Assembly: GCA_000934665.2 (NCBI GenBank)
Contig: KZ538696.1
Coordinates: 1 to 53,047 of the forward strand
Direction of reading: 5' to 3'
From: Catajapyx aquilonaris
Lineage: Eukaryota
DNA: 53,047 nucleotides
In this document: in pieces, positions 1-53,047 of the stretch
Layout: every line of letters starts with the position of its first letter
Numbering within the stretch: position 1 is the stretch's first letter
The notes under the pieces: generated by a model
Seen by the model: only the letters and a program-made list of their open reading frames with translations
The model's database searches: none
Told to the model about the DNA's origin: nothing
Position numbers and translations under genes: made by a program

Positions 1-1562
1 AAATTCTTGTTCTTGATTAGCTTTTGAATAATTGTGGATGATGAGATACATTGGCGCGGGGCCTTTATGGTCGGGTCGCCGTAACTCTGACACAGTCTAC
101 AAACTGTTGATTCAATCAGGTGGTTAGGCTGATCGCTTTGGTGAATACACATTGGAATGCAGTGGTGAATGATTGGAAATTTACATTATTGCAATCACTA
201 TCGCACCTTATTACACTTATTTCGTCATTCTAGTTGGCACCATGCATCTATTGCATTCAAATTTTAGTCCCTGGATAAAAATAGGCATTTTGCAGATTTC
301 CAATCATAATTATTGCTAGCATCCTTTTTGGCGCACTCCTGTTCATCCATATGCATATAACGACTTTTCATCGTGACATCACGATTTTCCTTTCATCCGT
401 GCCACGATCCGTCAAGCTGACTACAGACCCATCTACTTCATCTATGAACGTGACGTCCTCTATGGACGACCATAAACGCACGAATGCATCTGACCGTCAT
501 TGTTCAGTTCATAAAAGCAATTAAAATTTGCAGCTCCATCTATCCAAGGCAATCTGGCGCATATGGTACGACACTATCTTCAAGTGTAAAACACTGCTAT
601 ATTCCAACTAGGTACAAACAAATAGTCGAATGGTGAACCACTGTAGTACTCGAAGACTCGTTCGGCCAAAAGCTCAGCTTGGACTGTACAATCCGCTTTT
701 CCTATCGGTTCACAAAAAAGGTCCAGAATAATAGTCCATCGATTTTCAAAGCGACGGTAGCCTCTTCCGACAGATGGCTACTAATGACACTATTATGGGG
801 ATAACATTTTCAAAGGAGTTATGCCTATTGTGTATTGGGCGCAGGATATTTTATTTTGCAAAATAAGAACATCGATAACGTTGTGGGGACTGTATACTAA
901 ATTCGCTTATGTAGATGTGCTTACACAGTTATGTTTTGTTGCTGAATGGTACAGCATGGATTTCATCATAAACCAGACAGTCATAATGTCTGAAAAGTTA
1001 ATAGAGCTACTGAATATTTCACTTTGGAAAGAAATGAACTGCAAGCAATTTTTGATTACCGGATTGTTCCTATATGACTCCCTGCCTGTTCCGGATATTT
1101 TCTTCGGCACTGCTGTATTAATTATGTGGTGGATCACAATCTTGCTCCGAGCCTTCCAATTTGTGGATTCCATTCCCCTCTTGCCTTTCCAGAAAAAACA
1201 TTGATTACCAGAAGGTCTATAATTGACTGCAAAATTAATTTCACTCAAAGGACCCAGCGATACTGATAAGGCTTCCTTTCTCTGACTCATGAACATGCAT
1301 TGTGGTCTACTGCAAGACTGCAAGGCTGCAGCAGTAATTTACTGCCTTCTCACTTATGTACACTGAGATGATATACCGGTACCGTGTTAATTGACATTAT
1401 ACAGTGATAAAATATTGGCGTGCCCATTTTCTACTGAGCTCTTTAAAAAATGGTTATGAGTGTTCAATTTGTACTAAAACAAGGAATTCAAGGTATATTC
1501 ACTTATAATAATTATAATAACTGTGGGTAGTGCTTTTGACCCCTTGGGTACAAGCACGGACA

Positions 1563-1825
1563 TTTATTTTATCCATTGGTACATTCGTACATCGCGGGAC
1601 CTTTCGCGAAAGCCTGGGCCCACAGTCAGGGTGACAGGAGGGGATGTGCAATGTGCAGTGCAAAGTTTATAATATGGTACATAGTTTGTGAACTCCCCAG
1701 GGTAGATATGCCTAACGGAAATTCCACCCGAGACGAAGCCAGAGACGACCCAACTCTGCACGAGATGAAGGGGGAACCCCGGGCTGGGATCGAACCCCAT
1801 TACCGCAGCGCCACTCCGCCTCCCT
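1563..1825 (-). mobile_element. tRNA-derived SINE-like element, 5'-degraded
   Basis: Minus-strand B-box-like GGGTTCGATCCC near 1786-1798, GC-rich body, A-rich tail near 1563-1572; A-box not evident. Confidence 0.5.
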
Positions 1826-2035
1826 AAGGTATATTCATTGTAAGTAGCCTAACCTGTACACGTACAGCCATGTTCATTTTCAGAGATACCGGTACATTTA
1901 AATAATAAGCAAGTCAAAGTGTTTCTTAGAATTTTTAATACTCCATCTGGCTAATCGATCTTTGATCTTTCATGCTCATATGCTCAGCCCTCATCCAATG
2001 CGGTGGCGAGTGGAAACAGGTGCGACTTGATTCAT

Positions 2036-2350
2036 GCAGCTTCCAACCGCGCCCCATGGAGCGCTGCTTGCCGGGGTACAAAGCAGTCTTTTTTTTCAGC
2101 ACTACATGGACAGCCTTGCGGGTCTCTCCCCGTTAAAAGATCCTGATATACCTTCTGCAAGTGACTGGGGACAGGATCAAAGAGGGTGACGGTTGAATGC
2201 CTCTCTGGATGATTGCGCCTCAGGCCAGCAAAGTAATCCCGGAACATCCTACAGTTGCACTAATAAAACGCGTGGTCGTACTGAAAATGCGTGGCAGCCA
2301 GCTTTTATGGCCCAAGATGCTGTTCAAATGCCAAGATAATTTATGTGATG
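2036..2350 (+). pseudogene. Decayed C-terminal fragment of an Academ-like DNA transposon protein
   Basis: Across frameshifts reads ...LKDPDIPSASDWG...MPLWMIAPQASK...KCVAAS...KCQDNLC, resembling the P.P..WGW...P.W...P.A motif followed by a Cys-rich tail in Academ-type proteins. Confidence 0.5.
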
Positions 2351-2391
2351 GATCGAGCGTGGATTTTGGTACTTCACTCAACACATCGACC

Positions 2392-2465
<74 letters not shown>
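2392..2465. repeat. (ATA)n microsatellite
   Basis: About 24 perfect ATA units. Confidence 0.98.
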
Positions 2466-3564
2466 CTGATATTTTCCCTTAATCTGAGTTCTTGCAACCA
2501 CACCTTCAACCCACAACATTCAATGAGATATTGGAGAGTAATGAATGGTACTTAATTATCGTTTATACTAGTGAATATACTGTAGTAGCCTACTGAAGTT
2601 CTTCCCAAATATCCATTAGACACGTTGTTATAAAGGTTGACCCAGCTCTTCCCGTTGTTTTGTCATAAATTTATTATTACAGGTCTCTACCCAACCCGGA
2701 AATGTCCTAAATGAACCTAAAGCAAACTACTCTCATTTTCTAAATCGTACGCTTTGTGTACTTTCGAGTCGGACTTGCAAACACCAACCGATTGTACACG
2801 CCCGCTTTACAGTGCGACCCCCCATCAAGTCCAGTGTATGATGTGGTACACCAGTGGAAGGTACAAAGTTGCATTGCATCGCTACATCCAGCTGGTGTTT
2901 TATTGACGCCAACGATTCAATCAATCACATCGTTATGTACTAGATAGTGTTTACCCTAGGGCAGGTAATGCCCACTATAAAACATTTTTCACCACGTTCT
3001 ACACGCGAAAGTGACACGAACCTCTGCTCAGTAACACGCGCATAAATGACACAGGTCAGACGAAATTCGCATGGGTCATTTTTTCCCCCCCATTTATTGA
3101 ATCAGAGTTGGACTAAATGAATAATAACTTCAGGGCTCCACTCCTTAACAAAGCAATGCTAATTATTATTGGGTTTGCATTACCTATTGTTTGGAATTCA
3201 CATGAATACCTGGTTAATATCGGGTTTGGAAAGTTGATGATTCTGAGCAATAGTGGAGCCATGAGAGAGCCTGAAGTTGCCCCTGTATATTATGCGATGT
3301 GGTGAATAAAAGAGGCGCATAGGTTATCTAGTAGCAAGGATGACCTCAAGGACAAAGTTGACTGTTCCAATCGCAGAAACGGGGAGTGCTTCATTATTCA
3401 CTGATGGGTTTGTAAAAAAATTGGCGGTCCCATGCATAAAGGTAAAGAACAGTTCAACTTTGTTCTCGAGTTCAAATTCGGCCAAAAGTGACTAATTCAT
3501 CCACTCTCATCTCCCCACTCCCCCTCTTAAAACTTGGGCAAATAACCACACTGTAAATACTGTA

Positions 3565-3726
3565 CAGTGTTGGATATTAATCGAGGCATACGGTTAGCGA
3601 CATTTTCCGAAGCGGCAGAAGAAGGAATCTTGCTCGCCCGGCTTGCAGTATCCTTATCTTCGATTCCTTCTTCTGCCGCTTCGGAAAATGTCGCTATCAG
3701 TATGCCTCGATTAATGTCCAACACTG
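3565..3726. mobile_element. Tc1/mariner-type palindromic MITE (162 bp)
   Basis: TA|CAGTGTTGGA...TCCAACACTG|TA with about 65-bp inverted arms. Confidence 0.9.
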
Positions 3727-5195
3727 TACACTAGCTATAAATAGAATATAAAAATGTCCTAGAAGGATGATACTCCCATCACTATTAATGATAGAGTAAA
3801 CTGTAGTTCTCAGCACTAATATTGCTCTCGTACGTTACTGTGCAGTCTGAGTAAAAGATCCCACAGGGCAAAGGTGTAATGCGGCTTGAAGTATGTGATT
3901 CATTGCCAATATGAACTTTGCAACTATATTTATTATTTTTTTACTGCTTTAATTTTTATTATCTTAGTCGCGGCATTCATTATTCATTTATCACGACTTA
4001 ATTTTACATTATGTTCATCAGCTATGCAAGGGTCCAGCAACAAACATGATTCAAGTGCATGATAATATTAATATGAAGGCTTGGTACGCATGGTATCCCT
4101 GAATTATGCAACTACCATAGCATAAATTTTATCTAAATTTTCTATGAAAACATAAATTTTATTCACTCCTGGACACTTTTAATATTCAAATCCTTCTAGT
4201 CGACATGGGCGGAGATATGTTCCACAACAGTATGAAACGCTGCATTTAGAAGCACAAAATACCTCTTATTAGCATCATTCAAGGCCTTTACCACGTGGAA
4301 AAACACGCAATAATGATAGCCATATCATTACATGCCAATTACGCTATTTTTGTTTGACACAAAATGACTTCCTTAAAACATTCGCAATAATAAAGTCACT
4401 TGAATTCAAATTGATCCAACAACCACCTATTATCATTAGAGACCATTCTGCAGGAGCGCTAATATAATCATTCATCCGCTTCCTTAATATGACGGAAACA
4501 GTCCTTCGCTTCTCTGTAAACGGAGGAAATTATTGGCTTTTCTTGGTGTTTTGGTGCCGGGCCGGAAATTTTTACAGTCGTCTAAAATCCGCTATCTCAT
4601 TTAGTTCCTGTAAACTGTTCTCTAGAGGGCAAGCAAACGAGTCCGGCTACACCGAAATTATCTCTTCGCAGAGCAGTATTCCCGTGCAATTACCAGCCTC
4701 CGTATTATCCTTTATCTTATTGAGTGCCACATTACATACCCTCCTCACGGTGTTTAGTTGACATGCTACCAAGGGAAAATCAACGTTAACTGTTGGGCGT
4801 GGGCAGTTGGTCCTCTAAATAATCCATATATGACATTTGTCTTATTTGTAAGTTATACTATTTTATCGCAGTGCAAATGAATTTCAGATAGCTTTTTTAT
4901 AGTTATGGAACTCATTTTTGGCCATTGTTGGAGCCCTATGGCGTTTCTTGATCGTACTCATTTATTCCACGTTGTTTCACCACCAGCATAGCCACTGAAA
5001 GTGGGACGCCAACTGGTTGTTCCGTTTCAACAACGTACATGTTTCGTCAGTACTGAGTTGCTAACTATCTTGCTTATGGAGGAGACATCTGTGGCCTCCT
5101 CTTCTCTATATAGGCTGGCGCCATCCCCTTTCGCTTCACTAGGAGCAATATAGATTCTAAAATTCGCAGCTGGGGTCATTTTCCTTCATATAGGA

Positions 5196-5517
5196 CTATA
5201 GCTGTGGCACCCGGCGTTGCCCGGGAAGAAATTCATGAAGGGAAAACACCTGCCAGTACCCCCCATCAACTGTCTGTCTTTCTGTGTGTCCGGCATCTTG
5301 GTGTCCGGCCACCAATGCCATCTGTGGACCTGCTACTCCAACACCTTCAACCTCTCCCGCCTGTATAACGGCAACCGTCATTTGCCTGCCATCTGTATAG
5401 TCAACCCCCCAACACCTCCATCCTCTCCCGGCCTGGGGGTGGAGCACAGATGGCAGGCAAATGACTGTTGGCAGGCGGACAGACAGACAGACTCCCAAAC
5501 GGCTCTATTCATATAGA
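5196..5517 (-). mobile_element. Non-autonomous Helitron, copy 1
   Basis: Minus strand begins A|TC, has (GTCT)n near the 5' end, 3' hairpin CCCGGGCAACGCCGGG then CTATAG; closely similar to 17574-18132 and 29640-29933. Confidence 0.85.
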
Positions 5518-5556
5518 TATATAGCTTGCTATTTTTACTGTCACAAAATCATTTAG

Positions 5557-6209
5557 CCTCCTGAGACCCCTGGTACAGTATACTGTACCTTTGTTTTTTC
5601 CAGCACCTTCTGACTAAAGGGGGGTTCACACTAGCTGACGGGAGCATACGAAAAGAACGATCCGAAAGAGTGGACCAATCAGAGCCCACTTGAGGATGAC
5701 GAAAAGTGAAAGGGATTACGAAACGAAAAAGACGGGAGAAATCAACTTTTGACGGACACGGAATACGGAATACGTAGGCTTACGGACCTATCCACCAATG
5801 GAAGAGCCAGGAAAGCGGCAGGGGTGTGGCGAGCGAAAGTGAAAGGGAAAGCCGGCAGCGCCTCTGGCGGGGACAGGACGAAGGACATCAGTCGGGAGTC
5901 GAGACCCAGGGGGAGCGGGCCTCGGGAGATGGGAGAAGAGAAGGGTATGATACCGGTCCGAAGAGAGGGAGAGCCCGAGGGAGATCCGGCTTCCTCCCCG
6001 AGAATTCAAGCACAGCGCATGCGCTGCGGGTTACGGAGGCTAAAGCCACGCCACTCGCTTTTGTGTCTGAACACCTTTCCCCTCTTTCCGTTCGTTCAGT
6101 CATACCGGTCCGTTCGTTTCGTAGCTAGTGTGAACGCGCCTTAACTCAAACGCGTAAAACAAAAACAAAAACAAAGGTGATTGAAAGGTGTACTAGGGGT
6201 CTCAGGAGG
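5557..6209. mobile_element. piggyBac-type MITE interrupted by a Harbinger MITE
   Basis: TIR CCTCCTGAGACCCCT / AGGGGTCTCAGGAGG flanked by degenerate TTAA (ttag/ataa). Confidence 0.65.
5618..6141. mobile_element. PIF/Harbinger-type MITE
   Basis: TAA TSD (5615-5617, 6142-6144); TIR AGGGGGGTTCACACTAGCT / AGCTAGTGTGAACGCGCCT. Confidence 0.8.
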
Positions 6210-8014
6210 ATAATTGTTGCGACACTTGGAATATACTTTTGCGCAGAACCTACGTTCAAAGTGATATTCAACCATGAATGACGTGTACAGCAATGAAATG
6301 CAAACATGAAACGGCAAAATCCTATGAATATTATAGCTGTTTTTCCAAGCCAGCCTTTTGTAATCCTATATGTAACAAAACCATCATTACTTCTTATGTT
6401 ACAGTACAGATACTTTGAAGTCTTCACAGTCAGATTACAGTAGATATCTACCCTCTGTCATCTCTCTAATGAGTTATTCTATGAATCCAATATCAAAAAC
6501 CAAATTGGTACGGTACAGCAATTCGCCTCTTTATAATCCCCATCCCTCTCTCTCCCCCCCCCCCTCCACACACACGCGGAGAGAGTAATAAGCTCCCGTG
6601 GAAACGCGATGTGATGAATGCTGAGAAGGGCATTGCCTACTATGTCATTAGATTTAGGACAAATCCCCTGAGCGGAAAATTCAGGCAGCCATCATCCAAA
6701 TGCAAAATTTCTACTGGAAGCAATCATGACAGGATTACGGCCAAAACTGCATAGTGTAGAATACAAGTGGAACGTGCACTGTGTGAGAGAATAATATATA
6801 TATAAAAAAAGGAACATTCAAGCTCCGAGAGAAACAGTAGCGAAGCTCCTGTCCAAAATGCCACCTGTGCTTATGAAAAGTTGAACATGGGATATAAAAT
6901 ATGTAGACTTGTTGCTTTGCCTCGTTTCGTCTGGGGCTCTTGCAGCAACCTTTCGCCTTATTCTTGGCCAAGGCGGGTTGCTGAAAGGACCGCTTTAGAG
7001 TTTATGAGTTCTAGCCCAGAGTCACTCAACTAGATTGAACCCATGATGCTGCTCAATTTTTTTTTTACTAGTTGAGTTACTAGTTTGGTATAAAGTTGCT
7101 TAGACACATTAAGGTGCGTTTACATCTTCGCCGAGGTTGAAATTAACAATCGATTTTCACGCCTCAAATAATATTGGTTACTTCAGCCTCGGCGAAGACT
7201 TCCGTTCGTCAAATCGCGCACATTTATTAGGAGCAATGTTACGCGAATTTAAGTTTAGAATCTAATTATTACGTGTGTTTGGACCGATGTTGCCAACAAG
7301 TAACGTCAGAGCTTCTGTCACACCGCGAGCAAAGCGTACAGTGGACTTCGTACTTGAATAAAGCTGGTACTAACTTACTCAAATGACACTGTGACGACAA
7401 AGTACTCAAACCGTCAAGCTTTGTACATGCCAGCACACTTTGTGATATGTGTCGTCTAAAGTGGTCTAATTAAGCTGATGTCGCACGGACTTATTGAGTG
7501 CCGGAACAGAATATAATTATGCAGACTCCCTTTGCGCTTACCACTGTTTCCTACTAGCTAGGGTAAAGGCAATACTCCTAATACATTTTCCTCAAAGTCA
7601 AAGGCAGACCAGTGTATATATAACGTCAAGTCTCGACCTGCAGTTTCAACTAGGTTATTAATGACCAGGCAGCAATCAGAAGTGTACGTGCATCTCTTTT
7701 GATGTGCGCCAGTTTTGGACATGGCTAATAACTTTTGATAAGCTATACCTACAGGTTGAAGCTATGAATGAATACCAAGCAGGGTGCCAGTAAGGTATAT
7801 AGATTCTTTCTCTACTTGGGTCATTTCAACGACTAATGAATTCATTTCAAAGGCTTTTGATCGTTTACATTTTTGACACGAAGGTAAAAAAAAAAAGAGA
7901 TAACATGATTTATCATAGGACACATAATCGTACTGTTCAAGTCGTACCCAATGGAACAAGAGCAGAAGTTCAGGGTTATGAATATGCAAATTGCACCTGT
8001 TTATCATGTTTATA

Positions 8015-8345
8015 CAGGGTGTCCCATCTTTTTTGTCCGAACAGTTATCGGAAAATTTCGCGTAGCTGCTACTTTTTAAGCAGTGGTTTGCAACCAGTGA
8101 TTTGTCGGAGGAATGGGGAATGGGGAAAAGGAGGGTCACACATCCCATGGCATGTGTGACTCACTTTTTTTCCAGGCTTGACCCTCAATTTTCAGCAGGC
8201 AGCACGTATGCCACTTCAACCTACGATTCGCAGGGAATATTCCCCGTTCCTCCGAAAAATCACAGTTTGCAAGTCACTGCTTAAAAAGTAGCAGCTACAC
8301 GCAAATTTCCGATAACTGTTCGGACAAAAAAGATGGGACACCCTG
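8015..8345. mobile_element. Mariner-type MITE
   Basis: TA|CAGGGTGTCCCATC...GATGGGACACCCTG|TA, about 105-bp inverted arms. Confidence 0.92.
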
Positions 8346-8931
8346 TATACAAGATGTGTTAATAACTACATTTAGATCTGATTTAACCACATTTACTTGC
8401 ATCCAACCCTGTAGGACTACGACCCTTACTCACAGTTGGACCTATCAATTAGAGCACGTCTACGCGATAAGTTACGTTCCAACCGTTACAATGTGTGTAC
8501 TCTTGTAATTTACTTTCTGTAGATCAGGAAAAAACAGCCTTTTTTTTACCTTGTACTGAGAAGGGAAATGAGTTAGGGTGAAAGGGTCCGGGTGGGTTAG
8601 GAGGTGACGACCGGCAGATATTTTGTTTATGCAAATAGATTTATTATGCGACTCGGATTTGATTTCCAAACCCGGTCGATGTGAAATGGAGTATGCCGTG
8701 GCCTATCCACCTACCCCAGGACCAGATGCATCAGTTGCTTAGCAACTGACTAATCAAATGATCAAATGGATTAGCGGTTATCTGGAAATTAAGAGAGCTT
8801 CAGGCTGTGTTCACGTCCAGCAGAATACACATTGTAGCCAGCAGGTACTAATGTCATCCGGTGCCATCCCCCCTGGCAAGAAGCTTAGAGTCATTTTTTA
8901 TAGGATTTAAAAAAATCAAAAACAGGAAGGT

Positions 8932-9275
8932 AAACATGCTCCAACATGCTCTAACATGTCCAGACATGCTCTAACATGTACGGACATCCTCTAACATGTC
9001 CAGACATGCTCTAACATGTTCAAACCTGTCCAGACGTGCTCTAACATGTACGGTCATGTCCAAAAACATGCCCCAGCATGTTCAAACCTGTCCAGACATG
9101 CTCTAACATGTACGGACATGTCCAAAAACATTTCCCCAGCTCCAACATGCTCTAACATGTCCAGATGTGCTCTAACATGTACGGACATGTCCAAAAACAT
9201 GCCCCCAGCATGTTCAAACCTGTCCATACCTGTTTCAACATGTTCAAAACTGTCCAGTCATGTTCAAACTTGTTG
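8932..9275. repeat. 10-bp-period minisatellite of RRRCATGYYY-like decamers
   Basis: About 33 contiguous decamers (AAACATGCTC, TAACATGTCC, AGACATGCTC, GGACATGTCC...) with higher-order repetition. Confidence 0.95.
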
Positions 9276-9890
9276 CCTGATATGAGGAAACCCCCCATTT
9301 GGAATAGAAATAAAATGTCCAAATTGAATAGATTTTCCGGTCCTAAATTTTTCCCCCCTCTCTAAGTCCGGTCGATCTGTACTTTGCTAAGCACGGGAAA
9401 GTCTAGAGGCGTCATCTTGAGCCTGTCGGCAGCATCAGCGGCACCAAAAGCCGGTCATCGACTCGAGAGCATCTAGCCAAGCCAGCCAGCCTCCTGTATA
9501 TGCTCCGCGGGACTACATGCTCCGCGGGAAATGATGATGATTATTACGATGGGGGGTAGGGGGATGAAGGGCTTTGAAAACAATGGTCGAGATTCTGGGT
9601 GACTTTAGCGTGCATAATAAGTTGGGGGGGGGGGAGGAAGAGGAAAGGGGAGCGAGAGAAGGAAAGGAGGGGAATGGACTTTGACAAAATGACATCAGNC
9701 CCCCCCCCAAAATATCGCTGACACAATATGGTATTCTCAACAAGTGGCAAGACGAAAGAAAAGACACTTGTTGCATCAACAACAGGCAAGTAAGCCGGTA
9801 TTGCATGTCTTTTAAAGGGTCAGCACGACACGTGTGTTAGTTGTGCGTGTATATCGTGTGTGAAGATTGTTACAATGATTCTTTTCTTAC

Positions 9891-9998
9891 CCTTGTCCGC
9901 CCCAGGAGGAGAGCATCCATTTCTCCTTCCGGTTGCGGGTTAACATGCCGGCCACCGGAGTCTGACTTTCCCGCCTTCTCCTCCTCCCCACCGTCCAT
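9891..9998 (-). CDS. Putative first coding exon of an unidentified gene (MDGGEEEKAGKSDSGGRHVNPQPEGEMDALLLGRTR)
   Basis: AAGATGG start context, 36 open codons, phase-0 donor AGG|GTAAG, GC/CpG-rich surroundings. Confidence 0.55.
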
Positions 9999-11872
9999 CT
10001 TCGCGCTAGTTCAGCGCTAGTCTTCGCGGCCTCTCGAGGCGAACCAGCGCACTGGCCTAAGTCCGTTCCACAAGGCAACCACGCCCACATCTACCACTTG
10101 ACTCTTCATTGTGCTCTGTGGTATAATAATTATCAAGTCGCCTCATTGCTCCTTAGAGGTTTTGTCTTTTTTAAAAAAAGGCAAAAAAAAACTAGAAAAT
10201 ATTGATCATGTGCCAGGCGAGGGGGTGCTAATTCGTGTCATTCTTAAAGTTCCAGAGTTACAGTACACTGACATATGCATGCAATTTGTCGAAATACAGT
10301 CGTCTAAGTACCTACTGATCGGCACACACCAAAGAAATGGCCGGCGTTGTCCTGTGAAGCGGCAAGATCGGAAACCTTTTAGTGAAACAAATACAAAACA
10401 TAAGTGTGGACATGCCTAAAGTGAAAACATCACTATGCAAATATTTAAGAAGAAAAAAAACACAAGCTAACTGAAGCTTACGTGGTGTCAAAAAAATTTG
10501 TGCACTTTTAAAAAAATTGAATGCAAACACAAATAAGTCGGGGGGGGGGNGTGGGGGGGGGCGCCTCCAGATCTCACCGCTTCAACTCTAAAGCACTCTC
10601 GGTGCAAATCATATAACAACAAAAAAAAAAATCGAAATCCCGCTTCTGACACCACGTGAACCAGACTTTGAAAAACATCCTCCTTCAACTAATTAAACTT
10701 TTTCAAAATTACACGAAACCTGACTCTGATGGGGGAGGGAATCAACAAAGTACAATTAGCGTACAACCTGTGACAAAAAAAAAATCGCACGTGACTATCA
10801 ACAAAAGGACAAGATGCTATAGAAAGTATGCGCCTACCTTGTTATAGTCTTGACACGTTACAAGGAATCTCACTCGCTTTCTTTTAGTCACAGCCATCAC
10901 TCTGAGCCGATTAATGCAGGAGCTTGCTGCCGTGTAAATCCGGATCTTATTAGCTCAGATCACTCCGGGGGAGAAGGTGGATGAAGGATATATAGCCGAA
11001 AAACGACAGTACGCGTATCGATCCATGCCTTTGGTTTGTTAGAAGTTAAAATCTTCCTATGGACCCAGCAGTACTACCAGAAGGTGCGATACACCACCAG
11101 AGGGCACGAGGCTAGTGGTGACGATACTGAAGTAAAAGGTTTTCTAGCTCCCCCACCCACGCCATACCCTACCCTACCCTCCCGGACACTTGTTGCGTCG
11201 AAAGGGGGGACCAAACCAGCCAGTGGAAGAGGGAGGAGGACATGATGGCAGGCGCGCCAGAAGAGGGAGCCTGCGCATGTACGTTCACACCAGAAAAAGG
11301 AAGAAATGGATGGATAGATGGATAGATAGGTAGATGGATGCACGATAGAAGAGCATTACCCAACCACACCAAGTATCGACCAAGATGGTGGATGTAGAGT
11401 GCGATTGCGCTGCAGACGTCCATTCACTTCTTTGATAAAGGCTTCTAGGGCTAAGGAGTGCAAATTTGCAGCCGCCTTATCTCTGGACCTACTATGGTTG
11501 TTGGCCCCCCCCCCCCTTTTTTTTTGTAGCCGGATGCTTTTACGCCCCCGTGTGGCTTTTGGAGGAAAGCTGATAGGAAAGGATGGAAAAAGACGGGGGA
11601 TTTCCCACGAGAAATTTGCATTTTCTGTTCCAGTCAAAGGGATGGTATCTTCAAATCGTTTGGTCGACAGTTGGGAATGGGATGCTGAATAGGAAGGTAC
11701 ACTTTTTGATAGCGGATAACATCGCTGAATTTTAAAGATTGATACCGCTATGTAAATAAGTGACTCGTAGCATGTAAGCATTAATGTTGTCAATAATTAC
11801 GCTAGTGTAGTTATGTTTCATATTGCTTTTATTATATTTTTTTTTATTTCTTGAACACCGTGATGACCCTTA

Positions 11873-12270
11873 GGGGCCGTGCAAATACCACGTGACCGAT
11901 TTTAGGCCACTTTTTGACCCCCCCNNNNNNNNNNNNNNNNNNNNNNNNNNNNNNNNNNNNNNNNNNNNNNNNNNNNNNNNNNNNNNNNNNNNNNNNNNNN
12001 NNNNNNNNNNNNNNNNNNNNNNNNNNNNNNNNNNNNNNNNNNNNNNNNNNNNNNNNNNNNNNNNNNNNNNNNNNNNNNNNNNNNNNNNNNNNNNNNNNNN
12101 NNNNNNNNNNNNNNNNNNNNNNNNNNNNNNNNNNNNNNNNNNNNNNNNNNNNNNNNNNNNNNNNNNNNNNNNNNNNNNNNNCCCCCCCCCCCCCCCCCCC
12201 CGTGACCAACCGTGGTATATCAGCAGACCCCCCTCCCCCCAAAACGGTCACGTGGTATTTGCACGACCCC
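11873..12270. mobile_element. PIF/Harbinger-type MITE
   Basis: TTA|GGGGCCGTGCAAATACCACGTGACCG...CGGTCACGTGGTATTTGCACGACCCC|TTA. Confidence 0.85.
11925..12181. other. Assembly gap (N run) between poly-C tracts
   Basis: Run of n. Confidence 1.
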
Positions 12271-15200
12271 TTACGGGTTCTGTGGGGGAGCGGTACAGTA
12301 CACCGAACTATTTTTCCTAAATTTTCTAAGTTAACTTCACTCCGGTGCAGAGAGTCAAGGTTATTGGGTAAGGATAGGCGCTCCATTATGGGGGTGGAAT
12401 ACCACCATTTTACAACTCAGATTTTCTGTAATTTTCTTCACACCGTGCAAGGGAGAAAGGGACATGTGGAAGGGAAATAGGACTTTTTGGGGAGGGGACA
12501 TGGGTGCAGGTGCAATGTCTCAAGTTTGGGCCATGTGCAGTCCCGCCCCAGGAGGTTAGGTTGCCAGACACCTCCAAGGTACGGGTCAGAGACCCTCCTG
12601 ACGCAGGTGAAAGGGAGCTCCCAGGCAGGGATCGAACCAGGGACATTTCACTCAACAAGCCATCTCGGCCACCTCACCTCCCCCATATTGCTTATATGCA
12701 CACTGCAGGCTATAGCATAATAAAAAATGAGTTAACTAGGTTCTACCTATTCATAATTATAACAGTACATGTCAACTTATCGATTGCCTCTGGATGAGCC
12801 GTGTTCAGCTTCCAACGACATGTTTTCCAATTATTAACTAGATGCACATTATCACCATAATTTCAGTGTGACGAATAAAACAACAAGTGGGGCTTGAATA
12901 AATTACATAATATTACAACAAAGGCGCAAATAAATGTCATCAACCATTTAAGCTAAACATTAGAGCAATGTTTCTTGTCTCAATAGCCTACTAGGAGAAA
13001 TGTATGAATTGGGTCTAAAATGGCACGCCAACAGCATAAAAGGACATGTTTTTTTTGCAGTATAAGCGTGTGGAGGAAAGAAGATGAAATTCCCGATATC
13101 ATCCACGCAAGGAGGGGTATGGCAAGAGCTATTCAATGAAGTTTCTAGAATTGGGTTTGACATCCCACACTCCTTCCTTTCAATTTCATCCTACGCCTCA
13201 TGCTGAATACAAAAGTCTTACAGTTCTTACAAGGCCGGTATATATGGAACGCATCCGATTCACATGGCAAATAGAGACACCAAATACAACATTACGTATA
13301 AGGGAGCACTATACCATTAGAAATCATCATTGAAATTCCTCAGCTTTAAGAGCCACCATTTATTGCACTTTTAATTAATATTTGAGGCAAGTAGGGTTGA
13401 AATATTTGTTTGCAGTACATTTTCATCTCCAAAATTAGGCTTTTTTTATATGGTTGTTGTGATAGGGTGTACTGTACGTCAGCAAAAATGTATTAGACAG
13501 CTCTCAGGTGTTCAGTAGGCCAAATATTCGGAAATTGGTTTAGGTTGCATGATTTTCGTGAGTTATAAGTAAGCTGATTTCAGCCAATATTGAGCTGAAC
13601 ACGCACCACGATTGGCTATACCAGCCTTCCAGTGCAGTTTTCCTGATTACGTAAGATTAAAGTAAGCCAGAATGTAGGTCGCAGGGAAGATCACATTCTG
13701 CATGTATCAACTTTCCATTGTAATCACATTATTATTATTATAGGACAAAAAATTCTTCTAGAGCTTATGTGGCAATATACCTGCGGCTACGTTGATATAA
13801 TAGAATATGGTTCATCATAGTGTAAGTTACAATGAAAATTGATACCTAAATAAATATGACTTATAATATTGTGTTTTGGTTTCGACCTCATTTTTATATT
13901 CCTTCCTTATACACGTAGCATTCAATTTTGATCTCTCGAAAATCAACAAGTCATATTCCAGGTAGTGTCAAAAACCCGTTTCACTGCGGGGGCTTGAACT
14001 CTCAAGTGATATACCCAAAGCTTCACTGCTGCTGTTGAAGTGCCAGATCCCAGGATATCAATGTTTGAAGAAGGAAATTGTAGAGAAAAAAAAAGAAAAA
14101 AAAGAGAGAGTTCCGCTATATAGTCTGGAGCACGAACTTGAGTTCCGCCAAGTGAAATTTTCATCCTAGCATTAAAATCGGACCTAAAAAAATACTTCTG
14201 ATCTATGCACTAGTAAAGTGGAAGTTAAAAAAAAACCTCCATTAATTCTAACTGACAGTGCATTAGTAGTTAGGTCAGATTTATGAGCCCGTTAAATTCA
14301 GTGGAGGTCGCTACACCAACAATGCAAAGAATGGTGCTCCGGTACGCTAATTGACTGCATTATCGTAAGGGTGTCTAGTTGTCAAACTTGGTCTTCCGGG
14401 TGTCCAAGAAAGATAGTCCATTACTCCAATCACATTATGGATTCCTGGTAAACATCGGCCATTAAATGTTATCCCCGGATTTCAGCCTTGATTTATTTAT
14501 TTTTCAAGCCCCCCCTGTAAGGCGCAAATAGGATAGAACGGGGCGTAAAACCTATTAAACGCACTGTTAAAGTACACATTTTGTAAGGAACTTTCAATAA
14601 GACGGTGGGAAGATATACAGCGCAAACATTTCGTGGAGTCGATAACTGGAGGCTGGTCCAATCGATAGCTTTGAAGAAAAGAAGGAACAAAAGGGAAGCC
14701 CTTTCAGGATACAATCAAAGAGCTTACTTTCCAAATAGAGACATTATAACACTGTCTATGAAAACCTATGCACTTTGCTATTGTGGATATATAATAGGCG
14801 ATATAGGCACGCTTCTAAAGTCTTGCACTGTTTAGGCTGTGAAAGTGGGAGTATGCCAGCTAGTGTGTAACTTAATCACTGTAATACAGCATTTCAATTA
14901 ACATAATTATGAACGTGTTCAGATAATCGGATGTAATCAGGAATGTGTCATAGTTTGCCACTGGCTGACAGCATGCGATGTTGCCGAGCCTTTCCTTGTT
15001 TCAGGTGCAGTGATCAACTTTAAAAGGGTAAAACGACGACAAAATATTATAAATTATTGCCACTTTCTATAGGCATAAAATTGTGAGTAGTAAGTTACGT
15101 TACAACTATGTATAATTCACGAAAAATTGCCGCCTTGTTATTTTTTTTCGTTGTTTATTATTGCCGGAACTGCACACTGCCTTCATGCTTGAGGCAGTTC

Positions 15201-16444
15201 TTTCATTACACCAAAACAAAAACGGCGGAAAGTTTGGCCTCCTTGGTCATAAAATATCTTAGGATAATTTGTATTTCAGGATACCGTACCAGAAGAGGTA
15301 GTTATCCGACACATTCAAAACTTTTTATGGCGTGAAAGGGGCCAATGGTTCAATGTTCAACGTAGCCATTAGGAGAGTTGATGGCCATATTCTGATGGAA
15401 TAATAATAAACTAAATTAAAGGAGTGGTATATTGTTGTTGCTTAGCTTTTTCTAGTCTGTAGTGACAATAAATAGGTTTAATTATCTTGAGTACGGAATC
15501 TGAGGAAAATACGGTTTTAATGGGAGAAGCAGATATTTATTATGCCAACCTCTTCAGAAATGGTTTCCCTTTTCTGGCGTTATATTGTTTATCATAATTA
15601 ATTGCTTTTCGGTTATATCTTATATTAAAATTATGTAAGAAAAATGACCAGTGTGTAAAACCAAGCATGCACCGCTTATTATGCCTACTGTGGTCACGAA
15701 ACAATTTCAAGTATTTTGGGTGATCATAGTCACCATACTCTTTCGAACTGCTTGTGACCTAAAATTGTCCTACGGGTGTTAAAATTGCCCATGTCTGCAC
15801 CAGCCTTAAAGTACATCAATGGAAAATAAAATAAGAATAAATGTGTCACCATATTCCCCTCTTTTCCCAGGTGCCCTCTTTCAGCCGATATACCCTGAAA
15901 TATGTAATTAAGCACTTTAATTTTCATCTTGAATTTCAGCCACAATTTACACGGAATACCCTCTGTCGGTTATTAGGTGCAGGATTCATGTTACGAAAGT
16001 ACTGGAAACAAAGTGTCCCTATAGCTTCTGTTCTCTATAATTATTATATAAAGTGATAAGATATTGTGGTCTGTGTTTAAAAACGGCTTGCCAAATGTAA
16101 CTTATCGTATATATTGTAATGGAAGGTATATATGCTTCGCTTTGAATCAATCGCTTTCAGTGGAAGATATTCCCACCAAAAATCTGTGGAACAAATTAAC
16201 ACAATATATGCTGGAATTATGGAGAATTTTGGCAGATTTCAGGGGTAGTTCTGAATTAATAAGTGGTATTGTTACTTGCTTGGTCACGGTTACTCTGGTG
16301 CGCAGCAAATACCAAAAGACAACGACACCCACGTGAACTCAGCTTAATTGACTCCGACACATGCCACCTTGACAGACGGTCTTGGTTTCAATTTAAAACT
16401 CCCGGAGCAGTTGGCCCAGAATGACACCAGCAGCTCTTTTCTAA

Positions 16445-17074
16445 CACTCACAAGGGAAAAACCAAGGTCGGTCGCCTCCGATTTCGTTGAAACTCGCTTG
16501 AGGGATCACTCATGTGCGATAGACACAGTGGAGAAAGTCCTAGATGCCACTGTCCATCCGTTTCCGAGATATGAGCTACAGAAACATCCGAATTTTGGCC
16601 GCGCGTATAGGGGCCTTGATGGGCCTTGCACTTGTCCCTTCCCGCTCGACACCTGCACAGTGTTGGGCATTAATCGCGTCATGCTGCTTGCGACATTTTC
16701 TGATGCGGAAGAAGTGCAAATCGAAGTGATAGGGTGTGAGCCGTGCGAGTAAGAAGAGTGTCTTTAGTGACGTCACCGGTTGGGGGTCAATGTAGAAAAG
16801 GCTTGTCCCCCAGCCAGTGACGTCACTCAAGGGCTACCATTTCTTACTCGCCCGGCTCGCACTCGATCACTTCGATTTGCACTCCTGCCGCATCGAAAAA
16901 TGTCGCTAGAAGTATGACGGCCAAAATTCGGATATTTTTGTCGCTCGTATCTCCGAAACGGCTAGACAGTGGCATCTAGGACTTTCACCACTGTGTCTAT
17001 CGCACATTAGTGACCCCTCAAGCGAGTTTCAACGAAATCGGAGGCGACCGACCTTGGTCGTTCCCTTGTCAGTG
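16445..17074. mobile_element. CACT-ended foldback MITE (CMC-like) hosting a nested MITE
   Basis: About 155-bp inverted arms CACTCACAAGGGAA... / ...TTCCCTTGTCAGTG; no clear TSD. Confidence 0.8.
16658..16920. mobile_element. CAGTGTTGG-family MITE lacking its right tip
   Basis: Homologous to 41552-41815; right end fuses to the host arm at GACGG/CGGCCAAAA. Confidence 0.8.
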
Positions 17075-17573
17075 ATGCGAGTGGCATCACACCGAAAGGA
17101 GCAATAAGAATGTTTCTGTGTAATCAAAGTCTATCAGCAGGCCGCAGCTTTCCTTCTCCTCCCAAGTTTGGGAATGCTATTTCGTGGAAAATTCCTGTTG
17201 TCATGTCCCTCCACTGTTGCGGATTACGATCCTCCCGAGCCCAAACTCTCTCGGCCTTTTCCCCAAAGAATCCTGGTGACTTTAGCTATAATTGGGGAGA
17301 CAAAGAAATCCGACCTTGTGTCAACAAACCCATCAGTCCTTCTCTCTTCCGTCCTGTTGACAATGTTGCAGTTGGATAGCATGACAGTAAGGGTTTCATA
17401 TTTCCCTACAGCTTCCTTTCTCAGCCGGTACAAAAATCGATACACTAAATAGTTTTTGGGACCCCCACCGTCAACTGACTTGTGGTTAGTGTTTCATATG
17501 TGGATACTGTATAATGTATGATGGTTGTATGGGGATGTGCATCTAATTTTGTGAAACTGAACTTATTGTACTA

Positions 17574-18132
17574 CTAGCTGCGGCGTTGCCCGGGAAGAAA
17601 TGAATGAAGGGAAAACACCTGCCAGTACCCCCGTCAACTGTCTGTCTTTCTGTGTGTCCGCCCACCAATGTCATCTGTGGTCCTGCTACTCCAACACCTT
17701 CAACCTCTCCCGCCTGCATAACGGCAATTTGCCTGACATCTGTAGTCAACCCCCAACACCTCCATCCTCTCCCGGCCTGGGGGTGGAGCACAGATGGCAG
17801 GCAAATGACGGTTGGCAGGCGCAGGGTCCCCTACATGGTTGCCTCCCCCACCCTAACCAGGGTATTGTCTTCACGTAGTCCTTATGCAATCTATCTCCAA
17901 TATGGCCGCCCCATGCTGCAGGATAGGGAATTGGCAAGCGATTCGTTTTTGTTTTTTTCAATTGTTTTTTTTCACTGCATGTAGCTCCTACGTGAATTAG
18001 CTCCAATATGGCGGAGAGACAATACCCTGTCTAGGTGGGGGAGGCACTCATGTAGGTGACCCTGGGCAGGCGGACAGACAGACAGAGAGGCAGACAGACA
18101 GACATACTCACAAACGGCTTTATTTATATAGA
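17574..18132 (-). mobile_element. Non-autonomous Helitron, copy 2, interrupted by a hAT MITE
   Basis: A|TC...CTAG|T termini on minus strand, same body as copies 1 and 3. Confidence 0.88.
17822..18064. mobile_element. hAT-type MITE
   Basis: CAGGGTC...GACCCTG termini; perfect 8-bp TSD GGCAGGCG (17814-17821, 18065-18072). Confidence 0.9.
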
Positions 18133-18429
18133 TCTGACCTCCCTAGGGCCGTGGTAGTGTTCCAAGTAAACCAACAACCTGTTCAGTTTATTAGACTAAC
18201 CTCCTCTCCGGCTGTCTCACGACTACCTTCAACTTCAAGCGGGAAGGTCCACCACCCGATATTAGTGGGCCTATCTGACATCCCCGCTTCCCGCCATCTG
18301 TTGGCAAAACTACCAACTCACAATCTTATAGATGCTGGTGTGCCACAATACACATGATTATAACTTGAGGTTCGCGCGGCATAAAATGAATTCGCGAGTG
18401 ACAAACGCTTGCTCCGAAGTATTGAACGA

Positions 18430-18690
18430 CATTATCGCCAGTGGTGAAAAATCACAATGATATTTTTGCACAAGTTGAGTGAATAAATCAAAAAAGACGA
18501 TGGTGGGAGTTGCGACTGGAAGTCCTGCTCTTCCTCGATAACATTTTCAACCCACACATCACATGTTTCACGGTCTGCGGATCACGCTCAAACTCTTTAC
18601 TCGTCTGCCCTATTCATCAGCTCAGGCCGCGTCAAACTTCACCTCTTTGCCAAATTGAAGAAACGCCTACGTGTATTAAGGTTTGATGGT
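18430..18690 (+). pseudogene. Decayed mariner transposase fragment
   Basis: VLLFLDN (cf. LLHDNA) and, across a frameshift, LPYSSAQAASN/HLFAKLKKRLRVLRF (cf. PPYSPDLAPSDFHLF..LK..LRG.RF). Confidence 0.75.
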
Positions 18691-20532
18691 GGAAAATTTT
18701 CAGCATGAGATATATCTACTGCGAAATTCTGTTGTTAAATTAATGGGCCGGAGAGCAATATTTTAAACTCAAATGGTATAAATCAGGAGCCAGTATGACA
18801 CGTTTTTATCGTAACTTATTCTCGAAATATAACCAGCGGCACTATTTGCTTTCAAAAAAAAATAAAAAATGTTGCGATTTGGCTCTAAGCCACCCTATCT
18901 TCACACATGACGTGAGGAGTTGGACGCTGACATGGGTTTTACATGTCTCTAAAGTTGCCGCTTCGTATATCGTGACTCATTGCTTATACTTCTTGGCTAT
19001 GACAAAAATTAGCATTGTCATTGATGTCCCATCTTGTCTCTAGTCTACATAGTTAACTGTTAAAAGATCCCAAAACAACCATTCATTAAGATAATGTCAG
19101 TAGGCAATCGTTATACCTGTTAAAAATTATGAAATAGATTGTCATGTCAAAGCTAAATGTTTATATTTAAAGGCACTGTTTCATGGATTCATTATGTTCA
19201 GCATTGCTCAGTAATGTTGCATAATAGAGGACAAAACGTTATTGTGAAAAGTTTTTGACAAACTGCTGCCTTTAAAAATTAGTTCCATTCATTTTACAAC
19301 AGAGAAGGCTTGAATGTATCTTAAAGGATGTCTTTCACAAAGATTTCAAGAGTACAAAATAACCTGTTTTGCACTTTGAACCACAGGAAAGGGAAATTTA
19401 ATCTGTGAGCTTAAAATGACTCTGAATTCTATCAAAGGGACCATACAGTATATTGGTGTCAGTACGCTCCGGTTATTATACCTTCACCTCATGATACTGT
19501 AAGCTTCCTGTTCAGTATATACTCTCTGGTAGGTGTTCCTAAAGGTGCGCACTTCCTGAGGTGCCTTGAAACATTCCAAGATAAAAAGTGAAATTAATAT
19601 TGACGATTGTGCCTTCATTTCAGAGATAATTGCCAATTATTTTTCCTGTGCATTCAAATCTACAACTGAGAATATCCTATACGGTCGTAATGCATATAGA
19701 CTGATTATTTCCATAATCCACAGAGCCGGTAATTTTGTTTTTAAATATAATTTTTATTCTACAAGAATTATGTTCAATGGCGGCTTTGGACAAATGTGTT
19801 TGTCTGAATGAAAAGTATGTTCCATTTCTTTTCGGAATAGAACCTGTTGAGAACGGCAAAAGATTGTTTTGTCTTTGCCCAACAAAAAGTGTTCAAGTGT
19901 TTAAAATATGGCAAGCACGCAGTATCAGAAGAAGTCTACTCAGTCAAGTCGTCATTGTTGACTTATAAAGAAGCTCCAACGTTTGTGACCGGAATGAGAA
20001 AAGGAAAAAAAGGGATCATATATCAGTGCCGTGCTTAGGATGGATCAGTTCGAGTTCGATTTATACTTTAAGGATGGGTTATCAAACTTTACTCACATAA
20101 GACCGGATAACACTGCGGCAAAGTGTAGAAGAGTCTACAGTATATAATAAGCACTGGATATCTTCTATGGTATTCTCTGTCCCGAGGGTTAAGGCAGAGA
20201 TCAACAACCTCATTATATGAATGCAACCCACTCCGGATCCCCCACCGCATAGGTTGGCTTACAGGTAACCACAACATATTTACAAATGTTGCAGTAACTG
20301 TAACTTCGGAACAAATCTCGTCCCTTAATTATAATAAATTAAGCGTACGTAAAGCAAGGCTAAAATTAAGGTAATGTAACAATACATAATATTTTGAGAG
20401 AGTGCGAGCACAAAGTAAACCCGCAAAATTCATGCATAATGGCCAAAGCATTACCACCGAAGTTATAAAGCGAAATTCATAATGTGTACACTAGGTGCGG
20501 GGTAGTTCCTTTAATCTTCGTTGCAGAATATA

Positions 20533-20736
20533 CAGGGTGTTTCAACTTTTTTGTCCGAACAGTTATCAGAAATATTGCACTATAAGCTGCTACTTTGTAA
20601 GCAGCGACTTGTAACCGGTTTGTCGGAGGAATGGGGAATATTCCCTGCGAATCTTGGGTTGAAGTGGCATACACTGCTTACAAAGTAGCAGCTCAGTGCA
20701 ATATTTCCGATAACTGTTCGAACAAAAACAAAGTTG
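20533..20736. mobile_element. Deleted copy of the 8015-8345 mariner MITE family
   Basis: TA|CAGGGTGT start and shared arm sequence TTGTCCGAACAGTTATC; right tip missing. Confidence 0.8.
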
Positions 20737-21440
20737 CCAATATTTTTCTACCACCCTTAATTAGTAATATGGCAATAGTTTAAATATCCTGAGTATCCAG
20801 AAACAAAAACGTTTTAAAATACTTTTACCATTAAAACGCAATAAGCTGTGGGCCGTCGTTCCTATATAAAAGTATTCCCCACATCAGGAATGTCCCCATA
20901 ATATATATCCCCCCAAAACTTTAAGGAAGGTTTGGCCCTCCCTTAAACTTTGTTTGAAGTAACGTCACGAGTTAATGGCAACAAGCAAAGAATTTTCTTT
21001 CCAGAAGTTGGAGCGGAATTGGTGCGGAAAGCCCGAAATTAAACGAATTATCATTTTGTGCAGGATCGATTTCCAACTCTGCTTCCTGCCAGCAAGTAGT
21101 TTGGCGAATTCCCAGGAGCGTCGCTACTCGATAGATACCAAGCTACTGAACGCCCTCGCTCTATCGGACCTACACTCCGGATTCGGAAGGTCATAAGTTA
21201 TGACTCACTTTGTACTGTACCTGGCTTTTATTTTTTTTAAATGGTGTAATGACGTCACTTAGAAAGAGGGTATTAACTTTATTCGCCTCAGAGATGAATG
21301 GTGCTATTAAAAACTGTAGTAAATCACTATGTCTATTTGAGAGCGAAGTTAACGCCCTTCTCAGCTATAAAAGGCGCTGAAGATATTACAGAAACGAACT
21401 ATTCTGGCCAAAGATGATTCTGGCCATAATATGGCCAGAA

Positions 21441-21536
21441 TACAATTGCATTTTAAAAAAATAGCCATCAATTTATTATAACGTCTACATATTATTTAGA
21501 CGTTATAATAAATTGATGGCTTTAAATGCAATTGTA
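21441..21536. repeat. AT-rich inverted repeat/hairpin (possible tiny MITE)
   Basis: TACAATTGCATTT...AGCCATCAATTTATTATAACGTCTA / TAGACGTTATAATAAATTGATGGCT...AAATGCAATTGTA. Confidence 0.75.
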
Positions 21537-21983
21537 GCGTTTTATGAAACACCAACTTTAAGTCCATCAAAACCTTGGGATGCGCCACAGCCTTCAGGGA
21601 GTAGCACTGTACAGTATATATTTTGAAGTGAAGCATGAAGTGAATAAAGACGAGGATGTAGCTTCAGGTGACTCTTCCAGGTCTTGTTCTCTCCTGTGCA
21701 CTCCGTCACAGCTGATGCCCATCAGCAGGACTTTTCTGATACCGGTAACAATATTACCCGGACGTCAATGGCGATCAACGCTGAAGGGGATCTAACTTCA
21801 ACTACTTCCTTTATGTCCCAACAATTTTTTTATCGGCTATGTTAGATGAGCTTATAAGGATTGTTGATTTTTAGGTCAATAATTCGACAATTTCGTGGTT
21901 TTAATGGTCAGTGCTTGATTAAAATAGAGTGATAAATTTCATTGGGATTAGTTCAATCCACACTGCATGCTTTGTAGTCCTAC

Positions 21984-22073
21984 CTTGACATTTTTGGAGT
22001 TGGGGCTGGTCACTTGAACCGTATCATCTGGTTGTGTTCTCCACTCGTTCTTTCCCATTGGTTGAGTTTGCAT
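21984..22073 (-). CDS. Putative coding exon segment (MQTQPMGKNEWRTQPDDTVQVTSPNSKNVK); exon 21984-22096
   Basis: Acceptor TTACAG| at 22097, AAGATG start, 30 open codons, phase-0 donor AAG|GTAGG. Confidence 0.45.
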
Positions 22074-24460
22074 CTTCAAACAGATTTCTATTACACCTGT
22101 AATGCAATACTCAAAATAAAGCAACTGATACAAGTAAAATAACAGCAATAAAAAGAGAACAAAAATTATAAAAAAACTAAACAGTGAAAGTAATGGAAAG
22201 TAATGAGTCGAGCAAAACAATATTATAACTTCACATTAGGGCGTTCAAAACTTGTTGCGTGTCCACCATGGGCGAGGCATTTTTGCATAATCCATGAGCT
22301 GAGTTTTGACGGTTCTCTGACATGTCAGCACAGCAATATCGGTAATTGGAAACCGGAACAAGCATCAGCAAAGAACAGCATGCTATGCTTACAGGTCATA
22401 CACGCCTAGCTACGTCGCCGACCTATAACCGCAATTTCAACTGAACATACGCTGTACCCTAATACGCGAAGGGGGCGAAACCCCACAAGGGAAATCGGGG
22501 GCGAAGCGAGTATGCTGTAATATACCACTAAGTATAGCGACACTTCTTCCAACTTATTCTGAAAAGGTCAACTTCGGCACATCAAAAAATACTCGTTTTC
22601 AATACTCCTGCTGCCATTTCCGTTATGTTTGGCCTCACTGCACATGCACTTCAGATAGCAGCTTCAAACCACTTTATAGACACCATTGACAGTTTGCAAG
22701 TAAAAAGTTTGAGGGAATAGAAGTCATCCGTATAGAACGTACGTAGTTTGGTTGAATGGGTCTATCCTCCCAGGCGCCACATTGTCTGTCTATCTGTACA
22801 ACGCCCGCCCACCCCCTGCCGAGCTCCGTCCTTAATCTAGGTACGACGTAGTCTGGTTGGGACTCCAATTCGAGAGGTCCTCAAACATGATACTTGGAGC
22901 ACATGCATACCTCCAAAGCTGAACAATCAGCGGATCCTAGTGTTCCCTCTGGTTATTACCTGACATATCTTCCCGCCTCTAAGTATTGCCAACCCTGGCC
23001 TTAATCATCCCATTGAGAACTGGGAGCCACTCCAAGTTCTGAACTTCAATGGGCTCATTTACCTCCACACAAAAAATATTATAAAAGAACAAAAGACGTC
23101 TATCCATCCTTCTTCCTCCTTTGCTGAGCACACCTATTCTGACAGGACAGGTCTGACAATTGGGGAGGAATTTGGTGATATATTACTTTCAGTTTCACGA
23201 CCGTACTTGCGAATTAGTCATAAGATAAGCCCTACATATTCATCGATTGTTGTATGCCCTAATTCATTCGTTAGAAACGTTTCAGGCAGGATTATTATTA
23301 AAGGTACGACCTGCACTAATGTAATGTGGTCCGCACTTTAATTATAGCGACAAACACGCGAATTCAATATTGCTGTCAGACGGTGTGACACGCGAAGGTG
23401 TCTTAAATTTTTTTCTGGTCATGATGCAACACGTCATACGAGTAAATTGTGGGCGTTTCGTAATTAGAGCAACAAACTTCTAGGGTGAACGCCTGTGAAT
23501 CAGGGGGTCACTTTATGAAAAGGTGTCATTTCGTCTTCGCAGTTTCGTTACCCAGATAATGAGCTAGACATTAAATATCCTGGTTAGGTATGCATCCCTC
23601 CAAGCGACCTGGTCTTTTTATTTATAATTAAGGTGTTACAATACAATTTTAAGTTAAATTGCGATCTCGCATCAGGAGTCGATAGAAGCAGCGAAACTGC
23701 GCAGACCATAGACACCTCTATAAAGTGACCCTCTGGTGCCCAGAAGTTCATTCTATAAGTTTGTTTTACTAATTATAAAACACCCTCTAGGTACAGTAAC
23801 AGTACAGTAACAGTCCTGCAATGCTGCAAGAGGTACTATCTGTCACAAAAAGTTTTGGCCGAAAATGAAGGGAAAAGTCTTGAAGCAACCCTTCACACAC
23901 ACACACGCACCTCCTTAACGTGGGGTCTGTGCGAACGGTTGCTTCAAGAACTAAAGTAGCCAAAAGTATTTGAACCCGATAGTACACCGGAGTACCAAAT
24001 TCAACAAGGGGTTAACCACCTATAACCCTATAACCCTATAACCGATAATATATAACCGACCTATAACCGACCTATAACCTCCCAGGTATGAGGTACTCCT
24101 TAACCCAGATATGCCGAGTGTGCCCTATAGGGGACACCTGCACAGTTGTTACATTTTAATATTTTTGCGCAGGTTCTTCTGCTGCTAAAGAGCTGGCAGT
24201 AGTGATGGGGGCTTCAGTAGAGTCCCAGCTAACTATACCAGTTCAAACCGGCTCAATATTGCTTCAGATTTTTAAGATACAGGTGTTTGAATTTTAACGC
24301 AGGAAATAATGTCTGCACCTCCACGTTCCGAAGACGATTAGTAATTAATTCTCGAATGTTGATTAGCAGTGTGAGTTATTTTTTGTTTGTAATACTTAGA
24401 AAACTTATGAATGATGATGTCGATGCGGAAATATAGACATATTTTTTACTTTCCTTGTCT

Positions 24461-25998
24461 GTGGGGGAGATCAACTATAAGCTCACGCGAAAAGAGGGAG
24501 AGTAACTGGGGGCTGGAGTGAACCCGGAAGACCGGAAGTGGCGAGTCACCGGAAGTTGACCATGACACCTATTTAGGTCACGCTTAATCCGCATGTGAAA
24601 ACCGTTTGTCTCTTTCTTTTGCGGTTGAGGCCCTGATACCTGTCCACAGACGGTCAGACAGAGCCGTTCGATAATACTTTTTTTTCGATTACGAGAAAAA
24701 GTCTAAAATTTATCCTCCTGATGTATACGCTTTGGTTATATTCGCTCAAATTCGTTTCTTTTTTATCGGGGAAGAGAGACAAGTTTGATGGCTCTGCGAG
24801 ATGGCGCATATTTTAGAATTTTTGGAAAAATACCGGTAAGTGTTCAATAAAAAATTCATTTTACACCATCGATGTTTGCAACATTTTCGTGAATTCGTCG
24901 AATTTTTTCACCACAAATAGACGAGATAACTGGTTTCTTTCCGCATTAATTACAATTAAACGAACATAATTCATAAAGGTGTAAGGGTACCACTACTACA
25001 TATGACATTACATACCCCAGGGTCAGGACCCTGGTATGTAGTGTGGATGCACCACATTTTAATGATTATGTTTGATTATGAATTATTTAAAAATTTTGCC
25101 ACAATTTCCCATAGGCTTTATGACTAGCCAGGCAGTTTGGGTCTCCTCTTGTGGAACCTTCTCCAACTACCCGTCTGCGGCATTCATGGAAAAATCAGAT
25201 TGTTTACTCTTCGGACTAAAATTCTGCAGAATTTTAGTCAACTGTTGCACCATCAATTGAACCTGTACAGCGACATTTGATTTTCCCCACATTTTTTGAT
25301 ACAGAAATTGTGACAAAATATGTAGAAAACATATTTTGTCACAATTTGTCGCAATATTGTTTACTCTTCGGGCTAAAATTCTGCAGTAAACAATCTGATT
25401 TTTCCCCAATTGCCGCAGACGGGTAGTTGGAGAAGGTTCAACAAGTGGAGACCCAAACTGCCTGGCTAGTCATAAAGCCTATGGGAAATTGTGGCTAAGA
25501 TTTTAAATAATTCATAATCAACCATAATCATTAAAATGTGGTGCATCCACACTACATACCAGGGTCCATGACCCTGGGGTATGTAATGTCTTATGTAGTA
25601 GTGGTACTTCCACCTCTATGAATTATGTTCGTTTAATATTGTAATTATGCAGAAGAAAAACCCAGATATCTCGTCTATTTGTGGTGAAAAAAATTCGGCG
25701 ACTTCACGAAAATGTTGCAAACAACCATGGTGTAAAATGAATTATTGAAATCTGCGCTATCTCGCATTGTAAGTTATGCCTCTCATGTCCTTACAATAAA
25801 AAGGAAATTACATGTTCGGGACTCCTCCATTGAGTCACCTGGAAGAGGCTATTTCAATAGAAAATGAGAGGAAATGTTCTCTTTTCACTAAAGTTGCGCA
25901 AATAGGAGTCAATTTTGTACAAAATGTCTGTCTGGAATTAGCTAATTTTTCACATATTTAACCCTTGGACGACTACGGACATCATATGATGTCTTAAG
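24461..25998 (-). repeat. Inverted duplicate of 45408-46958
   Basis: Colinear reverse-complement match over about 1.54 kb with scattered substitutions and small indels. Confidence 0.95.
24795..25766. mobile_element. About 970-bp foldback palindrome (second copy at 45679-46632)
   Basis: Arms of more than 400 bp, TGCGAGATGGCGCA... / ...TGCGCTATCTCGCA. Confidence 0.85.
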
Positions 25999-27339
25999 TA
26001 CTTTACTCTTTGGTACTCCTTGGTACTTCTTGGATTTGGTACTCTAGTGTACACTTTACAGTCCAGTGGTTAACCCCTTGAAATTCAAGGAGTACCAAGG
26101 AGTACTTGGGAGTACCAAAGAGTACCTGGGAGTACCAAGGAGTACCACTGCAGGTGTACACCGGAGTACCGAAGTGCCCCCATTGAATGTAGCACATGTT
26201 TACTTATATTAGATTCTGAAATTGGCGAATATCGTCAATTATTTTATATGCCAAGGCAAAGACTGCGGAGTCCTATGAAGCCTGTAGTATGTCTTCGCTA
26301 AATCTTCGAATGATTTATGGTCCCGGAATTACACGGGAAATTGTCCCCGCGTCATGACCTGCATAGTTTGTCGATTCTCTCCTCGTCTGCAACTTGATCA
26401 CGAAGACCGCCACTATCTCTGGGTTATGACACTGCGTATACGTCACCCAATCCCTGGCACTTGGATAGCAAAATGCAAAATCGGTTATGTGACATCCTGG
26501 CAACATCTACTGTCACGCGAATGTTCCTTCAAGACCTTCTGACTAGTTCACAATACAAATGCACGTGTACCATTTTTACGCTGAAATAGACATCATTAAT
26601 GAGCCGATTTTTATGCTACAAATTAGAATGTAGCAAATCACCAAGGTCACTTGTGACACTTTTCATTTTCAAAGCGAACGAGTATTATAAGTTGTGTGTT
26701 TTATTTCTGATGATCACTCATCCTGCGTCGTCAACACTGGCTAATAATAGCAACTAAGTGGTAGTATAGTCATGAGGGTCAACTGTAACAAAGTGTTTAT
26801 TTTAAGAAACGCTTGGAAGAGGTGTACATGTCTTCTGGGTCTTAGGTTCCCTTCAAATTTATGAGACGGAAAGCTTTAGCTTATTTGGTCGGTATTGGCT
26901 GTTTCACAGAAACTACTGACCCTAGTAGCGGAAGTACCTTACTCATGGGGTAACTTGTCCACGCTTAACATTTTAGAGACGTTACCATGGTAGTTACCCC
27001 TGGGACAATTTAGCTCCTTTGTCCATGCTAGGGACTAATTCGGTACGTTATTTCCGACAATGTGACATTAAATTTTTGGGCAGCAACTACAGTATTTTTA
27101 ACCAAAGTGTTCTAGAACTCAGAATAGATAATCACAATTAACATGTTGTAAAGCTACCAATGTTTTCCGTGTAAATTAGGAATAATAATGTCACAATAAC
27201 TTGCAGTAGCAGCATTCCGCGTTGGCACATCTTAAAGAATTTTTTAAATGTCAAATGAATCCAAGTAACAAATCGATAAAGGATGCTCCAAGGGATGCTC
27301 CAACTAGGAAGGACCACTGAGATTTACAAAAGTCCTGCT

Positions 27340-27959
27340 TATGTGAAAGCCTCGGTGGAAGAACGATCAAGGTCCACCTCGGGTGAAACTGAGAAATATT
27401 CCAATTTCAAATTTCGAAGGTCCAGGTGAGGTGTGGTGGCCCAGATGGTAACGTCTCGGCTTGCTGAGTGAAAGGTCCCAGGTTTGATCCCCGCCTGGGA
27501 GCTCCCTTTCACCTGCGTCGGGAGGGTGTCTGGCAACCTAACCTCCTGGGGGGCTGCACATGACCCAGTTTGAGATATTGCACCTGGACCTCTGTCCCCT
27601 CCCCAAAAATTCATATTTTCCTTCCCCATCGATATCCCTTTCTCCCTTGTATTGTGTGAAGAAAATTACAGAAAATGTGAGTTGTAAAATGGTGGTATTC
27701 CACCCCCCTAATGGAGCGCCGATTCTCCCAATGGGGTAAAAATAAAATAGATAATTCTAATTAAAATAAAATCCGGAAGGTCCATAAAGTTATATTGTAA
27801 ATCCCACTTTCGGGGCCTTCCATAGTGACCTATGATCATTACTCCACAACCACGACCAAACCACCATATTCTACGCTAGTGAAACTATCTTCTGAGATAT
27901 ATAACTTATTTTTGACAAAAAGTGGACCTTGATCATTCTTCCCCCGAGGTCTTCATTTA
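27340..27959. mobile_element. MITE-like element interrupted by a SINE
   Basis: Imperfect inverted repeat TGAAAGCCTCGGTGGAAGAACGATCAAGGTCCAC / GTGGACCTTGATCATTCTTCCCCCGAGGTCTTCA. Confidence 0.65.
27425..27775 (+). mobile_element. tRNA-derived SINE family B
   Basis: A/B-box-like head GGTGGCCCAGATGG...GGTTTGATCCCC, A-rich tail, TSD GAAGGTCCA (27416-27424, 27776-27784). Confidence 0.88.
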
Positions 27960-28489
27960 GCTTCTTTTCTGTTACCATAAAGTATTCGGTTACTTGCACG
28001 TCTACTGAAAAGCAGTTAAACGAATAAATAAGCAGTTGGACCACCCTGAATAGACGGAATATGACAATTGACTCTAGTTAGAGTAATTGCCCCCAGTCGC
28101 TCTCAGAACAAAAGTTCTCATAAAAGATACACCAGACGTGTATTGTACAGTCACATGGGTCCAATGTGTTGCAAGGTTAGCACTTCCCTTAAAAGGATTG
28201 GGATAAAACTGCAGAAAACTTGGTGATCCTAAAAGGTACCGGTATTTACAGATATTTACTGAAAATATAGTAATGTAGCTGGGAATCTCTACATTGTGTA
28301 GTCCAAAATGCAAGGTCGTGTTGCCAGAAGGAAGTTTTTAAACCTTATCAGAGAACGAGGACCTACAGTATATACATTCAGTTTGGCTGACCTTTTGGTT
28401 TTGGTTTATTGCCAAGCATACAGTTACATTATGAGTTATGGTAAATTTATTCAAGTTGCATCATATATAATTCGATATAATTATTATAG

Positions 28490-28688
28490 TGTCACAGTTA
28501 GAAACACTGCTGGGCCTCGTCCGCCTTCCTCTCTTCCCCATCCACCTGAGGGCCACTTGGGGAAGGAGGTGTTTGAAGGACCTTTGGGCTGCATAGTTCA
28601 ACAATAAATCTGTGTTAGTGTACGCCGAGACTATTACAAGATTGGTTCTGTGTGAGCCGGGTACCCACGAGGTCCTGTCCACCTGACA
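28490..28688 (+). mobile_element. Candidate solo LTR
   Basis: TGTCA...TGACA termini, internal AATAAA near 28603, GC-rich in AT-rich flanks, near-TSD ATAG/GTAG. Confidence 0.5.
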
Positions 28689-29639
28689 GTAGGAAAACAT
28701 CCCTCTCCACAAATCAGTCCATCTCCAGCCATTCTTAATTATTTGACAACGACTACCTCATTTCACTTCTCTTTCCATGCTTATCTGTTACAATCTTACA
28801 TCTAATATAATGATCGGGTTGTAAATATCAATATTCCATTATCCTAGTGATTCCATAAATCTAATATTATATTTCTTTTTTATATTTCACTCTCCAATTT
28901 TATTCATGGGAATTTGAAGCCCGAATAAACAATGTAGGGGAAACCGGGGGACAGTTTTAAAAATATAAGAAACCGGAATAATGTCTTCATCTGGTACCTC
29001 GTGAAACATGTCACTATTGTGCTTCTTGCCAATATGACAGCCACCTGTGAGATGCCTGCGATCCTGCTGTATCAGGGGAAATCTATTTGAAGGGCAGCGA
29101 AGTAACTTCTAACCCACAGTTTAAATGCCATGTCAAGCGTAGATGCTGCTGGGCATGACCTGGATGTAAAAATGTTGTTGAATATGTCATCCTTTGTCCA
29201 TAAATACTGGAAATTTGGAAAGCGTCATTTGCAATGGAAGCTACGATTCATAACATCATGTCAGTTGCTGCCTTCTGGGATACAGTGGTCCATGGACCAG
29301 TGAGCACCTTTTTGTGGACGACCGTTTTGCCTCTGTACAGTACGTTGTCATGAAGTGCCCTAGAATGGCTCTAAAATAGCGCCTCTTGTACACGCAACTT
29401 CAAACAGTTTATTGGGCGACAGGAGACAGAAAACATTCGCTAACTGCGAGCACTCGTCAAGTGAATTCCTTGCCAACAATTATGGTTAATTTTAATTCAG
29501 AATCATAACAAAAATAAGCCAAATTGCTACTACCGTATGCATAGGCATAAGATAAACTAGTTATGTGTAACACCACTTGGGCATGTTGTCAAAGAAGGCT
29601 GCTCAGTGCTCATTGTTCCATATCACTTTTATTTATTTG

Positions 29640-29933
29640 CTAGCTGCGGCACCCGGAGTTGCCCGGGAAATGAAGGGAAAACACCTGCCAGTACCCCCCG
29701 TCAACTGTCTGTCTTTCTGTGTGTCCGCCAACCAATGCCATCTGTGGTCCTGCTACCCCGACACCTTCAACCTCTCCCGCCTGTATAACGGCAACCGTCA
29801 TTTGCCTGCCATCTGTATTCAACCCCCAACACCTCCATCCTCTCCCGGCCTGGGGGTGGAGCACAGATGGCCGGCAAATGACGGTTGGCAGGCGGACAGA
29901 CAGACAGACTCACAAACGGCTTTATTTATAAGA
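29640..29933 (-). mobile_element. Non-autonomous Helitron, copy 3
   Basis: TC...CTAG termini, (GTCT)n, 3' GC hairpin; same body as copies 1 and 2. Confidence 0.85.
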
Positions 29934-30314
29934 TTTTAAATTTCAATCTCTCTTGCAGCTTTTGTCTCCTTGAGGCATTCCATTTTTGTCCAAACCGTGT
30001 CTATTGAGTTTAAGTTACGGATATTGGGAGACCACGTATGGATATCGTTGTCCTCCAGACACTTTTTGGTTGTCCTTGCTGTATAGCAAGCAGTTCCATC
30101 AACAGGAGCAATTTGACTGCCACCGTAGGGCCAAAATGCCCCTCTATACAGTACAAATAGACAACGTCATAACATCATATTTATGCACATTTTAGTTGCC
30201 CTTTTCCATATTTCAACTGGGCACATTTATAGGGCCAGCGATTTATTCTGGGTTAGGGCAAGTATAACTAGATCATCGTTCTGTCTGTATGCAAGAGAAA
30301 GACGTCGATAGATA

Positions 30315-30373
30315 CAAGTACTGGTAGTTGACATGTTGACATGTCAAGTACTGGTAGTTGACATGTTGACATG
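30315..30373. repeat. 30-bp tandem duplication
   Basis: CAAGTACTGGTAGTTGACATGTTGACATG(T) twice. Confidence 0.9.
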
Positions 30374-31480
30374 GTGAAAGGTGCACATTTTGCGAGTGCA
30401 ATTAATTGCTGAGTGCGATTTAGCCCATGGTATTAGGGTCTCGTCATCTAGTGAGTCAGGGCTTGGGTTGAATTGACGGTAGTGGAACTATGATGGCAGT
30501 AGGGATATGTGAGAATGATATTTTTTACATAACGATTTTTTAGGTCGAGTTGCACCAACGAAAGTAGATCTTCGAGAGAAGTAGGTGTATTATTGTTATA
30601 TGAGGACAACAGTAATCTTAACAGTTAATAAGGAGAGCGACTCCTCGGTCCACAATCTTGTCTCATTGATACAACAGCCTTATAAAAAATATGAGATGGT
30701 GAAAGTTGGGTGAAAGAAATCCATCCTTTCGTCTCACTTTTTGTTATGCAATCCAAGAATATAGAGCAAAGTCAATTATGAAGGTTTGTCGCTGGATTTT
30801 TTTTTGCACTTGACTCCCAGGACATTACATGAAATGAAAAATCTTTTGGAAGAAAAACCATGCCCTACGGAAATCCACCATATGCATACCAAGCAACCAA
30901 ATCCAGCCGTGTGTTCCATTCAAGTGCCCGTTGCGGTTTTCAATATTTTTCACAAGCGAATTATTTTTAGCAGTGTTTTATAATAGCTACTTTTAGACGT
31001 TATCAAAAAATATTGGCTGCTAATGTTAGTGTGTGGAACCATTAGTTTTCAAGTCTGCAAAAGGAAAGTTATTTCACCAACCATTCACATTTGATATTTA
31101 TTTATTCAATTTCTGGCATGCGGTTCTGAATTTGTGCACATTATTATGCCCTAGAAAGGTTTAAAAGCCTGATAACATCATTTTACAATCTGCACAATAG
31201 AAGTATGCAGGAGGTGGGAATCGCGACATTTTTTTATCTGTCGGTTTCCTTGGATGAACTGATTCGGCCTTAATCCCGAGAACATTAAATATGCATTAGA
31301 ATCCTACTCAAGTTTTGGCATGCCTCACTTAACGATCCGCACAATGGTAATGGTAAAAGTTTGCGTGTGGGGCGACACCAGTATTTTTGAACTCTCATGT
31401 TAGCTAATACAGTGAACCACCCCAGTGCAACTCCGTTTTTTTCATATAGGTTTCCCCCTCCGACCCCCGTGACTTTCGAG

Positions 31481-31660
31481 CACCCTTCGGACACTACCTC
31501 TACGTTCTTATCTTATCTACTGCCGGGGCGTTTTGCATGAGGTGCTCACCTGAGAGCGCCATGAGACCTTTCACGGAGCAATCATGTGGCGACCCTACCG
31601 GACCGCGCTGAACTTTATAGGTACAAAAGGGAATCGCTACATTGGAGGACCCAACATGGA
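31481..31660. mobile_element. Single arm of palindromic MITE family Y (see 47330-48640)
   Basis: TGCCGGGGCGTTTTGCATGAGGTGCTCACCTGAGAGCGCCATGAGACC shared with the 47.4-48.6 kb copies. Confidence 0.8.
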
Positions 31661-32380
31661 AGGCAACAGAAGGGGAGTCTATACTCTATAGTGTCTATAC
31701 CTTGTAAGATGCAGGATATACAGTGTCGAAGTATTTCTGATCCAATAACAGTCTCCAAAACTCTTTTCCGAGAGCCGCTTGAGAGAGCTGAAGTTGTGCC
31801 GTCAGTGTCACCTCCCTGCGGCTGGAATTGGCGGAAATTGGAATCTTACTACTATTCCCCCTTCCATTCACAGATATGGCGGACTCTTTACTTAGTTAGA
31901 AACTGGTTAACTGCGTTCTAACCCCTGGTGGATTCCCGATTGGAATTGGACCCACGCGGCGGGTAGTAGTCAGATGAGTGACCAAGTACATTGCTGCCAT
32001 CGGCTAGTAAGGCGACTACCCTCGAGGAGCATGGTTTCAACCACGAATAAGTGGTGAAATGCTCGCTTAAATAAAAAATTTATGTGGTCTTTATCACTAA
32101 AAAAATGTATTGCCAATGAATGGTGCTATGAATGCGGAGTTTCTGAGAAAATATCAAACAACTGCAGAGATCTCTTGTCACCGGCTGGGAACAATTCACA
32201 AAGGAGCATTATTTATTATGTATGTTGTTAGTCTCAGTTCAGTGGATGTTACTTTTTTTTTCCTTTTGTCTCAGAGGCGAAATGCATAAGTAATATAGCC
32301 CTATTCTATCTGTTCGCCTTGAAATCGATTTATGTCACACTTTTACATGATGCTATGGCTCAAACTTCCTGTTCAAATAA

Positions 32381-33655
32381 CACTATGCAACATGATATTA
32401 TCTTGTCAATGGAAATTCATCACTATTTTCATGTTACTTACGTCACTCATAATGGTCATTCATTTTGTCTGTAATTTCTTTTTGACCTCGGGGCAGTCAA
32501 AATAGCAAAATCCTCAGTATGTAGGAGTTATACCTAATCAAGTGGGCCGAAATGGTGCTAGACCATCTTGGATTTTGCTAAAGAAAATTACGGCTGTAGG
32601 CTACACACCTATGCCATAACTCTGCATATCAAGTTTGCGACAAATTGCGCAATACCGTGGGGAGGGAAAAAAATCGCTGAATTTTGGAAATGAGGCTTTT
32701 TTTGGATCATTTTTTTCGGTTAGTGGAAGTGGTCAAAACCCAATCAACATACCGGTATACGAGATATAGTACAACAAATTAAAGAGAAACACAAGGGGAA
32801 TGCACCTGTGAAATTTGTTTTCCACTAAAATGTAACCGGAAAACGTGTGTGGCATTCCATCGGTCGCATGCCGAAAAATTTGGGTCCTTGAAAATTAATA
32901 GTAGGCCTATATCTGTAAAACATATCTATTATTTTCTCGCGAGCTACGCATGAGCCGAAACTGAACATATATTAAATATTGTATGGGTCACAACTCATGT
33001 CACCAATTGCTGCGGTTACGCAAATACATCACTAATTGTTGGGGTCTAAATACGTGGACATGTGACTGCGCATGTGACCTATGGAATGCCACACATGTTT
33101 TTATGGGTGCATTTTAGAAGAAAACCAATTCATAGGCGCATTCTCCTCGCGTTTCTCTTTCATTTGATGTATATGTTGATTGGGTTTTGACCACTTCCCA
33201 AGGGGTTAGCAACTCCCTGGAACCGGTGTACACACTGGCCAAGGAACCGGCCTGGAACCAGATGGAACCGGCTTGGAACCACCCGGTGCCAGGATCTGGT
33301 GTACACTTTTTTGGGGAGTTGCTAACCCCTTGTCACTTCGACCCAACAAAATTCTCCAAAAAATGCCTCATTTCCAAAATTCCGCAATTTTTTCAATCCC
33401 CACGGTGTTGCGCAATTTGGCGGAAACGTGATATGCAGAGTTATGCTGCGATTTTTTCCAGCAATATCCGATATGGTCTAGCAGCATTTCGGCCAACTAC
33501 ATTTTGAGGATTTTGGTTTTTTGACTGCCCCTAGGTCAAAAACAAATTTCAGACAAAATGAATGAGCATTATGAGTTACGAGTGACCTAAGGAACATGGA
33601 AATAGCAATGAATTGCTATGGACAGAAAAAAATTTGATTTTTGTTGCATATAGTG
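32381..33655. mobile_element. Old CACTA-ended long-TIR foldback element (CMC-like)
   Basis: CACTATGCAAC...GTTGCATATAGTG termini; about 490-bp diverged inverted arms; another left-end fragment follows near 33668. Confidence 0.8.
33199..33332. mobile_element. hAT-type MITE (CAAGGGGTTA family, related to 24005-26080)
   Basis: TIR CAAGGGGTTAGCAACTCCC; degenerate 8-bp TSD CCACTTCC/TCACTTCG; internal GGAACC repeats; absent from the opposite arm of its host. Confidence 0.85.
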
Positions 33656-36451
33656 TAGTAATAATTACACTATGTAACAAAAATCAATTTTTTTCCTGTT
33701 TTTCAATTATTGAAGTCCAGTATAGGTATACCGGAAAATGATATTCCCTGGAATAACACCCTAACAAGAGAGAATGTATAGAGATCGAATCCAGTATCTG
33801 GTCTGGAATATGCTTACGTGACTGTCAATTGTCCGTTGAACTGAGAGCGCTGCCACACCGGAACTACTGCTTCTCATATAAACAATTGAGTCCCGTATCC
33901 AGCGTTAGCTATCGTTCCTTCCCATACAAATCTGTGTTTATCGTCACCCGATCGGAAACGCACCGCTGCTTTTAGGCTCCGAAAGGCTATACCGCTAAAT
34001 CCCAACCGAAACTCGCACGATGCAGCCTGGTCCTAGTGACTTATCCCTAAGCTTGTGTCCACTGTTGAACGATAAAGTCAATTAATTTGGCAAAAATAAT
34101 TGTTAATTGGGAAACATGTATATCAGTCTCGTAATTACATGGCAGAACTCGTACGAGAAGATTGGGTACTGGCGACGATCCAAAATGATCTGACCTTCAT
34201 GTACATGGCTACATCAGTACCGGATGACAAGCCGGAAATGTGGAATGATGTAGGGTTGCTTAAGTGCATAATTAAATTCGTCACCTCTAATGAACAATAA
34301 GTAGTAGCAGGCAATATACTTAAAAGCTGGGTACAGAAGCACAGCAACAGTGTGGCATGCTTGTCGACAGAGATGGCCAAATGGATGTGGGAAGTCACTT
34401 CTTATTGGATAGAAGATTGAGTTACGTATATGGAGCTTTGGCTGTCAGTCCTGGAGGATCAACCAGAAACAAATCGTCGCAAATCCTTTTTGTGATACGA
34501 GGTCTACTAAAATACTAAAATAGGAGACATAAATTATCAAAAATTAATTGCACTCGACCAATGCTACAAAAATTGCAATTTTGGTCGAGCGAGATATCTT
34601 GAACAATATGCAGGGTGGTTATAAAATGTGATATCAGCACAGGCATATAACGCCATTTTATGCCGAAAAGTCCTGCAGCATTTGGACTTTAAAATTATAG
34701 CCAACAGTAAGCCCCCTACAGGCCTGCTGGAGTTTGGGCAAAACTACATTTAATTGTCGATTCTGGTCAGCAGTGATTTGTCCAAATGTGATGTCCAGTA
34801 AGGACTGAGAAAAATGCTTCACAAGTCTAGTTTGACATGATTAAATATCAGTGTACCTAATCGTACGAATAAATGCAGATCAGAATGTTCAGTGTCACTC
34901 GTTTAGTACAAATTAAAAGACCGTAAAAGAAAGGCAATTTGGAACGTGTGTATTTCGCGTAACAGTGGCACGTTGAAATCACCGTTATTTATGCCTTTAT
35001 TGTCTGTAATTTGTACTAAACAAGTAGTACTGAACATTCTGATCTTCATTATGTGTACGAATAGGGCATATACTGACACATAAAAACACGTCAGACTTTG
35101 CTGGACCACAAGTTTGGGCAACTGACCAAAATCGCTATTTTGCGCTTCGCCCGATCTTTAAATACAATAGCTGCCATTTCATCAAAAATTTCCGAACTAA
35201 AGAGTACTATTCACGTATAATTATTGTAGTGAATAGCCAAGCAAATATGAATCAATTTCTTATCTAATTTCAATAAACTCGCACAAAATTTACTTCGAGT
35301 AAATGATGCGAAAGATTTCACAATATTTTCAAATGTAGTAGACTACAACGTAATCAAAGATGCACAATGCATTCGGCCTATAATTGCATGCGTAGTAACT
35401 ATGTTTTAAACAAGACGACGTCGCGTCACGTCTTTCTTCAAAAAAATTGTCTACCAACAGCGAACAAAAAAGAGCGCAATAAGCATTTTGTTACAGGGTC
35501 ACGATTCAGTGAAACCCCCTGCATTGACCAAAAAAAACAAAACTAAAAGAGCTCTATTACGTGTAATAGCGTTTCTTTTCGTTGGAAAGAAGGGTTCGAT
35601 AGTGGCGCCGGAGCTATATCTCCTCCTTTCAAGACGCTCCTACAACCTATACAATGGGGCATGTAAATTGATTCCATATTTTCAGCTGTCCATATGATTT
35701 CTGTCCCATATCGAAAGTTCTGTCCACCCAACTTTATATTCAAATCACTTGCTAGTATTACAATTTCTTTCTGCATTTTCTGAATCGCTGTTATAAGCGA
35801 CCGTGTACTATTTGATCACGGAACATTTCCGACCTGAAAGTTATCGACCGCTAAAACTTACTCTTCATCGCAATTTCGCCGAGTTTGATAACAGGTTATG
35901 AGTAATTGCTCCTAATTCTAATTACACCTTCCCCCCATCCCCTTTATCCCTAACGCCTTCTTTACTCAGTACCACCCCCCCACCCGCAACAAGCTTTCAA
36001 TCCCTCAGTATGCAAGCTACATGCAAATGAGCACTCTAGGCTCCCATTTTGTCAACTAAAAAACTTGTAATGAAATAGTAAGCCACCGTATCAGGCTGCA
36101 TTAGCCCTATGACGTCAAGTCTCCCCCNTGATTCGGCAGGCTATGGCCCTCCAATGTCCTTGGAGGAAACTTTTGGCACACTCCAACTGAATAGAGTGGT
36201 CCTCTCTATTTTTTTTTTTGTTGTTCATCTTACTCTTCGCTATTTTCTTTTCTAGTCTCATCGCGTGTTCAGCATAAGCCTAAAGTAGACTGAACGTGAT
36301 CAAACGACGACCTGACTGGCTTCAAGGATCTACTTCTTAAAGGGGTTGGGCGGCGACTCATTCCATCGCTATTATCGTCATTTTGCGATATCGTCAGGCT
36401 CGTTTTCCGCTACTGGTCATTAGATAGAAAGGGTTGCTGAGGGGTACTCAC

Positions 36452-36538
36452 CTTGACAGTCTTCAGAATAGGATCGTACTCCTTTTCTTCAGCTCTACTG
36501 TGAAGTGATTTTGAGTCGATATGGACGTTCGTCTGCAT
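36452..36538 (-). CDS. Putative coding exon segment (MQTNVHIDSKSLHSRAEEKEYDPILKTVK); exon 36452-36576
   Basis: Strong acceptor (T-tract then CTTTCAG|) at 36577, GACATG start, 29 open codons, consensus phase-0 donor AAG|GTGAGT. Confidence 0.65.
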
Positions 36539-38398
36539 GTCTAAGACTGCTGAATTCACACAAGAGAAGTTCCTGGCTGAAAGAAAAAAAAGTGAGGAGA
36601 TAGAATATTCAAGTAACTTAGAAGCGCTCCCAACTCCTCTAACAACTCTCGCTCAAGCAAATCGTGTAAACGACAGGTATTCCTAAAAGGTCCTGGCGGC
36701 TTTTCGTATTCATTTCATTCTAGAGAATGCCTCTGGAAAAAAAAACAGCTTTTTGTTGTTGTTGTTGTTGTTGTTTAGGCACTCCAATCGACTCTCGGTT
36801 CGTAACTAGATATTCCTCTAAAAGTCTCAAAGCATCAAACACATGGTGGAGGAAATTTTTTGGGGGGGATGGCGCTAAGAATTTACCTGAATGGACATCT
36901 AATATAACAATAAAATGGTGAAGTGTAGGAGTAAGGGTTACCTGGGGAAGTGAAAAAAAAAATGTAGGAGAAAAAAAAAAGGAAGGTCTGGATCAATCCT
37001 TTGCACGGCTGGCCGACCTGATGCGCTGTATTCCAAATCTGCCAAAAACGTGACCGCCCAACCTTACAGGCTTTTCTCTGCCCATTTCATTTGGAGGCTT
37101 TTCTCCTCCGGATCCCTACATTCTCATTGCCTATACGGTACCGAAAATTTCGTGTGGCCAAAGGCTGTCGTGCTGCCAATTTCGGTCACGAACATAATTG
37201 CATTTTTGGAGATGGGTAGATGGGATTAGAACACCTATACTTCTAATCACGCTGTCATGTTATCTACACTTGGCAAGTTCCGAGCTTGAAATGAGTTGTA
37301 AATATACCGCAGATATCAGAAATATTGAATTGAAATGTGAACAGTCTCTTAACTTTTATTGGAATTTAAATTTTAAAAATTCATTTAGCAGCATCATTTT
37401 AAACACCTGATTGCAATTACTCGTAATCATTTTTGGAATAACGAAGAAGATTTGGTCCTACTCATGATTTTACAAACCAGTGTTTGACCTAATGACACGA
37501 CAGAATGTCGACGGACTATCGCGAGCAAAATAATGGAGACGACTGTTAAACATCGACAGTTCCATGGAATGCCGGTAGGTATCGGTATCAGGATGCTTCT
37601 GTACAGTACCCAAACTGAAAATTTTCTGCAATAAAAAACTAGCACCTTAAGCCTTGTAGAAAAAACTTGACAAATTTTCCTTCCAACAGGTACCCAAAAT
37701 CGTCGCTTTTTACCTTCCCACTAATCCCACTTCTAATTAACACTATCTCTCCCTAAAAAATGTCCCAGATACGCTAGTGGAACCATCATCCTGAAAAGGA
37801 ATAGCATACGGTCCCTTGCATTGTTCCATTCTAGTTCCGGCTAGAAGTAGCCACCACAAAGGCTGAAACTCTCCCACAGCGATGATTTTGCAAGCCACTC
37901 GCATGCCAAATTACCACTATCGAATTTCACTTGCGTCAAAACACCCAATAAGACATCACAAATTCAGTTGACGTTCTAAAGACGTGACAACACTATATTG
38001 CATATATAAAGTTCACCTGTCAAGTTTCGCCCCCACACCTTAAAACCGTCGACTTAATCCATTTAATCGATTTTATTTACCGGTTTAGTACTCCGGAAAT
38101 TCCTTCCTAGAACACCCCCCCCCCCCCCCTAGAAGCGACGAGGAAATGAAAGGACCATTTTTGAAAGTCCACTACTACTAGGAATGCGAACATCCGCTTC
38201 CAACACGTCAATTAAAAGCGCGCCAAATAGTCCCAACGACCATCTGCAAAAATTTTCGCCAACCGCCGCCCGCCTGTTGCTCCTTCCACACACACACACA
38301 CACACACACTAGCAAACTTGAAGTCCTATATCCAAATCACACAAAAACACACGCACTAGACTCAGCCACTAGAAAACAGATATTTATAGTCCATATAC

Positions 38399-38700
38399 CT
38401 TGACTCCCGTCACCAGCAGTCTGAAAATAAATTCACCCGTCCTGCTTGAGGGTAACTAATATTTTTGAGGTTGTCTGGAGCTAGGAAATCTATGATATGA
38501 TAGTGGAGGATGGATAGATAGGGGGGGGGTTTGTCCTCCACTAGTGGAAGCAAAGGAAGAAAAGGCAGGCCGTCGCGAAGAAGGGTATAGATAGACGTTG
38601 AGAGGGGGGGGGGGGGTNCCCAACGAATCAGGTTTGGGACTACAGGGGGGTAGATAGGGGGCGGGAGTAGCAAGAGCCGCGCCTAGCATAGTCTATGTGC
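38399..38700 (-). promoter_or_regulatory. Candidate promoter and untranslated first exon
   Basis: GC-box CCCGCCCCC near 38657-38666 on minus strand, GC-rich tracts, donor AAG|GTAT at 38398. Confidence 0.35.
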
Positions 38701-39217
38701 AGTGTCCCCAATACTGTACCTGTGGTATAGCTATTTCGGAGTGGAGGTCAAATAGTCGGCCGATTAGGAGACAAAAGACTTTAAGGTGGGAAGACTGCCA
38801 ATCAAGTGATTGGGAGATATATAACTTGGGCTAATGCCCACTATTAGACTGAAATGTTGTCAAATGACATATAGGACAGTGCTGTTTTCACTGATCCGGA
38901 TATCTTAGGGTAATCAGGGTTTGAAGTTTTAATTAGGTGGTTCGGATCGGATTGGCCAAACACATTATTGCCTCTGGGCCATTGTAAATATTTGATTTGG
39001 CCAAGAGTATTTGTAGCCTGAGAGAATGGGGCGTTTACGAGCGGTAATTGTCACTACAATTGCTGTCAGCTAGGGTTAAGTACACTAAGGGGATATTAGG
39101 GGCATGGTGGTCTAGTGGCTATGCTACTGGCCAGCCAATAGGGAGGTTCGGGGTTCAAATCCCGTCCCCGTCACCTTCGCTTGGTCCCAATTTTCACCCG
39201 GCATGTCTGGGCTTGTA

Positions 39218-39379
39218 CAGTGCTGGCCATATATCGAGGCAACCACCAGCGACATATTTCCGAAGCGGCAGAAGAAGGAATCTTGCTCGCCCGGCTTGTA
39301 GCATGCTTATCTTCGATTCCTTCTTCTGCCGCTTCGGAAAAATGTCGCTAGCGGTTGCCTCGATATATGGCCAGATCTG
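39218..39379. mobile_element. Tc1/mariner-type MITE (162 bp) with the same core as 3565-3726
   Basis: TA TSD; TIR CAGTGCTGGCCATATATCGAGGCAACC. Confidence 0.9.
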
Positions 39380-39444
39380 TACTCCCTTCTCTGCCCAGGG
39401 CCAAGAGAAAAGGTCTGGTATTTCAGAGGGTCAGAAATGACTAC

Positions 39445-39792
39445 ATTTTTTTACGTTACCCCGTGATAAGGCGGAGCCTTTTTAGGGGGGTGGAATACCA
39501 CCATTTCATGCAATTTTTCTAGATTTTAACTTCAGTCTCCGGTGAAGGAGTCAAGGATGTAGGGTAGGGGTAGGTATTTTTGGGGAGGGAACATATGTAG
39601 GTGCAAGTGCAAGGTCTGTAAAGGGGTCATGTGCTGTTCCCCAGGAGGTTAGGTTTCCAGACACCTCCAGGGTGAAGGTCAGAGACCCTCCTGACGCAGG
39701 TGAAAGGAAAGTTCCCCAGGCGGGGATCGAACCTGGGGCCTTTCACTCAGCAAGCCGAGACGTTACCATCTCGGCCATCTACACCTCCCCCT
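39445..39792 (-). mobile_element. tRNA-derived SINE family B inserted in SINE A
   Basis: 12-bp TSD AGAAATGACTAC (39433-39444, 39793-39804); B-box GGTTCGATCCCC. Confidence 0.9.
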
Positions 39793-39842
39793 AGAAATGA
39801 CTACTTAAGAGCACCCTCCCTTGGAAACCTCCCCCCCCCCCC

Positions 39843-40046
39843 TCCAAATTCGTGGGTTTTTAAAATAAATGATATCGCCCGATAGTTGTTTTTTGTAGCT
39901 TGTTGTTCCCCTTAACAGGTGCCACAGGGTGTCGAATAGTTGCTTAAGAATGGGGCATCTGGTTAGGGGCACAACGAGCTACAAAAAATAACTATTATCG
40001 GGCAATATCAGTTATTTAAAACGACCCACGAATTTGGAACAACCTG
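39843..40046. mobile_element. Mariner-type MITE, left tip lost
   Basis: Inverted arms TCCAAATTCGTGGGT / ACCCACGAATTTGGA; right end CAACCTG|TA. Confidence 0.75.
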
Positions 40047-40649
40047 TATAGTAACAGAATGGAAATTTGCTAACACTGCTAGGTAGAAATAATTTTGTAG
40101 TCAGCTCCTACATTATGCAAACTCCCCGATGCCACCTATTTTTTCAGAATGGAAAAGGCCAAAAATCTCTAGCGACACTACTCTCACAGGAGTAGGGTAG
40201 TGCCGAAAGTAATCACGTTTCATTTCCACCAACCGGAGTAATGTTCACCTAGAAAATTGCATTACAACAGGGTGTCAATTGCCGCAATGAAAACTCTCCC
40301 TCTTTTTAAAAAAAGCGGCTGAAAAATTTAGCATTTCAGCTTTACGTCGACAATGGGCCAGCATGTCATTACCTAGTCCGCTTGTGAATTATAGTCAGGT
40401 AACGACCAAGCGTGTTTGTTCGACTAGGCCAGCCAGGTCGCAAATCCCAAAATGGACAGAGCTTTATTGCCACACCGTTTAAATCTTTACACGCCCGGAT
40501 TCGCATACTGTACAGTACAGTCCTTTAAGCGAAAGAACGATCTGACGTCACATCATGACCATGTGCAGTAGAACGATTCGGGGATATGATAGGAGAAAAA
40601 CCAGGCGGAGGCGTGGTTGAACGTGACGTCAGATCGTTCTTAAGTTTAA

Positions 40650-41133
40650 AGGGACACTCCACTCAAAATGCAAGTTGGGCCCTAAATATCGGGCAAAAAA
40701 TCCTGATTCCGAAGGTATAAGCAGTTTTCCTGAGAGACGAGCGGTAAGGCCAGGGCGAGCCGTCAAAGTTTGGCAATTCGTATCTGGCACGAAAGAGCAG
40801 CGCCTCTCCCGAAAAACGGCAGAAATTGGGAGAATCTTGCGCCATCTTGATCCTCGCCATGGTCCGCGCCATATTTGGCCCGTCCCACAGGTTCATCCCG
40901 CCACGACTCGACTTTCGACCCTTCGTCAGTTTTGCCTAGCGCCCGGTGGCGGCGCGGGCTAGTGGGGCGGGCTAGACTGGGGCTAGAACTGGAGGGATAG
41001 TTCATTAGCAGACTACGCAAATTCTGAGACTTTAACGGCTCGCCCTGGCCTTACCGTTCGTCTCTCAGAAAAACTGCTCATGCCCTCGGAATCAGGATTT
41101 TTTGCCCGATTGTATTTTGAGTGGAGTGTCCCT
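40650..41133. mobile_element. TTAA-targeting MITE (Kolobok-like)
   Basis: TTAA|AGGGACACTCCACTCAAAAT...ATTTTGAGTGGAGTGTCCCT|TTAA. Confidence 0.88.
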
Positions 41134-41137
41134 TTAA

Positions 41138-41526
41138 GGGTGGGATAAAGGTCCCAGCGCTTAGGGAGGTTGACATGTTAAATGTCGGACCTAATAACTC
41201 CGTAATTACTGAACAGAATGACATGAAATTTTTGACACAACACGACACAACAACCCTTGTCACGGCTATGTTGAGCGAAACCTGTTTTCTGGATTCAGTT
41301 AACCACGAAACTGAGAGGAATTTGAAGGCATGTGAGGAAATAATGTCCTGTGAAGAATAAGGACCAACTGAATCCCTAAAAAAAGGTTTCGCTCAACATA
41401 GCCGTGACAAGGGTTGTGTCGTTTTGTGTCAAAAATTTCATGTCATTCTGTTCAGTAATTACGGAGTTATTAGGCCCGACATTTAACATGTCAACCTCCA
41501 TAAGCGCCGGGACCTTTACCCCACCC
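41138..41526. mobile_element. TTAA-targeting MITE sharing its TTAA with the previous element
   Basis: TTAA|GGGTGGG...CCCACCC|TTAA, about 145-bp arms. Confidence 0.88.
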
Positions 41527-41551
41527 TTAACGGACTTTACCTGGAGTAGTA

Positions 41552-41815
41552 CAGTGTTGGACATTAATCGTGTCATACTGCTTGCGACATTTCTAATGCA
41601 AATGGAAGTGATAGAGCCGTGAGAGTAAGAAGAGGTAGGCATTGAGTGACGTCACAGGCTGGGGGCAATGGAGAAAAGGCTTGTCCCCAGCCAGTGACGT
41701 CACCTAAGGGCTACCATTTCTTACTCGCACGGATCGCACTCTATCACTTCGATTTGTACGTCTGCCGCATCGGAAAATGTCGCTAGCAGTATGACGGAAT
41801 TAATGTCCAACACTG
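41552..41815. mobile_element. Tc1/mariner-type MITE (CAGTGTTGG family, long core)
   Basis: TA|CAGTGTTGGACATTAAT...ATTAATGTCCAACACTG|TA. Confidence 0.9.
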
Positions 41816-43240
41816 TACCGGTATACAAATCATTGCTTAGCTGTGCTGACACCAATCGCATCATGCTGGTCCTCTTTAGAAGAAGACAGTCAATATTTGC
41901 GCCTTGGTGTTGTGATCAGAAGCACTTGATCTAGATGACTTAAAGGAAGTCCGAATTGAACTGCTGACCCTACAAACCGGTTTTAACTTATGGACAAATA
42001 AATAAACCTAGCTGGCATTTTCATTTGGTCCTTTTGCGATGAGAGTAAAACCACACTGCTGCTGGTAAAATCCCTAAGGCCTAGTCTGAAAGAATTGGAT
42101 GTCAAGTCTGGTCCAAATCAGTTACCACGTCAAGGGGACATGACATATTGATTGAGGTCATAGCCACTAGAGATCTGGACGAGTCAAATTCCCTATCCAC
42201 AGCGTTTTGGGAAGGAAATTGTTCCCAGTGTAAGAGTTGGCCAAGAGGAAGTGTCTCTGTGGGGATTTACTGCAGGAACTTTTTTTTTTCTTCTATGGCA
42301 TGTCTGATGCTTACAAAACTTGCGGGCTTACTTTCATCGCCAAAGTGACCCATAAAACTTTCAGGGTGCTGGTCTTCGAATATCTTTTCCAGATGCGGCT
42401 GAAGCTTGGGAGTACTGCGTATTATTGAATATGGCACTTGGATCTAGTTCTAGATAAGAGCTGCTCAACTCATTTGTGAGATACAGTGTCTATATTTTTT
42501 ACCCCTTTCAGTGAAAATCCAGGGTGTCCAGAAAGCTTAATCATGTCACTTTCCAAGTCCACACACGCAGATTAAAAATAATAATAATCTAACGATGGAG
42601 TTTGTGACAATGATTAATGACAATGGGGGGATGGTATTTTCTCTCTGAAGCGATATCAAAATCTGGAGTAAGTTTATATAAAGTTGTGGCAATTTGGAAA
42701 GTGGCTGTTAGTTACATAAGACTTCTTCCAAACCATTTTCGCCCAATCAAATTTGACCAAAAATTTTAGTCCAAGACATGCTTTTCGTCCCAAAATTTTG
42801 TCCAAACGATGGATGGACAATATTGATTCTTTTGAGAGCAATAAATAAGACTGATCCATAGTACTGTATATATTGGTCCAGATTCCCTTCGATATAATTT
42901 TTTAGGACAAAATTGTATATTGGAATAGAAGTATCCCTCAAACCAGTCAAACGTAGTGTCTGTGGGTTAAATTTAATTGAACAAAATTGTCTTTGGACAA
43001 ATATGGTTTGGGAAAAGTGGTATATATTTTCTTCTTGGGCTGTGATTACTACGAAAATAAACTGCCTTTATAGCTTCGACTTTTTTTGCTTCGAGCTGCG
43101 ATTCCAAGTGGAAACTCACTGCGGCATCTTTAGTTGTGAAATTTATATCAGTTAAGTTTCCGATCTCGACGACAGCATTATTCCCTTAGCATAATGAGCC
43201 AGTTGGCTTCATACACCTGGATGCTGAGACAATAATTATA

Positions 43241-43668
43241 CAGGGTGTATCAAAACTCCACCATAAGCCATATGCCAATGGCGTAATGGGCACCAGGGGA
43301 TCAATTAATGTAGAGGAGTCATTATGTCTGGGCAGCCTCATTACTGAGATAATTGATCATTTGCGTTTTAGCAATTGGGCCTAAGAGTGATTGTCACAGA
43401 TTGTCACAAATGGTCACAGATCACATGCGACATGCAGTACACATGCGACATGCTAGTAGCTAAATGGAAAAGCTGCTATATTCACGAGTGATGCGATGTC
43501 GGGGCTGAAGGTTTCCATACCTCCCAGGATACTTTGTACTACGTGTTTGAAGGCAATTATCTCCGTAATGAGGCGGCCTAGAGATGATGACCCCTCTACA
43601 TATAATGATGCTCTGGTGCCCCTTATGCCATTGGTACATGGCTTATGGTAGAGTTTTGATACACCCTG
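43241..43668. mobile_element. Mariner-type MITE
   Basis: TA|CAGGGTGTATCAAAACTC...GAGTTTTGATACACCCTG|TA, about 130-bp diverged arms. Confidence 0.9.
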
Positions 43669-44757
43669 TATAAACCCTATCCACTTTGGTTGGAACTTTC
43701 AGACTGAGACCATTTTTCTTCTTTTACTGAGCTACTAAATATACGACTACATTGGTCAAACAAATACTGGTCCTTAAGGAAATCATTTTTTTATTGCATC
43801 ACGTATAGGAATGTAATAGAATATCCTCGGGAGTGAAGCCGAAGGAGCAATTGGCATAAGATTGCCTCCGTAATGAAGCCGAAATTACCAAAGCAAATTA
43901 GAGTAATCCCAGCTTGTAATATCGCAACTACCCCAAATCCTAGAGGAAGTGCGTACAATTTACAACATCCTGTACACTGCGCCGTCCTACCAAATAATGC
44001 CCACACCTGCACATTGGGATACGGTCGTGTTTTTGTTAATTATTTCAAGATATTTTCCCTCATGTGTGAAGTGTGAAATGCCATTAGTGATAGATTTCAA
44101 CTGATCTTCAGTCACACGACCATATGTAGGACTTCATTCTGGTAGAAAAGGTTTTAAAATATTAATCAAATAAGCTTACACAATGCTACTAATGTGTCTG
44201 AAATGGCTCCGTGGCCATGGTCTGCAGCACACAATATCGCATTAAACCATTAGTGGATATTCAATAGGGAAGAAGATTCAAGAAAACTCGTCAGGACGGT
44301 TTCCACAGAGATTCTAACATGATGGGATCTCTCGAATGGAAGCAATAATATTTCACATATGGTACAGTATATCGTCATATCGTCTATCATTTACAGGTGA
44401 TTACACAATAAGCAGAAAATTAAGTATAAAATAATACATTTCTCTAGTTATTGTCACAGTTCTCAATATTAAACATTTCCACATTTTTTTCCGCATTTTC
44501 TACACTTTCACACACATCCAGATATGCAGCTAATATGTGGAAAATGTGATCAAAATATGTGGAGGTATTTCGTAATCAAAACTGTTAACTGCATTTTTAT
44601 TGCGACACGTATCACTTTTCGGATACTATGGGTCCATTCGGACGCATTCTGCTCATTACCTCAAAAAATTTCTAAATGTGGATATAATTACTGGTCCCTT
44701 AGCTGAATAGTAGGCCTAAAACTATTGCACGTATTAAAAGTTCGATCACAGCTTTAA

Positions 44758-45447
44758 CCTTTTGACGATGGAGTTTTTGAGCCATTTCCTTACCCAGGGC
44801 CTGAGTTCTTTTTCCCCTTTTCCAGAAATTTGATGAGTGATATTAATGAATAATAATCCGCGGACTGCCCGGATTACCCGAATTACCTATAGTTACCTGA
44901 TCAAATTGACCTTGTGACCCATTTTTGAGGAGGGCAGAGGTCAAATTCAGACCTCACCGATTACCTTAAAATTCGGTGCATTAGTAGCCCACTCCAAGGG
45001 ATGAAAAACGCACCTACAGTTACCCCCATCAAAATGACCCTGTGACCCATTTTTATGAGGGCAGAGGTCAAATTCCGATCTCACCGATTTTCTTGAAATG
45101 CGGTGCATTGGTAGCCTGCCCCAAGGGATGAAAAACGCACCTAAGTTATAGTAACCTGCTCAAAATGACGCTGTGGCCCATTTTTGAGGGGGGGGGGGCA
45201 GAGGTCAAATTCTGACCTCACCTATTTCTTGAAATTCGGTGCCTTGACTTCTGCCCCCCTCCAATATGGGTCACGGTCATTTTGAGCAGGTAACTATAGG
45301 TGCGTTTTTCATCCCTTGGGGTGGGCTACCAATGCACCGAATTTCAAGAAAATCGGTGAGGTTGGAATTTTACGAGTTGGAAAATGTCCCAAGTTGTCAG
45401 AACAAATCTTAAGACATCATATTATGATGTCCGTAGTCATCCAAGGG
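44758..45447. mobile_element. piggyBac-like non-autonomous element with internal ~125-bp repeats
   Basis: TTAA|CC...GG|TTAA with weak TIR similarity; about three direct units plus one inverted unit at about 44885-45370. Confidence 0.5.
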
Positions 45448-46958
45448 TTAAATATGTGAAAAATTAGGTAATTCCATACAGACATTTTGTACAAAATTGA
45501 CTCCTAATTGCGCAATTTTAGTGAAAGAGAACATTTCCTCTCATTTTCTATTGAAATTGCCTTTTCCAGGTGACTCAATGGAGGAGTCCAGAACATGTAA
45601 TTTCCTTTTTATTGGAAGTTATGCCTCTCATGTCCTTAGACATTTAATGTCTAAGGACATGAGAGGCATAACTTACAATGCGAGATGGCGCAGATTTCAA
45701 TAATTCATTTTACACCATGGTTGTTTGCAACATTTTTGTGAAGTCGCCGAATTTTTTTCACCACAAATAGACGAGATATCTGGGTTTTTCTTCTGCAATA
45801 ATTACAATTAAACGAACATAATTCATAGAGGTGGAAGTACCAGTGTACCACTACTACATAAGACATTACATACCCCAGGGTCATGGACCCTGGTATGTAG
45901 GGTGGACGCACCACATTTTAATGATTATGATTGATTATGAATTATTTAAAATCTTGGCCACAATTTCCCATAGGCTTTATGACTAGCCAGGCAGTTTGGG
46001 TCTCCACTTGTTGAACCTTCTCCAACTACCCGTCTGCGGCAATTGGGGAAAAATCAGATTGTTTACTGCAAAATTTTAGCCCGAAGAGTAAACAAAATTG
46101 TGACAAATTGTGACAAAATATGTTTTCCACATATTTTGTCACAATTTCTGTATCAAAAAATGTGGGGAAAATCAAATGTCGCTGTACAGGTTCAATTGAT
46201 GGTGCAACAGTTGACTAAAATTCTGCAGAAACAATCTGATTTTTCCATGAATGCCGCAGACGGGTAGTTGGAGAAGGTTCCACAAGAGGAGACCCAAACT
46301 GCCTGGCTAGTCATAAAGCCTATGGGAAATTGTGGCTACAATTTTAAATAACTAATAATCAAACAATCATTAAAATGTGGTGCATCCACACTACATACCA
46401 GAGTCATGACCCTGGGGTATGTAATGTCATATGTATAGTAGTGGTTTACACCTTTATGAATTATGTTCGTTTAATTGTAATTAATGCAGAAACCAGTTAT
46501 CTCGTCTATTTGTGGTGAAAAAAATTCGACGAATTCACGAAAATGTTGCAAACATCGATGGTGTAAAACGATTTTTTTATTGAACACTTACCGGTATTTC
46601 CCCAAAAATTCTAAAATATGCGCCATCTCGCAGAGCCATCAAACTTGTCTCTCTCCCCCGATAAAAAAGAAGCGAATTTGAGCGAATGTAACCAAAGCGT
46701 ATACATCAGGAGGATAAATTTTAGACTTTTTCTCGTAATCGAAAAAAAAGCATTATCGAACGGCTCTGTCTGACCGTCTGTGGACAGGTATCAGGGCCTC
46801 AACCGCAAAAGAAAGAGACAAACGGTTTTCACATGCGGATTAAGCGTGACCTAAATAGGTGTCATGGTCAACTTCCGGTGACGCGCCACTTCCGGGTTCA
46901 CTCCAGCCCCCAGTCACTCTCCCTCTTTTCGCGTGAGCTTATAGTTGATCTCCCCCAC
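45408..46958 (+). repeat. Probable donor copy of the 24461-25998 inverted duplication
   Basis: Elements cut off at both ends of the 24-26 kb copy continue intact here. Confidence 0.9.
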
Positions 46959-47801
46959 CGAGGGGGATTAGTCACGGTCGGCGCTCGAGTCAAGTGCCAA
47001 GATGGTGGCGCCTTACCTAGCGGCCAACTCTGAACCATTTTGGTCGACTCCGATTTAGTTGGGGTCAGCCCCCTGTCACTTCCCATTAGTTGTATGGATA
47101 CGGTAGTTTAATTCGTGTGTCTCAGCCAGGCCCGGATTTTGGCGCTGGCGGCGCTACAGCGTTCGCTATCCGCCATCTTTTTCAAGGTGCACTCAAGTGC
47201 TTAGTCTGCGGAAGCAAAGAAAGATGGAGCCAATCGCGGAATACTACCCGCTACCTACCACCGGAGTTGCACCTTGAACAAGATGGGGTCTTAGGCCCTG
47301 TTCACACGTAGCCACTTTTAGTGGTAGACCATGGTCTTAGAATACTAAGGTCTGGTCACTCCCACTTATCGCCTGCCGGGGCGTTTTGCATGAGGTGCTC
47401 ACTTGAGAGCGCCATAGACAGCTTTCCACTGCTGTATTATGTGGCGACCCTATACCGGACTACGCTGAACTTAGGTAGAAGAGAAGCCGCTACATGCGGG
47501 CCCAACATGGCCGCCGGCGCCCATGTTGGGTCCCCCAATATAGCGCTTCCCTTTTGTACCTATAAAGTTCGGCGTAGTCCAGTAGGGTCGCCACATAATT
47601 CAGTAGTGAAAGGTCTCATGGCGCTCTCAGGTGAGCACCTCATACAAAACGCCCCGGCAGGCGATAAGATATAAGACTGTAGGGGTAGTGTCCGTGGGCT
47701 GGTCTGGACACTCCCTCTTATCGCCTGCCGGGGCGTTTTGCATGAGATGCTCACTTGAGAGCGCCATGAGACCGCTTTTCACGCTCTCTTATGTGGCGAC
47801 C

Positions 47802-48082
47802 CAGCCCTATGACACTCCTTGAATACGGTAGTGTAATAACTGTGTCACATCGTTCGCTAAGACGCCATCTTGTTCAAGGTGCAACTCCTGTGGTAGGTAG
47901 CGGGTAGTCTCCCGCGATTGGCTCCATCTTTCTTCCGCAGACTTACCACTAAAGTGCACCTTGAAAAAGATGGCAGATAGCGAACGATGTAGCGCCGCCA
48001 GCGCCAAATTCTCACCCTGGCGATCACACAGTAATTAAACTACCGTATCCATGCAACGAGGGGGGAAGTGANCATGGACCTG
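47802..48082 (+). mobile_element. hAT-type element X (copy X1)
   Basis: TSD TGGCGACC (47794-47801, 48083-48090); an n at 48072 makes the right end uncertain. Confidence 0.8.
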
Positions 48083-48175
48083 TGGCGACCCTACCGGACT
48101 ACGCTGAACTAAGGTAAAAGAGAAGCCGCTACATGCGGGCCCAACATGGCCGCCGGCGACCATATTGGGTCCCCC

Positions 48176-48462
48176 CAGCCCTATGACACTCCTCGAATAC
48201 GGTAGTGTAATAACTGTGTCACATCGTTCGCTAAGACGCCATATTGCTCAAGGTGCAACTCCTGTGGTAGGTACCGGTTAGTCTGTCGCGATTGGTTGGA
48301 TCTTTCTTTCCTTCCGCAGACTTACCACTAGAGGGCACCTTGAAAAAGATGGCGGATAGCGAACGATATAGCGCCGGCAGCGCCAAATTCCTAGCCTGGC
48401 GATCACACAGTAATTAAACTACCGTATCCATATACAACTAGGGGGGAAGTGACAGGGGGCTG
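48176..48462 (+). mobile_element. hAT-type element X (copy X2, intact 287 bp)
   Basis: CAGCCCTATGACAC...GTGACAGGGGGCTG; perfect TSD GGTCCCCC (48168-48175, 48463-48470). Confidence 0.92.
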
Positions 48463-48899
48463 GGTCCCCCAATGTGGCGCTTCCAGTTTGTACCTATAAA
48501 GTTCAGCGTAGTCCCGTGGTCGCCACATAATAGAGCGTGGAATGCGGTCTCATGGGGCTCTCAAGTGAGCATCTCATGCAAAACGCCCCGTCAGGCGATA
48601 AGGTAATATTGTAGTTTGTAGGGGTAGTGTCCGGGGGCTGTGGTAGACGCTCGCCACAGCAACTGGCCACCGTTGCGAGCATTCACACGTGGCCACTGCA
48701 GTGGCGAGGGTATAGGCGTCTGTGGGCTCGGAGTGGCAGGCCCGAGCGTCTTTGCTTCTATACAAGCGCTCAAGGCCAGGCGCAGGCGCCACTCGATACC
48801 GGACCATTGGTTTGCATTGGTGCATTCACACGGAGCCACAGCCACATACCACTCACGCCCGCAACAGGCCCACGGACACAGTCATATGTCCGCATGCTA

Positions 48900-49793
48900 C
48901 AGCGTCATCGAAAAAGAATGTCAAATTTTTAAAACCCTACAACTCGAAAACTTGTAGAGATATCTTAATGATTCAAGTTTTTTTTTTTGTTGCCCCGTGA
49001 TTGGGCTCGAGGCCCTCTTAGGGGGAAAGGGAAAGTTCCCAAGGGGGGGCGCCGTGCCATTTCTGACATTCTTTAACACCAGGCCTTTTCTCCTGGCCCC
49101 GAGCAGAGAAGGGAGTGCAATTCTGCTCCGGCATGACGGGAGAAAAGCGGAAAAGGACCCGGCCAAGCAGAGGGGACGGGGACGGGATTTGAACCCCGGC
49201 CTCCCGCTCGGCTGGCCAGAGGCGTAACCGCTAGACCACCATGCCGCCCTAATGATTCAAGTTTTGAAGTGTTAAGAAATGTCTAAAGTTCTGGTCTTAC
49301 CATAGTTTGTTTCGATATGAGCTCCATTTGTCGCTCAAAAAATGTAAATATGGTAATCGCTGTCCTGCCTAACCCGCTCAGGCATATCTGACGTTACCGC
49401 TGAAATCTTTTCTCGTAGGTGATGGTGGTGCCGAATCTTGTCACCATATGTGTATCTCCACAAAAAAAAGTCCATCGAGGTAAAATCTGGGCTTCTGGAG
49501 GGGCTATGCATGGAGAAATTTCTCATGCGAGACTTCTCACACTGCATCCAGCACCTACGGGATAGGATTGCAATGGTGACTCCAGATGTGATTGATAGGG
49601 TTTGTCCCGACACCGAATACAGGCTTTTTAATCTGCCTAGCGATAAATGAAGCCCATATCGAAAAAAACCTAACCTGAAACCAAAACTGTAGACCTTTCT
49701 TAGTATTTCAACACTTAAATCATTCAGATATGTCTGCAAGTTTTCGAGTTATAGGGTTTTTTTTAAATGTGACATTCTATTTCGATGACCCTG
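48900..49793. mobile_element. Tc1/mariner-derived foldback element with transposase C-terminal relics in both arms
   Basis: TA TSD; TIR CAG(C/G)GTCATCGAAA.AGAATGTCA; minus-strand PSRSPDFTSMDFFLW...HLREKISAVTSDMPERV; plus-strand IQHLRDRIAMVTPDVIDRV. Confidence 0.85.
48981..49249 (-). mobile_element. tRNA-derived SINE family A, full length
   Basis: A-box TGGTCTAGCGG, B-box GGTTCAAATCC, poly-A tail, 15-bp TSD TAATGATTCAAGTTT (48966-48980, 49250-49264). Confidence 0.92.
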
Positions 49794-51536
49794 TATTTCA
49801 TGCCGCGAGGAAAGGACAGTTTACCACTTTGGATTGTGCAATTAGTGAAGGAAATAGGGAGGCATGGTGGTTGGGGGAAACCTCTCATCATCTTGCCTCA
49901 GATCTTGGAATAGTATACGGTACAGTCCTTTCGACGACGGCCTTTCCAGGCAAGGATGAACATAAATTTTCCTGTTTTGCCTGCACTTTTTATTCCTTGT
50001 CAATAGAAGGAGAAGCAATAATGCATTTATAGCCACTGGTTGCCATACTGAATCTGGCCCACCTGCTGCATGGCGAGCGTCTGCTCCAGTGCAGTGGCCG
50101 ACTCCAGCGCTTGCAGTGCCGGAAGCCAGCGACTGCAGTAGGCTGTGGCTGTGGCGCGCGACTGAAGTGGCCACGTTGAATAGGCCTTTAGCGAACCATG
50201 GGACACAGATACCGTATTCGAGGAGTGTCATAGGGCTGGCTGGGGTAGTAAAGGCCTCATCCCCCACAGCCAGTCGGAGTCGACCAAAATGGTTCAGAGT
50301 TGGCCGTTAGGTAAGGCGCGACCATCTTGGCACTTGACTCTAGCGCCAGCCGTGGCAAACCCCCCTCGGTGGGGGAAATTAGCTAAGCTCACGGGGGTAG
50401 CAATGTATTGGTATAGGGAGTGACTGGGGGCTGGTTCACTCTATCCGCACAAGTCTACTTGAAAGAATGAGAAAAGGGCTATTCTAATCACGCTCACGTG
50501 ATTTGGCAATCTTGTTTAGGTGACGCAGGTAGGTGACAGTTGATCTTGTTTATGGGGCGTTAACTTGCGTCTCCCTTCATCGCTGACTACCCCTTATAGT
50601 GAAATGTCGTGATGTTGTTGTTGTTTTGTTGTTTTGGAAATGGTAAACTTGGCAATGCTATCTATCAATACACATATACAAACCCTATTCGGAAAGTCTA
50701 TCGTTTATCCGCACCTAGCGACGCGGTGGGATTGGCAGGGCGTCGTGTGCTCCAAACATGTTGGCTAGGCGTCGCAAACAACCGGTTGCCGGGAGAGCAT
50801 AACAAAGGGCGTCTTCTTACCCCTGCCACGCGAACCGTTCAGACGAGTGCTAGGACCGTGGGAAATATGAAAGCCATGATGGTTGCTGCAGTCCGTTAAC
50901 CCAAAGAACGATATGATGTCACACACTAGCCGTGTTTTCTGAGCGTGTGCAGTAGTATGCCTGCAGGAGTCGTGGGCATGATTGGAAGGGAGAGCCGGGT
51001 GGTGGCGGGCGTAACTTGGCGTCATGACTGTGTGAAGGTGTACTTCGCGCTTGGCAAAGCCACAATAACGTTCGTTGGCCTGCGGCGCCACAAGACGGAC
51101 AGTAAATGTTGCGGATACAGAAACCCACAATAAGCGCCCAGCTCCGCTATCGCTCCGCAAAAACTAAAAATTTCACGCATGGGCGACGTACCGTGCCTGG
51201 CAGGGTCACAACAATGTAGAGTACTGTTGCGGTAACAAAAAACCATACGGCAACACCAAGACAAAGGGCTATTCCATCCACTTAATCACCTCCAAATCCC
51301 GAATTGAATCCCCGAAAGCCCGAAAAGACGAATAAAGCACAGTTCCATGTAACCATGCAGCAGTATCAATAGGTACCCGATTGTTTGCGACGCAACGTTG
51401 CCAACCGTCGGGAGGCCTAACACCGACCGTGTTGTTAAGGTGCGGATAAACAATAGTTTATCCCACTATTCGACCGTGGATCCGTTCTTGGAAAGAAAAA
51501 GTCTGAGATGGTGTTCCAACTATGTGAGTCGATTTA

Positions 51537-51713
51537 TGTTGTGTCATGTTGTAATTATTGTAACCGGTCAGTTGCCAGACAACTGTGATTTGTTTGTCTT
51601 GTTGTAGGAACAGACCAAGTAGCTGGTCTGTTCTCGAGCTCCAGTCGTATTCTTGAAATACACCTGTTTAGTTCATCACCTGAGTCCTTCTTACCAGCCG
51701 CCCATACACAACT
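51537..51713 (+). mobile_element. 5' LTR of a Gypsy retrotransposon
   Basis: TGTTGTGT...ACACAAC(T) inverted termini immediately upstream of the PBS. Confidence 0.7.
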
Positions 51714-51717
51714 TTTC

Positions 51718-51735
51718 TGGCGACGAGGATGGGAT
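51718..51735 (+). promoter_or_regulatory. Primer-binding site complementary to the tRNA-Ser(GCU) 3' end
   Basis: TGGCGACGAGGATGGGAT is the reverse complement of ...AUCCCAUCCUCGUCGCCA, the tRNA-Ser(GCU) 3' end as I recall it. Confidence 0.85.
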
Positions 51736-51833
51736 CCATGACGGGATCTGACGGCTACGTGTGGGTAAGAAGGTTCTAGTTTTCCACAACGTGGACAAAA
51801 TTTTCACCAAGAGGTTAGCGTTTGTTGGTAACC

Positions 51834-52537
51834 ATGGCCCCTGGTATGGTGAAGCCCCTTGAGTCTTTCGTACCTGGAACGGCGGCGAACTGGACTCTGT
51901 ACGAAGAGAGATGCCGGATTTTCTTCAGGGCAGCCAAAATAAAGGATGAACAACAGAAAGGTGACCTGTTCCTGTCAATGTGTGGAGCAGATACCTATGC
52001 TTTACTCAGGTCACTCATGAGCCCTACCTCACCAATTGGAGCCAGTTACTCCACTATCGTAGAGACACTTAGAAGGCACTACGTACCTGCCCCTTCACCT
52101 ATTGTGGAACGGTTCCACTTGCATAAGAGGGACCAAAAGGTGGGGGAAGAAGTTGCTCAGTATGTTGCAGAACTTCGAAGGTTGTCGGCAAATTGTGATT
52201 ATGGTGAGATGTTGGAGGAGATGCTCAGGGACAGATTTGTGTGGGGCCTGAGAGACCAGGCCACACAGGTGCGTTTGCTGGGAGAAGCCAACCTGACCTT
52301 CAACAAGGCCGTGGACATCGCACTGCAGCAGAGGCAGCTGGGATAAATGTGAAACAATTGCGTTCGCAGTCCACCATGGAGTCAGAGGTGCACCAGATAA
52401 GAGGAAGGCCGGATGTCCAGAAGCCCGGAGTTCGGTGTTTTCGTTGCGGCTCCACTAATCACCATGGCAACACATGTTGGGCCAAGGAGGTGAGCTGTAA
52501 TCTATGTGGAAAAAATGGTCACATAGCCAAGGTCTGA
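51834..52537 (+). pseudogene. gag: Gypsy (Mag-clade, K02A2.6-like) gag, frameshifted
   Basis: NWTLYEER...ERFHLHKRDQ...LRDRFVWGL; frameshift near 52325; two zinc knuckles CFRCGSTNHHGNTC and CNLCGKNGHIAKV* (last Cys is a stop). Confidence 0.9.
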
Positions 52538-52548
52538 TTGCAGGGGTG

Positions 52549-53047
52549 AGTCCAGTCCGGAGTGAATATCCAGAACTGTTCTCTGGAAATCTGGGTCATG
52601 CTGTAGGCCCACCGGTGTCCATAGCAATAGATGCTCAAGTCCAGCCAGTGTTTTGTAAGAGTCGTTCGGTTCCGTTTGCCCTGGCAGCGGAGCTGGACCG
52701 TTTGGTGAAGATATGGACGTTGACCCCCTGTCGTCATTCAAAGTGGGCTACACCTATCGTTCCTGTCAGAAAAGGATCTGGTGGAATTCGACTTTGCGGT
52801 GACTATAAGGCTCCAGTCAACAAGGCGATTTTGATGGATCACTACACCCTTCCTACAGTGGGGGAACTTTTGGCAACCTCGGGTGGATCAGTGATTTTTT
52901 CAAAGTTGGATCTGGCTGAGGCATACACTCAGTTGGAACTGGACGAGGCATCCAAGGAGATTCTAACCCTGAACACGCAGAAAGGATTGTTCAGAGTGAA
53001 CAGACTACCGTTTGGCATTGCTTCGGCACCAAGCATTTTTCAACGGT
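52549..53047 (+). pseudogene. pol: Gypsy pol, N-terminal reverse transcriptase (runs off the window); protease missing
   Basis: EYPELF...SVPFAL...KWATPIVPVRK...IRLCGDYK...FSKLDLAEAYTQL...GLFRVNRLPFGIASAPSIFQR. Confidence 0.95.

Follow-up and report, generated by a model that had tools for sequence, protein, structure and literature searches.

Three nested transposon layers and a probable repair patch of local origin in a hAT-like MITE of Catajapyx aquilonaris

Within the stretch of Catajapyx aquilonaris DNA analysed here (53,047 nucleotides, called the window below), a unit with hAT-like ends encloses a second, TTAA-flanked MITE, which we call L, and an inverted copy of DNA from the same locus. 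We consider it probable that this arrangement is a three-layer nest with a gap-fill patch at the right end of L, that is, a single-copy 'Pack-TIR'. The following features of the window are relevant (position, strand where one applies, description).

23997-24004: left copy of the target-site duplication (TSD) AAATTCAA, read directly
24005-26080: hAT-like unit, bounded by TIRs and TSD
24005-24099 (+): left arm of the hAT-like MITE, with the TIR CAAGGGGTTAACCAC, the subterminal repeats CCTATAAC and TATAACCGACC, and GGTACTCC as its end
24100-24103: TTAA, left copy of the target site of L, where the family contigs start
24104-24465 (+): L, a piggyBac-like MITE of high copy number with TTAA flanks; it begins with CCCAGATATGCCGAG and is truncated, without right TIR
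24458-25998 (-): filler, an inverted copy of 45408-46961 according to BLAST and local alignment
24458-24523 (-): end of element W in the filler, consisting of 58 bp of its left end (24458-24515) and its target octamer GAGTGAAC (24516-24523)
24516-24653 (-): part of the high-copy repeat R in the filler, the repeat that hosts the insertion of W at the donor
24654-25957 (-): low-copy core of the filler, holding a palindrome of about 0.9 kb
25958-25993 (+): end of P2, a second TTAA family, in the filler (TTAA and the 32-bp terminus CCCTTGGACGAC...), cut short in donor and copy
25994-25997: TTAA, read as the right target-site copy of L; together with G25998 it forms a 5-bp microhomology, TTAAG, to the donor
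25998-26080 (+): right arm of the hAT-like MITE, with CTTGGTACTC-type decamers, GTGTACAC and the TIR at 26066-26080
26081-26088: right copy of the TSD AAATTCAA, read directly
26089-26184, with 23987-24004 (+): host of the insertion, an older related MITE remnant with GAGTACCAAG decamers, GTGTACAC and a decayed TIR-like end CCCCCATTG
33199-33332 (+): related MITE of 134 bp with the TIR CAAGGGGTTAGCAAC and with GTGTACAC near each end
45408-46961 (+): donor segment, whose variant is found as separate contigs in the runs
46904-50433 (+): W, a complete hAT-like element with the TIR CAGCCCCCAGTCAC at each end and longer imperfect inverted ends

Anatomy of the nested unit

The original prediction had described TIRs of 15 bp and a TSD of 8 bp, all without a mismatch, and these can be read directly: the TIR at 24005-24019 has its exact reverse complement at 26066-26080, and the TSD is identical at 8/8 positions on the two sides of the unit. 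In the whole window, the 15-mer is found without mismatch at these two places only, and with up to 3 mismatches there are 7 matches versus 1.25 expected, a number that was reached by 0 of 100 shuffles. The start of the TIR, CAAGG, fits the YARNG-type start that is the motif of short hAT TIRs. Taken by its sequence, the unit is supported as a putative non-autonomous hAT-like element (MITE) bounded by TIRs and TSD. ORFs of at least 200 aa are absent from the window, and none of at least 110 aa overlaps 24005-26080 or 45408-46961.

The read evidence consists of Logan contigs from four public runs, which stem from one sample, possibly the one from which the assembly was made. At position 26080, 38-42 contigs per run stop matching exactly and continue into unrelated random DNA in all four runs, which makes this position a family terminus. 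The left hAT-like end was not among the loose ends listed from the read contigs. The bin of the left arm (24002-24118) has a depth of 1,237-1,908; by this value the left arm may be present in far fewer copies than the right one, although the depth is ambiguous on this point, and it belongs to the family only putatively. The host remnant is high-copy in the read contigs up to approximately 26146, and in one family contig the counterpart of position 26176 is followed by a final GTTACCCCCTTG. The flanks of the related 134-bp MITE match at 6/8 positions.

The second family terminus lies at the left TTAA of L. In 4/4 runs, 45-48 contigs per run begin to match exactly at position 24100, and the letters preceding it in these contigs are unrelated or random (agreement 0.36-0.38). 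The summed depth of L is 4,000-23,000 versus about 21-34 for single-copy DNA, and its family contigs, which are 85-91% alike, extend to 24461. Two contigs of a single run, X4, pass 24465, and their 23-letter consensus ends in the reverse complement of 24130-24140, a part of the left TIR of L; on the basis of these two contigs, L appears to continue into a right TIR. With regard to the target duplication, the family terminus directly adjoins the left TTAA, and a right TTAA is present but the right end of L itself is missing. The TTAA at 25994-25997 would be the right target copy; the donor carries the same TTAA. The two TTAAs are separated by 1,890 bp, and the arms on either side of this interval each have GGTACTCC/GTACTT-type units.

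The original prediction had placed the copied DNA inside hAT sequence. Instead, it replaces the right end of L, and L is nested at 24100-24465 in the hAT-like element, which itself comprises only about 182 bp (24005-24103 and 25998-26080). Neither a full-length L nor an uninterrupted form of the 182-bp MITE was found in the window and the read contigs listed. The ends of piggyBac elements start with CCC. L starts with CCCAGA and P2 with CCCTTGG, and these termini are not of the Kolobok type, for which the excerpted text of PMC6004289 gives a TTAA target with RR or AG termini; Kolobok was set aside as the superfamily of L, since the termini of L do not fit. The 22-nt terminus of L gave 0 matches in a metagenome scan of a collection from which the organism is probably absent.

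Donor, direction of copying and content of the copy

BLAST aligns 24458-25998 with 46961-45408. The local alignment of filler and donor pairs 1466 identical and 36 differing bases, and 13 indel events add 91 gap columns; the identity is 97.6% at aligned bases. An inverted copy had been predicted at 24461-25998 from 45408-46958, and these limits are right within 3 bp.

W is flanked at the donor by the 8-bp TSD GTTCACTC at 46896-46903 and 50434-50441, and the statement that W is complete in the region of 45-50 kb is borne out by both TIRs and this TSD. The copy, expected to start about 55 bp inside W and to include its octamer, comprises the octamer and 58 bp of W. Since W is complete only at 46904-50433 and the copy holds the junction of W and R, the DNA was copied from 45-47 kb to 24-26 kb and after the insertion of W, exactly as had been proposed. 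Other copies of R in run X2 read straight through the insertion site of W: at the loose end at 24516, 29 contigs match from this position on, and their earlier letters resemble the donor beyond W, from 50442 onward.

At the far boundary of the filler, the P2 terminus reads CCCTTGG... and is followed by a second TTAA. Beyond 25993, 14-19 contigs per run of the P2 family continue differently. The TTAA element had been taken to be complete at the donor, but this is not the case: only 36 bp lie between the two TTAAs of the donor (45409-45452), and a second end was not found in the window. When the window was searched for this end with a 21-mer and a tolerance of 3 mismatches, there were 2 matches, the donor terminus and its copy, and by local alignment the best scores elsewhere in the window were 23-30, which is noise. 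The conserved core of the P2 continuation, taken from the consensus of the loose ends, gave one 10-mer with 1 mismatch at 28507 and nothing more.

The core of the filler is low-copy. Its bins (24704-25873) have depths of 36-194, next to 21-40 for the single-copy flanks and 790-43,000 for the neighbouring families, so that the core of approximately 1.2 kb lies at 2-8 times the single-copy depth. Each of the core variants listed matches either the donor or the other arm of the palindrome (24850-25746 by BLAST, about 0.9 kb, arms 83.6% alike); there are only the two variants of the window. Because of this low depth and the two variants, the 1.5-kb segment is not a dispersed repeat. The possibility that it is a dispersed high-copy unit, which had been named as grounds for giving up the prediction, is thus rejected for the core; only its outermost stretches, approximately 200 bp and approximately 36 bp long, come from high-copy families, whose other copies have different boundaries. 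The filler was also considered as an ordinary nested transposon. This was discarded, since it terminates in fragments of two different elements, each of them cut short, and has no TIR or TSD of its own.

Pack-TIRs as defined by Tan et al. (PMC8277862) hold sequence of non-TE origin that has TIR-TE sequence on its two sides and a parental copy. In terms of this internal sequence, the unit contains a low-depth core of approximately 1.2-1.3 kb with its parent at 45.4-46.8 kb, and the filler ends are TE fragments. Pfam accepted 0 of the 15 ORFs of the unit (one chance-level match, at 15.5 bits, stayed below the cut-off of 24.1), Rfam gave 0 matches, and no gene-derived cargo in the sense of Pack-TYPE or Pack-MULE elements was recognisable by ORF, Pfam or Rfam. 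Pack cargo in the form of host gene fragments is therefore not what the unit carries, the cargo being transposon debris and a low-copy palindrome. Neither is there any sign of the presumed mobilisation of the cargo, since in four runs of one sample only the donor and this copy exist. Further composite copies with other TSDs were not found among the contigs, which are a weak test and hold the donor and this variant only.

Origin of the copy and competing explanations

The microhomologies at the junctions are TTAAG on one side and up to GTGGG on the other side. On the donor side, the filler start adjoins a hairpin with an 8-bp stem (z -4.2; 0 of 200 shuffles were as good) and the filler end lies in a hairpin with a 6-bp stem (z -1.8; 11 of 200 shuffles were as good). 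Template switching during repair, the class of mechanism that had been suggested, is supported. No bridging of 24458 or 25998 occurs among the read-contig pieces listed, beyond which there are a further 10,659, and the junctions rest on the assembly.

In the scenario that we favour, a non-autonomous hAT-like MITE of about 182 bp would have entered the older related MITE remnant and created the 8-bp duplication. L, as a TTAA-specific piggyBac-like MITE of about 410 bp, would have entered a TTAA in the middle of this MITE. A double-strand break at or beside the right end of L might then have led to the loss of about 49 bp including the right TIR, and the repair would have used an ectopic template on the same chromosome, at a distance of about 20 kb, from which DNA synthesis copied 1.54 kb in inverted orientation. 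The synthesis would have started at the TTAAG microhomology and returned to L at the short microhomology on the other side (up to GTGGG). Either a TTAA-type transposase that cut at one end only or a fork that stalled at the inverted repeat of the MITE could have made the break. We infer the site and the cause of the break as well as the origin in situ; gap filling where the unit now lies, without transposition of the cargo, is the most likely course. It is possible, but rather doubtful, that the capture was cross-superfamily, with a piggyBac-type transposase cutting only the right end of L and the gap being patched with 1.5 kb from a palindrome-rich locus nearby. If this were true, the perfect outer hAT ends would render the patch movable as cargo by a hAT transposase, and Pack elements could arise through the nesting of MITEs from different superfamilies, in which one family would cause the break and the other would confer mobility.

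The break might also have been caused by the outer element. A hAT-like element containing L would have been excised or copied back, gap repair would have switched to 45-47 kb, and the product would perhaps have made a local hop to 24005 as a Pack-hAT. We regard this as unlikely, although the hAT-type ends and the TSD are perfect, the family ends in true termini, next to which each run shows 38-42 or more different flanks, and each junction shows microhomology. Moreover, hAT is the commonest carrier of animal Pack-TIRs, with 208 of the 370 cases in the excerpted text of Tan et al. (Nat Commun 2021, PMC8277862). However, only about 49 bp would have separated the two breakpoints on the element as reconstructed before the event; one of them is flush with the end of L and both are far from the hAT termini, whereas excision-driven abortive repair should give large, terminus-biased gaps according to the same excerpts (PMC8277862). 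In addition, a core present in two copies only leaves mobilisation unsupported. Since the copied DNA replaces the right end of L, the break is better placed there than in a hAT excision gap. A junction flush with L is also expected if synthesis after hAT excision stalled at the inverted repeat of L, and an origin in place would look the same as a capture at another site with a short hAT hop thereafter.

It is highly improbable in our view that a real second 1.5-kb copy was misplaced into the MITE by the assembly. The reason for such an error would be that both junctions lie amid high-copy repeats, which extend about 770 bp to the left and about 190 bp to the right of the low-copy core; unique contigs end at 23862 and restart at 26147, no bridging piece is among those listed, and the window has a gap of 257 N and single Ns elsewhere. 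On the other hand, the joins of L with the W end and of P2, TTAA and the MITE arm share approximately 5 bp, which is too little for a misjoin by repeat collapse, and therefore the joins should derive from actual reads. Furthermore, a copy-specific contig agrees with 24636-24908 at every position, and the donor variant has a contig of its own. Very improbable indeed is the movement of the 1,890 bp between the TTAAs as a composite TTAA-type transposon, with the left end of L and a cryptic right end, into a TTAA of the MITE. The exact TTAA flanks on both sides and the genuine family terminus at the left of L would agree with such a movement. Yet the left end of L, CCCAGATATG..., does not recur in inverted form as the right end, ...CATATGATGTC, and the composite would need a source locus with L abutting the middle of the W TIR, whereas the donor has no L (by BLAST, L is found only at 24.1-24.5 kb). 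In our preferred reading, a patch at the broken right end of L, the ends of nested MITEs are pointed to as break sites.

Significance and relation to known systems

The locus is a clear worked case of transposon-rich DNA gaining a local duplication. Donor and copy are on one 53-kb stretch, a third element, W, fixes the direction, and the junctions are resolved to a few bases. No gene was created, and both category and mechanism have already been published, so its value is that of a worked case and not of a discovery. The inverted 1.5-kb pair may in principle mediate an inversion of about 19 kb.

Derivatives of Ac/Ds contain filler DNA, and Gloor and colleagues reportedly described P-element-induced gap repair from ectopic templates (Science, 1991). 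These systems resemble our locus in the combination of a transposase break with template-switching synthesis and a preference for nearby templates, but they are experimental and the break is known, whereas the break and its cause are inferred here. Microhomology-mediated break-induced replication or FoSTeS, as Hastings and colleagues are said to have set out in PLoS Genetics in 2009, likewise leads to insertions that are templated and often inverted, lie near palindromes and have short microhomology at their junctions. It needs no transposon, however, while one of the junctions described here is flush with a MITE terminus.

Like the Pack-MULE and Pack-TYPE elements of plants, as presented in the excerpts of Gisby and Catoni (PLoS Genet 2022, PMC8903248), the unit is a non-autonomous TIR element that encloses foreign DNA. 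In plants, the cargo of Pack-TYPE elements consists of gene fragments, and the elements are often multicopy and mobilised (PMC8903248), whereas neither a gene fragment nor a second composite is present here.

The closest relatives are the single-copy Pack-TIRs of animals. As far as the excerpted text of Tan et al. goes, these favour nearby donors, 67.6% of them show microhomology at at least one breakpoint, and their gaps are small, with a median of 4.6% of the TE (PMC8277862). The original prediction of an animal Pack-hAT capture is retained as regards a hAT-like unit with a low-copy inverted copy from about 20 kb away, but with 208 such cases in these excerpts the category is not a new one (PMC8277862). 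The present unit extends the picture of animal Pack-TIRs to an arthropod-like genome. The insect reference genomes yielded no Pack-TIR according to these excerpts (PMC8277862). In common with the single-copy cases of Tan et al., it holds low-copy DNA between the ends of a TIR element, is single-copy and has a hAT-type carrier, and it shares with them the nearby donor on the same chromosome, microhomology at two breakpoints and the loss of little TE sequence (PMC8277862). It differs from the 'proximal' class of that study (<15 kb) in that its donor is 19-21 kb away, and from the Pack-TIRs described in these excerpts in general in that the break would lie in a nested TTAA-type MITE instead of the carrier and the filler is a mosaic of three transposon fragments and a palindrome (PMC8277862).

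Architecture of the unit

The features considered are the following (forward-strand coordinates):

24005-26080, the unit, a hAT-like element with nested layers
24104-24465, L, a TTAA-flanked MITE nested in the unit
24458-25998, the filler, DNA copied in inverted orientation
33199-33332, a 134-bp element
45408-46961, the donor
46904-50433, W, a hAT-like element overlapping the end of the donor

The terminal inverted repeats (TIRs) and target-site duplication claimed for the unit are present as described, since the 15-mer CAAGGGGTTAACCAC at 24005-24019 has its exact complement at 26066-26080 and the octamer AAATTCAA can be read directly outside both ends (23997-24004 and 26081-26088). In the whole window the 15-mer has no further perfect match, and with up to three mismatches it matches 7 times, against 1.25 expected (0/100 shuffles reach 7). 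Two such weaker matches bound the element at 33199-33332, whose TIR is CAAGGGGTTAGCAAC; a GTGTACAC motif lies close to either end, the flanks agree at 6/8 positions, and the element is a related MITE.

Logan contigs of four public sequencing runs (X1-X4) were placed on 23300-26800 at a likeness of at least 85%. The runs share one sample and one study and contain 0.82-0.85 of the words sampled; the sample is possibly that of the assembly itself. The contigs mark the terminus of the high-copy MITE L: in each run, 45-48 of them start matching exactly at 24100, with random letters before, and 24100-24103 read TTAA, followed by CCCAGATATGCCGAG.... Contigs of the L family, 85-91% alike, span 24100-24461. 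Two contigs of X4 match to 24465 and continue for 23 letters ending in the reverse complement of 24130-24140, and the end of these letters is the start of the right TIR of L. If this TIR mirrors the 37-bp left one, L would, as judged tentatively from these few contigs, measure ~411 bp and be without its last 49 bp here.

A second TTAA lies at 25994-25997. Since units of the GGTACTCC/GTACTT type occur in both arms (99 bp up to the end of the first TTAA and 83 bp after the second), the length of the hAT-like MITE proper comes to ~182 bp. At its central TTAA it harbours L, of which only the right TIR is replaced by the 1.54-kb copy. Separate elements make up the high-copy stretches of the unit, a point that the original prediction had overlooked. 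The ends of piggyBac elements begin with CCC, and the CCC... terminus of L fits this type rather than Kolobok. Both target TTAA, piggyBac being TTAA-specific (PMC5381638) and Kolobok combining this target with RR termini (PMC6004289).

There are also other repeats in the window. A very high-copy short element at 23832-23986 adjoins the insertion site, with a summed depth of up to 28,000-43,000, compared with ~21-34 for single-copy DNA. It seems to have inverted ends (GTACTATC...TTTTGGCC / GGCCAAAAG...GATAGTAC), and among the loose-end rows listed for X1 and X2, 30-32 contigs end their match at 23986 with random continuation; the rows listed for X3 and X4 include none of this kind. A ~280-bp block occurs three times (5235-5513, 17603-17857 and 29670-29930; 73-97% alike), and its spacing of ~12.35 and 12.07 kb suggests a tandem 12-kb segmental repeat with the unit between copies 2 and 3. 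At 8938-9298, units of 10/20 bp (GCTCTAACATGTCCAGACAT-like) form an array with higher-order repeats of ~63-69 bp.

The donor and the direction of copying

The proposed inverted copy of DNA from ~20 kb away is borne out by self-comparison of the window, where 24458-25998 is the reverse complement of 46961-45408, and by the alignment of both segments, whose aligned bases are 97.6% identical (1466 matching and 36 mismatching columns, and 91 gap columns from 13 indel events). The share of indels relative to substitutions is high, and one may speculate that sloppy repair synthesis is the cause. Short tandem or hairpin duplications account for several of the indels. At 45611-45679 the donor carries a near-perfect 34-bp hairpin duplication with 37 extra bp that are absent from the 24-kb copy and found also in one X3 contig; either the donor gained a small fold-back duplication once the copying was over, or the copy has suffered a deletion. 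To the left, the donor is adjoined by a MITE-like cluster (44885-45373), in which a ~127-bp unit occurs in two direct and one inverted copies, 87-92% alike.

At the donor, W is flanked on either side by the 8-bp duplication GTTCACTC; each of its ends carries CAGCCCCCAGTCAC, and its longer inverted ends are imperfect. In the 24-kb copy, W is reduced to its first 58 bp (24458-24515), followed by the octamer (24516-24523) and the flank of W, which according to the public-run contigs belongs to a high-copy repeat, R. In X2, the match of 29 contigs begins at 24516, and what precedes it in them is similar to the donor sequence past the other end of W. Since other copies of R read straight across the insertion point, the W/R junction is a one-off event inherited by the 24-kb copy, and the predicted direction from 45-47 kb to 24-26 kb, after insertion of W, therefore holds. 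The accompanying argument that the TTAA element is complete at the donor fails: just 36 bp lie between two TTAAs (45409-45452), no partner end was found in the whole window, and past the 36-bp stretch, 14-19 contigs of this family per run have a different, partly conserved sequence (agreement 0.57-0.6).

The interior of W is full of 60-200-bp direct and inverted repeats. A 1.4-kb stretch within it (47066-48462), bounded by inverted CAGCCCCCTGTCAC with one mismatch from the TIR of W, may be a nested element of the same family.

Within the filler, W accounts for 58 bp, R for 138 bp and the TTAA element for 36 bp; the remaining ~1.3 kb are low-copy, non-coding and include a palindrome. No ORF of at least 110 aa overlaps the unit or the donor, 0/15 shorter ORFs pass the Pfam cut-off (one match reaches 15.5 bits vs 24.1, E 0.019), and the whole window is free of Rfam matches.

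Copy number, junctions and origin of the filler

Summed word depth from contigs (a rough guide only) along the unit and its flanks

Unique flanks, 23300-23533 and 26225-26800: 21-40
Stretch left of the unit, 23768-24001: 1,668-43,190
Stretch inside the unit, 24119-24703: 4,012-23,111
Low-copy core (ten bins), 24704-25873: 36-194 (~2-8x)
Right stretch, 25874-26224: 790-27,314

The core holds a ~0.9-kb palindrome (24850-25746; 45699-46577 in the donor) whose arms are 83.6% alike, in parts 95%, so that with two loci up to four alignable arms are expected. Among the core variants listed, every one is that of the donor or of the other palindrome arm. Over 24636-24927 one contig has 8 substitutions and 1 insertion, the very differences that the unit/donor alignment shows; indels of 4, 18 and 8 bp and a 37-bp extra hairpin also match the donor, and the variant at 25372 is that of the other arm. 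Together with a further contig, identical to the window over 24636-24908, this shows that there are two copies of the core, both real at read level in this one sample, and that the 1.5 kb is not a dispersed high-copy unit. Its low copy number makes the palindrome look more like an old inverted duplication of local origin than like a high-copy fold-back transposon. Its centre contains a perfect 26-bp palindrome.

Across the right junction, the sequence is GATGTC-TTAAG-ATTTG in the donor and GATGTC-TTAAG-TACTTT in the unit, so that the join falls in a 5-bp stretch common to the donor and the inferred pre-event sequence (the TTAA target copy of L plus G). At the left junction, agreement with the donor is solid from 24461 on, and that with the L family reaches 24461-24465, with an overlap of up to GTGGG. 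On the donor, the copied tract starts right beside an 8-bp-stem palindrome (45413-45431; z -4.2, 0/200 shuffles as good) and ends in the loop of a weak hairpin with a 6-bp G/C stem (46951-46967; z -1.8, 11/200 shuffles as good). The junctions at 24458 and 25998 sit among high-copy families, and among the contig pieces listed none bridges either. It is nevertheless unlikely that they are products of misassembly: a repeat-collapse join would need more than the ~5 bp that the joined sequences have in common, and copy-specific variants extend into R.

The simplest account is a local break with templated repair at the right end of L. A one-ended cut by a TTAA-type transposase, or a fork stalled at the inverted repeat of the MITE, might have caused a break at or beside this end, with a loss of ~49 bp from L and of nothing from the flank. 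Microhomology would have primed repair synthesis on the template ~20 kb away, and the synthesis would then have switched back to L. One junction flush with the MITE terminus and the other 49 bp off fit such a local break better than they fit gap repair after the whole hAT-like element had been excised. The capture may also have taken place elsewhere, the composite then having hopped to its present site; at 2.4% divergence, the perfect TIRs and target-site duplication are compatible with a hop or an in-place origin alike.

Comparison with known captures

The original prediction of a Pack-type local capture is right as to its kind, a templated capture inside a TIR element with the donor at the same locus. 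It does not stand as to the broken element, which was probably L, at its right end, rather than the hAT-like element, nor as to a mobilised Pack-hAT. Plant Pack elements carry shuffled gene fragments, whereas the cargo of the unit does not consist of such fragments, and the unit is not a Pack element in that sense.

Templated capture in TIR elements is already documented in animals. Tan et al. (2021) describe 370 Pack-TIRs from 100 animal genomes, hAT elements being the carriers of 208, and conclude that gap filling does not depend on transposition (PMC8277862). In their data, single-copy Pack-TIRs are biased to nearby donors (56.9% within 15 kb, the density dropping with distance), 67.6% show microhomology at one breakpoint at least, and the gaps have a median of 4.6% of the TE (PMC8277862); the gap of the unit is 49 bp of a ~590-bp nest, or ~8%. 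Their reasoning on breakpoint geometry is the same as that applied here, and with its nearby donor, microhomology and small gap the unit shares all these traits of single-copy cases (PMC8277862).
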